Shown here: positions 1 through 64,000 of the stretch, one piece after another
Position numbering within the stretch: the stretch's first letter is position 1
Layout of the letters: each line of letters starts with the position of its first letter
IMG/VR virus record: IMGVR_UViG_3300024996_000004
From: a virus
DNA length: 64,000 nucleotides
Reading direction: 5' to 3' (one strand)
Notes under the pieces: generated by a model
The model's input: only the letters and a program-made list of their open reading frames with translations
The model's database searches: none
Told to the model about the DNA's origin: nothing
Made by a program: the position numbers and the translations under genes

Positions 1-1
1 G

Positions 2-742
2 GAAGTAAAAAATGCTTTATACAATGGTAATAATTCTATCGCAGAAACGCTTAAACCTCAATATATGATATTTCACGATTTGATAGAAATGGGCGCAAGA
101 AATCATCATACAGTGCGCAATACACTCGGACAATTTGTAAAGCATTATTTTGATGAACATGATAATGTTGAAAATTCATTACAATATGCAGCAGATTTGT
201 TGGATGAAGTTTCAAAACCGTTTGCACAAAATATTGTTATAAAATCTAATCATGATGAACATCTTGATAGATGGCTTAACGAAATGGAACCAAATATTGA
301 TCCAGAAAATGCTAGATTTTATCATTATCTACGATATCATCAATATAAAGCCGCGCAAGAAAAAAAGAAATTTGATGTATTTGAATTTTGGACAAAGAAT
401 CCAGATCAATATCGCGGAATGGCTAATGACCGTACAAGATTCTTACAACGTGAAGAATCATTTGAATTGAATGATGTAGAATTATCGTTGCATGGAGACT
501 TGGGTGTGAACGGTGCACGAGGATCATTACGAGCACTATCTAGACTGGGACAAAAAATGATTATCGGACATTCACATTCTCCGGGCATCATCCAAGGGAC
601 TTATTATCAAACTGGAACGTCAACACCATTACGTTTGGATTACAATCGTGGAGTGTCAACATGGTTGAACACTGCAGCTATTTTATATCCTGATGGAAAT
701 ATAACATTAATTCATATAATCGATGGTGCTTGGAAACTATAA
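2..742 (+). CDS. Calcineurin-like metallophosphoesterase/nuclease, T5 A1-like (5' end outside the window)
   Basis: Frame is open from base 2. Motifs FHD, SNHD, LHGD..NGARGS and IGHSHSP. Confidence 0.6.
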   Translation, partial: EVKNALYNGNNSIAETLKPQYMIFHDLIEMGARNHHTVRNTLGQFVKHYFDEHDNVENSLQYAADLLDEVSKPFAQNIVIKSNHDEHLDRWLNEMEPNIDPENARFYHYLRYHQYKAAQEKKKFDVFEFWTKNPDQYRGMANDRTRFLQREESFELNDVELSLHGDLGVNGARGSLRALSRLGQKMIIGHSHSPGIIQGTYYQTGTSTPLRLDYNRGVSTWLNTAAILYPDGNITLIHIIDGAWKL

Positions 743-751
743 GAAGAAAGA

Positions 752-1402
752 TTAATCTTTCTTCTTTTTTGCTCCACGAACTTTCTTGACAACTATATCA
801 GCATCATAACCGTCATGGTTTATGAGACTACGTTTTACTTCATCCGCATCATTTTCGGAATCGAACACAGTGTCGATGAGTTTGTTATTTTTGTAAACAT
901 CAAAAGCATTATGAGACTCATTAACAGGTTTTGACCATAATCCTATAAGTTTCTTATAACGCATAATTTGTTTGTTCAATTTATTCCATTTCTCCGATCC
1001 CTTTTCGTAAGATTTTTGAGATTTGGTAGCATCTGAAATATGAGATTGTAAGTTTGCAATTGCTCGTTGAGTTCTTTCATCAAATGATTCATCACTTTCT
1101 TGTAACGATTCTTTAACAGCTTTTTTAATTCTGCGAACAATAATTCTGAAAGGAACACCCGGTTCTTCTTCTCTATATTCACGTCTACGTTGCATAATTT
1201 CTTTTCGTGTAGTCTCGGAGGTTAAGTCTCCCCAACCTTGACCATAATCACCCTGTAAAGTAAATTCATCTTCCGTCTTGCGTTCTCTCGCTTCAAACAA
1301 TGATTTCGATTTTTCTTTGATATAAGCCGCATGAGCAATTTTAGCAGTTTCTAAATCACCATTAGCAACGGATTCAACAAAATTCTTTAAATACTTATTC
1401 AT
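752..1402 (-). CDS. Putative internal head (virion) protein
   Basis: TATAAATA late promoter upstream (1423-1430, minus strand). Multiple hydrophobic-x-E sites (FVE/S, LFE/A, LQE/S, VNE/S). Confidence 0.5.
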   Translation of the reverse strand: MNKYLKNFVESVANGDLETAKIAHAAYIKEKSKSLFEARERKTEDEFTLQGDYGQGWGDLTSETTRKEIMQRRREYREEEPGVPFRIIVRRIKKAVKESLQESDESFDERTQRAIANLQSHISDATKSQKSYEKGSEKWNKLNKQIMRYKKLIGLWSKPVNESHNAFDVYKNNKLIDTVFDSENDADEVKRSLINHDGYDADIVVKKVRGAKKKKD

Positions 1403-1566
1403 AATAATTTCTCAATATGTTATATTTATAGAGAAATTTTAATACTTACGTCATTTCTAGATTCGGACAATTTAATTATCTATTGATTCATTGTCAATGA
1501 CGATTAACGCTGGAAATTCTTTCTTATTAAGACTTCATATAATATTTGAATTTTCATATCATTTAT

Positions 1567-3129
1567 TTATGGATTCTTGACAAACCGAAGTTTCCCAGCA
1601 TCATATATTCGATTAAATCCATGAATATGCATATTCTCGACTTCAGTTAATTTCGGGTCATATGCGTGGAGTTTCTTTTTTAAATTCTTGTGTCGCCAGT
1701 TAAATTTGTGTTGACGTTCATAATGTTGTCCACATTTTATAATCCATGAATAATCAGGATTAAGTATTTTATCCACAGTAAATCCATTTTTATAATACAA
1801 ATCTCCATTGCTCCACATTAGATCAGCAAAGGTTATAATCTTTGGATAATTATATTTCGTTTCAAAATGTTTTAATAATTTTGAAAACCCTCCGACAACA
1901 TGACATGATGTTGCATATCTATTTAAGGTATAATAATTGTTATTCTTAATAAATCCCATAACGGCGACCAACTCATCGTTATGATATAATCCATAATTAA
2001 TAGAACTTGGACCATTGCCTTGAATATGATATTTGTTGAAGAATGCTATTTTAGTTTCTGGTTCAACATTTTTAATGGTTGTTTTACGTGCAAATATTTT
2101 TGGTAAATTCGATTTTCCTAAAATGTGAAGGAGTTTGGTTTTGATAATATCATTTTTTAGAATCCAATCATCTTCAAATATTTGAAGTAATTTAATTCCA
2201 TTTTTTGCAACTAAATCATGTTTTCTTTTATGATAATTTTTGTCTTTAAATGCATCAGAATGCCAATACATTCCATTAAATTCTATAGCAATCTTATGAG
2301 AAGGAATGTATATATCTATCTCATAAGGATTTATAATTTTTCTTGTATTTGTTATACATTTAAAGTTATTGGCCTCTATAAAGTTAACAACATCCTGTTC
2401 GAGTCCAGATGAAGGCAATATGATTATTTTTATACCAAATTCTTTCATTCTTCGTGCAACGGTGCTTCCACTAACATCGAGTATTTTAGATATTTTTTTA
2501 ACAGACAATCTGTTAATTTTGTGTTGAGTTTCTAACCATTCTTTATCTTTAAGAAGTTTTATAGACTTTGCTGGATAATGTTTTTTAACTTCATAATCAT
2601 GCCCCTTTAAAGGAATGTTATATTTTTTCAACCGTAATGCAATAAGTTTTCTATTGATTCCATATTTCTTTTCAATAGCGATCATACTAAGATCATTATC
2701 AATGTATTGTTCATAAAGCCATTTTGGATCATCTAATTTCATTATGGTATCGGATGACATATTTCTTTGGACTTGTATTTTGTGACTTATTAAAGGGATA
2801 TTAAACCGTTTTAACTGTCGTCTTAAAGAACCTCTATCAAACTTGAGGATTTTTGATATTTCTGTTAGTGATAATTTTTCTATATGATATTTGGCATATA
2901 ACCAATCTCTGTCGTTTATTAAAGCTAATGTGTTTTCATCTATATGATTTGTTCGTATAGCTGTTAAAGGCAAAGTAGCTATTTCGTGCAAATCTAAATA
3001 TCTTTTTATAGTATTTGTGCTAACTCCTAATTCTTTAGCTATATCAGTTTGATTCTTCTTTCGAATAATATATTGATCATATAACCAAGCTCTATCTTTT
3101 AGACACGTTTTTGCTATTTTTAATGACAT
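1567..3129 (-). mobile_element. Free-standing Hef-like PD-(D/E)XK homing endonuclease with tandem N-terminal HTH repeats
   Basis: Four ~57-aa repeats (D..WLY..Y.....S...I.K.L). Nuclease motif EIDIYIPSHKIAIEFNGMYWHS and typical C-terminal domain. ATG 3129 is the preferred start. Confidence 0.75.
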
Positions 3130-3224
3130 GATTAACTTAACTATTTTCTCAAAGATAACATGGAACATAATTAAATTCAAGAACAATTATATAACATAAA
3201 TATTTAAATAATAAACGATTTATC

Positions 3225-4817
3225 ATGGCAAGAAACCCAAAAGTTAAAAAGCCTTTTCAACAAACTGAATATACTAAAGAAATGATCGAAGAAATACGCA
3301 AATGTATGCTCGATCCTGTATATTTTGCGAATAATTATGTTTATATTTTGCATCCTGTTAAAGGTAAAATAAAATTTAAGCTTTACGATTATCAAATAGA
3401 AATGATGAGAGCTTATCAAAATAATCGTTGGTGCATATCTAAGGTATGTAGGCAGGCTGGTAAGACTGAATTAACAGCGACCTTCCTCATATGGCGAGCA
3501 TTATTTTTTTCTGATCAGACAATTCTTGTAGCTGCAAACAAATTAAGTAATGCCATGGAAATCATGAGCAGAATAAAAGGCGTCTATGAAGAACTTCCAG
3601 ATTGGATAAAATGTGGTATCGATGAATCACAATATAACAAGACTGCTATAGCATTCGAAAATGGTTCTAAGATAATGGCACAAGCTACGTCAGCTAACAC
3701 AGGTCGTGGTTATTCTATATCTACATTATATGTTGACGAAATGGCTCACATTGGAGCAACATCTGAAAGTGGGCCAAATCTAGCATTACAAAATGCTTTT
3801 TGGGCGTCTATCTTACCTATCTTATCAACGGGTGGTAATTTATGTTGCACTAGCACTCCAAATGGTGACAATGATTTATTTGCAACATTATGGCGTGGCG
3901 CAGTAGCTGGAACAAACCCATTTAAATACGTTGAAGTAGATTGGGAACAAGTTCCGCGAGATGTTAGTAAAGAAGAATTTATGCGAGATACCATAGCTCT
4001 TATCGGTGAAAGAAAGTTTAGGCAAGAATATAAATGTGAATTCATTTCTTCGGCACATACATTATTTGATAGTTTAGTCATATCTCAAGCCAAAGTTTCA
4101 GTACTTCCTGTTGTTGCACAAATTGGGGAATTGTATAATCAAGAATTTTGGAGAATTCCTAATACAAACAATACTTATATCGTTGGTGTCGATCCTTCAC
4201 AAGGAAGTGGTGGAGATTATTCTGTAATAGAAGTTTATGAATTTCCATCAATGGTACAGGTGGCAGAATATAGAACTAATGAACAATCGCCAGCAACATT
4301 GTATTCATATTTAAAATCTTTGTTAAAGTTTTTGGAAAATCATTCGAATCAAGTGTATTATTCGGTAGAAAATAATGCTTTGGGACAAGCTATCGTAGCA
4401 TTATATGAAGCTGATGTTAATCCATTAGAGAAAGCTATATTCATGTCAGAAGAAGGCAAGGATACATTAGGATATAATTCTAATATTAAAACGAAAGGTA
4501 AATCTTTAGTATCTTTTAAGGAATTATTTGAACGTGGTCAAATAAAAATAAATTCTATAACTTTATTAAATGAAATGACAACCTTAATTCGAAAAGATAA
4601 TACATTTAAAGCACAAACAGGAGCGACTGATGACTGTGTATTTGCTACGTTGATTGTTATTAGAATTATAGAAGATATGGCATCATTTGACGTAAATGCT
4701 TATAATAAGTTACACTCTTTCCAAAATGTAACCATAGAAAATTGGGATTATACTCCCACAGAAACAGAATCCGATGAAGATTTTGATTATGGATATATGC
4801 CCATTTCATCAGGCTAA
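3225..4817 (+). CDS. terL: Terminase large subunit (T4 gp17-like)
   Basis: LYDYQ, Walker A RQAGKT, Walker B LYVDE, STPNG, nuclease GVDPS and DDCV. Confidence 0.95.
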   Translation: MARNPKVKKPFQQTEYTKEMIEEIRKCMLDPVYFANNYVYILHPVKGKIKFKLYDYQIEMMRAYQNNRWCISKVCRQAGKTELTATFLIWRALFFSDQTILVAANKLSNAMEIMSRIKGVYEELPDWIKCGIDESQYNKTAIAFENGSKIMAQATSANTGRGYSISTLYVDEMAHIGATSESGPNLALQNAFWASILPILSTGGNLCCTSTPNGDNDLFATLWRGAVAGTNPFKYVEVDWEQVPRDVSKEEFMRDTIALIGERKFRQEYKCEFISSAHTLFDSLVISQAKVSVLPVVAQIGELYNQEFWRIPNTNNTYIVGVDPSQGSGGDYSVIEVYEFPSMVQVAEYRTNEQSPATLYSYLKSLLKFLENHSNQVYYSVENNALGQAIVALYEADVNPLEKAIFMSEEGKDTLGYNSNIKTKGKSLVSFKELFERGQIKINSITLLNEMTTLIRKDNTFKAQTGATDDCVFATLIVIRIIEDMASFDVNAYNKLHSFQNVTIENWDYTPTETESDEDFDYGYMPISSG

Positions 4818-4845
4818 TCATAAATATTAAAAACTGGAATACATT

Positions 4846-5364
4846 GTGAATCATTACGAATTGTTGTTTGAACTTAGTTATTTCGATCTTGAAGGTCGAA
4901 CTAAAAATATCATGGGACCAGAACGTGATAATAAAGCTAATAGAGTTCAATTACAAAACTTCACTTACATACCGATGATGAATAATAATGCTTTAAAAAT
5001 AGCATCTAATACAACATCCAATAATGGTCATGATTATTGGACTACATTATTATTCAGTAATATTGAATATTTGGATGCTGCACAACCAGATAGTTTTAGT
5101 TTCAAAGGTTCTGATAATGCAGAGTATTTTATCAAACGAGTACAACCTAGCACTAATGTAAAAGTTAATTGTTCTTGTTTAGATTTCCATTATAGATTTT
5201 CAGTTTGGGATGACAAATTTAAAGCATTGGATGGACAACCACCACCTCCATATATAAGAAAAACTCAAAATAGACCGGAAGTAAATCCAATGAAAACGCC
5301 GGGATTATGCAAACATATTATCAAGATCATGAATGATCTGAAAGCACAACATTTCTTTTCTTAA
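4846..5364 (+). CDS. SWIM-type zinc-finger protein (late)
   Basis: CSCLDF...CKH motif. ATAAATA upstream. Confidence 0.55.
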   Translation: MNHYELLFELSYFDLEGRTKNIMGPERDNKANRVQLQNFTYIPMMNNNALKIASNTTSNNGHDYWTTLLFSNIEYLDAAQPDSFSFKGSDNAEYFIKRVQPSTNVKVNCSCLDFHYRFSVWDDKFKALDGQPPPPYIRKTQNRPEVNPMKTPGLCKHIIKIMNDLKAQHFFS

Positions 5365-5367
5365 GTA

Positions 5368-5396
5368 TTGACAATTAATTCTTAATAGTTCATAAT
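5368..5396 (+). promoter_or_regulatory. sigma70-type promoter for the ssb/uvsX operon
   Basis: TTGACA-N17-CATAAT. Confidence 0.65.
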
Positions 5397-5514
5397 TCGT
5401 TCATCATTTTCAATAGATGATAAATAGATTTGATTGAAAAAGTTTTCAATCATTTTTTATTAGATTAGTAACATTCAGACGATTATTATTATTATTATAT
5501 TAGGAGATTATCAG

Positions 5515-6489
5515 ATGAAACCAGCATTAGAAGCATTAAAAGCACGTTTTAAAGAGTTAGAAGATAAGAAGAACGAAAATCACGGCAATCGTGGTAATTT
5601 CGGAGATATGTATCCCTTCTGGAACATTAAAGAAGGTGAAGATGAAAAGGCCATCGTTCGCATGGTTCCTTACAAAGACATGCCAGATACTGCAGTATCC
5701 CCATTTATAGATAAGATGGAACATGTTCTAAGTATTAATGGCGAAGATAGAAAAATTCCATGTCGCAGAATGTATGATGAAGAATGTCCTATATGTGTGT
5801 TATCTCAAAAATATTACAGATCAGAAGGTAAAACCTCTGAAAAAGGTAAATATTATTGGAGAGACAAGAAAAGCATAGGTCAAGCCTATGTAGTTAAAGA
5901 CCCACTTCCTGCCGATGAAGCTACGGGTGAAAATGATCAAGGAAAATTGAAAATTGTCCAATTTGGCAACCAACTTTCTCAAAAGTATGAAAAGAGTCTC
6001 AAAGCTCTTTTGAATGAAGGTGAAATCGATGAATTGCCATGGGCGCTAAAGGGTGGTTTAAATTTCCGTATTGTAAAAGATTTGCAAGGTGGTCATGCGA
6101 AGTATGATATGTCTAGTTCATTCTCCACAAAAGCCACTGATCTTCCAGATCATATCATTGAAAATTTTGAACCTGTAGATTTAACAAAATATCTTCCAGT
6201 CGATCCGGGCCTTGAAAAGGTTCAACGAATGTTAGATGCTCATCTTTCTGGAGAAGATTATGAAGATGATGGTGAGAATACTACAGAATCTAAGCCATCT
6301 GTTTCTGATGAGAAGGAAACGACAACTCCTGTAAAAGAAAAGCAAACCAAGAAAACAACAAAAGCTGTTGATAAAGATGTCGAAGAAACTCATGAAACTT
6401 CGAGTAAAGTGAGTGCCGAGGAAGAAGTCGATCAAGAAGAGTTGGACTTCGTTGAAAAGCTACGTCGTAGAGCTAGAGCATCATCTTAA
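5515..6489 (+). CDS. Single-stranded DNA-binding protein (T4 gp32-like)
   Basis: YPFWN, C-x7-CPIC zinc site, G.NFRI.K, acidic tail; directly upstream of uvsX. Confidence 0.85.
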   Translation: MKPALEALKARFKELEDKKNENHGNRGNFGDMYPFWNIKEGEDEKAIVRMVPYKDMPDTAVSPFIDKMEHVLSINGEDRKIPCRRMYDEECPICVLSQKYYRSEGKTSEKGKYYWRDKKSIGQAYVVKDPLPADEATGENDQGKLKIVQFGNQLSQKYEKSLKALLNEGEIDELPWALKGGLNFRIVKDLQGGHAKYDMSSSFSTKATDLPDHIIENFEPVDLTKYLPVDPGLEKVQRMLDAHLSGEDYEDDGENTTESKPSVSDEKETTTPVKEKQTKKTTKAVDKDVEETHETSSKVSAEEEVDQEELDFVEKLRRRARASS

Positions 6490-6521
6490 TTTTTATGATG
6501 TAATGTTAGATAAGCAATAAT

Positions 6522-6549
6522 ATAAAATGGGACATATGTCCCATTTTAT
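6522..6549 (+). terminator. Intrinsic terminator hairpin
   Basis: ATAAAATGGGAC-ATAT-GTCCCATTTTAT. Confidence 0.7.
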
Positions 6550-6576
6550 TTAAAAATAATAATTATAGGAATTAAT

Positions 6577-7695
6577 ATGAGCATATTTGAAAAATTTAAA
6601 AAAGAGTTAAACAAAGCTAGTGAAAAAGCTGGTATTCCAACAAAAAATCCACCACCAGAGTTTTTTATTGATACTGGAAATTATCTATTAAACAAAATTA
6701 TTTCTGGAAAATATGATAGAGGTTGGGCGCAAGGTCGATTAGGTGCTATTGGAGGTCCATCAGGAGCAGGTAAAAGCTTCTTAATAGGCAATGCAATTAA
6801 AGCTGCTCAAGATCAAGGATGTGCTATTTTTATTTTAGATTCAGAAAATGCATTAGATGAAACTTACCTATCAGCATTAGGTGTTGATGTTAATGCAGAT
6901 AATTTCTTTTATAGAAGTGTCACTACTATAGAACAAGCTGTATCAGAAGTATCAGCATTTACTAAATTATACAGAGAACTTGGAATGACTGATAGAGTAT
7001 TTTTTGCTGTTGATTCATTAGACATGTTAATGACAGCATCTCAAAAATCACATTATGAAAAAGGCGAGACTGCGGGTGATCAAGGTCAACAAGTTAAGCA
7101 AATGAAAGATATGCTTAAATCGTGGACTCAAGATTTTAAAACTCTCCCATTCGTTATGTTGTGTTCGAAACAAGTATATAAAGAACAAGATCGTATCGCA
7201 GCATTATCAATGCCATACGTGTTCACTGACGGAATTCGTTTTGCATTCTCACAAATTTTAATGATTACTAAATTGATGCTCAAAAGTGATGATGTTGAAG
7301 GAACAAAGAAAGGTAAAAATTCTACAAAATATGCAGGTATTGTGTTAAAGGCTTTAGGATTCAAAACACGTTTTACAAAGCCATTTCAACAGGTTAAGGT
7401 GCAAGTGCCATGGGATGAAGGAATGGACCGTTTCTCGGGCTTATTGGAAGCTGCTGAAGCCGTTGGAGTAGTACAGAAGAATGGCGGTTGGTATTTATTT
7501 GGAGATAAAAAGTTTCAAAAGAATAGTTTTTCACAATATCAAGATGAAATATTAGCTATTTTGATTGAACGTGATGATGAAACCATTGATGTTGAAATTG
7601 TGGAGAAGGATGCACCAGCCGATACTACAACTAATGAACGTAAAGCAAAAATAATTAAAACTTTACAAGAAGGCTTTCAAGAATCGGACGATTAA
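6577..7695 (+). CDS. uvsX: UvsX RecA-like recombinase
   Basis: IDTG, Walker A GPSGAGKS, LDSENA, VDSL, KTRF.KPF, GGWY. Confidence 0.92.
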   Translation: MSIFEKFKKELNKASEKAGIPTKNPPPEFFIDTGNYLLNKIISGKYDRGWAQGRLGAIGGPSGAGKSFLIGNAIKAAQDQGCAIFILDSENALDETYLSALGVDVNADNFFYRSVTTIEQAVSEVSAFTKLYRELGMTDRVFFAVDSLDMLMTASQKSHYEKGETAGDQGQQVKQMKDMLKSWTQDFKTLPFVMLCSKQVYKEQDRIAALSMPYVFTDGIRFAFSQILMITKLMLKSDDVEGTKKGKNSTKYAGIVLKALGFKTRFTKPFQQVKVQVPWDEGMDRFSGLLEAAEAVGVVQKNGGWYLFGDKKFQKNSFSQYQDEILAILIERDDETIDVEIVEKDAPADTTTNERKAKIIKTLQEGFQESDD

Positions 7696-7698
7696 TAC

Positions 7699-8265
7699 AT
7701 GATTAAACAACTTTTGGAAGAACGCAGTTTGAGTTATAGTTTGTTAACTAATAAAATTTTAGAAATTTATAATGAAAAATTCATTAATGCTCTAAAATTG
7801 TATATGAAAGTTGATAGAGAAATAAAAATTGAAATGATAGATTTTTATCCCGATAATCACAATTTTATTGTCAATATGATAAACATAAAATTTGCTATTG
7901 GTGATAAGGTTGTTACAGCATCAAATGATTTCCGCGTTCTTACTAAAGAAAATATTGATTCATTTGTATCAGAACCTTTAAGCATAGTTTTGCCAATAAA
8001 AACATTGACAAAAGGTGATTCACAGGAAATATTTGATAAATTGCAAGAAATAGATGAGTTTATTTTAAAACATTCCATAGAGAACTTACATCGTTGTATC
8101 AAATTGGGTATATCCGATTTTGATGAATTAACTAACGACGAACAGTATTCTACGATACTAGAAAAACTAACTGATCCTACAGATGATATCATAAAAACAC
8201 TTGATCCTTTACAAATAGCGCAATATGCGATATTCTGCAAAGATGAAACGAAGGTGATACATTGA
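7699..8265 (+). CDS. Hypothetical protein
   Basis: Tightly packed ORF in the recombination operon. Confidence 0.6.
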   Translation: MIKQLLEERSLSYSLLTNKILEIYNEKFINALKLYMKVDREIKIEMIDFYPDNHNFIVNMINIKFAIGDKVVTASNDFRVLTKENIDSFVSEPLSIVLPIKTLTKGDSQEIFDKLQEIDEFILKHSIENLHRCIKLGISDFDELTNDEQYSTILEKLTDPTDDIIKTLDPLQIAQYAIFCKDETKVIH

Positions 8266-8729
8266 AAATATTAAGGAAATTAAGAAATGACAATATTGAT
8301 GATTTCATTGATCCTATACTCGATGAGTTTGACGTAAAAATAAAAGATTATAAAAAAGATTTAAATCTTAGCAAAAAGAACATCAAAAATGCCAACATTG
8401 AACAAGCTTCATTATTGGCATATTATGATGAAATCCGAGTTGATCTTAAAATGTTGCTAGAACATTATGAAATGCGTGTGAAGCAAGTTCGTAGCGAAGC
8501 TTTGAAATTGATTCGTAATCATGGTTCATATGATAAAACTTCAACAGAAGTGGAAAAGATTATTGATTCTGATGCAAATTATTTAAAATATAAACGTATC
8601 TATAATGATGTATTAGAAATGTATACGCTATTAACATCCATATCCGATCAATTTAAAAGTCGTGCATATACTTTGAATAATCTTGTGAAAATATATGCTG
8701 CACAGTTAGAGGATATTACTCTTGAGTAA
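8262..8729 (+). CDS. uvsY: UvsY recombination mediator
   Basis: Helical ~155-aa protein with 'EKIIDSD' and 'FKSRAYTLNNLVK'; lies between uvsX and uvsW. Confidence 0.75.
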   Translation: MKILRKLRNDNIDDFIDPILDEFDVKIKDYKKDLNLSKKNIKNANIEQASLLAYYDEIRVDLKMLLEHYEMRVKQVRSEALKLIRNHGSYDKTSTEVEKIIDSDANYLKYKRIYNDVLEMYTLLTSISDQFKSRAYTLNNLVKIYAAQLEDITLE

Positions 8730-10206
8730 AAAAGCCATAGTAAAAATATTGGATGAAGTCAATTGTGTTATTATAGGAATTGATGATAAAGATCACAAAT
8801 ATTTTAAAACCAAATATTCACCTTTAGCCGAAGGATATTTTTTTAGTAAAAAATATAAATTGGGAGTATGGGATGGAACTATCTCATTTTATTCCAAAGC
8901 TGGAAAAACCTACGTTCAATTATTGGATGAAATTGTTCCAGAATTGATGAAACGTGGTTATAAAATAGAACTGATTGATAATCGTGAGTCATTTACATTA
9001 AATGTCCCAGAAATTGATAAAGATTATTTTAGTGATAATAATATTGAATTGGGTAAACATCAAGTAGATGCAGTAAACTCTATCATTAGAAATAATGGTG
9101 GCATTATTGTTGCTGCTACTGGGGCAGGTAAATCGTGGTGTGTGGCGGCATTAGCTGACTCCTATTATAAAGCATATGGATTTAAAGTTATTATTATTGT
9201 TCCAAGTGCCGATTTGATTGAACAGGGTGTTGAAGATTTTTTGGGATTGGGATTAGATGTCGGTCAATATAGTGGTGATACTAAAGACTTAGATCATCCT
9301 ATTATTATAAGCACATGGCAAAGCTTACAGAACAATCCAACTTTAGTGGGGATGTATCATGTAGCTATAGTCGATGAGTGCCACGGAACGAAAGGAAACG
9401 TATTAAAAGACATATTGAATAATTATGGTTCACATCTTTATGTTAGAATAGGAGTTACTGGTACATTACCTAAAGCCCCGGTTGATGCTATGTCAGTTAA
9501 AGTGACATTAGGAACACCACAATACATTATTACTGCGAAAGAATTAATTGATATGGGTTGGTTGGCTAAAATAAAGATTATCATTTTGGAATTGGAAGAA
9601 AATAAAAAAGCTGAATACGCTGCATGGAAAGTTAAATTTCCAGACGAAGCCGAACAATATACATATAAACAATTTTTACAAAAACTTTATCCTGATTATG
9701 ATTCTGAAAAGAGATATTTGAATACTTCTACAAAACGTATAGAATTTATTCAAGATGCAGTAAAGATTAATAGATTAAAAGATAAAGGTAATACACTTAT
9801 TCTCGTCAATGGTGTAGATGTAGGAAAGAAAATAGCTGAAGAAATTGAAGGATCACATTTTCTTTATGGTATGGACAAGAAAGCTTTTAGAAAAGAAATA
9901 TATAATCTATTCAAAGATCATGATGATATAGTGGTTATTGCTACATCACAGTTAGCATCAACCGGGTTGAATATTCCTCGAATATTTCATCTATATCTAG
10001 TAGACATTGGTAAATCTTACATAAGAGTTATTCAATCTATTGGTAGAGGATTGAGAAAGGCACACGACAAAGATTTTATTAATGTTGTTGACATTTCAAG
10101 TAATTTAAAGTATAGTAAAGAGCATCAAAATAAGCGCATTTTGCACTATAAAGAAGCTGGATATCCTTTTTCTAAAAACAAAATCGCATATACAAAAGGA
10201 TCATAA
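8722..10206 (+). CDS. uvsW: UvsW SF2 DNA helicase
   Basis: WDG.I, ATGAGKS, DECH, TGT, STGLNIP, QSIGRGLR. Confidence 0.92.
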   Translation: MSKKAIVKILDEVNCVIIGIDDKDHKYFKTKYSPLAEGYFFSKKYKLGVWDGTISFYSKAGKTYVQLLDEIVPELMKRGYKIELIDNRESFTLNVPEIDKDYFSDNNIELGKHQVDAVNSIIRNNGGIIVAATGAGKSWCVAALADSYYKAYGFKVIIIVPSADLIEQGVEDFLGLGLDVGQYSGDTKDLDHPIIISTWQSLQNNPTLVGMYHVAIVDECHGTKGNVLKDILNNYGSHLYVRIGVTGTLPKAPVDAMSVKVTLGTPQYIITAKELIDMGWLAKIKIIILELEENKKAEYAAWKVKFPDEAEQYTYKQFLQKLYPDYDSEKRYLNTSTKRIEFIQDAVKINRLKDKGNTLILVNGVDVGKKIAEEIEGSHFLYGMDKKAFRKEIYNLFKDHDDIVVIATSQLASTGLNIPRIFHLYLVDIGKSYIRVIQSIGRGLRKAHDKDFINVVDISSNLKYSKEHQNKRILHYKEAGYPFSKNKIAYTKGS

Positions 10207-10694
10207 TGGTAATTTCAGACGAAAATTCGTTTCCTATAATTATTGACAATATTACAACACCATTAACTATGGATTATTTTTGGGTGTTAGATTTAGAGCA
10301 ACGCGATTTTATGTTGACTAAATTGGAAACTTTAGAAGAACACACGACTCCCGTAATTGTCCTTAATATATTAGGTTATATTGTGGAAGTTCCTGCTAAT
10401 TGGAACATTTTAGTATATTCAAAAGAAACTTCACAATTGGAAATTGCTGAAATATCTGAAATTCTTAGAGGAAGTTTTACCGCTTTCGTTTTTGATCATA
10501 AGAAAGGAGTAAATATTCCCGGATATATAAAAGGTATCCATTATTATCCACGATGGCAAATACATACTCCATCATTAAACAAATATCAAATGTTGTGTCA
10601 TCATTTAGGTGAAAAATATTGGATATGTGTTTCACCCATAGATAATTATAATAAGTACTTAAAGGGTACTGCTATAGGCGATATATTACCTTAA
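10206..10694 (+). CDS. Conserved hypothetical protein (uvsW-linked)
   Basis: TAATG translational coupling to uvsW. Confidence 0.6.
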   Translation: MVISDENSFPIIIDNITTPLTMDYFWVLDLEQRDFMLTKLETLEEHTTPVIVLNILGYIVEVPANWNILVYSKETSQLEIAEISEILRGSFTAFVFDHKKGVNIPGYIKGIHYYPRWQIHTPSLNKYQMLCHHLGEKYWICVSPIDNYNKYLKGTAIGDILP

Positions 10695-10707
10695 TAGAGA
10701 TATACGT

Positions 10708-11088
10708 ATGACAGCTAAAAAAAGAACATCAAAAGCATCTTCAGTTATTCCAGAAATGACTATTCAAGAATTTAAAATATGGATTAAAGGGTTATCAGCA
10801 TTTCAAGATGAAGGATGGTATCCCAACAAACTGCAATGGGATCATATTATGAAACTCATTGATAATTTAATAGTACAAGAGTCAACAGTTACAGTTTCAA
10901 CACCATATTTTCCTAATGCTGAAACAATTAGAGATTCAGTTACTAATCAACAAATGACATATACAGGAGAACCTGAAACTGCATTACCAATGCAGGCACC
11001 AGCCCCTCGATTTCAATCCCAACCAGTCAGTCGCAAACCTGCAGCATCCGTACAAGAACCATTTGCAGGAAAATCAGATTTTATTTGA
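10708..11088 (+). CDS. Hypothetical protein
   Basis: ORF in operon; 'FKIWIKG..W.P...QW' motif. Confidence 0.55.
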   Translation: MTAKKRTSKASSVIPEMTIQEFKIWIKGLSAFQDEGWYPNKLQWDHIMKLIDNLIVQESTVTVSTPYFPNAETIRDSVTNQQMTYTGEPETALPMQAPAPRFQSQPVSRKPAASVQEPFAGKSDFI

Positions 11089-11095
11089 TAAATTT

Positions 11096-11650
11096 ATGAA
11101 AACGATATTGAAAGATAGAGTGCTCTGGTATGATGGTTCTATAACCTTTACACCAGATCAATTAACTGATTTTGTGCTTAATGGTGGGCAGATCACTCCG
11201 GGAATATATGTTGATGCATTAAATTCTGAAATAGAATCATTTAACAGACTAAATCCATCATTAATATTAAATGTTAAACGAGATTTAGACCATTTAGATC
11301 AAACATGGAATATTCCAAAGAAATATAAAGACATAAATATACGTAATTATGTTCATAAACAATTGTTGGATGAAACTGAAAAACGTTTGAAGGCCGATAA
11401 ACCTTTTAATGACGATGAAGTGAATATCAGACTAGATAGAATAGAAGAAGAATTAGAGCTATATGAATCGTATGACATGAACATTATCATAAAAACGATT
11501 ATATATATTGTAGATACTTTCAAAGAAAATGAAATAATCTGGGGTACGGGTAGAGGAAGTTCCTGTAGTTCATATATCCTGTATCTTATTGGATTACATA
11601 ACGTAGATAGTGTATTTTACGAATTAGATTTGAAAGAGTTTTTTAAATAA
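11096..11650 (+). CDS. DNA polymerase III alpha (DnaE)-like protein, N-terminal piece
   Basis: R...EL, GTGRGSSCSSYILYLIG and terminal 'LDLKEFFK', matching DnaE GPGRGS.AGSLVAY.L.IT..DP....L.FERFL. ATG 11096 preferred. Confidence 0.8.
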   Translation: MKTILKDRVLWYDGSITFTPDQLTDFVLNGGQITPGIYVDALNSEIESFNRLNPSLILNVKRDLDHLDQTWNIPKKYKDINIRNYVHKQLLDETEKRLKADKPFNDDEVNIRLDRIEEELELYESYDMNIIIKTIIYIVDTFKENEIIWGTGRGSSCSSYILYLIGLHNVDSVFYELDLKEFFK

Positions 11651-11661
11651 CGAGAACCTAT

Positions 11662-11988
11662 ATGACAAAACATAAAACCATGCGTGGACAAGAAGTTGAT
11701 GTTGATTTGATTAAAATGAAACAAGAATTAATGCAAGGCAAAAAAACTGATGCTATTATTAAGCGTGAGGATCATATTAATGATCGTCGCCGTAGATCAT
11801 CATCTCGCAGGATTAATGAAATGTTGGCAAATGAACAAATTGTTAGACAAAAGCTTTTGGATAAATCGAAATCTGAAACAGTCGCTTTGGCTGAAAACAT
11901 TGTTGAAAAGCCTTCAAAAGTTGATGATGTCTCTACAGAAGGTTTAGAAACACCGAAACAAAAACGTGTTATCAAAAAACAGGCTTAA
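11662..11988 (+). CDS. Hypothetical protein
   Basis: Basic ORF starting 'KTMRGQEVD'; in operon. Confidence 0.55.
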   Translation: MTKHKTMRGQEVDVDLIKMKQELMQGKKTDAIIKREDHINDRRRRSSSRRINEMLANEQIVRQKLLDKSKSETVALAENIVEKPSKVDDVSTEGLETPKQKRVIKKQA

Positions 11989-11990
11989 TC

Positions 11991-12326
11991 ATGATAGATA
12001 AATTCGATAACATAGATAATTACAATCCATTGGGTTCCAATATTATATTTTCATTCTTACAAGATATAGAAAGTGGAACTTTTACTAATACCACATCATG
12101 GGGATTAGAGATGCGAAACAAAATCGAAGATGTAAAAACATCTCGTTGGGCTATAGTTAATCGAGTCGGACCCGAGGTGCCTAAGCATATAAAAGTGGGA
12201 ACTTATATTCTTATTGAGCAGTTGATGTGGACAGAAGGATTTAAAGTTAATGAAGCCAAGAAATGGACAACCAACTATTCAAAATTGTTAGCTCATAGTG
12301 AAAAAGAACCTGTTGGAATATTTTAA
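11991..12326 (+). CDS. GroES-like co-chaperonin
   Basis: PLG..I.F, 'AIV..VGPEV..IKVG.YIL'; size fits. Confidence 0.6.
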   Translation: MIDKFDNIDNYNPLGSNIIFSFLQDIESGTFTNTTSWGLEMRNKIEDVKTSRWAIVNRVGPEVPKHIKVGTYILIEQLMWTEGFKVNEAKKWTTNYSKLLAHSEKEPVGIF

Positions 12327-12338
12327 GGAAATTGACAC

Positions 12339-13148
12339 ATGTTCGCATATTTGTTAATGTTAGCGGCGGCAGCACTTGCAAGTGCTGCCGGTTTTTTTAG
12401 TATTTACGGATTATCTCAAATATATTCAGCTTCAGCTATTTCCATCATTATTATGGGAATTAGTCTAGAATACAGCAAATTAATTACAGCGTCTCTATTA
12501 TACAGATATTGGAAAAAATTAAATAAATTATTCAAGTTACTACTAACATCGGCTGTCATATGCTTAATGATATTAACATCTGCGGGAGTATTTGGATATT
12601 TGATGGCATCTTATCAATCAATCAATGCGCCTGTAACACAAATTACGCAACAACTAGAACAAGATAAAATAGAGTTACAACGATTAACCGCAAGAAAGTC
12701 TCAAATAGATTTACAAATTGCTCAATTGCCTAATAACTATGTTACAGCTAGAAAAAATTTAATGAAATCATTTGAACCAGAATATAGTTCATTAACACCT
12801 AAAATAGACAAGTTAAACGCAGAAATATCACAACTACAAACAACTAAAGTAGATACTACAACCAAAGTAGGCCCAGTAATGTATGTAGCGAAAGTGTTAA
12901 ATAAGAATCCAGATGATGTTATATTCTATTTAACAGTATTGTTAGTTTTGGTATTCGATCCTCTTGCTGTAGGATTAACGATAGCTTCAAATATGGTATT
13001 AGCAGACAATAAAAAGGTTATCAAACCTGAAACAGAACCAGTTGATAATGATACTGCTGTAAATCATCAAGAAAAGATCGAACCTGAAATCAAGCAATCT
13101 ATTATGGATGATATTCGTAAAGATTTAAACGAAAGAATAACCTTATAA
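12339..13148 (+). CDS. Membrane protein with coiled coil
   Basis: Three N-terminal TM segments, heptad region, C-terminal TM 'VFDPLAV'. Confidence 0.65.
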   Translation: MFAYLLMLAAAALASAAGFFSIYGLSQIYSASAISIIIMGISLEYSKLITASLLYRYWKKLNKLFKLLLTSAVICLMILTSAGVFGYLMASYQSINAPVTQITQQLEQDKIELQRLTARKSQIDLQIAQLPNNYVTARKNLMKSFEPEYSSLTPKIDKLNAEISQLQTTKVDTTTKVGPVMYVAKVLNKNPDDVIFYLTVLLVLVFDPLAVGLTIASNMVLADNKKVIKPETEPVDNDTAVNHQEKIEPEIKQSIMDDIRKDLNERITL

Positions 13149-13210
13149 TTAACCGATCTTGAATTTAAACATCATGTATGCAATAATCCCAGCATTATAT
13201 GGGACTTCAC

Positions 13211-14143
13211 ATGACAAAAGAAATATGGGATCGTAAGTATTTACCTTCAAAAGCATCGGAATATATTTTTCAAAATTCTTCTCATCAAGAATTAATTTCA
13301 AAGTTTATTAACGAAAAAACGTTTCCACATTTATTATTATCAGGTCATCGTGGAACGGGTAAGACAAGTTTAGCATATTTACTCAAGTCTGAATTGCATA
13401 TTGAAGATATTGATTTTTTAAAGATCAATGCTTCTGATGAAAATAACGTAGATACAGTTAGATCGAAGATTAAAGATTTTATTAGTTCGATGGCTATGTC
13501 AGGTGATTTTAAAATAGTTTTCCTTGATGAAGCCGATTATTTATCTGCAGCCGCGCAAGCCATATTACGTAACATGATGGAAGAATATTCTGATAATGCA
13601 AAGTTTATTTTAACATGCAATAAACCCCAAAAAATCATTCCAGAATTAAAATCACGATGCCTAGAGATTAAATACGATGCATTAGATAAAGATGAGATGA
13701 CTATCCGATTTGGAGTCATATTGAAGAATGAGAAAGTCAAAATATCTGATTTAGATTTATTGGATGAATATGTCAATTCATGTTATCCAGATTTTCGAAA
13801 ATTGCTTATTACCGCACAACATGGTGTGAAAGACGGTGTATTACAACCTTTTCACAATATGCTTTCTGATACTTCAGAATATATGGTAAAAGTTATTGGT
13901 TATATAGAATCCGATGATTGGGTTTCTGCCAGAACATTTCTTGCCGAGAATGTACCAGATGACAAATGGGAAGAATGTTATAGATTTTTATATGATTATC
14001 TTCATGAAATTGGCAAATTTACTACACAAAAAAATTGGAAAGCAGGCATCGTAATCATATCGGATCATTTGTATAGACACGCTTTCGTCGCTGATCCAGA
14101 AATGAATTTTGCGGCATGTTTAATTAGATTATCTGAGGTATAA
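13211..14143 (+). CDS. Clamp loader large subunit (T4 gp44/RFC-like AAA+)
   Basis: W..KY.P, GHRGTGKT, INASD, LDEAD, SRC. Confidence 0.92.
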   Translation: MTKEIWDRKYLPSKASEYIFQNSSHQELISKFINEKTFPHLLLSGHRGTGKTSLAYLLKSELHIEDIDFLKINASDENNVDTVRSKIKDFISSMAMSGDFKIVFLDEADYLSAAAQAILRNMMEEYSDNAKFILTCNKPQKIIPELKSRCLEIKYDALDKDEMTIRFGVILKNEKVKISDLDLLDEYVNSCYPDFRKLLITAQHGVKDGVLQPFHNMLSDTSEYMVKVIGYIESDDWVSARTFLAENVPDDKWEECYRFLYDYLHEIGKFTTQKNWKAGIVIISDHLYRHAFVADPEMNFAACLIRLSEV

Positions 14144-14146
14144 AAT

Positions 14147-14476
14147 ATGGTATTACATTACGTTGATGAAGAAAAATATGCTGCTGATATTGAAAAGATA
14201 TCGAAGCACCGTGATAAGAATGAAAGACTTTCATGGAAAAGAAAAAAGGATAAAATCGAAAGTTTAGTCAAAGAACTCGAACCAATCGAAGATGAAATTC
14301 TCAAATTAATAGAAGAAAAGAAGTATCCACTTCTTAATCAAATTGAAGAATTGCGTGCTATTATGGTAAAGGAATGTGTACATCCTAAAGATTTATTGGT
14401 TCATTATGGTTCATATGTTATGTGTAAATTCTGTGAAGCGAAAATTGCAGTCGTGGCGAAACCTGTAGATGAATAA
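14147..14476 (+). CDS. Hypothetical protein with Cys/His zinc motif
   Basis: ECVHP...CKFC. Confidence 0.55.
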   Translation: MVLHYVDEEKYAADIEKISKHRDKNERLSWKRKKDKIESLVKELEPIEDEILKLIEEKKYPLLNQIEELRAIMVKECVHPKDLLVHYGSYVMCKFCEAKIAVVAKPVDE

Positions 14477-14927
14477 TGATAAAAAATTTGATATATTTGA
14501 TATCATCAAAAAAATAACTAATCATGATATACAATTCTTTGATAATTTAGAAGATTATCAAATCAAACAAATATACCCATTTGTATTGATGCGATGGTTG
14601 GGCGGAAGCAAAACCGCTTTACAATTGAAACAATTGAATGATATTGTTAATACAACATGCTTTCAATTTTATAGACATCCCAAATTATTATACAAATTAT
14701 TGATGGTGTCTTGTGCAGATAATAAAAGAGTATCATGGATAAAATTAAAGAATAAAGTTAAACATAATGAAATATTAAATGTTATAATGAAATATTATGA
14801 TTGCTCATCTCGTGATGCACAAGATTATTTGAAATTAATATCCAACGATGATATTTTAGATATGGCAGAGCTATTAGGATTAGAAAAAGATGTTATGTCA
14901 AAATTAAAAAAAGAATTAAATGCATAA
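14469..14927 (+). CDS. Clamp loader small subunit (gp62-like)
   Basis: PFVLMRWL, 'HPKLLYKLL', 'KYYDCS..DA..YL'; near the large subunit. Confidence 0.7.
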   Translation: MNNDKKFDIFDIIKKITNHDIQFFDNLEDYQIKQIYPFVLMRWLGGSKTALQLKQLNDIVNTTCFQFYRHPKLLYKLLMVSCADNKRVSWIKLKNKVKHNEILNVIMKYYDCSSRDAQDYLKLISNDDILDMAELLGLEKDVMSKLKKELNA

Positions 14928-15597
14928 TGAAATGGTATGTGATTTTTGTCACAAAAACTTTAAACGTGAATGTTATTATTTAAACCACAAATGCAAATTT
15001 ATGGAACGTGTTGAATTATTCAAGAAACCTCTTGGGCAAACAGCGTATTTGATATTTAATCAATGGAGAAAAATATGCAAGTATCCTAGCGTTACTGTAG
15101 ATACCTTTGTTAAATCAAAATATTTCAATTCCTTCATAAATTATACTAAATTCACTCAACAACAATCTGTTCCAGATAAAATGGGATACATTGAACTTAT
15201 GGTTGAAAAAGGTATTATGCCGTATTCATGGTGTGATTCTGATGTTTATGATTTTTACATTGAAAATTTTGATAATGAATACACCATAGATCAAAAAATT
15301 GATGTATCAATTACAACTTTACAAGAATTATCGCGTAAACATGATTGTGAGATAGGTAAAATATTTGAACGCATCTCACCTATTCAAGTGATAAAATATA
15401 TAACGTCGAGAAAATTATCTCCATGGTTATTATTACCGAGCGAAAAATTTATGCATTTTATTACGTATAAAACTAATAAAGAAGAACGCATGTTATTTCG
15501 ATCTTTTGTGAATATTAGTGTATGGAAACAACATTTTATCGACAATCCCGAAAAATTGATAGAAATTAAAGAAATAAACAGACAATTAGGAATATAA
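14920..15597 (+). CDS. Zinc-finger hypothetical protein
   Basis: N-terminal CDFC...F......HKC. Confidence 0.55.
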   Translation: MHNEMVCDFCHKNFKRECYYLNHKCKFMERVELFKKPLGQTAYLIFNQWRKICKYPSVTVDTFVKSKYFNSFINYTKFTQQQSVPDKMGYIELMVEKGIMPYSWCDSDVYDFYIENFDNEYTIDQKIDVSITTLQELSRKHDCEIGKIFERISPIQVIKYITSRKLSPWLLLPSEKFMHFITYKTNKEERMLFRSFVNISVWKQHFIDNPEKLIEIKEINRQLGI

Positions 15598-15602
15598 AAC
15601 CA

Positions 15603-15610
15603 TATAAATA
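15603..15610 (+). promoter_or_regulatory. T4-type late promoter
   Basis: TATAAATA upstream of structural genes. The same motif occurs at 51241, 58201 and 61901 (+) and at 1423 and 21164 (-); CATAAATA at 3195, 22430, 58603 (+) and 41164, 43498 (-). Confidence 0.75.
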
Positions 15611-15634
15611 ATAGAATAATTGTAGATATGGTCG

Positions 15635-17056
15635 ATGACAACGAATTGTGCGGATGGTGTTTATAACATTAAGTATACGGATAAAGCCAAAAATCCTATT
15701 ATTGTTAATAAAAAAACTTTAATACAAAATGTTCTAGATATTATATTATTAGGTAAATCCAGAAGAGAATATGGTGAAGCTTTTGATGATAACATCCTTC
15801 ATATGTTGGAGAATTTTTCAGCACCTGAAAATCCTGATTCTCCCGGAACACCAGATTACTCTGGAATATATTCAAATCTATTAGAAAATCCTGCAAATGG
15901 GCAGTTTTGGTATAACTCTACCAAAAAACATTTATGTTTTTTCAATGGTGTCAATTGGATATCGCTTGGTGATGCAACAGACGTTGCCGGAAATAGTGGA
16001 ATCATATCTGATGGAGAACAATTACCCAATCCAGTATCTGCTACAACAGGATATGTTTTTCCATATAATGAATGTGTGTGGGTAGTATCACCTACTAATC
16101 TACCTGATGAAGTTGATTATATGGTTTGTTATACAGATGATACGGCTAATGTTACTAGTCAATATAGAGCGGCTAATAGTGGAACCATTAGTAGTGGTGA
16201 AGCTTTTTATAAAATTGTTGGTATAAAAGGGAATATTAATCATGGTAGTAATAATCCCGTCATTCCTATAATTCCAAGTCCAACACCAATTCCACCAGTT
16301 TCACAATCTCCATTGCCAACGCCGGGAGTAACACCATCTATTACGCAATCTGCAGCTGCTACGCCAACACCGACAGTAACTATGACAGTTACCCCGAGTC
16401 CTACACCAGTACCTTCTAGAACGCCTACAGCGAGCGTTGCACCGTTAGCTGCAGTTTTATACATTTCACCATCTAAAGGTTATCCTCAAGGTGTTAATAC
16501 AGCTATCGTAACTCCATGTTATACTACAAGTACATCAGATACCGCATGTTTTGCAAATATGTCAGTTATATTACAAAATATAAGTGGCGGAACTGCACCA
16601 TATTCTGTAGATATGACTAATGTAATATTTAATTCTAATGTTATTAATACTGCTACTGGAACGACAGTAGGATCAACAACATCGCAGACATATTCAGGGG
16701 CATCAGGAGCATCAACAAATCCAGTAAGAACTGGTTGTACAACAACCAGTACATTACAAGTTAAATCTATTATTTCATTAACTGCCGGAAACGTTTTACA
16801 TTGTAACAACGGTCAATGGACATTTAGCATTAATGCTGGAAGTTATGTATTGATTACGGATTCAATGGGCAGAACATTGAAATTATATACTCCTTCAGGA
16901 TTGTCAGGAAACGTCTATGGAACAGCTTACACGACTCCACAAGGCGTCTATTCAGATTCGTATTATTCAACAGGAAGTTGTTCTAGTGGCGGAGGAAGCG
17001 GTGGAGATAAAAGTGGTGGCGGTGGTTTAGGTTCTGTAGTAATAAGACCGGAATAA
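15635..17056 (+). CDS. Virion structural (baseplate/fibre-type) protein with Pro/Thr linker
   Basis: N-terminal YGE...N.L..LENF..P...GQ.WYN domain, (PT)n linker, beta-rich C-terminus; late promoter. Confidence 0.65.
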   Translation: MTTNCADGVYNIKYTDKAKNPIIVNKKTLIQNVLDIILLGKSRREYGEAFDDNILHMLENFSAPENPDSPGTPDYSGIYSNLLENPANGQFWYNSTKKHLCFFNGVNWISLGDATDVAGNSGIISDGEQLPNPVSATTGYVFPYNECVWVVSPTNLPDEVDYMVCYTDDTANVTSQYRAANSGTISSGEAFYKIVGIKGNINHGSNNPVIPIIPSPTPIPPVSQSPLPTPGVTPSITQSAAATPTPTVTMTVTPSPTPVPSRTPTASVAPLAAVLYISPSKGYPQGVNTAIVTPCYTTSTSDTACFANMSVILQNISGGTAPYSVDMTNVIFNSNVINTATGTTVGSTTSQTYSGASGASTNPVRTGCTTTSTLQVKSIISLTAGNVLHCNNGQWTFSINAGSYVLITDSMGRTLKLYTPSGLSGNVYGTAYTTPQGVYSDSYYSTGSCSSGGGSGGDKSGGGGLGSVVIRPE

Positions 17057-17060
17057 TGCT

Positions 17061-17669
17061 ATGAATTATACAATAAATTATACAGACAACACAAAAACTC
17101 CTATAATAGTTCCAGAGAATACAGTAAACGATGATACACTCGATGTTGTATTATTCGGTCGTGTTGATCTAGAGTATGGTGAACAATTAAACGAAAACAT
17201 GCTCCAAATGTTGGAACGTTTTGCATGTCCTCAAGATAGTACTTCACCTTTTAATAACACTTTCCCTGATTATACTATAAATGGTGATTCGTTAAAACAT
17301 CCTACGGAAGGACAAATTTGGTTCAATAGTACAGCAAAATTGTTATATACATGGGATGAAACACGATGGGTTCCCTTGAGAATAACAGGCTCAATAGCAG
17401 GAAATTATGGACAATTATTAGATGGTTCACGTATACCGTTACCAGTAAATCCAACAAATGGTTATGTATTCTCATATGATGAATGTATATGGGCAGTATC
17501 GCCAGCTAGTATCCCACAAGCTTTCACTTCACTAACTTGTAATACTGATAATGAGGCAACAGTCACTATGCAATATACTGTATATGGTGGAGCTACTATT
17601 TCTGGGGTAGCTAATTACATTATCATGGGCATTCCACAAAATATTAATCTTGGAACTTTGGGAGCGTAA
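17061..17669 (+). CDS. Virion structural protein, paralog consisting of the N-terminal domain only
   Basis: Same domain as 15635 and 17848. Confidence 0.65.
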   Translation: MNYTINYTDNTKTPIIVPENTVNDDTLDVVLFGRVDLEYGEQLNENMLQMLERFACPQDSTSPFNNTFPDYTINGDSLKHPTEGQIWFNSTAKLLYTWDETRWVPLRITGSIAGNYGQLLDGSRIPLPVNPTNGYVFSYDECIWAVSPASIPQAFTSLTCNTDNEATVTMQYTVYGGATISGVANYIIMGIPQNINLGTLGA

Positions 17670-17671
17670 TC

Positions 17672-17842
17672 ATGTTTATATTAGTGAATAAGCAAACTAA
17701 AGTCATTATCGGCTCTGCAATTAAGTATATAAATAATGAAGCTAATGATTCAGAAAATATGGTATATCAAATACCTGATAATGAATTTTCTTCTACAATA
17801 GTCGGAATGGTGTTAGAAAGCTTTGATGAATGGAATGATTAA
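17672..17842 (+). CDS. Small hypothetical protein (56 aa, MFILVNKQTKVIIGSA...)
   Basis: Not in the ORF track; fills the gap between structural genes exactly. Confidence 0.55.
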   Translation: MFILVNKQTKVIIGSAIKYINNEANDSENMVYQIPDNEFSSTIVGMVLESFDEWND

Positions 17843-17847
17843 AAATA

Positions 17848-19095
17848 ATGTCATATACAATAAATTTTACTGATAAAACTAAAACACCAATTATTGTAGC
17901 TGATGATACAGTAGATAGAAGTACAGACATATCATTATTTGGTCGTACTGAATTAATGTATGGACAAGAATTACAAGAAAATCTCTTGCACATATTAGAA
18001 AATTTTGCATGTCCAGAAGACCCCGAAAATCCGGGAAATCCTGATTTATCTAAAGCTGTAGAAAATATATTTGTCAATGTAATAGAAGGACAAGGATGGT
18101 ACAATTCGACTCAAGAAAAGGTATATTTTTATGACGGTTCTGTTTGGGTTCCATTATCTAGAGTAGATGATGTTGCAGGCAATTCTGGCACTATCTCACA
18201 TGGACAATACTTACCCAAACCTATTAGTTATGCAACTGGAAGTGTATTCGATTATCCAGAATGCATTTGGTTAGTTAGTCCTATGAATTTTCCATCAGAA
18301 ATAGATTATTTGATTTGTGAAGCTGATGATACTGGATTAGTTACATCACAATATAAATTACAGGGTGTAGATTTATTAATAGATGGTATTGCGAACTATA
18401 CAATTATTGGTATTCGTGGAAATGTTAATCAACCAGAACCTAGTTTCATTGCTTCGCCAACGCCAACACCAACACCAACAGTTACCCCAACATTATCGGT
18501 TGGTGCTTCGCCAACACCCGCTGCCACACAAACGAGAACACCAGTTGCCTCACATACACCATCACCAGCTCCGGCTTCAACACATACAAGAACGCCAACA
18601 CCAACTGTAACACCATCTAAGTCTGTTCCAGCATTAGGACCATTGCCAATACAAGGACAAAGCTTTAGTGCGACAGATGCTAACACGGCTTATTGTGGAG
18701 GATCAAATCCTCATGGTGGTAATGCTTCTGTAGGATTTGTGTTTAATCCTAATGGAACATTCTCAGTAACGCCACAATCCGGCCATAGATTACCAGACCC
18801 GCCAACATATGGAACATGGTTGCCTTCTGGTCAATCTGCAAGCGATTGGCAAATCAAATTCGTTAGTGTATTATCTCAAATAGGAAGTCAACCCTGTTCA
18901 GAAACTAACAGCGCCGCAACATTTCAAACTTTGACAGCTACGCAAGTTTATTCTCTTAGCGGATTCGTTAAGTGTGGTTCAGCAGCAGATCAAGGCACTG
19001 AATCTTCATTGACTATATCACTAAAACAAACATCAACAGGTCAATTAGTTAATACAACTTGCTCTGTAACAGTACAAGCGATATCTCAAGTTTAA
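17848..19095 (+). CDS. Virion structural/fibre protein with Pro/Thr linker
   Basis: Paralogous N-domain, (PT)n linker, C-domain shared with 58632. Confidence 0.65.
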   Translation: MSYTINFTDKTKTPIIVADDTVDRSTDISLFGRTELMYGQELQENLLHILENFACPEDPENPGNPDLSKAVENIFVNVIEGQGWYNSTQEKVYFYDGSVWVPLSRVDDVAGNSGTISHGQYLPKPISYATGSVFDYPECIWLVSPMNFPSEIDYLICEADDTGLVTSQYKLQGVDLLIDGIANYTIIGIRGNVNQPEPSFIASPTPTPTPTVTPTLSVGASPTPAATQTRTPVASHTPSPAPASTHTRTPTPTVTPSKSVPALGPLPIQGQSFSATDANTAYCGGSNPHGGNASVGFVFNPNGTFSVTPQSGHRLPDPPTYGTWLPSGQSASDWQIKFVSVLSQIGSQPCSETNSAATFQTLTATQVYSLSGFVKCGSAADQGTESSLTISLKQTSTGQLVNTTCSVTVQAISQV

Positions 19096-19098
19096 TTT

Positions 19099-19752
19099 AT
19101 GATTAAAAAGATAAAAAATTTGAAACTTTCAAAATCACAACGACAGTTGGATAATGAATGGATCGAAATAAAATCATTAAGAAATAAATTACTAAAAAAC
19201 AGTGATTGGATTTTTGTACCAGATAATAATTTAGATGAAGATAATATTTCTTTATGGATCATATGGAGACAAAATGTAAGAGATGTCAATATGATCACTC
19301 ATGCTGACGAAGCCTTAAAATATCTATTAGATTTACAAAATAATAAACCGCCCGTCAAATATAAGTTAACTGAACATTCATCATTGTCAATTTATAAACT
19401 TGATCTGCGCAAGTTATTAAATAAATTAATCAAACAAACTGTAGACAAAATTCATGATGATATGGAAAGTAGAGAAATATTATCTGAACAATTTGATGAG
19501 GCTATAAGGTTTCTTGAAGGAAAAATTGAAAACAATTTCTTAATTGAATTAGAAGCTTCTCATTCTAAAATGACTCATACACAAGTAGCCGAAAAATTTA
19601 TTGAGCAACGAAAAACATATTACATAAAACTTGTCAATATTGAACAGGTTAAAAATAACCTTATTACCAGAATAGATGTCGCAAACGATCTTGAAACTTG
19701 TAAAATTGTGCATCAAGATATTTTAAAACTTGGTTCAAAAAAATGGATATAA
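19099..19752 (+). CDS. Tail fibre assembly chaperone-like protein
   Basis: 'LRNKLLKNSDW..PD...W..WRQ..RD' motif; follows fibre genes. Confidence 0.6.
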   Translation: MIKKIKNLKLSKSQRQLDNEWIEIKSLRNKLLKNSDWIFVPDNNLDEDNISLWIIWRQNVRDVNMITHADEALKYLLDLQNNKPPVKYKLTEHSSLSIYKLDLRKLLNKLIKQTVDKIHDDMESREILSEQFDEAIRFLEGKIENNFLIELEASHSKMTHTQVAEKFIEQRKTYYIKLVNIEQVKNNLITRIDVANDLETCKIVHQDILKLGSKKWI

Positions 19753-19803
19753 TTGCTTTAAGTTGAATAATATTCTACAATGTGTCAATAGAAGGTATTA
19801 TAA

Positions 19804-20376
19804 ATGGATATTGATATTGACATAAGTTCTAAAGTTAAGCCTGAACAACTATTTGATAAGATAAGATTGGCTTCTATGATTAGTCATGATAACAAATTAG
19901 TTAAACACAATGTTGGAACTTATTTTCAAAACATTCCCATTGATCCTGTGACTAATTTGTCTGCTATACCTTATAAAGAAGCTCAAGATTTCGGCTATTT
20001 TAAAATAGATATGTTACATTTAAATGTGTTAGATATGTTTCAATCAAAAGACCAAATGAATGAACTTTTAGAAAAAACACCTAAATGGGATTTATTATTG
20101 GAAAGAGATAATGTTGCTAAATTATTTCAATTATCCAACCAATTTGAAACAGTTTATGCGACTAAACCTAAAAGTATTCTTGAACTAGCTGATACTGTAG
20201 CTTTAATTAGACCTAATAAACAGAAGCTTCTGGATAAATATTTAAAGAATAAAAAAGAAGTGCGTAAAGAATTGTATATGCATAGAAATCCAGAAGATTT
20301 GAGAAAATCTCATGCAATTCCATATGCTATGATAATTGTTTTGCAACTTCATCTTATAGAACAAGGATTATTATGA
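19804..20376 (+). CDS. DNA polymerase III alpha (DnaE)-like protein, catalytic C-terminal piece
   Basis: Starts MDIDID (PDxDxD). Also KHNVG, GYFKIDML, LFQL, P.SI.ELA..VALIRP and KSHAIPYA. Confidence 0.82.
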   Translation: MDIDIDISSKVKPEQLFDKIRLASMISHDNKLVKHNVGTYFQNIPIDPVTNLSAIPYKEAQDFGYFKIDMLHLNVLDMFQSKDQMNELLEKTPKWDLLLERDNVAKLFQLSNQFETVYATKPKSILELADTVALIRPNKQKLLDKYLKNKKEVRKELYMHRNPEDLRKSHAIPYAMIIVLQLHLIEQGLL

Positions 20377-20735
20377 GTTTATTAAGTGATTTATTAGAAG
20401 CGACATTGTTACCAAATCTGACTGATACTCAAAAGGGTATGTTGATTGCCATTAATGCTTCAGCAACACCACAACAGGCATATGAAGTAAGCAGTGGTAC
20501 ATCATTAACCACCATAGCCAAAGATGAACTCATTAGAATGGGTATGATTATCCAAAATGGTAATAATTTGGAATTAACACAATTGGGTCAAGATGCATTG
20601 AATTCTAATAACTTAATAGATCAATCGGGTGAAATAACAGATGAAGGTCAAGAAAAGTTAGATATGTTAAACATCAGTAAACAAGAATACATAAACTTAG
20701 AATCTTTTGAGATGCTTAAATCGTTTTATCAGTAA
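20373..20735 (+). CDS. Hypothetical (winged-helix-like) protein
   Basis: 'LIRMG.I......LT.LG' repeats; N-terminal LLE/A. Confidence 0.5.
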   Translation: MSLLSDLLEATLLPNLTDTQKGMLIAINASATPQQAYEVSSGTSLTTIAKDELIRMGMIIQNGNNLELTQLGQDALNSNNLIDQSGEITDEGQEKLDMLNISKQEYINLESFEMLKSFYQ

Positions 20736-21150
20736 ATTCAACACCCTTTGGAATTGATTTTTTCTTTCTTCTTTTGATTTTAATTGGACCTTTCATTTGA
20801 TATTTGTAAATGGGACCAATAATTCGTATAATAAAATCTGTTGAAAAGCATCGAATAATCTGCGTCATGTCTTTGGCAACATCTTGTTTAAAGAACTCTA
20901 TGGATATGGGATATTCATCTTTTTTGTTTTCATACCAATAATTAGCGATATCAATAATTTCTTGTTCATTGATATTCGCATGATGACAAAAATCTAATAC
21001 ATAAGCGATAACTTGGTTGTTGATAATATTATCAACAATCGTTAAATAATTTTGATCATTATATTTTATTAATGTAATAAATTCATATCCAGTATAATCC
21101 TTTGGATGTTCTTCTACAATAAGTGGTTGAAAAGTTGAATGTTTTTTCAT
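20716..21150 (-). CDS. Conserved hypothetical late protein
   Basis: TATAAATA upstream on the minus strand; basic C-terminus. Confidence 0.6.
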   Translation of the reverse strand: MKKHSTFQPLIVEEHPKDYTGYEFITLIKYNDQNYLTIVDNIINNQVIAYVLDFCHHANINEQEIIDIANYWYENKKDEYPISIEFFKQDVAKDMTQIIRCFSTDFIIRIIGPIYKYQMKGPIKIKRRKKKSIPKGVEFTDKTI

Positions 21151-21202
21151 GATGTTTTTTACTTATTTATATCTAAAATATTTAAGTTAAAAATATAAAA
21201 CA

Positions 21203-22015
21203 TTAAGGACAAGTACCCCAAACTGGTCTAGGTAATATCCATGAAGATGCTCCAGTATCAAAATTTGTAGGCAATGATGCAATATTTGTCACGCACCATC
21301 CAGATAAATCCTTATTAAATGTTGATGCATTTTGGAACATGGAAATCATATCAGTTACATTACTGGTATCCCATGATGATATGTCTTGATTAAATGCTTG
21401 AGCATCCCAGAACATACCTTTCATGTATGTTACATTACTAACATTCCAAGATGAAATATTTTGGTTAAATACTGTAGCACCATTAAACATATAGCTCATA
21501 TCCGTAACATTACTAGTATTCCATGTTGAAATGTTTCCATTAAATTCCACAGCATCATAGAACATGTTGCTCATATCAGTAACATTAGATGTATCCCATC
21601 CTGACAAATCTTGATTAAATGATGCCGCACCATTAAACATACTTTTCGTCATTGTTAATGTTGAAGGTATAGAATTAGGAACAGCTATAATATCTTCAGG
21701 TAATTTTATGCCTTCAATATCATATGTACCCCAAGAAATTATTGTAGATGTGCTAGAAATTTCGCCAAAATTATCCAACAAATAAAAATATAAAGGAGGA
21801 TATGAATTTGTCGAATGATAATCGCCGTAAATCTTAATAGTATAATCACCTACTATAGCATAATTATGAGTTATTCCATGGCGGCAGACATCATCACTAC
21901 CATCAGGATTACCGTCAGGAATATTATCAATAGTACCATCACCCCAATCTATTGATGCATTATTACTAGCACCACAAGCAGAAAATTCATATCCATCTGC
22001 GTTAGTAACATTCAT
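21203..22015 (-). CDS. DUF285/BspA-like surface-repeat protein with PKD-like N-domain
   Basis: IDWGDG..H.Y...G.YTI; tandem 25-aa repeats FNQD(I/L)S.W(D/N)TSNVTDM..MF. Confidence 0.8.
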   Translation of the reverse strand: MNVTNADGYEFSACGASNNASIDWGDGTIDNIPDGNPDGSDDVCRHGITHNYAIVGDYTIKIYGDYHSTNSYPPLYFYLLDNFGEISSTSTIISWGTYDIEGIKLPEDIIAVPNSIPSTLTMTKSMFNGAASFNQDLSGWDTSNVTDMSNMFYDAVEFNGNISTWNTSNVTDMSYMFNGATVFNQNISSWNVSNVTYMKGMFWDAQAFNQDISSWDTSNVTDMISMFQNASTFNKDLSGWCVTNIASLPTNFDTGASSWILPRPVWGTCP

Positions 22016-22383
22016 ATAAGAGGCGATGAAGCTATTGGTGAAGGAGTTGGCGTCACTGTTGGTGTTGGCGTTTGAGTTATTGTTGGAATTTCCATATCAC
22101 CAAAAAACAATAATAAAGCAATCCCCGAAACATTTGAAGAAAAAGTAATCGTCACGGTGTTCAAATCAGTTATAATCACTTGATCAGGAATAATAGGATT
22201 TAAACTATCAGTAACTTCTATTACAAATTTGTTACTATTTAAATTATGTTGAATTATCCACGTATTAGATGCAATATCTTGAGTGTATTTAATTTGTGCA
22301 GAAGGTGCTCCTAAAGGTTTATCTAAGTAATACTTATTTCCATTGCGCAGATTTACATATATTGATTTATATTTACTGACCAT
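22012..22383 (-). CDS. Small virion protein with Pro/Thr tail
   Basis: 'TWIIQHNLN..IPD.V......VTITFS' motif plus TPTPT. Confidence 0.55.
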   Translation of the reverse strand: MVSKYKSIYVNLRNGNKYYLDKPLGAPSAQIKYTQDIASNTWIIQHNLNSNKFVIEVTDSLNPIIPDQVIITDLNTVTITFSSNVSGIALLLFFGDMEIPTITQTPTPTVTPTPSPIASSPLI

Positions 22384-22462
22384 TAAACGTTTTCCATAAT
22401 GAACTATTTATGATTGATGGTTCTTGTAGCATAAATAGAAGAACAGTTTAAGGTTTTCATGA

Positions 22463-23266
22463 ATGTCCATCAGAATAATTAACAATAAAACAGGTAGAAC
22501 TATCATCGTGAAAAATCAAGATGATATGAATAATCTTGATGATACATTATCTACAATGAATACTTCTGATAGAGGATTCGATTTATTTGCGGATAATGAT
22601 GACACAAATCCATACAATAATTACGGAACAGATTCATTTGAAATTCCTGATATAAATTCTAATAGCGCTAATCGTAGAAAATATTTTAACGATAGAATAT
22701 CTGATGATTGGTTAGATTATGATAGCTTTGATGCTGATGTAGATCGTCATTATAGAGACGTATCAGCTTATCCATTGTCAAAAGAAATTCAAAGTTGGCA
22801 TGACCCAACTACTGTAGATACTCCCATTTTAAAGTTAAAAGACGTAGACATTCCTGATAGTCAAACTTTTCCATTGGATAGTGATGAACAAAATGACGAA
22901 TTTGGATTATCTATGGATGATACTGGAATGAACCAAGATGAAAATCTTGATGATAATTTCTTTGATGATAATGTTCCTGAAGAAGCTGTCAATGATGACG
23001 AAAATAGTGATTTTCAAGGAATGATTAGAACAGTACATGGTGCTTGTTTGGTATACAAACGTTCCGATGGTAATGGAACATATGATGAATTGTGGGTTTA
23101 TAACGTAGGTTCTGACTTGAGAACAGAAACCGCCATTCGGAAGTCTATCATAGCCGGTACTGATATTGATCCTAATAAGCAAATGTCTGATGATGGAAAA
23201 CAGAAAGCCAAAACATATACAATTGGAAATGTTCAATTTTTGCATATCACAGGAATGGTTCAATAA
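22463..23266 (+). CDS. Acidic late hypothetical protein
   Basis: CATAAATA upstream; acidic N-terminus and folded C-domain. Confidence 0.6.
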   Translation: MSIRIINNKTGRTIIVKNQDDMNNLDDTLSTMNTSDRGFDLFADNDDTNPYNNYGTDSFEIPDINSNSANRRKYFNDRISDDWLDYDSFDADVDRHYRDVSAYPLSKEIQSWHDPTTVDTPILKLKDVDIPDSQTFPLDSDEQNDEFGLSMDDTGMNQDENLDDNFFDDNVPEEAVNDDENSDFQGMIRTVHGACLVYKRSDGNGTYDELWVYNVGSDLRTETAIRKSIIAGTDIDPNKQMSDDGKQKAKTYTIGNVQFLHITGMVQ

Positions 23267-23322
23267 ATTTGACATTTTTCAATAATTAACATAAACTTTA
23301 GTGTATAAAAGGATAATGTTAA

Positions 23323-23571
23323 ATGAAAAATAGTAATTTAAAAGAAATTGATCAAGTTAAAAAAATTTTAACGGATAAATTTAGTGAACTAACACATTTA
23401 GCCATTAAATATAAACATTTAATTGATGGCGCTAAAACCGATTTAAAAAAGACTTATTTTTCGACAAAATTAAAAAAAGTTAATAAACAAGTATATAATG
23501 TAATGGCACAATTAACAATGATTGATCCATCTTTATTAAAATCAACAGAGGATGAAGATGAAAAAATTTAA
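23323..23571 (+). CDS. Hypothetical protein
   Basis: TTGACA promoter and AAGGA RBS upstream. Confidence 0.55.
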   Translation: MKNSNLKEIDQVKKILTDKFSELTHLAIKYKHLIDGAKTDLKKTYFSTKLKKVNKQVYNVMAQLTMIDPSLLKSTEDEDEKI

Positions 23572-24121
23572 TAAATTATTAACCATACATTGCCATACTA
23601 GTGGTTTAGATTATGATAGTGATGACATCACAAATAATAATCAGGCATTAAGTGTTGCGTTAGGTGTGGTGGATTTGAAAACACTTAAGTTGATTGATGT
23701 TAAAACTTTAAGAGTTAAATTCGATCACGAATTATACACATGGAACTCTAAATTAGAATCAATTCATGGTATTTCAAAAGAAGAAAGTTTTGAAGGAGAA
23801 AATTTACAAGATGCTGCTTCAATTATAGGCGAATTCTTATACGAACATTTTGGATTAAAGGATAGCATACCTACTATCGGATATAATGTATTAGGTTTTC
23901 ACATTCCATTTGTTAGTAAAATACTGAAATCTGAAGGTTTACATTTCGAATTTGATAATAGATCACTTGATTTATTTACACTGATGGCTCTCATGAATTG
24001 TTATACTATAAAAGAAGTTTATGAATTATTTGGTATAGATTCTGGAGAAGTATTATCTTCATTAGAATCTATAAAAATGTATCTCAAAATATTCAAAACG
24101 TTTAAATCATTATTGGCTTAA
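23552..24121 (+). CDS. DnaQ/DEDD-fold exonuclease-like protein with His-substituted active site
   Basis: IHCHTSGL (canonical xDxETTGL), 'IHGIS', GYNVLGFH.PF (canonical HN..FD..F), 'LD'. Confidence 0.65.
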   Translation: MKMKKFNKLLTIHCHTSGLDYDSDDITNNNQALSVALGVVDLKTLKLIDVKTLRVKFDHELYTWNSKLESIHGISKEESFEGENLQDAASIIGEFLYEHFGLKDSIPTIGYNVLGFHIPFVSKILKSEGLHFEFDNRSLDLFTLMALMNCYTIKEVYELFGIDSGEVLSSLESIKMYLKIFKTFKSLLA

Positions 24122-24125
24122 TAAT

Positions 24126-24452
24126 ATGAACAATGATACTGAAATATTAAATGAGATTAATAATTTAAAAAATAAAAATGCTTTTCTTCAAAATTTTTCA
24201 AAAACTATGAAAAATGAATTGGCAGTTATACGGAAACATAATAAAAAATTAGAATTACAAAATAAAGAATTGAATAGAAAGTTGGAAGAATTGCTCAAAA
24301 TTTATAAAGGTATTTTGACAGAGAATATAAATACTGGAAGTAAAATTGATAATATTAATCGTAAAATGTTTGTTATGGATCGTAATGAACAAGCCTTAAT
24401 CAATAACTTAGATATCATCAATGAGAAAATTCATATAGATAAAACTTCATGA
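24126..24452 (+). CDS. Coiled-coil hypothetical protein
   Basis: Heptad pattern. Confidence 0.5.
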   Translation: MNNDTEILNEINNLKNKNAFLQNFSKTMKNELAVIRKHNKKLELQNKELNRKLEELLKIYKGILTENINTGSKIDNINRKMFVMDRNEQALINNLDIINEKIHIDKTS

Positions 24453-24823
24453 CCATTATACAGAAAGCCATTATATACATATTAGCTGCATTATTAGCTA
24501 TATCTACCGTTTATGGTGTTTATGCTCATTTTAATATGGAATCTCTAAGATCGGACAATAAAACTCTTACCACTAATATAAACACATACAAACAACAACT
24601 TTCTGATGCAAATGGACAAATTGCTGATCAAAATACTAAGATTGCTAATGCACAAAAAAATGCTAAAGATATGCAAGATAAGTTAGATAATCTCGCTAAA
24701 GTATTAACAGATAATGATGAAAAATATAAAGAAATTATCGATAAACTCAAAAAACAACCAACCCCAAAAGATTGCAAATCTACTATAATATATTTGAAGA
24801 AAAGTTTGGAGGCATTTAAATGA
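24449..24823 (+). CDS. i-spanin (Rz-like)
   Basis: N-terminal TM, coiled coil, C-terminal Cys; overlaps the lipoprotein gene. Confidence 0.7.
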   Translation: MTIIQKAIIYILAALLAISTVYGVYAHFNMESLRSDNKTLTTNINTYKQQLSDANGQIADQNTKIANAQKNAKDMQDKLDNLAKVLTDNDEKYKEIIDKLKKQPTPKDCKSTIIYLKKSLEAFK

Positions 24824-25233
24824 AAATGTTCTATTATTTAATCGTTGTATTATTTGTTGGATTTATAACAGCATGTTCAAATATTCCACCAAAAATAAAA
24901 TATGTTGAAAAAACAGTACCAATTTATTATGTACCAAAAGCACCTAATGTAACGCCACCTGTATTATATTTAACACAATTAACATCAGAACAAGAAAATG
25001 ATATTGGTGAGCTTGCCAAAGCTTTTAATATATCATTAACTCAAGAAACACAATATGCATGTCAATTAAAATTGATTGTAGATGCTTATGCAACATTAGC
25101 AAGTACTCCACCACAATTGTTGCCTACCAGTGTATTTTCCTCTATAAAAAGTGATGTATTCTCTTTTGTTCCCGGATTATTGGGGACACCACCAACCTTA
25201 GTTATTAACACGGATAAATGCAACAAATCATGA
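24820..25233 (+). CDS. o-spanin (Rz1-like lipoprotein)
   Basis: Lipobox ITA/C followed by Pro-rich sequence; implies a Gram-negative host. Confidence 0.7.
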   Translation: MKMFYYLIVVLFVGFITACSNIPPKIKYVEKTVPIYYVPKAPNVTPPVLYLTQLTSEQENDIGELAKAFNISLTQETQYACQLKLIVDAYATLASTPPQLLPTSVFSSIKSDVFSFVPGLLGTPPTLVINTDKCNKS

Positions 25234-25562
25234 AAAAATTACAAGATATAATAACAGAACAGAAAAAAGATAAAGAAGATATAAAAAAATTGAGATTTGT
25301 TGAAACTGATCCACAAGAACCGTTTCCCAATGATACGATAGATTATTTAAAACGTGAAATAAGTAAATTAAGCAAAGATTTGACTCTAGAATGGAAATCG
25401 CCTATAGATTTGGTCAATGCAGCCTTTCACAATCTTGAAGTACCTATCCCAAGAGCATTCTTAAAAGACAGATGGCAACAATATAGCACATTATTTGGAT
25501 TTGCTATCAAGAATTTATTTGATGCCAGAGGTTTTGGTGCTGAATGGTCTAATTCTAGATAA
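25230..25562 (+). CDS. Putative virion protein
   Basis: N-terminus MKKLQDIITE/Q. Confidence 0.5.
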   Translation: MKKLQDIITEQKKDKEDIKKLRFVETDPQEPFPNDTIDYLKREISKLSKDLTLEWKSPIDLVNAAFHNLEVPIPRAFLKDRWQQYSTLFGFAIKNLFDARGFGAEWSNSR

Positions 25563-25588
25563 ATAACATTATATTTGAGAATATTATT

Positions 25589-26920
25589 ATGGACCTTAAT
25601 CGTTTACGTAAATTAGCTGGACTTGATGAAATTAAAGATACTATCACAGAAGCCGAAAAAATTAAAAAAGGCGCTTTTCACAGATGGTTAGGTAAATCAG
25701 AAGATGAACCTATTACCAATGCTGATATTGAACGTGGTCTAGCATCAAACGATGAGCATGTAAAAAAGATGGCTCAGTTTGCAAAAAATATGCAACATAT
25801 ACATGAATCTGATGATAACCTTTACAATCAAGGACATCAGTTTGGCGTTTCTTCAGCAAAATCAGGAATTGGTAGAAAAGAATTCGATGATAAATTGCAT
25901 AATCATTCACGATACAAGATGGGTGGAACGATAGCAACAGCTTTTGGTCGAGGCGCTATGGATGGATGGTTAGAAACCAGAGAAGGCGATCATTTAGAAG
26001 AATCTGCGCCAGCTGATGAAGAAAAGTTTATTAAAGATAATAAGAAAGAGTTTAAAAAGCGTTATGGAAAACGTTGGGAAGCTGTCCTTTACGCTACTGC
26101 GTGGAAAATGCATAATAAGAAAGATTCTGTGAAGGAATCTTTGAATGAAGACAAAGTAGTTAAAGGTGCTTTCCATAAATGGTTAGGAAAACCTGAAGAC
26201 GAAAAGATTACCCAAGCTGATATTGAAAAGGGACTTGCATCCAATGATGAACACGTTCGCAAAATGGCACAATATGCAAAGAATGTTAAAGAATCTTTTT
26301 ATATTGCAGATGAATTTGATGCTTATCTTTTGAAAGAAGATGCACCAAAAATGCATCACTTGTCTTATAAGTGTCCAGAATGTAAACATGAATGGGAAAT
26401 TGATGCTAAAGTACATCGTGACGACGAATGTCCAGAGTGTGGTAAAGTTTCGCTTCCTAAGAAAGATATTACAGAAGCTGAAAAGCCTAATGATAGTGAA
26501 TTTCCAAAAATCACATTTTTGGGAAAAGAAGCTGCTAATAAATTAAATCTCACGAATGTAGAATTTAATGATGATACCATGGAATATAATAAATCTAAAT
26601 TCGGTGTTGATGTTGAACAAAGCACCAAGAAAGTTACTCCAGCTAATGTAAAGAAAAATATCGATAAACGTATTAAAGAATTAGAAAATGCTATCGAACT
26701 TTATGATGAAAAGGGTTATGATGAAAAAAGCATGAAGTCTACTGCTGTCGATGTTCTAAAGAAATTCAAAGAACATTTAGATAAAGAAAACATTCAAGAA
26801 TTCAAAATGGCTCAAGTATATTATGGAACTTTAATGGGTCCATTGTTAGATTTGCTTCCTTCACAACTTGTCAATTTTTTACATGATGGTCGAGAAGAAA
26901 TTAAAAAGAGTATAAAATGA
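25589..26920 (+). CDS. Modular internal head (poly)protein with duplicated domain and zinc ribbon
   Basis: MDLNRLRKLAGL leader, two copies of KGAFH.WLGK.EDE.IT.ADIE.GLASNDEHV.KMAQ, CPEC...CPEC, many (I/L)xE sites. Confidence 0.6.
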   Translation: MDLNRLRKLAGLDEIKDTITEAEKIKKGAFHRWLGKSEDEPITNADIERGLASNDEHVKKMAQFAKNMQHIHESDDNLYNQGHQFGVSSAKSGIGRKEFDDKLHNHSRYKMGGTIATAFGRGAMDGWLETREGDHLEESAPADEEKFIKDNKKEFKKRYGKRWEAVLYATAWKMHNKKDSVKESLNEDKVVKGAFHKWLGKPEDEKITQADIEKGLASNDEHVRKMAQYAKNVKESFYIADEFDAYLLKEDAPKMHHLSYKCPECKHEWEIDAKVHRDDECPECGKVSLPKKDITEAEKPNDSEFPKITFLGKEAANKLNLTNVEFNDDTMEYNKSKFGVDVEQSTKKVTPANVKKNIDKRIKELENAIELYDEKGYDEKSMKSTAVDVLKKFKEHLDKENIQEFKMAQVYYGTLMGPLLDLLPSQLVNFLHDGREEIKKSIK

Positions 26921-27633
26921 TTCCTAAGACATCATCTATGAATCGATTGTATGAAGCTATGAAAAATGCTAATACGACTGAAAAGAAATTACTAACGCAA
27001 GCGTTAATTTTCAGTTCTTTAGTATACTTCGATGATGATTATATCAAAGATGAATTAACTACATTAAATATTACTTACAAAATTTTGAGTTATAAAGGTA
27101 TGAAATGTTTGGTTGGTGAAGTTGATGATATCATTTTCATAAGCTTCAGAGGTACTGATGCAAGTTTGTGGGTGAATTGGAAACGAGACTTTAACATCAT
27201 TCCTCGTGATTTTGGAAGAGGATTTAAAGTTCATGGTGGATTTAAAATTTATCATGATGAATATAAATCTTTTGTAGAAGATTATATCAATTCTATTAAT
27301 AAAGATAAGAAAATAATATTTACGGGACATTCATTAGGCGGTGCCGTTGCTGCTTTATATAACATAAGTTATAACAAACGTTCAGCTTCCATTACGTTCG
27401 GATCACCGAATTATATTTTTAATTCAAACTATAATGAACTAACCAGTTCATCTTATTCTATAATGAGTGATATTGTTCCTCATCTTCCGTTCAGTTTACC
27501 TTTTATGCGTTGGACAAAAGCATGTCATAGTCGAAAATTAATAGCTATGACAAAATTTTTAAATCCATTTTCATATCATCGACTAGATAATTATATTACA
27601 TCTATACTTTCACAAATTGTAAATCTCCCATAA
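26917..27633 (+). CDS. Class 3 lipase (alpha/beta hydrolase)
   Basis: SFRGT, VHGGF, TGHSLGGA, TFGSP, DIVPHLP, H..DNY. Confidence 0.9.
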   Translation: MIPKTSSMNRLYEAMKNANTTEKKLLTQALIFSSLVYFDDDYIKDELTTLNITYKILSYKGMKCLVGEVDDIIFISFRGTDASLWVNWKRDFNIIPRDFGRGFKVHGGFKIYHDEYKSFVEDYINSINKDKKIIFTGHSLGGAVAALYNISYNKRSASITFGSPNYIFNSNYNELTSSSYSIMSDIVPHLPFSLPFMRWTKACHSRKLIAMTKFLNPFSYHRLDNYITSILSQIVNLP

Positions 27634-27665
27634 TTCAAGTATAATCCTGCAAGAGGATAAATTTT

Positions 27666-27872
27666 ATGATTGTTTGCATATGTCATAACGTTACTGAAGA
27701 ACAAATCATCCACGAGATTGATCGAGGTGCAGATTCTATCCCTATTTTGGCTTGTAAACTAGGTGTAACAACTACTTGCGGAAGTTGTGAATCGGAAGTT
27801 CAATCTATTATAGATAAACATAAACGAAATAAAATATTTTTACCGTTTATAAAAATTGATTTTTCATCTTAA
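27666..27872 (+). CDS. bfd: Bacterioferritin-associated [2Fe-2S] ferredoxin
   Basis: MIVCICHNVT...LGV...CGSC. Confidence 0.85.
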   Translation: MIVCICHNVTEEQIIHEIDRGADSIPILACKLGVTTTCGSCESEVQSIIDKHKRNKIFLPFIKIDFSS

Positions 27873-27907
27873 ACATCCTATCATATCCTATCTAAAATGG
27901 GTGATTT

Positions 27908-28417
27908 ATGAATCTTGATCTAGCCGCAAATAACATTCTTGTTAAAGACGGATATGCTTTTTTCTTTGGATCACCGTTTTCCAATTGGCATAAATCGTCA
28001 TTCGAAATAGATGGAATAATTTATTCAACGTCTGAACAATATATGATGCATCAAAAAGCTTTAATGTTTCACGATCATGAAACGGCACAAAAGATTTTAT
28101 CAACATCTGATCCTAAAAAACAAAAAGCTTTAGGTAGATTGGTTAAAAATTATAATGATGCTCTATGGAGTGAACATCGTTTTGATGTTGTATATGAAGG
28201 ATGTTTTGAAAAATTTTACCAAAATGATGACCTTGGTAAATTATTGTTATCAACTGATAAATTAAAAATCGTAGAAGCTTCGCCATTCGATAAAATTTGG
28301 GGGTGTGGATTGCGTATGAATGATGCAAATATTGTAAATGAATCGAAATGGACAGGACAAAATTTGTTAGGAAAGGCTCTTATGCAAGTAAGAGAACAAT
28401 TGAGAGAATTGACATGA
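27908..28417 (+). CDS. NADAR family (YbiA-like) ADP-ribosyl/N-glycosidase
   Basis: FSNW, SEQYMM.QKA, LGR.V, KF.QN, EASP.D.IWG.G, GQNLLGKALM.VR. Confidence 0.92.
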   Translation: MNLDLAANNILVKDGYAFFFGSPFSNWHKSSFEIDGIIYSTSEQYMMHQKALMFHDHETAQKILSTSDPKKQKALGRLVKNYNDALWSEHRFDVVYEGCFEKFYQNDDLGKLLLSTDKLKIVEASPFDKIWGCGLRMNDANIVNESKWTGQNLLGKALMQVREQLRELT

Positions 28418-28872
28418 AATTTGATAACGATATCATTTCAAATGATTATGAAAAAATTATCAAAATTCTAAGTCCTATTGCTCATTCAAGAACCGGATCA
28501 TCCTATATTGAAGAACCGCCTAAGCTAACTACGGATATCGATCATCTAATATTGGTACATGAATTGAAACCAGCAACCAAAATAATTAGAAAAAATGGTT
28601 GGAACGATTGTACTTCAAATGATGACGAGTATAATCAAGAAAGAAAGATGAATAATAATTGGTTAGCATTCAGAAAAAATGAATTCAATATTATTGTAAT
28701 GGATGATATCGTTTTATATATAAATTTCATGGCTGCAACTGAATTATTGAAAAAATATAATGTTAAAGATAAAGACCTAAGAATTGATGTTATGCGTTCT
28801 ATTAAATTTAATCAATTTGAAAATTCTTTGTATGTGTTTATTAAAAAATATTTAAATAAGGAACTGACATGA
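28414..28872 (+). CDS. Minimal Pol-beta-superfamily nucleotidyltransferase-like protein
   Basis: TGS....DID.L motif; ATG 28414 coupled to the NADAR stop. Confidence 0.5.
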   Translation: MKFDNDIISNDYEKIIKILSPIAHSRTGSSYIEEPPKLTTDIDHLILVHELKPATKIIRKNGWNDCTSNDDEYNQERKMNNNWLAFRKNEFNIIVMDDIVLYINFMAATELLKKYNVKDKDLRIDVMRSIKFNQFENSLYVFIKKYLNKELT

Positions 28873-29123
28873 AAGTAGAAATAACAAGAAAAATCTGTGA
28901 AGAAATTGAAATGTCGCACAAAGATATTATTGAAACTGCGATAAAATCTTTGAAAGAAACTGCAAATCTAAAATATCAATGGATTAATCAAAATGGCAAT
29001 TTAGAATATGAAACTCATACGAGTCATAGCTATTATGAAGAAAAAGGTAAACCTTCTCTGAAACAAATTCAAGCATCAAACTTAATTAAAGAATTACAAG
29101 ATTATTTAAAATTTTATCTTTGA
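28869..29123 (+). CDS. Hypothetical protein (similar to 32856)
   Basis: MKVEIT..I...I; C-terminal P...QI.A...IK. Confidence 0.5.
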   Translation: MKVEITRKICEEIEMSHKDIIETAIKSLKETANLKYQWINQNGNLEYETHTSHSYYEEKGKPSLKQIQASNLIKELQDYLKFYL

Positions 29124-29270
29124 AAAGAAGGGATGCCTTTACATGGCCGAAAGGATAGTAATAAATTAATCTTGATAAATTATTTAATACTGATACAATA
29201 TCGATAAATACAAGTAACTTTCAAATAGGTGGAAGTTATATTAAAAAATAAACTCAAAAAGGTGAGTTAT

Positions 29271-30389
29271 ATGACAGATAAACAACGTTATCCTTATATT
29301 TGGGCATGTCTAATCGGAAAATTTTCTCCGATGCACAAAGGCCATCAACATCTCATTGTTGAAGCATTAAAACAAACAAAATATTTGATTATCCTCGTAG
29401 GAAGTCACAATCGCACACTTGATTATGATGTGCCATGGACTTCTTATGAACGCATTGAAATGATTAAAGCATCATTAACTGATGAACAACAAAATCGAAT
29501 TTTCTTCCAAGTGATTGAAGATCGCATCTATTCAGATGTTGAATGGAAAACGATGGCACAAGAAAAAATTGATTCCATTCTTCTCCAATATTCACGTTAT
29601 CGCTTAAATGCAATTGATGCAAAAAAACAAGTCAATATGGCTATTTTTGGTTATAATAAAGATGTAACATCCTTTTATCTAACTGCATTTCCAAACTTAA
29701 AGTATGTAGAACTTCCAAAATACTCATTTGAGGATGAACAACTTCCTTTAAATGCTACTGATATTCGCAAATCTTTTTATGATGGCTATCATGGTCGCAT
29801 CAAAGATTGGATGCCAGAGGGGACATATCAATGGTTAAAAGACAATTGGTTTGATACTGAACGTGAGCAATATATGCAAGAATGGTACATATTCGATTTA
29901 GAATATGAAAAAAATTATTTGCATTATCCGTATGCAGTAAATTTCTATACTACTGATATTATTGTATGTCATCGTTCATTTATTCTCCTTGTTAAGCGTA
30001 AAGGATGGCCTTACAAGGATGTTTATGCTTTCCCCGGAGGCCACATCAATGCAGATGAAACTGCCTATGATGCGGCTATTAGAGAGCTTAGAGAAGAAAC
30101 TCAAATAAAACTTTCTGATAGTAAATTGAATAATAGTTTTAAAGTTCAAAAATTATTTGATGCGCCCAATCGTTCTAAGCGTTGTCGAGTAACAACGAAG
30201 AAAGGTCGAACTGTAACAATTGCACATTTATTTGTTTTAGATGACAATTGGGAAAGACCACATGTTGAAGCAGGAGATGATGCAGCGGATGTGGTATGGG
30301 TATCTTTTGCCGACTTCAAAAACATGAGAAATCAATTGATGGAAGATCATTGTGACGTTGGTGTTGCAATGATGAAATATCTAAACTGA
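29271..30389 (+). CDS. Bifunctional NMN adenylyltransferase / ADP-ribose pyrophosphatase (NadM-Nudix, NatV-like)
   Basis: GKFSPMHKGH, NATDIR, Nudix box GGHINADETAYDAAIRELREET, GDDA. Confidence 0.92.
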   Translation: MTDKQRYPYIWACLIGKFSPMHKGHQHLIVEALKQTKYLIILVGSHNRTLDYDVPWTSYERIEMIKASLTDEQQNRIFFQVIEDRIYSDVEWKTMAQEKIDSILLQYSRYRLNAIDAKKQVNMAIFGYNKDVTSFYLTAFPNLKYVELPKYSFEDEQLPLNATDIRKSFYDGYHGRIKDWMPEGTYQWLKDNWFDTEREQYMQEWYIFDLEYEKNYLHYPYAVNFYTTDIIVCHRSFILLVKRKGWPYKDVYAFPGGHINADETAYDAAIRELREETQIKLSDSKLNNSFKVQKLFDAPNRSKRCRVTTKKGRTVTIAHLFVLDDNWERPHVEAGDDAADVVWVSFADFKNMRNQLMEDHCDVGVAMMKYLN

Positions 30390-30442
30390 TATAAAACAGG
30401 TTATATCAAAAATAAAAATAATCGTCTAATAGGAGACATATA

Positions 30443-31834
30443 ATGAACACAAATAATTTAACAAATAATTTACTTTTAAACACTGACGTTTATAAAATCA
30501 CTCATTTTAAATTTATGCCAGAAAATACTACAAAAGTATTTTCATATATTGAAGCGCGTAAAGGTGGATTATATCCATTTACAAAATTTTTTAATCTTCA
30601 GGGATTTATTAAACAGAATTTCTTAACTCCAATCACAAAAGAAATGATTGATGAAGCTGAAGAAATTATGATAAAGTCAGTAGGAGTATTTAATCGTAAT
30701 GGATGGGAATATATTTTAAAAACTCATGGTGGGTATCTTCCATTAAAGATTAACGCTGTTAAGGAAGGAATGGAAATTCCCGAAGGAAATGTATTAGTAA
30801 CTATTGAAAATACTGACCCAAATTGTGCGTGGCTTACTAATTATTTTGAGACTGCAATCCTGCGTGCGTGTTGGTATGGATCGACCGTAGCAACTAAAGC
30901 CAAAATGTTTAAGAATATTGTTACAAAATATCATGAATTGACAGCAGAAGATGTAGGTCGTTCATCTTATGTATTCGTAGATTTTGGAGCGCGCGCAGCC
31001 GCTGGCTGTAAGGAAGCTGCTGCTATTGGCGGTGCTGCGAGTATTATGGCTGGTAATTATGGTAGCGATAATATTTTGGGTGCAATGTATCTTATGGATA
31101 ATTATCATGCTCCCAATGGAATTTTTGGTTCTATTCCCGCAACAGAGCATCAAATTTCAACACTATTTGGACCAGAACACGAAAAAGAATATATTTTCCA
31201 TGCCATTAATGTATACGGTGGAAAGGGAAAATTCATTTCATTGGTAGCTGACACTTATTCATTAGAAGATTTTCTCGATTTATTAGGTTCAACTGAAGTA
31301 AAAGATAAAATTATCGATAATGGTTGCACAATCGTAGTTCGACCAGATAGTGGAATTCCGCATGAAATTGTATTGAATACTTTAGAAATATTAGGAAAAT
31401 CATTTGGATATACTATCAATTCAAAAGGATATCGTAAATTAAATGATGCTGTTAGAGTGATTCAAGGTGATGGGATTGTTTTAAATAGTCTTGAACCAAT
31501 TCTTGAACATATGATGAATCATGGTTGGAGTGCAGAAAATGTTGTGTTTGGATCAGGTCATGGTCTCATTCAGGATAACAAAAGAGACGATGGTAGATGG
31601 TGCTTAAAAGCGTCATATGCTGAAGTTAACGGAGTGTCGAGGATGTTAAGTAAGAATCCTAAGACTGACCCTACAAAAAAATCAAAGAGTGGTAGATTGA
31701 CATTGGTAAATGATAATGGCAATATTAAAACTATTCTTGAATCAGATATTACTGATAATATGCAAATATTACTAGAATCGGTATTTGAAAATGGTAAATT
31801 GCTTAGAGATTTATCATTTAATGATATTAAATAG
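30443..31834 (+). CDS. nadV: Nicotinamide phosphoribosyltransferase
   Basis: TDVYK.TH, DFGAR, SIPATEH, DTY, VRPDSG, IQGDG, FGSG, KKSKSGR. Confidence 0.95.
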   Translation: MNTNNLTNNLLLNTDVYKITHFKFMPENTTKVFSYIEARKGGLYPFTKFFNLQGFIKQNFLTPITKEMIDEAEEIMIKSVGVFNRNGWEYILKTHGGYLPLKINAVKEGMEIPEGNVLVTIENTDPNCAWLTNYFETAILRACWYGSTVATKAKMFKNIVTKYHELTAEDVGRSSYVFVDFGARAAAGCKEAAAIGGAASIMAGNYGSDNILGAMYLMDNYHAPNGIFGSIPATEHQISTLFGPEHEKEYIFHAINVYGGKGKFISLVADTYSLEDFLDLLGSTEVKDKIIDNGCTIVVRPDSGIPHEIVLNTLEILGKSFGYTINSKGYRKLNDAVRVIQGDGIVLNSLEPILEHMMNHGWSAENVVFGSGHGLIQDNKRDDGRWCLKASYAEVNGVSRMLSKNPKTDPTKKSKSGRLTLVNDNGNIKTILESDITDNMQILLESVFENGKLLRDLSFNDIK

Positions 31835-31844
31835 AAAAAAGACG

Positions 31845-32208
31845 TCAATCGAGATCCTTTTCTTTATTACATTCTAAGCACCAATGTTTTCTTTTTTTGA
31901 GATGATCAGTTCTTATTTTCCACGTATGGTTATTTTCACATTTAAAATATAATATGCATCTCTGTTTAGTATATTCTACGTTTAATAAAATACTATTATT
32001 ATCATTTGCTAATTTGTAAATATGAACTAAAGGTTTTCGATGAATTATTCCCCCATTAATATGCGCACATCGTGGACACCATGTATCTTTGGTAATTAAT
32101 TGAGTTGGAGATACTTTCCATTGATGACCATATTCACATTCAACAAACAATTTATTTGAATAAGTTTTAATATCAGTTAATAATTTTCCATTATGTAATT
32201 GTATTCAT
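31845..32208 (-). pseudogene. Zinc-ribbon repeat remnant of a homing endonuclease-like gene
   Basis: Two C..GH.W...WC..C repeats, no nuclease domain; upstream ATG is out of frame. Confidence 0.5.
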
Positions 32209-32240
32209 ATAATTTTTGGGTTATTTACTATTTATTCCAA

Positions 32241-32269
32241 TTGACAGGAATTGTTATATAGTTTACTAT
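32241..32269 (+). promoter_or_regulatory. sigma70-type promoter
   Basis: TTGACA-N17-TACTAT. Confidence 0.65.
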
Positions 32270-32479
32270 TAACATATCTTAAATTCTTAGGAGAAATTTA
32301 TGACAAGTTCATGGGATGTGAGTTATGATGCTCAACAAAGACTGGTAAGATTGAAAAATCTAAATATGAAAAATCTAAAGATGACGAGCATGAATTCAAA
32401 ACTTACGGATCATGGTATTCTATTTGGAAAGAATATACTCACGGTAAAGTGACCACTTATTCAAAATAAAGAGAAATTT

Positions 32480-32866
32480 ATGGACAACAAAATTTTTAAT
32501 GTTAATGGCAGAAGTAAAGAATGTTTTAAGCTTGCGTTACAATTATTACTTTCTCAAGAAGAATTTAATAAACCTAAAATTCATGCATGGTCAATTAATC
32601 CTCATAAAGGATTAATACTGTACAATTATCACAGCGGAGATTCCATCGCATTTCCAATACCATTGTCATGTGATGCTGTTGTTGATATGGTGTGGGAATG
32701 GTTGCAAAATGATGAATCAAAGAAAATTGAATTGGATAATATTGACAAAAATTCCGTTGGATTTGATGGTTCAATTGCGAAGGGCTGGCGTGTTTATCTT
32801 GAACAAGATTCGCCGTCTAATGTTCTAGGAATTATTACGCCATCGCACTTATATTATGGCAAATAA
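32480..32866 (+). CDS. Hypothetical protein
   Basis: ORF with RBS; 'DG....GWRVY' phage-type motif. Confidence 0.55.
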   Translation: MDNKIFNVNGRSKECFKLALQLLLSQEEFNKPKIHAWSINPHKGLILYNYHSGDSIAFPIPLSCDAVVDMVWEWLQNDESKKIELDNIDKNSVGFDGSIAKGWRVYLEQDSPSNVLGIITPSHLYYGK

Positions 32867-33131
32867 TATGAAAGTAAATTACACAGAAACCATTGACAAA
32901 GTAGTTGATATCAAACCAGTAGAAATTATTGCATGTGCTGCCGATGCTTTTGAAAAACATAATGATCTTGAACTTAGATGGTTGGATGCCGAAAACATGA
33001 TATGTCAAAACGGTAAATATGGACTCGAATGCTTATTCAAAGCATCTCCGAGACAAATTGACGCATTTAAAATTATCAAATTAATTAAAGAATATAAATC
33101 AACTTATATTGTTGAAAAACATGATTACTGA
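32856..33131 (+). CDS. Hypothetical protein
   Basis: Overlapping operon ORF. Confidence 0.5.
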   Translation: MANNMKVNYTETIDKVVDIKPVEIIACAADAFEKHNDLELRWLDAENMICQNGKYGLECLFKASPRQIDAFKIIKLIKEYKSTYIVEKHDY

Positions 33132-33729
33132 AATCTTACTAAGAACATATTCATCAAAATATGAATTGATGGAAAAATTTAAAAACGCTATCTTAGATAA
33201 TACTAATTTATCTGTAAAATTGATAGACCACTCAAATCTTTCTATCGAAGATTTTGAACATACTGAACAAGAAACGTTGATCAGTGTAGATGAATTTATT
33301 TCTAAAAAATTAGATATTCCATATTATAGGATGTCTAGAGTGTTTAATAATCATGGTGATGTTATTGGTAAGTATGAACAAGGAATAATCACTGAAACGG
33401 GGAATAATGTTAGAGTTCTTGACTCTGACATGGTACGAGGCGACACTATACAACGTGCATGTACTACATTCAAAACTACTAAATTTTTTGTTCCTCTTGT
33501 CGTTAGATCATACCAAGATTTGATTGATGTTGAAGATATTGTAGAAAATAAATCAATTATATTAGTTGAAGATCAATTAAAATTAATAAATTTATACAAC
33601 ATAAATCTTGCACGTTTCGCTTATAGTTATTTGCATAATAAAGAGTTCTTTTGTAAAAGAACTTCATTACCCGAACATATGTATGATATTTTTCACGATA
33701 TAAAGAATGAACATGAAAATTATTATTAA
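33121..33729 (+). CDS. Divergent type I phosphoribosyltransferase-like protein
   Basis: VRVLDSDMVRGDTI resembles the PRPP-binding loop hhhhDDhh.(T/S)G.T. Confidence 0.45.
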   Translation: MITEILLRTYSSKYELMEKFKNAILDNTNLSVKLIDHSNLSIEDFEHTEQETLISVDEFISKKLDIPYYRMSRVFNNHGDVIGKYEQGIITETGNNVRVLDSDMVRGDTIQRACTTFKTTKFFVPLVVRSYQDLIDVEDIVENKSIILVEDQLKLINLYNINLARFAYSYLHNKEFFCKRTSLPEHMYDIFHDIKNEHENYY

Positions 33730-33738
33730 GGATTAATT

Positions 33739-34083
33739 ATGGATAAGTGGCTACCCATTAGTAAAGCTCCGAAAGATGGCACTATGATTTTGGTAACAGA
33801 AACTCCTAATGGAGAAGCTTGGAATGTCATTCCCGCGTGTTGGATGGCTTTAACAAGTCAAGAGCAATCGGATAAGGAATTTTTTGAGAACGGAGGATTA
33901 CCACCCAATAATAGTCATAAAGGCAGTTGGTGGGGAATTTGTGCTACACGATGGTCTAGAGAAGGACCATTATACACAAGATTTAAACCGTTAGCTTGTA
34001 CACCCGTTTGTTGGATGCATTTTCCTGAAATGGAATCTGAAACGAAATTGAATCGTAGAATGTCTCAATTGTATAGAAATTAA
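33739..34083 (+). CDS. DUF551-like hypothetical protein
   Basis: W.PI..APKDGT.IL ... P..WM..P. Confidence 0.6.
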   Translation: MDKWLPISKAPKDGTMILVTETPNGEAWNVIPACWMALTSQEQSDKEFFENGGLPPNNSHKGSWWGICATRWSREGPLYTRFKPLACTPVCWMHFPEMESETKLNRRMSQLYRN

Positions 34084-34085
34084 AA

Positions 34086-34955
34086 ATGAAAAATGAAAAC
34101 TTTAACTCATTGATTGAACAAATAAAACGATGGTTTCATGATAGAACCCTAAATCATGCAGTGATTGGATATTCTGGTGGAATTGATTCTGCTACTACTG
34201 CTGCATTATTGGATGCTGCGGAAATTCCTACAACAATTGTTTCTATAAACATCGAAAATCAAATAAAATCATCGAATTATGATGTTTTTGATTTTGCAAA
34301 ACAATATGATTTTTTAACAGCTATTGATATGAATTTGCCGATGCCAATATTTCGTTTTGATGCTGGTAGAGAAGCAGCATTACCTATTTTGCGAAATGCT
34401 TGTTTATATGGAGTCGTAGCTGAATATAAAATATATAAAGGATTTAATCCCGTTACAGTTGGAACTGCCAACTTTGACGAATCGAGTTATTTAGGATTTT
34501 GGGGTAAGGCATCCGATGCAGCACAAGATTTTTATCCTATCAGTCATTTACATAAGTCTGAAGTAGTACAGTTGGCAAAATATCTTAAGGTTCCAGTAGA
34601 AATTATTAATGCTGTTCCATCTGGTGATTTACAATGGTCTGGTGAATTGAATGATTTAAAAATGATTGGATGTGATTACAATACTGTTGAACAAATAGCA
34701 AATATGGCAAAATCTAATGTTAAACTAGATGAAATAGCTTCTGTTATTATTAAAATGCCTGATGCGAAAAAATTTATCAGTAACGTATTAAGAAATGAAT
34801 TTAAATATACTTTACCGTTTCCAAATTGGCATTTAAGTCCATTGTTAGAAGATTTTCGTCGCTATGCATATAAGAATGTGTTAGAAGCTTGCAAATTAAC
34901 TAGGATTGAATTATTTGAGAATAAAAATCCACAATTTTTTTCATCTCATCAATAG
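34086..34955 (+). CDS. nadE: NH3-dependent NAD+ synthetase-like (N-type ATP pyrophosphatase)
   Basis: GYSGGIDSA, R...LY, VGT.N.DE..LGF..K..D...D..PI..L.KSEV..LA..L.VP..II...PS.DL. Confidence 0.85.
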   Translation: MKNENFNSLIEQIKRWFHDRTLNHAVIGYSGGIDSATTAALLDAAEIPTTIVSINIENQIKSSNYDVFDFAKQYDFLTAIDMNLPMPIFRFDAGREAALPILRNACLYGVVAEYKIYKGFNPVTVGTANFDESSYLGFWGKASDAAQDFYPISHLHKSEVVQLAKYLKVPVEIINAVPSGDLQWSGELNDLKMIGCDYNTVEQIANMAKSNVKLDEIASVIIKMPDAKKFISNVLRNEFKYTLPFPNWHLSPLLEDFRRYAYKNVLEACKLTRIELFENKNPQFFSSHQ

Positions 34956-35247
34956 TTGCATTAGATTTCAATTTATTTGCACGATATGATATTACAATAA
35001 CATTATCCAATGAATATCCTTTAGAAGAATCTATTCTATCGAAACTTATGGAATTATCTTCTACTTTGTGTCTATTAAAATGCAATGGAATTCCAAGAAT
35101 AGGACATACGATAGGAATTCCTATTTCATCCATGTCTGATAACAATAATGTAAATGGTATGTCACGTTTTTTGGCGGATGATTTTAAATTACTCCATAAA
35201 AGCTTGAAATCCTTTTGAGTAATATGTAAACTATTAGTGTTCATCAA
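34900..35247 (-). CDS. Small HNH-type endonuclease
   Basis: CPILG.PL, S.DRIDSSKGY..DNV.VIS..AN.LK. Confidence 0.75.
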   Translation of the reverse strand: MMNTNSLHITQKDFKLLWSNLKSSAKKRDIPFTLLLSDMDEIGIPIVCPILGIPLHFNRHKVEDNSISFDRIDSSKGYSLDNVIVISYRANKLKSNATIDEMKKIVDFYSQIIQS

Positions 35248-35289
35248 GCTATTTATTAATCAAAATAATCGATATAATGAGGAAATATT

Positions 35290-35667
35290 ATGCTCAAACA
35301 GACTGATCGTATACGCGGACGACGTAAAGCCAAATTTTATATCTATCGCAACTTGAACCATGGAAAATTGTTTTCAATAAGATATAAAGGGAAAGTTATT
35401 GATCGTTTAGACGATTTTATAGCTTATGAATGTGATATGAAAGTCAACCCAAGTGGACGAGCTAGAACACTTGCATATAAGACTAAAAATGTTCATGCTT
35501 TCGTTGTTACCGATGCATATGAAACAATGAATGATCATGAATTAATAAATGATCATGAATTAAAATATAATCCATATAATTCTGAATATTTTCAATGTGA
35601 TGGGAAAACTATTCATTATGCAGATGCAATTTTGTTTAAAAATGGGAAAGCTTATGTTCTTACTTAA
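35290..35667 (+). CDS. Conserved phage hypothetical protein
   Basis: YRNL....FSI, KNVHAFV, YNPY. Confidence 0.6.
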   Translation: MLKQTDRIRGRRKAKFYIYRNLNHGKLFSIRYKGKVIDRLDDFIAYECDMKVNPSGRARTLAYKTKNVHAFVVTDAYETMNDHELINDHELKYNPYNSEYFQCDGKTIHYADAILFKNGKAYVLT

Positions 35668-35681
35668 AAAGAGTTTACAAC

Positions 35682-36473
35682 ATGCATGATATTAATCGTT
35701 ATTATGGAGATAATAAACCTTCATGGAATCCTGTGACATTGGAAGAAATTCCAACAGATATGCATGTTGAAAAAATTCAAGTAACTGTGGGAACGACTTC
35801 ATGGCCTGTTTATATCGCTAACAATGTATTTTCGGAACAATTCTGCAATGATCTGATCAAACAATTTGATCAACAAGAAGCTTATCCTGTAGGTATTGAT
35901 GGATATTGCAATGCGTCAGAGAATATAGGAAGTTATCGTGCTATGGCATGGACTTCAGAATTAGCGTATATTATTTCAGAAAAACTTAGAAATGCTATGT
36001 CAAATTCTTTAGTGGTATCAGGATTAAATTTACCGTATCCATGGCCCAATTCTATGCGTTTACCGTTTTGTCATCATGTAAATCAATATATCATGATAGG
36101 ATCAACACCATTTTTACGATTCATGAAATATAAATCTGGTGGAATGCATGTTCCGCATCATGATGCCCCATATGAAAATAAAAATGAAAAATATATAACT
36201 ATGTTTTCATATGTGTTATATTTGAATACTCCAAGAGGAAAAGGTGGAGAATTTCAATTTATTAATGACACAAGAAATATAAACAATCAACATTTTCCTG
36301 ATCAATGGGACATATCAGATTGGACAGAAATGTCTAATGATGTCATTATGAGCATCAATCCTGAACGTGGAAAATTATTAATTTTTCCTCATTGGTTATG
36401 TCATCAAGTTCAAAAATACGTTGGGGAAGGATATCGTTATATCATTAGGGGAGACGTGGCTTATGGTTATTGA
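35682..36473 (+). CDS. 2OG-Fe(II) dioxygenase (prolyl-hydroxylase-like)
   Basis: RFMKY..GG.H.PHHD, LYLN...GGE, P..GKLLIFPH...H.V.....RYIIR.D. Confidence 0.88.
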   Translation: MHDINRYYGDNKPSWNPVTLEEIPTDMHVEKIQVTVGTTSWPVYIANNVFSEQFCNDLIKQFDQQEAYPVGIDGYCNASENIGSYRAMAWTSELAYIISEKLRNAMSNSLVVSGLNLPYPWPNSMRLPFCHHVNQYIMIGSTPFLRFMKYKSGGMHVPHHDAPYENKNEKYITMFSYVLYLNTPRGKGGEFQFINDTRNINNQHFPDQWDISDWTEMSNDVIMSINPERGKLLIFPHWLCHQVQKYVGEGYRYIIRGDVAYGY

Positions 36474-37128
36474 AGAACCATGGTACAAAAAACTTGAAGA
36501 AAAGTATGGTTATGATTTCTGTAAATTAGCTGGATATTTTGAAGAAGATCGTACATGGACAGATGTTTACGGACATTCATATGCAGATACTTTTAAACTT
36601 CCTAATGACACTACGGTAATTCAATTTTCCGGTGCATTTTATCCTTTCCATGAAGGACATCTGTCTATTATCCTACGAGCTATAGACGAAATTTGTGATA
36701 AAACAGAGTTTTCGTCCAATGGAGTAGTTATTTTGCACGTTGATCACAAAAGATATCGAACATCAAAAGGAAAGTATAATGAAGAAAAATTTATAAAATC
36801 ATTTGATTTATTTACAAAATCATTTCCCTATAAGAATTTCACTGGACAAATAATTTTTGAAGATGATATGTTTTTAAGTTGTTCAAGAAACTTTACACGA
36901 CTATATGCTGAGTTAGTTAATAAACGGAATAAAGTCTATTTCTTGTCGGGTGGTGATCGTGCTAATTATGCTTTAACTTTTAAAGATGATGGTTATTGTA
37001 TTATATCTGGCAGAAATTCTGATGAGAAATTCAATGTATATAAAAACACTTTAAGTTCTGATAGAATATGGTTTCTTGATGGAGAACATCCTGCATCTTC
37101 CACGGAAATTAGAAAACAATCTCAATAG
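36463..37128 (+). CDS. HIGH-family nucleotidyltransferase (NadD/cytidylyltransferase-like)
   Basis: SGAFYPFHEGH, GGD, C-terminal SSTEIR. ATG 36463 overlaps the oxygenase stop. Confidence 0.8.
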   Translation: MVIEEPWYKKLEEKYGYDFCKLAGYFEEDRTWTDVYGHSYADTFKLPNDTTVIQFSGAFYPFHEGHLSIILRAIDEICDKTEFSSNGVVILHVDHKRYRTSKGKYNEEKFIKSFDLFTKSFPYKNFTGQIIFEDDMFLSCSRNFTRLYAELVNKRNKVYFLSGGDRANYALTFKDDGYCIISGRNSDEKFNVYKNTLSSDRIWFLDGEHPASSTEIRKQSQ

Positions 37129-37159
37129 GACAACAATATTAATTTTTAAAGTTCGTAAA

Positions 37160-37465
37160 CTATTGAGATTTTAAAATATAATCGAGAACATATCCAACAT
37201 TATTATTCAAATAATCCATTACAGTTCGATAATCTTCACTATCGCCGTCGAAATCATTGTCACCATCTCTACCAACTATGGATTCAATCTTATATTTTTT
37301 GGTATTTTTATCAATAGTTAAATCTATTAAATATTGAACATCTGTGCGTTCATCTAATAGAAGAAAGCTTCCATTAACAGTATCACCATTGTCTGAAAAT
37401 AATGTTGCGCTTATTACTTCAAAATCATCTTTGTATAATGACTCATAAAGAGTTTGTATTCTCAT
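37160..37465 (-). CDS. Putative internal head protein
   Basis: MRIQTLYE/S leader; coupled to the upstream virion gene. Confidence 0.5.
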   Translation of the reverse strand: MRIQTLYESLYKDDFEVISATLFSDNGDTVNGSFLLLDERTDVQYLIDLTIDKNTKKYKIESIVGRDGDNDFDGDSEDYRTVMDYLNNNVGYVLDYILKSQ

Positions 37466-40400
37466 ATCACATTACCTAAATTGTTTGTTGAAAATGTGAG
37501 AACACCGTTGGATGTTGAAGTATAGCCAACACCCGGAGTTACAACCACATTACCACTATTTATAGTCACATTATATGATGTAGAAGATGACAAACCTGTA
37601 ACAACATGCAAAGCTGCCACATTCGGATTCTGATAAGTAATATTTGTGGTATCCGCAAATGCAACAACTTGATCACCATCAGCACCAGCTAAATGAATAG
37701 CATAAGCAGATGAAGCTAATACTGTAATGTTTGATGATGTAGAAGCCATGTCAAATACAGTCAACCATTTTTGTTTTAATGAATTGGTTGGAGTACGTAA
37801 TTGAACATTCCAAACTTTGGGTTGAGAATCGGAAGGATAAACTTTTGTTACTGTAGCTGTTGTAGCTGGCAATACTGAAGTCATAGAACCGACATAAGAA
37901 CCTTTATAAGTAATACCAAATTGTGTTCCAGATATGAGAGTAGGATTAGCTGGAAAATTCCATGATGTGTATTGATCAAAATTAATATTTCCCGTTTCAG
38001 TTCTATCTAACACAATGAAACGATTTGGACGAAGATACACAATTTCTCTACTCCAACCTACAACGCCATCATTAGCAGAGAAAGTTTTATACATTTGTTC
38101 AATGTTATTTCCCTTAATCCATACATAATTTCCATTATCTTCAAGAGTAGTATCAGTGATGACTCCATCATATTCAGCACTAAAACTACTTTGACCAAAG
38201 CTTTGATTAATTTTGGTTCCAGTAACATCTCTCACGTAAAATAAATTATAACATTGAGCATTACCAACATATTGAGTACCGTTAAAGCTGCCCAATAAAT
38301 CATTGTATAATAATGTTTCATCGTTAGCACCATTTGGTTCATGAATAGCCCAGCCATAGGTGTTTACAAGTAAAGGAACATTTCCATTTACTAAAGCCAA
38401 ACTACCTTGATCATAACCTTCTTCAGCCTGTTCAGGGTTATCCGCATATGAACTAGCTCTAAAACTTAACCATTTGGCCGATGTTGTCCAATCTGATCTT
38501 GCAGCGACTGCACCCAACCCCATTGCTTTATAAGATAATGGCAAAGTATTTAAAGGTTTTACAGGTAATGAACTATTACCTTCAAGCATGGCAACCCACG
38601 ATTCAGCTGAGGCAAAATTATTCGTAGCAGCATTCACCGATTGTAGATATTGATTAAATACGTCAACATTAGGTCTATTCCAATAAACCAATTCACCGAG
38701 TATTTGTTTCACCATTCCAGTAGGAACTGTTCCAACAGGTGGTGTAGCTACTCCATTAGCATGATTCGTGTCTCTATCATCAAAATAATCTAATGAAGGC
38801 CATGTGAAATGCATTGCATAATCGGCCATATCTACAGGATAAGTATAAGGTATTGAAGTTGAATTTATTACATCAATACCAGTAGCAGTCTTTAGTTCTC
38901 TTGCAGGAAGACTCATATTCAAAACAGCTTGAGGTCCATAGTTACCAAAACCTTCAGGCCATCCACCACCTGTCATATGTTTTAGGAAATATGGTTGAAC
39001 TCTTGATAAAAATTGATTACCATACCAATCCTGCCACATTTTTGCTCCATTAGGATTATCTTCATAGGTAGCTAATGTTATAGCACATTTTGCATGAAAG
39101 TATCCTGCATAATAATTGCATAATGGATGACTATAAGCAAAATTTGATCTAGAATTAGGATTTTCCCAACTATCAACCCATATATTAGCAGTAGTTATTA
39201 CTTGTTGACGTTGTGTAGGAGTCAATAATTCATACAACCAATCATATCCTATTCCAAAACCAACACCATAGAATTTTATGACGAAGCCATCATCGGTTTG
39301 AGGATCACAACCTTTATTTCCACTTCCTGTAGTATATGGAGTAGCCATAGCCATTAAGATTTCAACAGCTTTAGCACCATATACTGCGGCTGATGCTGGA
39401 TCACTTATCTTTAATATTTGATATGCCAAGGCCACATTTAGCAATTCTGGCAAATAATTTTCACCTTGATAACCACTACCGATATTAGGGAGAGTAGGAT
39501 AAGCATCTTCAACAGGAAGGTTAACTTTTCCACCATTATAACTATCGCATATGGATTTCAAAGTAACCCATTCTGGATCATTATTAGTCATTTTTAAACG
39601 AAGATTATCCAAAGTAGTATTATCTAGGATCAATCTAGGATGGGCAGCAAGCACTGGTGCAGAAACGATACTACGCGAAGTCGTAGGTGTCGGTGTAGGA
39701 CTTACAGGAGTACTACCGCTCGCTACAGGTGTGCTACGTGGAGTGCCCGTAGGTGGAACTGGTGTAGGCGATGCAGGAGTACCCGGAGCTAAGGCAATAA
39801 GTCTGCTATAGAAACCTACTCCTGTTGCACTTGTGACAGCTACAGCTGTTACTGCACCCGTCGAACCAGCATTAGGTTGTAAAATAGAGCTACATATCAT
39901 GTTTTGAGACTTAACAACTCCCGGATTTGTTATTTGTTTGTATCCGGCTGGTGCAGTAAATATTGGATTAATGTTAGTATTATAACTACTAGTACCAGCA
40001 CTATTGATAATGACACAATTAGGAACAGTAGTAGTAATACCGGGATTAGTCATATTAATAGGAGAAGGAGTTGTTTTAGTGGTAGTTGCAACACTAGAAG
40101 CATTGATTCCAGAAACTCCCATCCAACGTTCACATACTACAACCCATCCGCTATCATTTGATCCATAAGTACTTGCAATAGTTGAAGGATCATTATCAGA
40201 TGCTATTTTCCAATATGCACTAGTAACACTTCCACCATCTCCGAATCGAGTTTCATCAATTAATGTAAATCCAGTAGGAGTATTGGCACCGCCCGGAGCG
40301 CTAACAGTTAATAACAATATTCCACCTTTTCCGCTTGGTAATGAAACGCTCCAATCCATTGCTGTACCATTAGATGTGGTAAACGAAGCTCGTGTGATTG

Positions 40401-41127
40401 TTGATGAGGAAGTGTTAGGTGTTTGAGTAACTGAAATGCTTGGTGTAACAGTTGGTTCAGGAGTTTTTGATATCGATATAGTTGGTGTTACTGATATAGT
40501 TGGTGTTACTGATATAGTTGGTGTTACTGATATAGTTGGTGTTACTGATATAGTTGGTGTTACAGTAACGTCAGGAGTGACGGATATTGTTGGTGTTACT
40601 GTAATTTCAGGTGTTGCTGATATTTCGGGTGTTACTGATATAGTTGGAGTTACCGATACTTCTGGCGTAACAGATATAGTTGGTGTTACGGTAACGTCAG
40701 GAGTGACGGATATAGTTGGTGTTACTGTAATTTCAGGAGTAACAGATATGGTTGGAGTAACAACAGGTGTTGTGGTCACTTCAGGTGTTATAGACACAGA
40801 AGGTGTAACAGTTGGTTCAGGTGTAACACTAGGAGTTACGAAACCTAGAATTCTCAAAGCGTCTGCTTGACTAGCTGCACTTAACAACAATTGACCGAAT
40901 AATTGACCATCATCAGTTCCTTTAACAATAACATCTAAACCAGCTTCTGGCGTAGGAGTTTCTGGAATATAAACAATGCTTAACTGGCTTTGCATCACAG
41001 CAGCATTAAATTCTGCAACAGAATACTCTCCTATGTTAACATCAGGGATGTAAGTTATAGAATTTGGTGAAAAATCAACGTCACTAATAGTAATAGTAAC
41101 GGGAGTTAAATTATGAATTTGATACAT
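37462..41127 (-). CDS. Large virion protein: Pro/Thr repeat stalk, beta-domain and heparinase II/III/alginate-lyase-like C-terminal module (putative depolymerase)
   Basis: (VTPTIS)n repeats; 'HPRLIL' start of a helical toroid, GGWPEG..YG, 'ARSDW', 'REIVYLRP..F.VLDR'; CATAAATA upstream. Confidence 0.65.
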   Translation of the reverse strand: MYQIHNLTPVTITISDVDFSPNSITYIPDVNIGEYSVAEFNAAVMQSQLSIVYIPETPTPEAGLDVIVKGTDDGQLFGQLLLSAASQADALRILGFVTPSVTPEPTVTPSVSITPEVTTTPVVTPTISVTPEITVTPTISVTPDVTVTPTISVTPEVSVTPTISVTPEISATPEITVTPTISVTPDVTVTPTISVTPTISVTPTISVTPTISVTPTISISKTPEPTVTPSISVTQTPNTSSSTITRASFTTSNGTAMDWSVSLPSGKGGILLLTVSAPGGANTPTGFTLIDETRFGDGGSVTSAYWKIASDNDPSTIASTYGSNDSGWVVVCERWMGVSGINASSVATTTKTTPSPINMTNPGITTTVPNCVIINSAGTSSYNTNINPIFTAPAGYKQITNPGVVKSQNMICSSILQPNAGSTGAVTAVAVTSATGVGFYSRLIALAPGTPASPTPVPPTGTPRSTPVASGSTPVSPTPTPTTSRSIVSAPVLAAHPRLILDNTTLDNLRLKMTNNDPEWVTLKSICDSYNGGKVNLPVEDAYPTLPNIGSGYQGENYLPELLNVALAYQILKISDPASAAVYGAKAVEILMAMATPYTTGSGNKGCDPQTDDGFVIKFYGVGFGIGYDWLYELLTPTQRQQVITTANIWVDSWENPNSRSNFAYSHPLCNYYAGYFHAKCAITLATYEDNPNGAKMWQDWYGNQFLSRVQPYFLKHMTGGGWPEGFGNYGPQAVLNMSLPARELKTATGIDVINSTSIPYTYPVDMADYAMHFTWPSLDYFDDRDTNHANGVATPPVGTVPTGMVKQILGELVYWNRPNVDVFNQYLQSVNAATNNFASAESWVAMLEGNSSLPVKPLNTLPLSYKAMGLGAVAARSDWTTSAKWLSFRASSYADNPEQAEEGYDQGSLALVNGNVPLLVNTYGWAIHEPNGANDETLLYNDLLGSFNGTQYVGNAQCYNLFYVRDVTGTKINQSFGQSSFSAEYDGVITDTTLEDNGNYVWIKGNNIEQMYKTFSANDGVVGWSREIVYLRPNRFIVLDRTETGNINFDQYTSWNFPANPTLISGTQFGITYKGSYVGSMTSVLPATTATVTKVYPSDSQPKVWNVQLRTPTNSLKQKWLTVFDMASTSSNITVLASSAYAIHLAGADGDQVVAFADTTNITYQNPNVAALHVVTGLSSSTSYNVTINSGNVVVTPGVGYTSTSNGVLTFSTNNLGNVI
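40475..40563. repeat. In-frame 18-bp tandem repeat (GATATAGTTGGTGTTACT, ~5 copies) within a longer degenerate array (~40430-40835)
   Basis: Read directly from the sequence. Confidence 0.9.
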
Positions 41128-41209
41128 TGTTTATCCTTGAATTAGTAAAAAATTTCATCTTGATATTTATGTTTAACGATGTTATCATTTAGTAAACTAG
41201 GAATATCAT

Positions 41210-41674
41210 ATGGTTGCCTTAAATGAAAAAAGAATTCGATGGGATAAATATTATTTGAAACAACTTGAAATCGTGAAAGATAAATCTAAAGATAATTCAA
41301 CGAAAGTAGGTTCTATTATTGTAGGTGCATTTGATCAAGTTGTTTCTACTGGATTCAATGGATTCCCGCATGATGTTTATGATGATATAAACGATTATCC
41401 ACATCGTTATGAAAGACCTTTGAAGTATAATTTAACAGTGCACGCCGAATGTAATGCTATTTGTTTGGCAGCACGAACTGGAACTCCGTTAAATGGTTCT
41501 AGAATATATTGTAACTTGTTTCCCTGTACTGAATGCGCTAAGATGATCATTCAAGCTGGGATTATTGAAGTTATAACTTATAAAGCGCCAGATTTGAAAG
41601 AATGGAATTTTGATATATCGAAAATGATGTTTGAAGAAGCTAAGATAAAGGTCACTGAATATGAAATTGAATGA
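41210..41674 (+). CDS. dCMP deaminase
   Basis: STKVG, TGFNG, HAECNAI, PCTECAKMIIQAGI. Confidence 0.92.
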   Translation: MVALNEKRIRWDKYYLKQLEIVKDKSKDNSTKVGSIIVGAFDQVVSTGFNGFPHDVYDDINDYPHRYERPLKYNLTVHAECNAICLAARTGTPLNGSRIYCNLFPCTECAKMIIQAGIIEVITYKAPDLKEWNFDISKMMFEEAKIKVTEYEIE

Positions 41675-42173
41675 TATTAAACCTATACCTGAACGTCTAT
41701 CGCTATTGATGTTAATAGGATTACCGGGAAGCGGAAAATCAACTTGGGTAGAAAATTTTCTTAGAACCACCGATAAGAAGTATGTTGTGTTATCCACGGA
41801 TACTATTATTGAAAGAATGGCAAAAGAAATGGGGACGACTTATAGTGAAATATGGTCAAGTGCCATTGATGAAGCTACTCGCGAGAATTATGCAAATTTT
41901 AAAACTGCAATTAAGAATCAACAAAATATTATTTGGGATCAAACCAATCTTACATCAAGAAAACGTATAAACGTTTTGTCAAATGTTGGATCACTTTATG
42001 AAAAAGTGGCAGTTACTTTCGAGCTTCCATTAGATATAATCTTTGAGAGAGTTGAAAATCGTGCAAAAGAAACTGATAAAAATATTCCTAAAAACATATT
42101 AATAAATATGCAAAAGAGTTACGTAAAACCATCATTAGATGAAGGTTTCGATAAAATAATTAAGGGTAATTAA
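41661..42173 (+). CDS. P-loop polynucleotide kinase-like (AAA_33) protein
   Basis: GLPGSGKSTW, STD, WDQTNL...R, P...EGFD. Confidence 0.85.
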   Translation: MKLNDIKPIPERLSLLMLIGLPGSGKSTWVENFLRTTDKKYVVLSTDTIIERMAKEMGTTYSEIWSSAIDEATRENYANFKTAIKNQQNIIWDQTNLTSRKRINVLSNVGSLYEKVAVTFELPLDIIFERVENRAKETDKNIPKNILINMQKSYVKPSLDEGFDKIIKGN

Positions 42174-42182
42174 AGGATTTTT

Positions 42183-42815
42183 ATGCAACATTACAATAAA
42201 AGTAATCATGAAGTTAGCACAAGAATGCCAAAAGTTTTGGCATTAACTAGCACTGGAATGGCTTCCGGTTGGTTATCATTTGAAGATTATGCAACATTAG
42301 CGGCCAAGGATAAAATACTTTGGACTACACATAAGTATGCCGTTACTTTACATGGTGGGATTAATGCTAAAACAGGTCAACAATCTGTATTAGAAATGGA
42401 TACCATTGCTGCTATTAAATCGGATAAAAATAAACTTAATGGAAGAATAGATTATGCCCCTGCATTAACTAATAGAACACTATTTGAACGTGATAGAAAT
42501 ATGTGTGCTTATTGTGGAAATGTTTATCCGACTTCAAAACTTAGTCGTGATCATGTTATTCCTGTAAGTCGTGGTGGTAAGGATAAATGGACTAATGTAG
42601 TTACTTCTTGCTTAACCTGTAACCATTGGAAGTCTGATTCTCTGTTAGAAGAAATTGAATTAGTCTTACTCTATGTACCATATCGTCCAAGTTTTTATGA
42701 ACATTTGATTCTACAAAATAGAAATATCACGGCAGATCAAATGGAATTCTTGTTGAAAGGTGTAAGCGAACATAGTAGAGTTTACAAAGAGTATAGTGCT
42801 AAAATGGCTGCATAA
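42183..42815 (+). CDS. HNH endonuclease (McrA-like)
   Basis: RD...CAYCG, DHVIPVSRGG...WTNVV.SC..CN..K. Confidence 0.88.
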   Translation: MQHYNKSNHEVSTRMPKVLALTSTGMASGWLSFEDYATLAAKDKILWTTHKYAVTLHGGINAKTGQQSVLEMDTIAAIKSDKNKLNGRIDYAPALTNRTLFERDRNMCAYCGNVYPTSKLSRDHVIPVSRGGKDKWTNVVTSCLTCNHWKSDSLLEEIELVLLYVPYRPSFYEHLILQNRNITADQMEFLLKGVSEHSRVYKEYSAKMAA

Positions 42816-42840
42816 AAATGGCCCGCAAAGGGCCATTTTT
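42814..42840. terminator. Bidirectional intrinsic terminator
   Basis: AAAAATGGCCC-GCAAA-GGGCCATTTTT between convergent genes. Confidence 0.85.
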
Positions 42841-42842
42841 GT

Positions 42843-43478
42843 TTAACTATAATAAGTTTTTAATATATCTTTATCGACTCCAATGTCTACGATAACGGGA
42901 TTATTTTTGTATATGCCCCAATTTGATAATCTATTGTAATCGTTTATAGGAGTATCATAATTTCCGATAAACTCTGCAAATCCATCAGCCAAATCACTTT
43001 CCCCATTAATTTTACTAGCATTTCCACCTGTCCAATCATTACCACCATGATATTCAACGGCATATGCACATAAATCAGCCAATGTTCCTCCACAAGCTTT
43101 GATGAAATCAGAATTCTTAGCTTTTGAAGCATATTCTGTATGAATCCATGTAGGTAAATTTGATTCTTCATCGTAATCTATGATAGGAATAGTTATGTTT
43201 AAAGAATTTAAATAATAATCATTAAGTTTCCCAACTTCATGTTCATTCTGTGCTAATCCTTTCTTGTTTTTTGCGATTTTTAAAACTGTTTGGCGTCCTT
43301 GATAAGGAACGATAAAAGCAACTCTAGAGCTACCTACGCCTATTTGCTGTGCACGCTCTTTAGCATAACGAATTTGTTGCGCAAATGGCGTATTATTGTT
43401 GAACTTATTTTTATCCCAATCTGTCGGCAATGGCATTTCAGTGAGCAAATAATGTTTAAATGATAAATTTTTATTCAT
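42843..43478 (-). CDS. Protein-kinase-like fold protein, probably virion-associated
   Basis: IGVGSSRVAF, VLKIA, QN..E, D....NWG, VIVDIG; LTE/M leader; late promoter. Confidence 0.6.
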   Translation of the reverse strand: MNKNLSFKHYLLTEMPLPTDWDKNKFNNNTPFAQQIRYAKERAQQIGVGSSRVAFIVPYQGRQTVLKIAKNKKGLAQNEHEVGKLNDYYLNSLNITIPIIDYDEESNLPTWIHTEYASKAKNSDFIKACGGTLADLCAYAVEYHGGNDWTGGNASKINGESDLADGFAEFIGNYDTPINDYNRLSNWGIYKNNPVIVDIGVDKDILKTYYS

Positions 43479-43561
43479 GATTTTTGATAATATACTATAT
43501 TTATGATGGATTGATTTTCTTATCTGATGATGTTAAGATACTAGAATAATATGGAATATCT

Positions 43562-44140
43562 ATGAATCTTGAAGAATATAAAAATTTAGCTTTACGTACA
43601 GAATCGAAAATTGATAAGATAGTTTGTAATAAGAATGAATTAAATCATTTGTTAGCAGCATTTATTACTATTGCCGATATTTTAGATGGTTTGAAGAAAA
43701 AAATATATTATTCTAATCCTAAAAAATATAATGAAAAATTTCATGAAGCCGCTGAAAAGTTAAAGTTTTTCACACAATGTTCGGATCGACATCATGATGA
43801 TCATTTAGATGATGAGATTGAAATTGACCCACGTATTATGCATGGCCTCTTAGGAAATTGCACTGAAAGTGGTGAGTTGGCGGAGCATCTTATGCATATG
43901 ATTAATGGAACTCCTACAGATAAACATGGTATCGTTGAAGAAATTGCAGATCAACATTGGTATGATGCTATTTTGTTTGATAGCTTAGATATGTCATGGG
44001 AACAAGGATTGATTAATAATATTGATAAACTTAAAGCACGTTTTCCCGATGGTTATAGCGATTACCATGCTGAACATCGTAATTTAAATACTGAACGAAA
44101 GATTCTTGAAACTAATGGTAGTGCAAGAAATAATAAATGA
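43562..44140 (+). CDS. MazG-like NTP pyrophosphohydrolase
   Basis: G..TESGE, EE.AD..WY, NI.KL.ARFP.G. Confidence 0.85.
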   Translation: MNLEEYKNLALRTESKIDKIVCNKNELNHLLAAFITIADILDGLKKKIYYSNPKKYNEKFHEAAEKLKFFTQCSDRHHDDHLDDEIEIDPRIMHGLLGNCTESGELAEHLMHMINGTPTDKHGIVEEIADQHWYDAILFDSLDMSWEQGLINNIDKLKARFPDGYSDYHAEHRNLNTERKILETNGSARNNK

Positions 44141-44778
44141 AAATAAAAGATTTACTAAAAATGTTAAATAAAAAATCTTTAACAGAAATAGAACGAGTTA
44201 GTTCTGGTCAACAAGGAATTATTGATAGCAATATTAATTATGAATCTAAAGAATTAATGACAGATATAGATGGGAAACCTATTTTTAAATATAAACTTAA
44301 CGATAGTAAAAATACTATGTTTGCTATTGAAGAAGATGAAAAGATTGTATCTTACTTAGCTGGAACCATAATCGATAAACATTTCAATATCAAGCGAAGT
44401 TTTACGAATCCTAAATTCCGAGGTAAAGGATATGTAACCGCTTTATACAAATCTTTGTTTGTAAACTTAGGATATATTTTAGTAAGTGATTCAAAATTAA
44501 CACCAGAATCTATTTCAGTATGGAAGAAATTAGGTAAATTATTTCCACACAACATTAAGGTTTATGATGCATCAACAGGCGAAATGTTATCATTTTCTGA
44601 TGATGAAACATACGATTATTACACAGATATAAAATACAAATTTATATTGGAAGCATCATTTGAATCAAAATTGTATATATCTGAATCAGAATCGAGAAAA
44701 ACATTTCCAGCATACATTATGTATATTGGTGAAAATGCTGAAAAGTTTTGGAAGAATAGAAATATTGAATTACTTTAA
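44137..44778 (+). CDS. GNAT-fold acetyltransferase-like protein
   Basis: Motif A 'TNPKFRGKGYVTALY', 'LVSD...T.....VWKKL'. Confidence 0.65.
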   Translation: MKIKDLLKMLNKKSLTEIERVSSGQQGIIDSNINYESKELMTDIDGKPIFKYKLNDSKNTMFAIEEDEKIVSYLAGTIIDKHFNIKRSFTNPKFRGKGYVTALYKSLFVNLGYILVSDSKLTPESISVWKKLGKLFPHNIKVYDASTGEMLSFSDDETYDYYTDIKYKFILEASFESKLYISESESRKTFPAYIMYIGENAEKFWKNRNIELL

Positions 44779-44826
44779 TAAAAATAATTGTATAAAGATT
44801 GATTAGTGGATGTTCTTACAACAAAT

Positions 44827-45027
44827 ATGAAAAAGAAATTAGTATTTTTAACTGGTGCCGGAATTTCAAAAGAAAGTGGGTTATCTACTTTTCGCGATTC
44901 TATTGACGGTTTGTGGAATAATCATAAAATTGAAGAAGTTGCTTCAATTGAAGGATGGAAAAATAATCCTCAACAGGTTATAGAATTCTATAATGCTCGC
45001 AGGAATGAAGTATGGATAAAACTATAA
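44827..45027 (+). pseudogene. Truncated Sir2/CobB deacylase (N-terminal ~60 aa only)
   Basis: LTGAGIS.ESG..TFR...GLW...FYN.RR, then ends at the next gene. Confidence 0.8.
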
Positions 45028-45566
45028 TTATAGATATTGATGATGTTCTTAGTGACTTTAAAAACATCATTACTAAAAAACTAAATAACCATGTTCATAA
45101 AGATTTGCATTGGACTGGACAATATAGTTATGATATCGCTGGACGGTATGGAATAACATATGAAGAATTTTATGACATTATCATTAAAGATAAAGTTTTG
45201 GAATCTGTTGAAACTGTAAAGTATGCCAAAGAATTATTAGATGTTTTGAAAAATGATCATACTATTGTAATCGTTTCAAGTCGAAGTTATCATCCACATG
45301 CTTATGATGTGACTTCAGAATGGTTAAAGAAATATAAATTGAAATATGATCATTTACACATTTCAGGTGGAGCAATTAAAAAATCGTATTTTGCTCAACG
45401 ATATGATAACATTGTAGCGTCGATAGATGACAACGTAGAGAATTGTAATGATTTTTTAATTAATTGTAATATTGATAAAATAATTTTGATGAATCAACCT
45501 TGGAATATTAATGAAAATAAATTTTATAGGATTGATTCATTGAAAGAAGTATTAAACATAATCTAG
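45012..45566 (+). CDS. HAD 5'(3')-deoxyribonucleotidase
   Basis: IDIDDVL, SSR, T.EWL, K, IDD...N, PWN. Confidence 0.82.
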   Translation: MDKTIIIDIDDVLSDFKNIITKKLNNHVHKDLHWTGQYSYDIAGRYGITYEEFYDIIIKDKVLESVETVKYAKELLDVLKNDHTIVIVSSRSYHPHAYDVTSEWLKKYKLKYDHLHISGGAIKKSYFAQRYDNIVASIDDNVENCNDFLINCNIDKIILMNQPWNINENKFYRIDSLKEVLNII

Positions 45567-45599
45567 CGAAGATAACATCTTCGCTTTTAACTAAGGAAG

Positions 45600-45899
45600 A
45601 TGAAAATGAAATTCGCTAATAAAAATAAAGTAAAAACTCTCTTAGAAAAGGGTGGAGTTCTAATCGATTTACGTGATCCAGTCTCATTTAGAGATGGTTC
45701 TATCGAGGGTGCAAAAAATTTGCCATTATCAAATTTCATTAATAATTTCTTGAAGTTTGATAAAACTAAGCCCATCGTATTGATTGTTAATTTTGTCGAT
45801 GATGCTGATTTAAAGACTGTTACTACTTATGCCGATCAATTAGGTTATGATAAGGTATGGGCAGCTGAATATAATCAGCTGCGCGAAGATAAATCTTAA
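45600..45899 (+). CDS. Rhodanese-like domain protein (no active-site Cys)
   Basis: LIDLR....F..G.I.GA.NLP, 'DKTKPIVL', LGYDKV; no Cys in the protein. Confidence 0.75.
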   Translation: MKMKFANKNKVKTLLEKGGVLIDLRDPVSFRDGSIEGAKNLPLSNFINNFLKFDKTKPIVLIVNFVDDADLKTVTTYADQLGYDKVWAAEYNQLREDKS

Positions 45900-45940
45900 T
45901 TTCTAAAAATAATAACAACTTCTTTCATTGAGTATAAACT

Positions 45941-47080
45941 ATGTTAGGTCTATTTTTATTTTTGATTATTTTGTCATTTTCGTTGGCAGGAATCTGTCAT
46001 TTTGTGTTTCCGAAACATTTTGATCTTGCAGAAACGTGCATCATTATTGCAGCTTCATTGTTTATTGGGACTATGGCAATTCTAATCATGTCATGGAATA
46101 GTACATCAGATTTTGATATTTTAAACGGTCAAGTAACATCTAAAGTTGTGGAGCGTGTAAGTTGTTCTCATAGCTATCCGTGTCATTGTCATACAGTCAC
46201 TACAGGTTACGGAAAAAATAAATCAACTACAACAGAATGTGATACTTGCTACGAACATCCCTATGACCAAGATTGGGTAGTGCATTCAACTATAGGTTCA
46301 GTGGATATTAATAGAGTGGATAGTCAAGGATTAATAGAACCCAAGCGATGGAGCATTGTACAAAAAGATGACCCATTTTCTCTGTCTGAAAGAATCACAA
46401 ATTATGTATTAGCTGCTCCAGATAGTTTATATAATAATAAATCCTTTCCGAATGATATAAAACTTTATGGAAAATGGCTACCAAAATATCCATCAATCTA
46501 CGATTATTACAAATTTAATCATGCTATTAATACAGGAGTTATTGGATTAGACATTGACAGTTATAATAAGGAATTAGCAGATATTCTTCGCAATATTGGA
46601 CCGAAAAAGCAAGCTAATATTATTGTAGTTTTTGTTCCAGTTAATGATCCAGCATACTTGAATGCATTAGAACGACATTGGCTCGGATCAAAAAAGAATG
46701 ATATTGTTGTTGCTATTGGTGTAACACATTATCCAAAAATCGATTGGGCTGGGGCATTTACCTTTGGAAAAAGTGTTAAAAATCAATTGCTCATAGTCAA
46801 AATGCGTGATACCATTGAAAACGTAGGTGATGTAAGTAAGGTTGGAGATGTAGTAAATCAAATTCGGGTTAATGCTGAATATTATTACAATCGTCAATCT
46901 ATGAGCAATTATGAATATTTAAAACATGATTACTTTCCAAGTGCCACAGCATTAATTGTTTCTAGTATTATTTACTTAATTATGTTAGCAGGATTATTAA
47001 TATGGTGTTGGTTCAATGATGCTTTCGTTAATTCATCATTTGGAAATGGTTCTATTCGTCGTAGTAATTATTTTAATTAA
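45941..47080 (+). CDS. Membrane protein with periplasmic Cys/His cluster
   Basis: Two N-terminal TMs and one C-terminal TM; CSHSY.C.C...C.TCYEH; W.G.KKND. Confidence 0.7.
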   Translation: MLGLFLFLIILSFSLAGICHFVFPKHFDLAETCIIIAASLFIGTMAILIMSWNSTSDFDILNGQVTSKVVERVSCSHSYPCHCHTVTTGYGKNKSTTTECDTCYEHPYDQDWVVHSTIGSVDINRVDSQGLIEPKRWSIVQKDDPFSLSERITNYVLAAPDSLYNNKSFPNDIKLYGKWLPKYPSIYDYYKFNHAINTGVIGLDIDSYNKELADILRNIGPKKQANIIVVFVPVNDPAYLNALERHWLGSKKNDIVVAIGVTHYPKIDWAGAFTFGKSVKNQLLIVKMRDTIENVGDVSKVGDVVNQIRVNAEYYYNRQSMSNYEYLKHDYFPSATALIVSSIIYLIMLAGLLIWCWFNDAFVNSSFGNGSIRRSNYFN

Positions 47081-47094
47081 CAAAAGGATATAAA

Positions 47095-47649
47095 ATGAAA
47101 ATTGTATTAGGTATTATTGTAGCATTTGTATTATTAGTCACAGTTGTTATAGGTTCAGCTTATATTTCAAATGCTAACTATGGCAATCGCAGTGAGCAAG
47201 CATTAAAGGCTCGTATTTCAGATAGTCAAAATATTTTGGCTAACTATACCACATCTATTGCAGAAATGATTCAGATTCCACAAATGTATAAGAAAGATTT
47301 AGGAGATATTATTGATAAAACTTTCAAGGGGCGTTATGGTGATGGTGGTTCAAAAGCCATGTTTCAATTTATTAAAGAACAGAATTTGAGTCTTGATCCA
47401 AATATGTATAAGAATGTTCAAGAAAAGATGGAAGCTGGTCGAAATGAATTTAAAGATTCTCAAACTGCCGTTATTGATCTTAAACGTAGTTATACTACTT
47501 CATTAGGAAATGTGTGGAGCGGTTTTTGGTTACATATGGCCGGTTATCCTAAAATGGATTTAGATGCCATCCAACCCGTAATCAATGATCATACTGATCA
47601 AGCTTTTAAGACACATCGTGATGAAGGTATTAAGCTTACGCCACAATAA
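47095..47649 (+). CDS. LemA-like membrane-anchored protein
   Basis: N-terminal TM and helical bundle; paired with 45941. Confidence 0.55.
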   Translation: MKIVLGIIVAFVLLVTVVIGSAYISNANYGNRSEQALKARISDSQNILANYTTSIAEMIQIPQMYKKDLGDIIDKTFKGRYGDGGSKAMFQFIKEQNLSLDPNMYKNVQEKMEAGRNEFKDSQTAVIDLKRSYTTSLGNVWSGFWLHMAGYPKMDLDAIQPVINDHTDQAFKTHRDEGIKLTPQ

Positions 47650-47667
47650 TTTTGAATATGTTATATA

Positions 47668-47698
47668 AAAAAATGCGACCATCAAAGTCGCATTTTTT
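47668..47698 (+). terminator. Intrinsic terminator
   Basis: AAAAAATGCGAC-N7-GTCGCATTTTTT. Confidence 0.8.
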
Positions 47699-47837
47699 AT
47701 TGGAATCATTCATTTAAAATGATGTTATATACAACTTGACACACTTTCAATCTGTGATAGACTTCACGTTCTTGATTTGGTAAACAGCGGGGCCAATCGA
47801 GTTATCCTTTCCTGCTTTTAATTAATGGAGATTATAA

Positions 47838-48476
47838 ATGAGAAATATGAATAAATTTAATGTTGCTTTAGGAATTGCTCTTGCTTTCGGTATTTCTACT
47901 GTTGCAATGGCTACTGATGGTAATACATCAACTACTACTGGTACTGTAACTGGTCAAGTAACAGGATGGCAAGGTGGAATTAATGGTTCGACAGGATCAA
48001 CTACCATTGCAGGTTCACAGGCATCAACAGGTGTTGATGGAACTGGTTTTAGCCAACAAGCAACTTCAAATAGCAGCGGTGGCACTGTTTCTGCTGGTGG
48101 CGATATTTCGGGCGCTGGTGTAACTACTTCAACATCTGGGTCAACTTTCAGTAATGGTACGAGCGTTGGTGAGTTCAGCGGTTATGCTGGCGATTTCCGT
48201 AATGATACAAGTGGTGGTGCACAGACCAACGCTACAGCAACTGTAGAAGGTTCTTTTACCTTGAGTTCTTTCGGTGGTAGTGCAGCTTTCGGCGCAAGTC
48301 AAGGCAGTGATTCACAAGGTGGTCAGAGTGGAAACGGAAATGGCGAAAATAGTGGGAACAATGGCAACAGCGGTAATAATGGAAATGGTTCTAATCACGG
48401 CAATGGTCAGGGAAATGGAAACGGCCATGGTTCAGGTGAATCAGGTAATAATGGTCATGGTCATAACCACGGCTAA
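47838..48476 (+). CDS. Secreted Gly/Ser/Thr/Asn-rich low-complexity protein with His-rich tail
   Basis: Signal peptide (AMA/T); (GN)n; ends GHGHNHG. Confidence 0.75.
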   Translation: MRNMNKFNVALGIALAFGISTVAMATDGNTSTTTGTVTGQVTGWQGGINGSTGSTTIAGSQASTGVDGTGFSQQATSNSSGGTVSAGGDISGAGVTTSTSGSTFSNGTSVGEFSGYAGDFRNDTSGGAQTNATATVEGSFTLSSFGGSAAFGASQGSDSQGGQSGNGNGENSGNNGNSGNNGNGSNHGNGQGNGNGHGSGESGNNGHGHNHG

Positions 48477-48548
48477 TATTATTTAAAAATGGTGAGAGAG
48501 AATATTCTTCTCTCTCATTTTATCTACAACACAAACAGGGACTTTTTC

Positions 48549-49154
48549 ATGAAATTTAAAATCGTTTTATTTACTTTATTGTCGTTAATTTCCGTGAGTG
48601 CATTCTCACAGGATGTAACAAATGGTAATACGGCAACATCAAATGCAACTGCCAATACTACTGCTAATTCAGTTAATGGTGGATTGCAAAATCAACAAAA
48701 CTTTATTACTAATAATCCGGGCACAGTTCAATATAGTGGACGATTCACACAACGTAACGTGCCAACAGTAGCGTTAGGCTCATTCAGTAATAGCTTTTCA
48801 AGCGATTATTGTAGTGGGACAATGCAAGCTGGTGTAGGTATTGCTGGTGCTGGTTTAAGTATGGGCAAGCAGAAGTTGGACACGGGTTGTCAATTACTTC
48901 GTTCGGCGGACATGACTATGCGTATTGCTCAAGTCTATGCAGCTGACGCTGATGCAGCATGGCGTTTTTCAAATACTCTCGGACCCATGAAATCTGCACA
49001 AGCATATGCAGTTGAAGTTAGACAGCGTTCATTCCAAAAAGCCGAAAAAGCTGATGCTCTAAAAGACGCTTCGGTAAATATGATTTGTGCTATTAGTGAT
49101 GATGTTCGAAAAGCTTTAGTAGATGCATCAATTCAGTGTCCCGCCAAACATTGA
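48549..49154 (+). CDS. Secreted protein with Cys-flanked beta-hairpin
   Basis: Signal peptide (AFS/Q); SSDYCSG....GVG..G.G.S.G....D.GC. Confidence 0.7.
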   Translation: MKFKIVLFTLLSLISVSAFSQDVTNGNTATSNATANTTANSVNGGLQNQQNFITNNPGTVQYSGRFTQRNVPTVALGSFSNSFSSDYCSGTMQAGVGIAGAGLSMGKQKLDTGCQLLRSADMTMRIAQVYAADADAAWRFSNTLGPMKSAQAYAVEVRQRSFQKAEKADALKDASVNMICAISDDVRKALVDASIQCPAKH

Positions 49155-49374
49155 TTAAGTTTATAACAAAAAGGAAGTGTAATGCTTCCTTTTTTCATTA
49201 TACAAAAAATATCAACAACTTCGTACAACAAAAGATTCAGAAAAACGAGAAAAAAGAACGTATTAAAAATTGAAACTAACAATGTTGAATTTTTCGACAT
49301 TCTTCAAATGTATGAATTACATGATGGAATTATTGTTAAAGTTCGTGATTGTGAATATGAAGCATTTTAATCCT

Positions 49375-49403
49375 TGACATATTTCATTGTATCCTTTACG
49401 ATG
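49375..49403 (+). promoter_or_regulatory. sigma70-type promoter
   Basis: TTGACA-N17-TACGAT. Confidence 0.6.
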
Positions 49404-49428
49404 ACATCAATTATAAAGGATATGTGTC

Positions 49429-49842
49429 ATGACGAAGTTAGTTTCAGCAGGAATCATCGTAAAATATCGTGATCGGTATTTATTAGGTCATGTAACAGGT
49501 CATGATAGTTATGATATTTTTAAAGGTAGAACTGAAGAAGGCGAATCCTATATTCAAACTGCTTTGAGAGAATGCCAAGAAGAATCGGGAATAGAATTTA
49601 CTGAAGATCAATTGCATTATTTAGGATATCATACTTATATTCCCAAGAAAGATTTGGTTTTATATGTTGCAAGAATTGATGAATTGTATATATCGGATTT
49701 GAAGTGTTCAACTGTATTTGATAATGGCAAGCCAGAAATGGATTCTTATGCAACCTTTGAATTCGATGATATGATTCCATATCTTGGTCGCAACATGGGT
49801 CGTGTACTATCATCACTTAAACATGAAATCGAAAGTTATTAA
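49429..49842 (+). CDS. Nudix hydrolase
   Basis: SAG, KG..EEGE....TALRECQEESG, PE.D. Confidence 0.9.
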   Translation: MTKLVSAGIIVKYRDRYLLGHVTGHDSYDIFKGRTEEGESYIQTALRECQEESGIEFTEDQLHYLGYHTYIPKKDLVLYVARIDELYISDLKCSTVFDNGKPEMDSYATFEFDDMIPYLGRNMGRVLSSLKHEIESY

Positions 49843-49914
49843 CTCATAATATCAAATTATGAGTTGATTATAAGTTCTAGTTAGTCTATTATTATAGAGA
49901 ATGAGAAAATTAAT

Positions 49915-50160
49915 ATGCATTATAGAAACGGACGAGAAGCTAAAAACGGTGATAAAATTATACAATTAGGAACTGATGGAAAAATTGTTTCCTATGGTCT
50001 TTTGTATAATGCAGTTCCCGGCAATGATTACTGCAATGGAAATATTGCAACATTACAACATAATCCTGATACGGCTTGTATTTGCGATTGTTTGCATGTT
50101 GATGATCTTGCAGCAATTCTTAAAGAAAATGGTTTGGATAAACGTCCAGAGAAAATGTGA
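49915..50160 (+). CDS. Conserved small hypothetical protein
   Basis: MHYRNGREAKNGD..., CDCLHVDD. Confidence 0.6.
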   Translation: MHYRNGREAKNGDKIIQLGTDGKIVSYGLLYNAVPGNDYCNGNIATLQHNPDTACICDCLHVDDLAAILKENGLDKRPEKM

Positions 50161-50615
50161 TGATACATAATAATATAAATCCCACATTATATGTATTAGG
50201 ATTCGCTTTCAATGAAGATAATACTAAAGTCCTTCTCATTGAAAAGAATCGGCCAAATTGGCAAGTCGGAAAGTTGAATGGAGTAGGTGGGCACATGGAA
50301 AAGAACGAATCGGCGCGTGAAGCAATGATTCGTGAATTTGAAGAAGAATCTAATCTACGAAATGAGAATTGGACGCAATATTGTGCCATGGAAGGCGATG
50401 GTTTTGTAGTTTATGTTTTTGCATCCTATCATAACGATAATTTAAGTGATTTTGTCAATATGACAGATGAAAAATTATCTATAATTGAAGTTAAAGAATT
50501 GCATGCTAATTCATCAATTAAAACGATATCAAATATTCCTTGGTTGGTTAACATGGCTCTTGATTATGATGTTATGATTCAAAATGTTGAACCTGTAATG
50601 ATTTATTATGACTAA
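50157..50615 (+). CDS. Nudix hydrolase (MutT-like)
   Basis: K.RP.WQ.G.LNG.GG..E..E....AM.REF.EE. Confidence 0.88.
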   Translation: MMIHNNINPTLYVLGFAFNEDNTKVLLIEKNRPNWQVGKLNGVGGHMEKNESAREAMIREFEEESNLRNENWTQYCAMEGDGFVVYVFASYHNDNLSDFVNMTDEKLSIIEVKELHANSSIKTISNIPWLVNMALDYDVMIQNVEPVMIYYD

Positions 50616-51192
50616 GTTAGTAGTATTCGACGCATATGGAACGATTGTAAATCGTACAAAAAAGATGGGCGTTTATCATGAATTAAAGAAATTGGCTGGT
50701 GTCACTGGTTATGAAATTAATCCATTAACTAATCCGATTACATTTGAAGATTGCGCTGAATTATTAGATGTGCATCTTCCTTATACTGGACTTTTAGAAA
50801 ATTTGGAAACAGAAATTAATTCTATCAAACCTTTTCCAGAAGTTATTGAAGTATTAAAGATTTTGAAACAGCGTAATAAGAAATTGGCGGTCTGTTCCAA
50901 TTTAGCTCAACCATATGCTAAACCTATCGTAGATATTTTTGGAGATTTGTTTGATCATTATATATGGTCATTTGAAGTAGGATATACAAAACCTTCTTCA
51001 CAAATTTATGAAAAAGTAGAAGAAGTTTTCGGGATGTCAGGAAAAGATATTCATATGGTCGGGGATACTTATGATTGCGATTTTGAAGAACCTCGTAATC
51101 GTGGTTGGACAGCTACATTTCTAGATAGGTCTGGAAAGAGTGAGCATTGTTCTATTTCAAGATTGAATTCATTATTTTTAGATATTAAATGA
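50608..51192 (+). CDS. HAD-superfamily hydrolase
   Basis: FDAYGT, CSN, SFEVG..KP...IY, MVGD...D. Confidence 0.88.
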   Translation: MTKLVVFDAYGTIVNRTKKMGVYHELKKLAGVTGYEINPLTNPITFEDCAELLDVHLPYTGLLENLETEINSIKPFPEVIEVLKILKQRNKKLAVCSNLAQPYAKPIVDIFGDLFDHYIWSFEVGYTKPSSQIYEKVEEVFGMSGKDIHMVGDTYDCDFEEPRNRGWTATFLDRSGKSEHCSISRLNSLFLDIK

Positions 51193-51254
51193 GTTGATTT
51201 CTGTGTTAGAAACAGTTATTCTTGATAAGAATAAGAAATGTATAAATAGTTTTA

Positions 51255-51590
51255 ATGATTGTGTGGATGGAAACATCCTGAAAATTGATCAATAAAGTGG
51301 TTGCGGACGTGGGTTCGAGTCCCACCATTTCCACCAAATGTAGCTTGAAAGCACAAAAGGCTGAAAGCATAAGCGGATACTTGGGATTAGCGCCAAGCAG
51401 GCTACATTTGATGGGGATGCATTGGTTTCGACGTGGCTGGTAATAGGTGAAATTACAATCCGTTCAGAATGGTACGTTATACCTTAAATAAAGCAAATGC
51501 TAATGATTCGTCATTCGCTCTAAACGATTACGCACTAGCTGCCTAATCCAATTTAGATGGGGTTTAAATCGACCTTATTACCCAATGATT
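51255..51590 (+). ncRNA. ssrA: Circularly permuted (two-piece) tmRNA gene
   Basis: The 3' tRNA-like half GGACGTGGGTTCGAGTCCCACCATTTCCACCA (ends 51336) precedes the 5' half GGGGATGCATTGGTTTCGAC (starts 51413). G3.U70 Ala identity pair. Tag ORF 51493-51546 encodes ANANDSSFALNDYALAA*. Outer ends are approximate. Confidence 0.92.
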
Positions 51591-51624
51591 AAAATAATGG
51601 CTCCTTTCGGAGCCATTATTTTTT
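51591..51624. terminator. Bidirectional terminator after tmRNA and phoH
   Basis: AAAATAATGGCTCC-TTTC-GGAGCCATTATTTT. Confidence 0.85.
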
Positions 51625-51638
51625 GTAACACAATTACA

Positions 51639-52409
51639 TTATAATCCTAAATCTTCGCAAGCAATGATGAAGTTTTTGACGAATTTTGATCTGACAATAT
51701 CTTCTTTTTGAAAATAAATGATGTCAACTTCATCCATTCTATTCATAACTTTCATGAATTTATCGAATCCACTGACCACTTTATGTTCATATTGCAAATC
51801 ACCTTGCGCCTTATCACCTATGATGACAAGCTTACTATTACCAGATAATCGTGTCATAACACTTTTAAGTTCATCCCATGAAAAGTTTTGACATTCATCA
51901 ATAATAACAATAGCATTATCCCATGATAATCCTCTGATGAACGATGTTGGCATAAATTCTATTTTCCCAGCTTCTTTAAGATCATCATATGATGAATATT
52001 TACCTACTAAATCGTGACATATATCTCTGTAAGGAGCTTCAAATGGTGCAGTTTTTTCATCTAAATCGCCCGGAAGCGCTCCTAAACTTTTGCCTGTTGT
52101 AATAATAGAGCGGACAATGATAATTTTATTCTGATTAAATTCTTTAGAGAATATCGTGTTTAATGCTAACCATAATGCTAAGAAACTTTTACCAGTTCCC
52201 GGTGATCCCGTAGCTACAATATGATTTCCCATAAAATAACTTTCTATCATAGCTCTTTGTTTTTCGTTCATAGGTTTGATAGATTTAATATCTAATACAT
52301 TCCAAGATTTTTTTCTTGATCCTTGTTTAATAGCTACAACATTATTTTCTGTAAATTCTGACATCAACATTTCATTTTTTAACGCTTTTCTTGATACTCT
52401 TTTTGACAT
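51639..52409 (-). CDS. phoH: PhoH-like ATPase
   Basis: GSPGTGKS, G.LPG...EK, FIRG, IIDECQN, TR, GD..Q.D, DIVRS. Confidence 0.95.
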   Translation of the reverse strand: MSKRVSRKALKNEMLMSEFTENNVVAIKQGSRKKSWNVLDIKSIKPMNEKQRAMIESYFMGNHIVATGSPGTGKSFLALWLALNTIFSKEFNQNKIIIVRSIITTGKSLGALPGDLDEKTAPFEAPYRDICHDLVGKYSSYDDLKEAGKIEFMPTSFIRGLSWDNAIVIIDECQNFSWDELKSVMTRLSGNSKLVIIGDKAQGDLQYEHKVVSGFDKFMKVMNRMDEVDIIYFQKEDIVRSKFVKNFIIACEDLGL

Positions 52410-52619
52410 AAATTAATTCCTTTAAAAAGATATTGGCATGCAACGGGGGGAGGATTAGTAGATGGGAGAGCGATTACATAACATTCTCCTTAAGTTGATG
52501 TGCACGATAGCGAGCAATAAAGTTGATAAATAATACGTCAAATGATACGATAGTTTTTAACAAAGAACAAACTCATTGTTTACTAAATTATTTATTAAAT
52601 ACTAATATAGGAATATTAA

Positions 52620-52808
52620 ATGTCTATTAAAACTTATGTTTATGGTGGAAATGAAGTAAGTCTCACCGGAAGAATAGCTAATAAAAAATTATATTCTGGG
52701 AGATTGAAAGTGTTATACGAAATCCATCCAATCAATATAGATAATTCTGATAAATCTTACAATAAATGGGTTGAAATGAACGATTTATTTGAAATTGAGG
52801 ACAATTAA
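52620..52808 (+). CDS. Small conserved hypothetical protein
   Basis: EV.LTGR.A...LYEI.P...KWV...DLFEI. Confidence 0.55.
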   Translation: MSIKTYVYGGNEVSLTGRIANKKLYSGRLKVLYEIHPINIDNSDKSYNKWVEMNDLFEIEDN

Positions 52809-53296
52809 TGAAATTAGAAACTCTTGTAGAACATATGATTAAAGAAAGTGGCGGCACATATGATGCAGTTACTTTCAGTGAAGGTACGGATAAACGCATT
52901 AAAAAATTTGTAGATGATCATCATATTCCCAACCCATTGTCTCCCAAAAAATATCATTGCACCGTGATTTATTCTAAAAAGTATTTGCCAACATTTAAAG
53001 CTATGGGTAAAATTGAACCTCATTGGATAGGCACACCCACAAAACTTGATATTTTCAAGACTGCAGAAGGTTCAAATTGTTTAGTATTAAGATTCGATTG
53101 CAAAGATGTTGTAGATCGTCATCACTTTGTTATGAAAAAATATGGAGCTACTTATGATCATCCAGTATTTAAAAATCATATTACATTAAGTTATGACATC
53201 GGTGACGATTTTGATATAAAACCTTTACAATCTTTCGTTAAAAATATTGGTCCTATCGAAATTATTGAAGAATATTCTGAAGGATTAGATGAGTGA
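52808..53296 (+). CDS. acb1: Acb1-like (T4 57B) 2H phosphoesterase, candidate anti-CBASS nuclease
   Basis: GTY, HCTVIYSK, CLVL, GATYDH..F..HITLSYD, EY.E.L. Confidence 0.75.
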   Translation: MKLETLVEHMIKESGGTYDAVTFSEGTDKRIKKFVDDHHIPNPLSPKKYHCTVIYSKKYLPTFKAMGKIEPHWIGTPTKLDIFKTAEGSNCLVLRFDCKDVVDRHHFVMKKYGATYDHPVFKNHITLSYDIGDDFDIKPLQSFVKNIGPIEIIEEYSEGLDE

Positions 53297-53724
53297 TCAT
53301 TGACGAAATATCAGAGATTAAAAAGTATCTTCAAGATATTACAGATCGAACAGATTTTGATGAATTGATGCAATCTTTTAATATAACCTTTTTTATTGAT
53401 GATATTAAGAAATTAATGTATATTAAACAATTTCTACGTTTAGTTCATCTTGCAGTGTCCAAATCTTTCTATATGTATGATACCATTGATGAACTTCCAA
53501 TAGGATTATTAGGATTTAATGGTACTTTTACATCGTCAACAAAAATCAAAGAAGTTATAAAAAGTATTTTAGAAAACCATTCATGTTCTCTGGAAGATAT
53601 GACCATCATCATAGGATTATATGATGATAAATCACATATCGTTGGCATGCTCAATAATTATGTTCACAAAGATGAACAACCTATAATCATGCATGTGGAA
53701 GATGCTGTCAGCGAATTTGCTTAA
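53293..53724 (+). CDS. Hypothetical protein
   Basis: GTG start coupled to the upstream stop. Confidence 0.5.
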   Translation: MIIDEISEIKKYLQDITDRTDFDELMQSFNITFFIDDIKKLMYIKQFLRLVHLAVSKSFYMYDTIDELPIGLLGFNGTFTSSTKIKEVIKSILENHSCSLEDMTIIIGLYDDKSHIVGMLNNYVHKDEQPIIMHVEDAVSEFA

Positions 53725-53782
53725 ATCATTGCTTTATTCATGAGGATTCTGTAAGATTGCAGTCCTATTCAGGAGATGTGAT

Positions 53783-53980
53783 ATGCAAGATTTCCAGCAA
53801 CGAGTAATAGATGAAAAGTCAGAGCTTGATAACAAAATAGACAAGTTAGCGACATTTGTCGATTCAGACAAATTTGAAACTTTAAGCGCCAAAGACCGTT
53901 CATTATTATATCAACAATTAAATATTATGATTAATTATAGTGCAATTCTTGGCGCACGAATCGCAGGTTTCGAAATTTAA
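53783..53980 (+). CDS. Small conserved phage helical-hairpin protein
   Basis: QQRVIDEK.EL..KI.KL..F....F..L......LL..Q...M..Y..IL..RI; AGGAG RBS. Confidence 0.7.
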   Translation: MQDFQQRVIDEKSELDNKIDKLATFVDSDKFETLSAKDRSLLYQQLNIMINYSAILGARIAGFEI

Positions 53981-53993
53981 TCGGATCATTTTC

Positions 53994-55868
53994 ATGAATA
54001 TTATTGAAGAGTTAATTTCACAATTAATCGAATATGATAATGCTTATCATAATGGAGATAGCGTTATTCCAGATGTGCAATATGATCAATTAAAACGTGA
54101 AATTCAAAAACAAGCTCCCAATCACCCGTACTTCATTCAAGTAGGATCAGATGTTCGTGGAGGTAAAGTAAAATTACCTTATAGCATGGGATCACTCAAT
54201 CAAATTTATGAAAATGATTATGAAAAATGGTGCAATAAATTCAATCTTAAAAATGAATCCATTGTAGTTAGTCATAAATTGGACGGTGTATCGTGCATGA
54301 TCCAATATAAGGATGGCAAATTTAGAATAGCTTATTCTAGAGGCAATGGTGTAATGGGCGCAGATATCACTCGTCACGTATCCAAAATCATTAATCTTCC
54401 TAAAGATATTTCATTACGAGGTCATGTCACCATTCGTGGTGAATTGATTATGAAGAATGATACTTTTGAAAGGAATTGGAAGGATGAATTTGCTAATCCG
54501 AGAAATATGACAAGCGGTATTTTCAATCGATCAATTACGGATGAAGATGCTATTAAAGATATAGATTTTATTGCTTATCAAATCGTAGACGGTAGTGATG
54601 AATTTAAAAAGTCGAGTCAAGTTGATGATATGCAGTTGCTTGATACACTAGGATTTACCACTGTTACATTAGAAACGGTTCGTGGAAGTAAATTGGATGA
54701 TGATGAATTAACATCTATGCTGACTAAAGCTCGTCAAATATCTCCATATGAATTAGATGGCATTGTACTTACTATTAATGAGAAGAATGCCCAAAAGAAT
54801 TTGAGCAATTCTTCCAGTCTTAATCCAGAACATTCAGTAAAATACAAAGTTTTGGACAAAAATTCTATTGTTGAAGCAGAAGTTGTGAATGTCAGTTATG
54901 AAATATCTAAACATGGCCTCTTTAAGCCTCGTGTAGAAATTATTCCTGTTCAGTTATTCGGAACTACTGTAACCTTCGCCACGGGCTTTAATGGACGTTA
55001 TATCAACGATAATAATATTGGTCCCGGAACTATTGTGAACATTACAAAAAGCGGGAGTGTGATACCACACATTTTAAATGTTGTCAAACCGACAAATGCA
55101 CAACTTCCAATCAAAGAGTTGTGGGAATGGAATGAAAATGGCGTTGATATGGTTATTAACAACTATCAGAACAATCCTACAGTAATATTCAAACAAGTAT
55201 TAGATTTTTTTAACACTTTAGAAGTGGATTTATTGAAAGAAGCATCAATAAAGAAAATCATCGATTACTGTGATATGAATGATGAACCATACGAAACCAT
55301 TCTTGCTGTTATGATAGATTTAACCGAGTTGGAATGGGAGAAAGCTATTGGTGCAAATGGATCAAAGATTTATGCCAGTTTAGAGAGAAAATTAAACACG
55401 TTAACTTTGGCTAGATATCTTGGTGCCGTTAAGTATTTTGGATCAGGATTTGGCGTAAGAAAAGCAAAATTGTTATTAAAAAACCTGACTGACGAATCTT
55501 CTGTATGGAATTTAACAGTTCCGAAAATTATAGAATTTGAAGGATTCGATACAATAACTGCTGAAAAATTTGTGGACGGTTTGCGAGAAGCTTTAGAATT
55601 ATCTAAAGAACTTGATTTAAAATTTAAACAAGAGGTCAAAACCAATGAATTACAACATTTGGTAGTTGTATTCACTGGATTCCGAGATAAGGAATTCCAA
55701 GATAAATTAGAAAAGACTGGTGCGAAGGTAGGTACATCAGTATCCAAAAAAACCACTCATGTTATTACAGCAGAACCTAATTCGATGTCAGGAAAAGCAG
55801 TAAAAGCTAGAGAACTTGGAATAAAAACTTTATCACTTGACGAATTCAAAGAAGAGTTTAATTTATGA
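53994..55868 (+). CDS. ligA: NAD+-dependent DNA ligase (no Zn finger; C-terminal BRCT)
   Basis: AYH.G.S.I.D..YD, MGSL, KLDG, SRGNG..G.DIT, RGE, NPRN, DGIV, VFTG...G.SVSKKT. Confidence 0.93.
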   Translation: MNIIEELISQLIEYDNAYHNGDSVIPDVQYDQLKREIQKQAPNHPYFIQVGSDVRGGKVKLPYSMGSLNQIYENDYEKWCNKFNLKNESIVVSHKLDGVSCMIQYKDGKFRIAYSRGNGVMGADITRHVSKIINLPKDISLRGHVTIRGELIMKNDTFERNWKDEFANPRNMTSGIFNRSITDEDAIKDIDFIAYQIVDGSDEFKKSSQVDDMQLLDTLGFTTVTLETVRGSKLDDDELTSMLTKARQISPYELDGIVLTINEKNAQKNLSNSSSLNPEHSVKYKVLDKNSIVEAEVVNVSYEISKHGLFKPRVEIIPVQLFGTTVTFATGFNGRYINDNNIGPGTIVNITKSGSVIPHILNVVKPTNAQLPIKELWEWNENGVDMVINNYQNNPTVIFKQVLDFFNTLEVDLLKEASIKKIIDYCDMNDEPYETILAVMIDLTELEWEKAIGANGSKIYASLERKLNTLTLARYLGAVKYFGSGFGVRKAKLLLKNLTDESSVWNLTVPKIIEFEGFDTITAEKFVDGLREALELSKELDLKFKQEVKTNELQHLVVVFTGFRDKEFQDKLEKTGAKVGTSVSKKTTHVITAEPNSMSGKAVKARELGIKTLSLDEFKEEFNL

Positions 55869-56062
55869 TTATTGAAGATTTGAATCATTATATCGGAAAA
55901 CCAAAGAGTGAATTAGAATCATTCCTTAAAGATAATTTCCACACTTTAAGAATAATCAAACGTGATGGAATTCCGATGGTTTGTACAAGAGATGTTAATC
56001 GAGATAGATTAAATGTAGAAGTTGTGGAAAATTTAATTACTGCTATCAAAGGATTTGGATAA
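55865..56062 (+). CDS. Peptidase inhibitor I78/potato inhibitor I-like protein
   Basis: IGK......R.....G...T.D...DRLNV.V....I.....G. Confidence 0.65.
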   Translation: MIIEDLNHYIGKPKSELESFLKDNFHTLRIIKRDGIPMVCTRDVNRDRLNVEVVENLITAIKGFG

Positions 56063-56124
56063 AATTAGTTAATTACATTATTCAACAGATAAATAATCCA
56101 TCATAGGAGAATGATATGTTTAAT

Positions 56125-56280
56125 CTGATTTTGTTGTATCATCTGTAGGTGTAGTAACTGTTACGGGTATCGTTACTTTACCAAAACTTAAAGCTTTATT
56201 TACCACTTTAAAAGGTAAGTTTTTTGCGAAAGATGCACCCGTAACAGTTACTACACCTACAGATGATACAACAAAAACAG
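56125..56280. repeat. Long inverted repeat (perfect 40-bp arms 56129-56168 and 56237-56276)
   Basis: Arms checked base by base as exact reverse complements. Confidence 0.95.
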
Positions 56281-56315
56281 TAGCTAAGTAATTGAGAAGT
56301 AAGTAAAAAATATAT

Positions 56316-56351
56316 AAGCCGCTTGACAATTACGTCAAGCGGCTTTATTAT
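56316..56351 (+). promoter_or_regulatory. 12-bp-arm palindrome overlapping the sigma70 promoter of clpP
   Basis: AAGCCGCTTGAC-AATTAC-GTCAAGCGGCTT contains TTGACA(56323)-N17-TATTAT. Confidence 0.65.
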
Positions 56352-56378
56352 GTGGTCTATCAACGAAGGTGAAATATT

Positions 56379-57131
56379 TTGAATAATAAACAATTAGGAA
56401 ACATGGGTAAAATAGATTTTCAGTCATTACAAAATAATAATTTCGAAGAATTATTACAATTAGATTTAACACAACAGAATAAACACGTAAAACATTATAA
56501 GCAATCAGTGGCAGTTAATATTCATCATTTCTATATCGTTGAGGATATTGGTGAAGTTAATTATTATCTTAACATGATTAACATTTTAAGGACTGCTGAA
56601 CAACATGATACTATTTTCATATATTTGAATACAAATGGTGGAAATCTTCACACATCTATACAAATTATTTCGGCTATTAGACAATCACAGGCTACTGTAA
56701 TAACATCATTAGAAGGTATGGTAGCATCAGCTGGAACAATGATATTCCTAGCAGGTCATAAGCATATTGTTAATCAGAATTGTACTTTCATGATTCATAA
56801 TTATTCTCAATTGGTTGGCGGTAAAGGAAACGAAATCGTAGCTCAAGTTAAATTTACTGAAGTGTACTTTAGAAAACTTGCGGATATGATTTATGGAGAA
56901 TTTTTGACTAAGGAAGAATTGGATTCTGTCGTGCAAGGAAAGGATTTATGGATGGATAGTGATGAAGTAGCATCTAGGGTGAAAGATAAATTGATAAATC
57001 TTAATTCTCCTGATGATGTTTCCGATATTATTAGTCCATTAAGTGAACAATTAGCTGTACAAAAACCAGCGGACGAAGTGGTTCAATCAAAACCTAAAAA
57101 ATCGTCAAAAAAACCTAAAAAAGTTGATTAA
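56379..57131 (+). CDS. clpP: ClpP-like protease
   Basis: LNTNGG, G.VASAGT.IFLAG (catalytic Ser), FMIHN (His), DLW. Confidence 0.85.
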   Translation: MNNKQLGNMGKIDFQSLQNNNFEELLQLDLTQQNKHVKHYKQSVAVNIHHFYIVEDIGEVNYYLNMINILRTAEQHDTIFIYLNTNGGNLHTSIQIISAIRQSQATVITSLEGMVASAGTMIFLAGHKHIVNQNCTFMIHNYSQLVGGKGNEIVAQVKFTEVYFRKLADMIYGEFLTKEELDSVVQGKDLWMDSDEVASRVKDKLINLNSPDDVSDIISPLSEQLAVQKPADEVVQSKPKKSSKKPKKVD

Positions 57132-57176
57132 ATGCATTAATCATGATAAATTAGCCATCGTTAAGATGGCTTTTTT

Positions 57177-58205
57177 ATGTTTAACAAAAACATTGAAGAT
57201 TTAGTTCGAGAATACGTTGATTTCAATCATGGATATTCTAAAAACTGGAACAAAGTTTACTGTGAAGTTTGTGGTGATGGTAGCAGAACCAAAGGACCGC
57301 GCGGTGGATGGTTATTTAATGATGAAATGGCATTTTATCATTGTTTTAACTGCAATATAGAAGGAAATTTCGATCCTAACAGAGAATATCCTTTATCAAA
57401 GGAAATGAAAACCATTTTTGATAGCTTTCATGTTCCAGAAAAAGAATATTATACGATTGCATATAAGAATAGAATCTTAGATGATAAAAAATTAAATAAA
57501 CCAAAAAGAAAAAAAATAGATATAGAAGTCATGGAACTACCGGATTACTTCTATTTACTTAATGATGCTAAAAAAGATAATGTGATAGCTGCCAAAGCTT
57601 ATGAAGAATTAGCATATCGTAATATAAATCCTGATGATTATCCATTTTATTTGAGTAATGGAAAATCTAAAATGGGAGTTAGACATGAAGCTATAGCAAA
57701 ATCTTTAGTAAATCGTCTTATTATACCTTTCTTTGATAACAAAGCTGATTTGATTTATTATCAGGCGCGAGCATTAGATAAAACCAATAAAAAACGTTAC
57801 ATAAATGCAGATGTGTCCAGATCAAATATTATCTATGGTATGAATCAATTATATACTAATACAACATCTCCATTATATGTAACTGAAGGATTTTTTGATG
57901 CTTACCACCTTAAAGGTGTTAGTTTGCAAGAAAACAATATGACTCAAGGACAGATTGAGTTATTGAAAAGAAGTCCTCGACAAAAAGTATTCATTCCTGA
58001 CAAAAAATCAGATTCTTCAAAAATAGTGGATCAATTTATCAAATTAGATTGGAAAATATCGGTTCCTGATATTGGATCATCCTGCAAAGATGTTGATGAC
58101 TCTGTGAGGAAATATGGACGACTTTACACATGTTGGCAAGTGGCTAATAATATACACAATGCGTCTGATGCAAAATTGTTACTAAAAATGTTTAACTATC
58201 TATAA
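57177..58205 (+). CDS. DNA primase (T4 gp61/DnaG-like)
   Basis: C..CGD, YHCFNC, RLIIPF, YQAR, TEG.FDA, KDVDD; the DxD motif reads D-K-K. Confidence 0.8.
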   Translation: MFNKNIEDLVREYVDFNHGYSKNWNKVYCEVCGDGSRTKGPRGGWLFNDEMAFYHCFNCNIEGNFDPNREYPLSKEMKTIFDSFHVPEKEYYTIAYKNRILDDKKLNKPKRKKIDIEVMELPDYFYLLNDAKKDNVIAAKAYEELAYRNINPDDYPFYLSNGKSKMGVRHEAIAKSLVNRLIIPFFDNKADLIYYQARALDKTNKKRYINADVSRSNIIYGMNQLYTNTTSPLYVTEGFFDAYHLKGVSLQENNMTQGQIELLKRSPRQKVFIPDKKSDSSKIVDQFIKLDWKISVPDIGSSCKDVDDSVRKYGRLYTCWQVANNIHNASDAKLLLKMFNYL

Positions 58206-58239
58206 ATAATCTTACAATATCATAACTTGAGATTAGTAC

Positions 58240-58419
58240 ATGGATAATAAAGTTCATTTAGAATCTTTTAAACATCATTCAGTTGAAGATGTCAATGCTT
58301 CTATCATGAAATTAATCGATTTTGTTGAATGGCAGAGAAAGATGCCAGATAATGTTGTCTTTTACACTAAAGAAGATATATTCAAACATTTAAGTAAACA
58401 TCTCTCATTTTATTCATGA
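58240..58419 (+). CDS. Small hypothetical protein (59 aa, MDNKVHLESF...)
   Basis: Not in the track; follows TATAAATA and is coupled to 58416. Confidence 0.5.
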   Translation: MDNKVHLESFKHHSVEDVNASIMKLIDFVEWQRKMPDNVVFYTKEDIFKHLSKHLSFYS

Positions 58420-58607
58420 TCGATCACGTCCAATTAGCTAAACTCATCGAAGTTCATGGAATAGAACAAACGTTAACCATGATATCTATCGAAGATATAG
58501 AAGATTTAACACTAAAGATAATTATGAGAACAATTGCCCATTCTCTAGAAAGTTTGTATATCGCAATCGGTGAATTATCCAATATAAATGAGTCTAAACA
58601 TTCATAA
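58416..58607 (+). CDS. Small hypothetical protein
   Basis: ATGA overlap with the upstream ORF. Confidence 0.5.
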   Translation: MIDHVQLAKLIEVHGIEQTLTMISIEDIEDLTLKIIMRTIAHSLESLYIAIGELSNINESKHS

Positions 58608-58631
58608 ATAATAGCATAAACATTTTGTGCT

Positions 58632-60530
58632 ATGGCAACCTCAAATATAATTTCAACAAGTATAAACTCAAAGCCATCACCCATTGATGCTTTCGTAGAT
58701 TATTTCAATGAAGTAAAACCATATCACTCTAAAATATTAGAAATTATTCAACGCTACAATTTTTATGATAATGTCATTGTTAATATAGAAGAGTTAGAGA
58801 ATTATAAATTCACCATAGAAAACAATCCATTATGTGGACCTGTAGGGTTTGGATTGGAATGGGATGATGATTGTGGTTTTGATGCTTTGGAATGTTGTTC
58901 TCTCGGAACATGTACTATTCCCGAAGGTCCATATCCACAATTAACAACTGTAGTTGATGGGACAGTAAGTTCTATCATTGCAGATTCTGGAAATATAATC
59001 ATACAAGGTAATCATACATATGACAGTACATTTTCCATTCAACGCATTATTAACAATAATACATTTTCTGTTTTTGGCGATGCTACATCTTTCCTTGCGG
59101 CACAACCAGTTTTCAGAATTGTTCCATTAAACACTTTACCATATACCATTAATAATGTAAACAGCATAACTATTTCAGGTAATTATGCTGCTCAATTTAC
59201 ATCACATCAAATTTTTCAGATTATTGGTAGTAAACATAATGATGGTAATCATTCTGTCTATTCTGCAATATATTCAGCAGGAACCAATTCAACCACTATT
59301 TTCGTTGCTGAAGATTTAACACCAAACGATTATGGTTCTATGTTAGTATCTACATCAACATTAAACAATGGCGTTTATAAAGCACTCAGCTATAATTATA
59401 ATGGCTCTATAACTACGATCACAGTTTCAACTTCTGTAAAATCACTTACATTAGAATCATCTTCATCTTCTATTATGTTTAAGGATGGATATTTACAAAA
59501 CCGAATTGGTAAATTATATAATACCTGTTCTGGTGAAATATGTCCCGATGATGGTGAATACATTATCATTGGAAGCTCTTACGATCCAGTAAACAATCTA
59601 ACTAATGTTTCTATAAGAAATGCTCTTACTGAAGATAGTAACATGGGCAGATTTGATTTAATGATTGATTTAAGTGTGGATGGTTATAAAGCTGATTTGT
59701 TATGCGCTACACCCAAAGAAAGTAACTTATCTGTTAACTTTTCTGAGAATTTGCAAATAGTTGGTGGTGTTGTTCCAGTTCCATCACCAACTCCGATGGC
59801 AACTGTTACACCAACACCTACCATAACACCAACTATATCAAATACACCGGGAATTTCGTCAACACCGACACCGACAATTACGCCAACAAAAACAACAATT
59901 GTACCAGCATCACCAACACCTACACCTACAAGAACAAAAACGCCGCCAGCAACTCCAACGAAAACGGCCACTATCACCCCAACAAAAACGCCACCAGTGA
60001 CGCAAACAAAAACGCCACCAGTGACACCAACGATGACGCCAACACATTCGCCAACGTCCTCAACATTGGTTATTGATGGAAATAGTTATATTGCAAATGC
60101 CGTTGCTAAACATGGGCCAAATTGGTCAGCCAACGCCGAGTTGACTTTACAATTTAATGCAAATGGTACTTATACAGTGAAGCGTAATAATAATGGTAGC
60201 GTTACAACGCCATTTAGTGGTACATGGTTGCCAGCAGGACAATTAGCTTCTAATTATACATTACTATTAACTCAAACTATCACATCACAAGATAATGGAA
60301 CCAACGGCGGAACAGGATATTCTAATTCAGCTTCTACGGCAAAACAAATGACGACATCTTATAATTCTCAAATAATTGCAACATTTAATTTTACTGGCCC
60401 AGCTATTCCAACTAGTGTATCAGGTGGTTCAATTTCATCTACCATAGTTATTAAATTGACTAACACAGTTGATGGAACAACTTTGAATGGTACTATAAAC
60501 ATGTTATGTACAACATTCTCATCTAGTTAA
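58632..60530 (+). CDS. Virion structural protein with Pro/Thr linker
   Basis: 'Y..EVKPYH.KI' baseplate-type motif, (TPT)n linker, C-domain shared with 17848; late promoter. Confidence 0.65.
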   Translation: MATSNIISTSINSKPSPIDAFVDYFNEVKPYHSKILEIIQRYNFYDNVIVNIEELENYKFTIENNPLCGPVGFGLEWDDDCGFDALECCSLGTCTIPEGPYPQLTTVVDGTVSSIIADSGNIIIQGNHTYDSTFSIQRIINNNTFSVFGDATSFLAAQPVFRIVPLNTLPYTINNVNSITISGNYAAQFTSHQIFQIIGSKHNDGNHSVYSAIYSAGTNSTTIFVAEDLTPNDYGSMLVSTSTLNNGVYKALSYNYNGSITTITVSTSVKSLTLESSSSSIMFKDGYLQNRIGKLYNTCSGEICPDDGEYIIIGSSYDPVNNLTNVSIRNALTEDSNMGRFDLMIDLSVDGYKADLLCATPKESNLSVNFSENLQIVGGVVPVPSPTPMATVTPTPTITPTISNTPGISSTPTPTITPTKTTIVPASPTPTPTRTKTPPATPTKTATITPTKTPPVTQTKTPPVTPTMTPTHSPTSSTLVIDGNSYIANAVAKHGPNWSANAELTLQFNANGTYTVKRNNNGSVTTPFSGTWLPAGQLASNYTLLLTQTITSQDNGTNGGTGYSNSASTAKQMTTSYNSQIIATFNFTGPAIPTSVSGGSISSTIVIKLTNTVDGTTLNGTINMLCTTFSSS

Positions 60531-61060
60531 ATAGATTGAGTTAATATTGTTTTAATTTTTTCAATAGTTGACTTAGTATCTGTATGCAAAATACCGATGC
60601 CTCCTGCAGCAATCCAAGGATCAATAGATTTGGCTCTGTCATCTATGAGAATAGTGTGAGGCGTTGCAAATTGAGCTTTATCAGCACTTTTTATTACTAT
60701 TTCAACTCTTAAATCTTCATAATGTTTTTTATACCATCGAAGTTTCTGTTCTCCGCCATCTTTTGGTGTTGAACCTTTTGCGGTGAGAATAAAATAATCT
60801 TCAAAAGTATCCCTTACAAAATCAATAAGTTGATCAGCATCACACATTTTTTGTAAAGATTCAAAAAAGGGTTCAACATGACGATCATGCCAATCAATAG
60901 CTCCCCACATTCTTTTTTTATCAATGATGGATTCATCGATCCGAGCTATGGTAGAAAGTTCTTCTTTTGGAATAATTTTAAGGATTTCCACAACTTTTCT
61001 CGAAAAGTCGCAGATCACACCATCACTATCTATGGCAATTGTATATTTGGAAGTTTTCAT
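60527..61060 (-). CDS. HAD 5'-nucleotidase
   Basis: IDSDGVICDF, ILT, QK..W, ILIDDR..SI..W..AGG.GILH. Confidence 0.85.
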   Translation of the reverse strand: MKTSKYTIAIDSDGVICDFSRKVVEILKIIPKEELSTIARIDESIIDKKRMWGAIDWHDRHVEPFFESLQKMCDADQLIDFVRDTFEDYFILTAKGSTPKDGGEQKLRWYKKHYEDLRVEIVIKSADKAQFATPHTILIDDRAKSIDPWIAAGGIGILHTDTKSTIEKIKTILTQSI

Positions 61061-61154
61061 GATTAAATTCTCTTTGCAGAGATTGTAACATGAAAGAGTT
61101 TGTCGCACAATATTGACTTATAAGAGATATAATGCTATATATCTAGAGTAACTG

Positions 61155-61445
61155 ATGAGGGTATCATTCGTGTCTGAAGAAGATTTCGTTGAAGAATTGA
61201 AAAAATTATCAAAAAACTTAAAAGTACAGACACTTGATGAAAATGGTGATATTTTCGGTCACGGACAATTACTTGTAGCAATTACTCGATTGGATCGAAT
61301 GCTTAAAGAATATCATTCTACACAAAACGTGATACAAATGAATGGTGACAATTATAATTCAAATAAAGAATTAATAGATCATTATATAAAAGAAGCTGAT
61401 AATCTAGTTATTGGTGCATTGACCGTATTATCTTTCTATAATTAA
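61155..61445 (+). CDS. Hypothetical protein
   Basis: ORF with a sigma70-like promoter upstream. Confidence 0.5.
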   Translation: MRVSFVSEEDFVEELKKLSKNLKVQTLDENGDIFGHGQLLVAITRLDRMLKEYHSTQNVIQMNGDNYNSNKELIDHYIKEADNLVIGALTVLSFYN

Positions 61446-61642
61446 ATATTGCGTTCTACAACATCATAAGCATCTTTGAAGATTTCTACTATCCGTTGTA
61501 CTTCTTCATCCTGAATTTTATCTTCTTCTGGACTGTAATGTTCAAAATTGATAATATCAAATTCTATGAACAATTCACCAAGTTCAGTCATTTTTTCTTT
61601 AAGCATTTCGAAAAATGCTTCTCTATTTAAATTACGTATCAT
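61442..61642 (-). CDS. Hypothetical acidic protein
   Basis: ORF packing. Confidence 0.45.
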   Translation of the reverse strand: MIRNLNREAFFEMLKEKMTELGELFIEFDIINFEHYSPEEDKIQDEEVQRIVEIFKDAYDVVERNI

Positions 61643-61648
61643 TAAATT

Positions 61649-61837
61649 TTAACCCATTAATAATGTTTTGCCATCACTTAATATCGGAATGATAACGGCT
61701 TTATTTTTTGTATCTTCAGCTAATCCGAGAATAGCAGCTTCAGCTAGAATTTTATTAGTATGTTCACTAATTATTCTACCTTCCACCATAACCCTATATT
61801 TTATATTATTGTTATCTAGATTCATATAATTTTCCAT
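61649..61837 (-). CDS. Small conserved hypothetical protein
   Basis: 'Y.V.V.G...AE..I..L.......A.I.P...DGK.LL.G'. Confidence 0.55.
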   Translation of the reverse strand: MENYMNLDNNNIKYRVMVEGRIISEHTNKILAEAAILGLAEDTKNKAVIIPILSDGKTLLMG

Positions 61838-61928
61838 GATATCATATAAATTGATTTATATCAATTTATCTTGGTTATTTAGTATGAACTCTGAATTGTG
61901 TATAAATAATAGAAAATAAGATTTTATC

Positions 61929-62822
61929 ATGATTAAAACAACATTTAAAGATTATCTAAAAGAATCCCTTAATGAGATGGCAATAAAAGATTATCAGACC
62001 ATTGGCGATTTTAGTAAAAATAGTTCTTTTAGAGATAAACGAGATAGAATGCTTATTCAAAATCCCCGAAGCATTGAGTTAGTTAAAAAGAAATTTAATA
62101 ATACTGATTATGACTTCAATTTTTATTTTGTCAATTCAGCCAAAGCTAATCGTCATACTGAAGTAGGCGTAGTTAATCCAGAATGGTTAAAAACTAATCT
62201 CGGTGATGATGTTTATAATGCTGTAACTAAAGGTATGCAAGATAACGATGATACTATATCTGTGGTATTCACTAATAATAAAGGATCAGAACGTCGAAAT
62301 TTGACAGGCTGGATGATGGCACATAGAATTTTTCATGCTCTTGCCATAGGGAATTACAGACGTGAAAATCATCTATATATAGAAGCATCAAATTTTATTA
62401 TTAGTACTTTAAAGGAAATAATGCATTTTTATGGAAACGACTCTTATCCAGATAATGAAAGGAGATTAGTGACATATGGTTATGGTGATCGTCATCAAGC
62501 CAGAAAAGATCAACTCGGAATGATTTATTTCTTCCAAAAAGTTTGCACTTTTAGATCGGCCAGAGAAGGTATAATTCGTGATTGGTTCGAAGTGTTAAAC
62601 GAACTTGGTGCACAATACCTAACCACCGGAAGAATTCGATTTAACGATGCGCCACAATGTTTTGGTAATAATGCATATGGAAAAAATGCATACAGAAAAT
62701 GTGTGCGATCCCAAGATGATTTAAGTGAAGTTAATGAACTTCTAGAAACATTATCTAGAGATTTAACATATTATTTAGATAATATCTTAGGTGCTGCTGT
62801 TAATAAAATTTTTGTAATGTAA
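61929..62822 (+). CDS. Putative internal head protein with zincin-like HRxxH motif
   Basis: TATAAATA promoter; FKDYLKESLNE/M leader; WMMAHRIFHA...E...E..AQY. Confidence 0.55.
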   Translation: MIKTTFKDYLKESLNEMAIKDYQTIGDFSKNSSFRDKRDRMLIQNPRSIELVKKKFNNTDYDFNFYFVNSAKANRHTEVGVVNPEWLKTNLGDDVYNAVTKGMQDNDDTISVVFTNNKGSERRNLTGWMMAHRIFHALAIGNYRRENHLYIEASNFIISTLKEIMHFYGNDSYPDNERRLVTYGYGDRHQARKDQLGMIYFFQKVCTFRSAREGIIRDWFEVLNELGAQYLTTGRIRFNDAPQCFGNNAYGKNAYRKCVRSQDDLSEVNELLETLSRDLTYYLDNILGAAVNKIFVM

Positions 62823-63533
62823 TTACCATTCTATCTCAACATTCTTAATAACTTGTCTGCATAATTCTGGATCAAACCAATCATCAGTTCTTATTCCAGA
62901 TTCCATATCAATATAATAGCTTTCAAGTTTATTTAAATTGTGAATTTTATCATTTATTTGTTTAACATTACTTGGATTTATGCCGCCAGCATATCCAGTG
63001 AAATGAGTTTTAAAAACGGGAAGAATATCAGTCAATTCTTTATTATAACCACCGGATGCATCATATAATATGCTTATGGCTTCTCTACAAGTTCTATTGT
63101 TATCATATGTTATTAACTTATCAATTAAAGAAGTTTTACTCTTATTATGTTGAATGATAATATCATTTAGTTCACATTTTTGTAGTATCTTATCGACAAG
63201 CTCATCTTCGTCATAATTGTTAACATTTAAATTCAATTGAATTCTACCAAAATTCTTTTTAACTAAACGCATGATATCTTCGTTATCAGAGAAGAAACCA
63301 TCTATACTTTCACTACCACATAAATGCAATGATGATATCAAATCGTGATGATACATTTTATCGAAAATTTTTAAACATTCATCATATGCAGGATAACGTT
63401 TATGTTTTCCAGATTTATTGATAGAATATAAAACACCAAATTCCAAAGGATAACCTGAGTTATCTTGTAACTTTATTAGATCATCAATGTTAGTTTTAGA
63501 ATCAATGCCTACGAACGAAATGAGTTCAAGCAT
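62823..63533 (-). CDS. PRA-isomerase-like TIM-barrel protein
   Basis: G.D, EFGVL, LHLCG, RIQLN, L.DASGG, GYAGGI.P.NV, IDMESG.R...FD. Confidence 0.7.
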   Translation of the reverse strand: MLELISFVGIDSKTNIDDLIKLQDNSGYPLEFGVLYSINKSGKHKRYPAYDECLKIFDKMYHHDLISSLHLCGSESIDGFFSDNEDIMRLVKKNFGRIQLNLNVNNYDEDELVDKILQKCELNDIIIQHNKSKTSLIDKLITYDNNRTCREAISILYDASGGYNKELTDILPVFKTHFTGYAGGINPSNVKQINDKIHNLNKLESYYIDMESGIRTDDWFDPELCRQVIKNVEIEW

Positions 63534-63543
63534 AAAAAATCCT

Positions 63544-63915
63544 CTATTTTAATATTTTTGGTAATGCGTCAATAGAAATAGTCGGAACGATGTTTTGGAT
63601 CAACTTATTATCTGTTATAAAATCATTAGTATCTTTTGCTTGATGTTTAGATGGATCAATTGATGATGTAATATGATACTTACTTCCATCAGATCGTGTG
63701 CTTGTTCCATCAACAGAAACCAAAAAAGCATCCAAACCATCAACTGAAAGATATCCAATAACTCTAATATCTAAAGGTTTAGGTGGTAAAGTATAATCAT
63801 CATCAATTCCAAAGTCAACGGTAATATGATGACAGATAATCCTTTCGTTTTTAGGAGGATAAAGATTCAATAAAATTTTTCTACTATCTTCTGATAAAAC
63901 GTAGGCAGAATACAT
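63544..63915 (-). CDS. 2H phosphoesterase (tRNA-ligase CPDase-like)
   Basis: Two HxT motifs: HHITV and YHITS. Confidence 0.7.
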   Translation of the reverse strand: MYSAYVLSEDSRKILLNLYPPKNERIICHHITVDFGIDDDYTLPPKPLDIRVIGYLSVDGLDAFLVSVDGTSTRSDGSKYHITSSIDPSKHQAKDTNDFITDNKLIQNIVPTISIDALPKILK

Positions 63916-64000
63916 GATAATTCCTATTAATTTAGAGAACAATTATTTTCTTGATAGCTTAACCATGCAACAAAATCTTGATATCCACCTATATGTTTTG

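Follow-up and report, generated by a model that had tools for sequence, protein, structure and literature searches.

A probable minimal split polymerase III alpha encoded on either side of the clamp-loader genes of an uncultured phage

Results

Gene organization of the locus

The 64-kb stretch of DNA from an uncultured giant phage analyzed here (the window) carries genes for a gp32-like SSB, UvsX, UvsW and a gp44/gp62-like clamp loader, together with two forward-strand ORFs related to the alpha subunit of DNA polymerase III (Pol III), here termed half 1 (11096..11650, 184 aa) and half 2 (19804..20376, 190 aa). Both halves sit in this recombination/replication module, to which primase/helicase genes also belong in relatives, and they have the clamp-loader genes between them, an arrangement that appears to be the older one. 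The window also carries RNA-related extras, such as a tmRNA.

The conserved module is headed by a UvsW-like SF2 helicase gene (8722..10206, forward strand), the product of which matches ResIII (E 3.9e-22) and Helicase_C, and falls below threshold for UvsW_N (23.3 bits versus a cut-off of 25.3). The helicase gene precedes half 1 or half 2 by two to five genes in phages XacN1, PA5oct and Atu_ph07 and in IMG/VR loci L009-L013. In these same phages and loci it is directly followed, as in the window, by a gene for a conserved protein (10206..10694, forward; phrog_11279, E 5.4e-39) with no match in Pfam or, by sequence, in the PDB.

The two halves are separated by 8,153 bases with 14 listed forward-strand ORFs. 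Among these are the genes for the clamp-loader large subunit (13199..14143, forward; T4 gp44/RFC-like, with AAA, DNA_pol3_delta2 and Gp44_lid domains), found 1-1.6 kb downstream of half 1 in XacN1, PA5oct, Atu_ph07 and 121Q, and for a small, gp62-like subunit (14469..14927, forward; phrog_225 'clamp loader of DNA polymerase', E 3.5e-9), found upstream of half 2 in PA5oct, Atu_ph07 and Slicko01. They are followed by a zinc-finger protein gene (14920..15597, forward; phrog_11058, E 9.4e-46) that in most relatives adjoins half 2 on its upstream side; in some of them (Atu_ph07) one or two small ORFs intervene. The product bears the motif C7-x2-C10-x12-H23-x-C25, of which C7, C10, H23 and C25 are invariant in a 12-sequence alignment, as are S167-P168-W169, and it has no match in the PDB. 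About half of the gap is taken up by an inserted fiber cassette (15635..19752, forward), composed of three paralogous fiber-like proteins (44% mutual identity over ~250 aa, in addition to a Pro/Thr linker), together with a small ORF and a tail-fiber-assembly-chaperone-like gene (19099-19752; PF16778 Phage_tail_APC, E 4.9e-7). The cassette is missing at this position in PA5oct, Atu_ph07 and L009-L013, and is larger in XacN1.

Downstream, the stop codon of half 2 overlaps the start (ATGA) of a 120-aa ORF (20373..20735, forward) that yields only weak wHTH-type hints in Pfam; its homologs directly follow half 2 in L001, L002 and L004-L008, and not in PA5oct or Atu_ph07, so that its conservation is restricted to the XacN1-like subgroup. 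A convergent ORF (20716..21150, reverse strand), with no match in Pfam, is more widely maintained: homologs occupy the same position in L001-L008 (49-78% identity) and Atu_ph07 (26%), and in PA5oct, Slicko01 and Vibrio phage 2.275.O the gene after half 2 is a minus-strand ORF of comparable size.

Sequence and fold of the two halves

The consensus of half 1 homologs (MxxxTxLKDR) points to the ATG at 11096, rather than the TTG at 11063, as start codon. The protein matches Pfam family PF07733 (DNA_pol3_alpha, E 3.7e-10) over profile positions 9-93 of 260, ending just short of the DxD motif, and phrog_11127 ('DNA polymerase', E 1.3e-45). Its motifs can be aligned with E. coli GPGRGS...FERFLN, the GRGS loop occupying residues 152-155, and W149, G150, G152, R153, G154, S155, H168 and D171 are invariant across 53 aligned homologs. 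The chain ends in ...WGTGRGSSCSSYILYLIGLHNVDSVFYELDLKEFFK, LKEFFK being its last residues. Half 2 opens with MDIDIDIS and contains KIDML, LFQL, ALIRP and KSHAIPYA; it matches PF17657 (DNA_pol3_finger, E 6.7e-7) and phrog_11778 (E 6.3e-63), and a HMMER alignment pairs it with PDIDTD, KMDFL, LYRPGP and FNKSHAAAYS of Taq alpha. In 93 aligned homologs D2, D4, K67, D69 and P137 are invariant, whereas R136, K139, K167 and H170 are conserved in at least 90%. These results bear out a sequence-only reading of the window, which had given both ORFs the same coordinates, lengths, terminal motifs (a GRGS...FERFL-equivalent end and an MDIDID start) and internal motifs, and had considered the three catalytic aspartates intact.

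AlphaFold2 models of the two proteins (pLDDT 94.0 for half 1 and 96.9 for half 2) superpose on bacterial Pol III alpha. Residues 70-184 of half 1 fit E. coli alpha 276-393 (Z 13.4, rmsd 2.5 A, 107 residues) and, in a search of 48,161 PDB representatives, half 1 reached Z >= 8 with family C polymerases only, the next match having a Z of 3.9. This region is the N-terminal, nucleotide-binding half of the family C palm. Residues 1-69 form an additional small alpha/beta domain, distinct from PHP, for which neither structure comparison nor the same PDB search revealed a DnaE counterpart. The whole of half 2 (residues 1-190) fits E. coli alpha 401-783 and Taq alpha 462-840 (Z 10.4-10.7, 183-188 residues) with the thumb and the finger tip deleted, packing into 190 residues what spans 380 in the bacterial proteins; it is the metal-binding half of the palm (D2, D4, D69) plus a trimmed fingers core (R136, K139, K167, H170). 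Given that the superposed segments of E. coli alpha are 276-393 and 401-783, the two halves are contiguous and non-overlapping on DnaE. The Pol-beta-like palm, the GS loop and the three catalytic carboxylates are thus all present, divided between two chains.

The break falls in the active site itself, half 1 stopping in the loop ahead of the DxD motif and half 2 beginning at it. Split DnaE genes joined through inteins exist in cyanobacteria, where dnaE-n and dnaE-c, as is generally known, are likewise two distant genes for a family C polymerase, and carry intein fragments that are spliced to yield one full-length chain. A comparable covalent joining of the phage halves, after translation or at the RNA level, might be invoked because the PolB of a related phage contains an intein (PMC6892783). 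However, half 1 ends at the FERFL-equivalent and a single Met precedes DIDID in half 2, which leaves no residues for N- or C-terminal intein fragments and makes an intein impossible; the sequence-only reading had likewise noted no intein motifs at either end. Moreover, the +1 position lacks Cys, Ser or Thr, and neither intein fragments nor a +1 nucleophile appear at either terminus or in the family consensus. Joining of the halves is hence the least credible of all the alternatives considered here; in contrast to cyanobacterial DnaE, the phage protein is cut inside the active site, has no intein residues and must remain as two chains.

Family conservation and natural fusions

The half 2 family comprises 953 near-length clusters at 90% identity (261 representatives at 50% identity), and that of half 1 comprises 105 near-length clusters. 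Among 150 listed half 2 representatives (50% identity), most are 180-215 aa long and place the DxD within about 12 residues of the start; nearly all relatives are split at the same point. By tblastn, 96 phage records match half 2 and 93 match half 1, and every phage record subjected to profile searches carries both halves, half 1 being recovered in this manner in Alishewanella phage Slicko01 and Vibrio phage 2.275.O. The halves of the window share 45-63% identity with those of XacN1 and Xoo-sp13, and 30-35% with those of PA5oct. Relative to G001, a 350-kb relative, the halves (61% and 56% identity) are conserved about as well as the clamp-loader ATPase (60%). The pair is also found in a 141-kb phage, under the jumbo size limit.

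A few relatives encode both halves in a single chain: P0341 (375 aa) and P0358 (336 aa) in N-then-C order, and P0325 (398 aa) in the circularly permuted C-then-N order. These fused forms are singletons or doubletons from short metagenome contigs. P0341 and P0358 nest separately among the split forms, and a tree holding all split forms together was 43 lnL units worse (p-AU 0.016, for a hypothesis set up after the first tree had been seen). The two ordinary fusions are, by their placement in the tree, apparently derived from split forms, and the three rare natural fusions support the notion of one two-chain enzyme.

The ORFs are short, widely separated and devoid of most DnaE domains, as could be expected if they were decaying remnants of a full-length DnaE or independent actors, such as non-catalytic replisome parts. 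This explanation is hard to sustain, and only marginally more credible than an intein, because the catalytic and nucleotide-binding residues are invariant even in relatives that share as little as 26-38% identity with the window, break point and lengths do not vary, and the halves co-occur and have undergone fusion on at least three occasions. The large family, the invariant catalytic residues, the co-occurrence and the fusions likewise uphold the earlier suggestion of a selected two-chain nucleotidyltransferase of ~370 aa over decay, although dimer and activity are both presumed; the break point is conserved in most of the listed representatives.

A probable second polymerase beside a family B enzyme

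All six relatives that were searched whole (XacN1, G001, Slicko01, Atu_ph07, PA5oct and 121Q) encode a family B polymerase, either of 800-1000 aa or in split versions. On the other hand, PHP (PF02811) and HHH_6 (PF14579) domains were found in none of the whole records of five relatives, and the finger domain gave one match (none in PA5oct) in the same five relatives' records, in line with the list of missing domains advanced in the sequence-only reading. No clamp-binding motif was found. As the relatives tested have a family B polymerase and lack PHP and HhH domains, the split mini-Pol III is in all likelihood a second polymerase.

It could still be argued that the pair is the main replicative polymerase of this phage, because no family B polymerase appears among the ten largest ORFs of the 64-kb window and half 2 lies just past the clamp-loader genes, the position that gene 43 has in T4. 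Nevertheless, this seems very improbable: the six relatives have family B polymerases, Iyer et al. report the presence of such an enzyme for the group as well (PMC7824862), and a core lacking thumb, clamp and exonuclease is unlikely to serve as the replicase of a genome of about 300 kb.

Discussion

The evidence presented here makes it probable that the two ORFs encode the subunits of the minimal split Pol III alpha of T4-like (group 2.2) jumbo phages, a heterodimeric DNA polymerase with an accessory role, its dimer formation, polymerase activity and biological role being inferred. Half 1 would provide the helical N-terminal part of a Pol-beta-like palm, its GRGS loop holding the triphosphate of the incoming nucleotide, and half 2 the beta-sheet that carries the metal-binding Asp residues D2, D4 and D69. 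R136, K167 and H170 in the fingers of half 2 are expected to contact the nucleotide and the template, with H170 as the putative equivalent of the DnaE steric-gate His. Neither chain would possess a complete active site, and the most likely arrangement is a non-covalent heterodimer of ~374 residues with a composite catalytic center that most likely synthesizes DNA on a template. Lacking PHP, thumb, clamp-binding/HhH and OB domains, such an enzyme should be non-proofreading, poorly processive alone and probably dependent on partners. Its probable status as a second polymerase and the location of its genes inside a recombination/replication module make an accessory job most likely, presumably in replication, recombination-dependent synthesis or repair.

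What counts against this explanation is that the domains for DNA binding (thumb, HhH/clamp-binding) appear to be absent. Indeed, the Pol-beta fold family is functionally versatile, and with the DNA-gripping thumb, HhH/beta-binding and OB domains of DnaE all gone, a family B replicase encoded by every relative tested and RNA-related extras such as the tmRNA in the window, the pair might be a superfamily member that no longer copies DNA and instead tails DNA or RNA 3' ends independently of a template, or makes a signaling or modified nucleotide. We regard this as unlikely, because the fingers motifs that have been kept are DnaE-specific and contact the dNTP and the template, including the KSH His (steric gate), and because the neighboring genes encode SSB, UvsX, UvsW, clamp loader and primase/helicase, and not RNA-repair or defense functions.

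The sequence-only reading overrated the novelty of the split, since the same interpretation was published in 2021 by Iyer et al. (Viruses 13:63; PMC7824862, sections 3.4.1 and 3.5), who described a 'minimal, split Pol III alpha' in group 2.2 jumbo phages and proposed that two proteins reconstitute one enzyme beside a family B polymerase. That system and the window have in common an N-terminal NTP-binding half and a C-terminal Mg/template-binding half encoded by separate, distant genes; the published system is also devoid of any other Pol III domain and accompanied by a family B polymerase and T4-like accessory genes. The pair in the window is another member of this type, from an uncultured phage, and differs from it in nothing essential. 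Beyond the text of that paper are the rare re-fusions (one of them circularly permuted), the location of the halves flanking the clamp-loader genes and the presence of the pair in a 141-kb phage. We found no paper reporting the activity or biochemistry of a split mini-Pol III.

Compared with bacterial Pol III alpha (DnaE; E. coli 2HNH/5FKU, Taq 2HPI/3E0D) and PolC, the pair preserves the Pol-beta-like palm, the GS loop, the three Asp and the fingers motifs RP and KSH..Y. Bacterial Pol III alpha, however, is a single chain of >1100 aa, whereas the pair amounts to ~374 aa in two chains, lacks the PHP, thumb, finger tip, beta-binding/HhH, OB and tau-binding parts, and has an additional N-terminal domain of ~70 residues in half 1. 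The replisome of the Firmicutes also employs two polymerases, PolC and DnaE, with a main replicase and an exonuclease-less family C enzyme. The analogy with the phage pair is functional only, since the phage main replicase presumably belongs to family B and its second enzyme is a two-chain minimal core.

A more specific role can be put forward tentatively. The pair may be a polymerase dedicated to recombination-dependent (D-loop or gap) synthesis together with the UvsW-like helicase, UvsX and the clamp loader, in which the two-chain active site serves as an assembly switch. If so, the enzyme would become active only at sites where both halves come together with their partners, and the phage would possess a new kind of two-polymerase replisome.

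The family is very common in phage metagenomes, and the window provides a further example of it with some comparative detail rather than a discovery. If active, the pair would be the smallest family C DNA polymerase, with ~374 residues, and a natural polymerase active site assembled from two chains; it would also help to establish what the catalytic core of the bacterial replicase minimally requires and would bear on why large T4-like phages retain a second polymerase beside their recombination and clamp-loading genes.

Two halves of a family C polymerase

Both open reading frames singled out in the sequence-only reading, ORF1 (11096-11650, +, 184 aa; half 1) and ORF2 (19804-20376, +, 190 aa; half 2), are present as described there, and every motif quoted for them was found. 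ORF1 matches the Pfam DNA_pol3_alpha profile (E 3.7e-10) over profile positions 9-93 of 260 only, which represent the palm portion preceding the DxD motif, and ORF2 matches DNA_pol3_finger (E 6.7e-7). A separate PHROGs family of matching length exists for each half (phrog_11127, E 1.3e-45, for half 1; phrog_11778, E 6.3e-63, for half 2). AlphaFold2 predicted both chains confidently (pLDDT 94.0 and 96.9), and residues 70-184 of half 1 could be superposed on residues 276-393 of E. coli Pol III alpha (Z 13.4, rmsd 2.5 Å, 107 residues); in a fold search against 48,161 PDB representatives, half 1 reached Z of at least 8 for family C polymerases only, the next match scoring 3.9. Residues 1-190 of half 2 superpose on residues 401-783 of E. 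coli alpha and 462-840 of Taq alpha (Z 10.4-10.7, 183-188 residues), so that 190 residues stand in for about 380, with neither thumb nor finger tip retained. The membership of both halves in the family C polymerases is close to certain.

HMMER alignments equate WGTGRGSS and the terminal KEFFK of half 1 with GPGRGSGAGS and FERFLN (393) of the E. coli protein, and DIDID, KIDML, ALIRP and KSHAIPYA of half 2 with PDIDTD, KMDFL, LYRPGP and NKSHAAAYS of the Taq protein, placing the cut in a short loop that leads from the nucleotide-binding helix-loop to the first metal-binding strand. The palm part of half 1 is helical in the AlphaFold2 model and the beta-sheet is supplied by half 2; as modelled, the active site is incomplete in either chain taken singly. 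The first 69 residues of half 1 fold into a small alpha/beta domain that has no equivalent in DnaE and for which no PDB fold match was obtained when it was searched as part of the whole half 1 model. Some lineages have a truncated version of this domain or lack it; in PA5oct and 121Q-type phages, for example, tblastn coverage of half 1 begins at residue 25-42. The possibility that the pair represents a split intein-bearing gene was rejected, since the termini on both sides of the junction, in the window as in the family consensus, leave no room to accommodate intein fragments.

Conservation of the split

Relatives of half 1 number 105 at 161-276 aa, all except one measuring at most 207 aa, and 953 relatives of half 2 fall in the near-length range. 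An exhaustive search of half 2 against 1.84 billion representatives returned 261 matches, and the 150 of these that were listed are mostly 180-215 aa long, with the match beginning about 12 residues or fewer from the N-terminus. The conservation of the break point, which the sequence-only reading had proposed to check, is hence borne out by near-constant lengths and start points among the listed half 2 matches. The search for longer homologues, set at 406-2000 aa, returned ordinary full-length DnaE, the 333-406 aa range being covered by the representative search only, and an ESM Atlas search recovered the query protein's own family only. Residues W149, G150, G152, R153, G154, S155, H168 and D171 are invariant in 53 sequences of half 1; in 93 sequences of half 2, down to 26% identity, D2, D4, K67, D69 and P137 are invariant and D6, R136, K139, K167 and H170 are at least 90% conserved. 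The two halves are 61% and 56% identical to those of a 350-kb relative, comparable to the clamp-loader ATPase (60%), and with the nearest relatives only about 60% identical in protein, synonymous sites are saturated. A reading of the two genes as remnants of a decaying polymerase was rejected on the invariance of the catalytic residues and the near-constant lengths and start points among relatives.

Co-occurrence and single-chain forms

Among GenBank phages, tblastn detected half 2 in 96 records and half 1 in 93. Alishewanella phage Slicko01 and Vibrio phage 2.275.O are among the half 2 matches and not among the half 1 matches listed; their half 1 was recovered by profile search (E 1.4e-19 and 2e-31, respectively). 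The Alishewanella phage (vB_AspM_Slicko01, OQ508956.1) carries both halves, at 67597-68151 and 79035-79511, in a genome of 141 kb, and the system is therefore not limited to genomes above 200 kb.

Three metagenome proteins carry both halves in one chain, each on one or two short contigs. P0341 (375 aa) joins the N-half to the C-half through a 10-residue linker, P0358 (336 aa) joins them with the extra N-terminal domain absent, and in P0325 (398 aa) the C-half leads and the palm part of the N-half follows, as in a circular permutation. Scanning IMG/VR and the JGI metagenomes for such fusions gave no match. With full-length DnaE as the root, P0341 and P0358 are nested separately within the split forms of the tree, and P0325 falls on a long branch without a resolved placement. 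Enforcing a single clade of all split forms was 43 lnL units worse (p-AU 0.016) in an AU test on a 46-row subset of the 101-row set under LG+G4, the hypothesis having been framed after the first tree. The separate nesting of the fusions and the AU result suggest that, judging from these sequences, the split looks ancestral in the clade and the fusions secondary. Conservation, co-occurrence and the fused forms together support the earlier proposal of a selected two-chain nucleotidyltransferase rather than decay.

Genomic context

Two conserved gene blocks recur around the halves. Block A consists of a UvsW-like helicase, a conserved gene (10206-10694) whose product gave no match in a profile search against PDB sequences, a gp62-like small clamp-loader subunit, a zinc-finger protein (14920-15597, +, 225 aa), half 2 and a convergent small ORF, with a primase and a DnaB-type helicase farther along in relatives. 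Block B comprises half 1, a small ORF, a GroES-like ORF (annotated so in PA5oct, 121Q and Atu_ph07) and a gp44-like clamp loader, upstream of which a membrane protein is encoded in the window and in XacN1. The blocks lie 43 kb apart in PA5oct and 182 kb apart in Atu_ph07; block B adjoins half 1 in 121Q, and the halves of Vibrio phage 2.275.O are 30 kb from each other. Block B is nested inside block A in the window, in XacN1 and in the IMG/VR relatives of both, an arrangement that keeps gp44 and gp62 adjacent, as they are in T4.

A fibre cassette (15635-19752, +), made up of three paralogous fibre-like proteins and a tail-fibre-assembly-chaperone-like gene, is inserted within this replication module. 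All three paralogues begin with a common domain of some 200 aa (44% identity), followed by a Pro/Thr-rich linker and unrelated C-ends; at this site the cassette is larger in XacN1 (seven such genes) and lacking in distant relatives. Replication genes and the fibre insertion hence each account for about 4 kb of the 8-kb gap between the halves. A little downstream of half 2, a short minus-strand block includes a gene for a DUF285 (BspA-like repeat) protein (21203-22015, -; PF03382, E 7.3e-55).

The zinc-finger protein bears an invariant C-x2-C-x12-H-x-C pattern and an invariant SPW motif, and it gave no match in Pfam or in a profile search of PDB sequences. Its gene lies upstream of half 2 even in the distant PA5oct, Atu_ph07 and IMG/VR loci, and its product may act as a partner of the mini-polymerase.

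The window, AT-rich phage DNA (about 31% GC) from a 295-kb contig, also encodes, by Pfam and PHROGs matches, a large terminase, a gp32-like SSB, UvsX, the UvsW-like helicase and the RFC/gp44-like clamp loader. The genes for an HNH homing endonuclease (539 aa; phrog_3339, E 2.8e-102) and the large terminase are divergent neighbours (1567-3186, -, and 3225-4817, +). Also encoded, at 29229-31834 and 53940-55868 (+), are two NAD salvage enzymes (a NadR-like NMN adenylyltransferase/Nudix protein and a nicotinamide phosphoribosyltransferase) together with an NAD-dependent DNA ligase. A phage-encoded permuted tmRNA (51244-51637, +) matches Rfam RF04321 tmRNA_permuted (100.9 bits, 51279-51546), its tag peptide being ANDSSFALNDYALAA according to ARAGORN. 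An ORF of 1221 aa on the minority strand (37462-41127, -), with no PHROG match, lies where the GC fraction of the window peaks (0.36-0.38 versus about 0.31). A promoter and terminator scan performed no better than on shuffled sequence.

Proposed role of the mini-polymerase

A family B polymerase was found in all six relatives searched whole, and on this ground the two halves were rejected as the main replicase; in the window itself, none of the ten largest ORFs is a family B polymerase. The records of five relatives contain no PHP or HHH_6 match and at most one finger match. Slicko01 also encodes a split-looking family B polymerase. The same N/C division of Pol III alpha, together with an accompanying family B polymerase, was described by Iyer et al. 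(PMC7824862), who suggested that this enzyme takes part in repair or in synthesizing one of the strands; biochemical or structural work published since then did not turn up in our literature search. This kind of mini-polymerase has hence been published already and the pair in the window is an ordinary further member.

That the halves form a heterodimer is likely, and templated DNA synthesis by the pair is predicted with moderate confidence. The two chains, held together non-covalently, would make up a family C polymerase core whose active site is built from both, and it seems probable, taking the whole chain of reasoning together, that this core would serve these phages as an accessory DNA polymerase of the replication and recombination apparatus.
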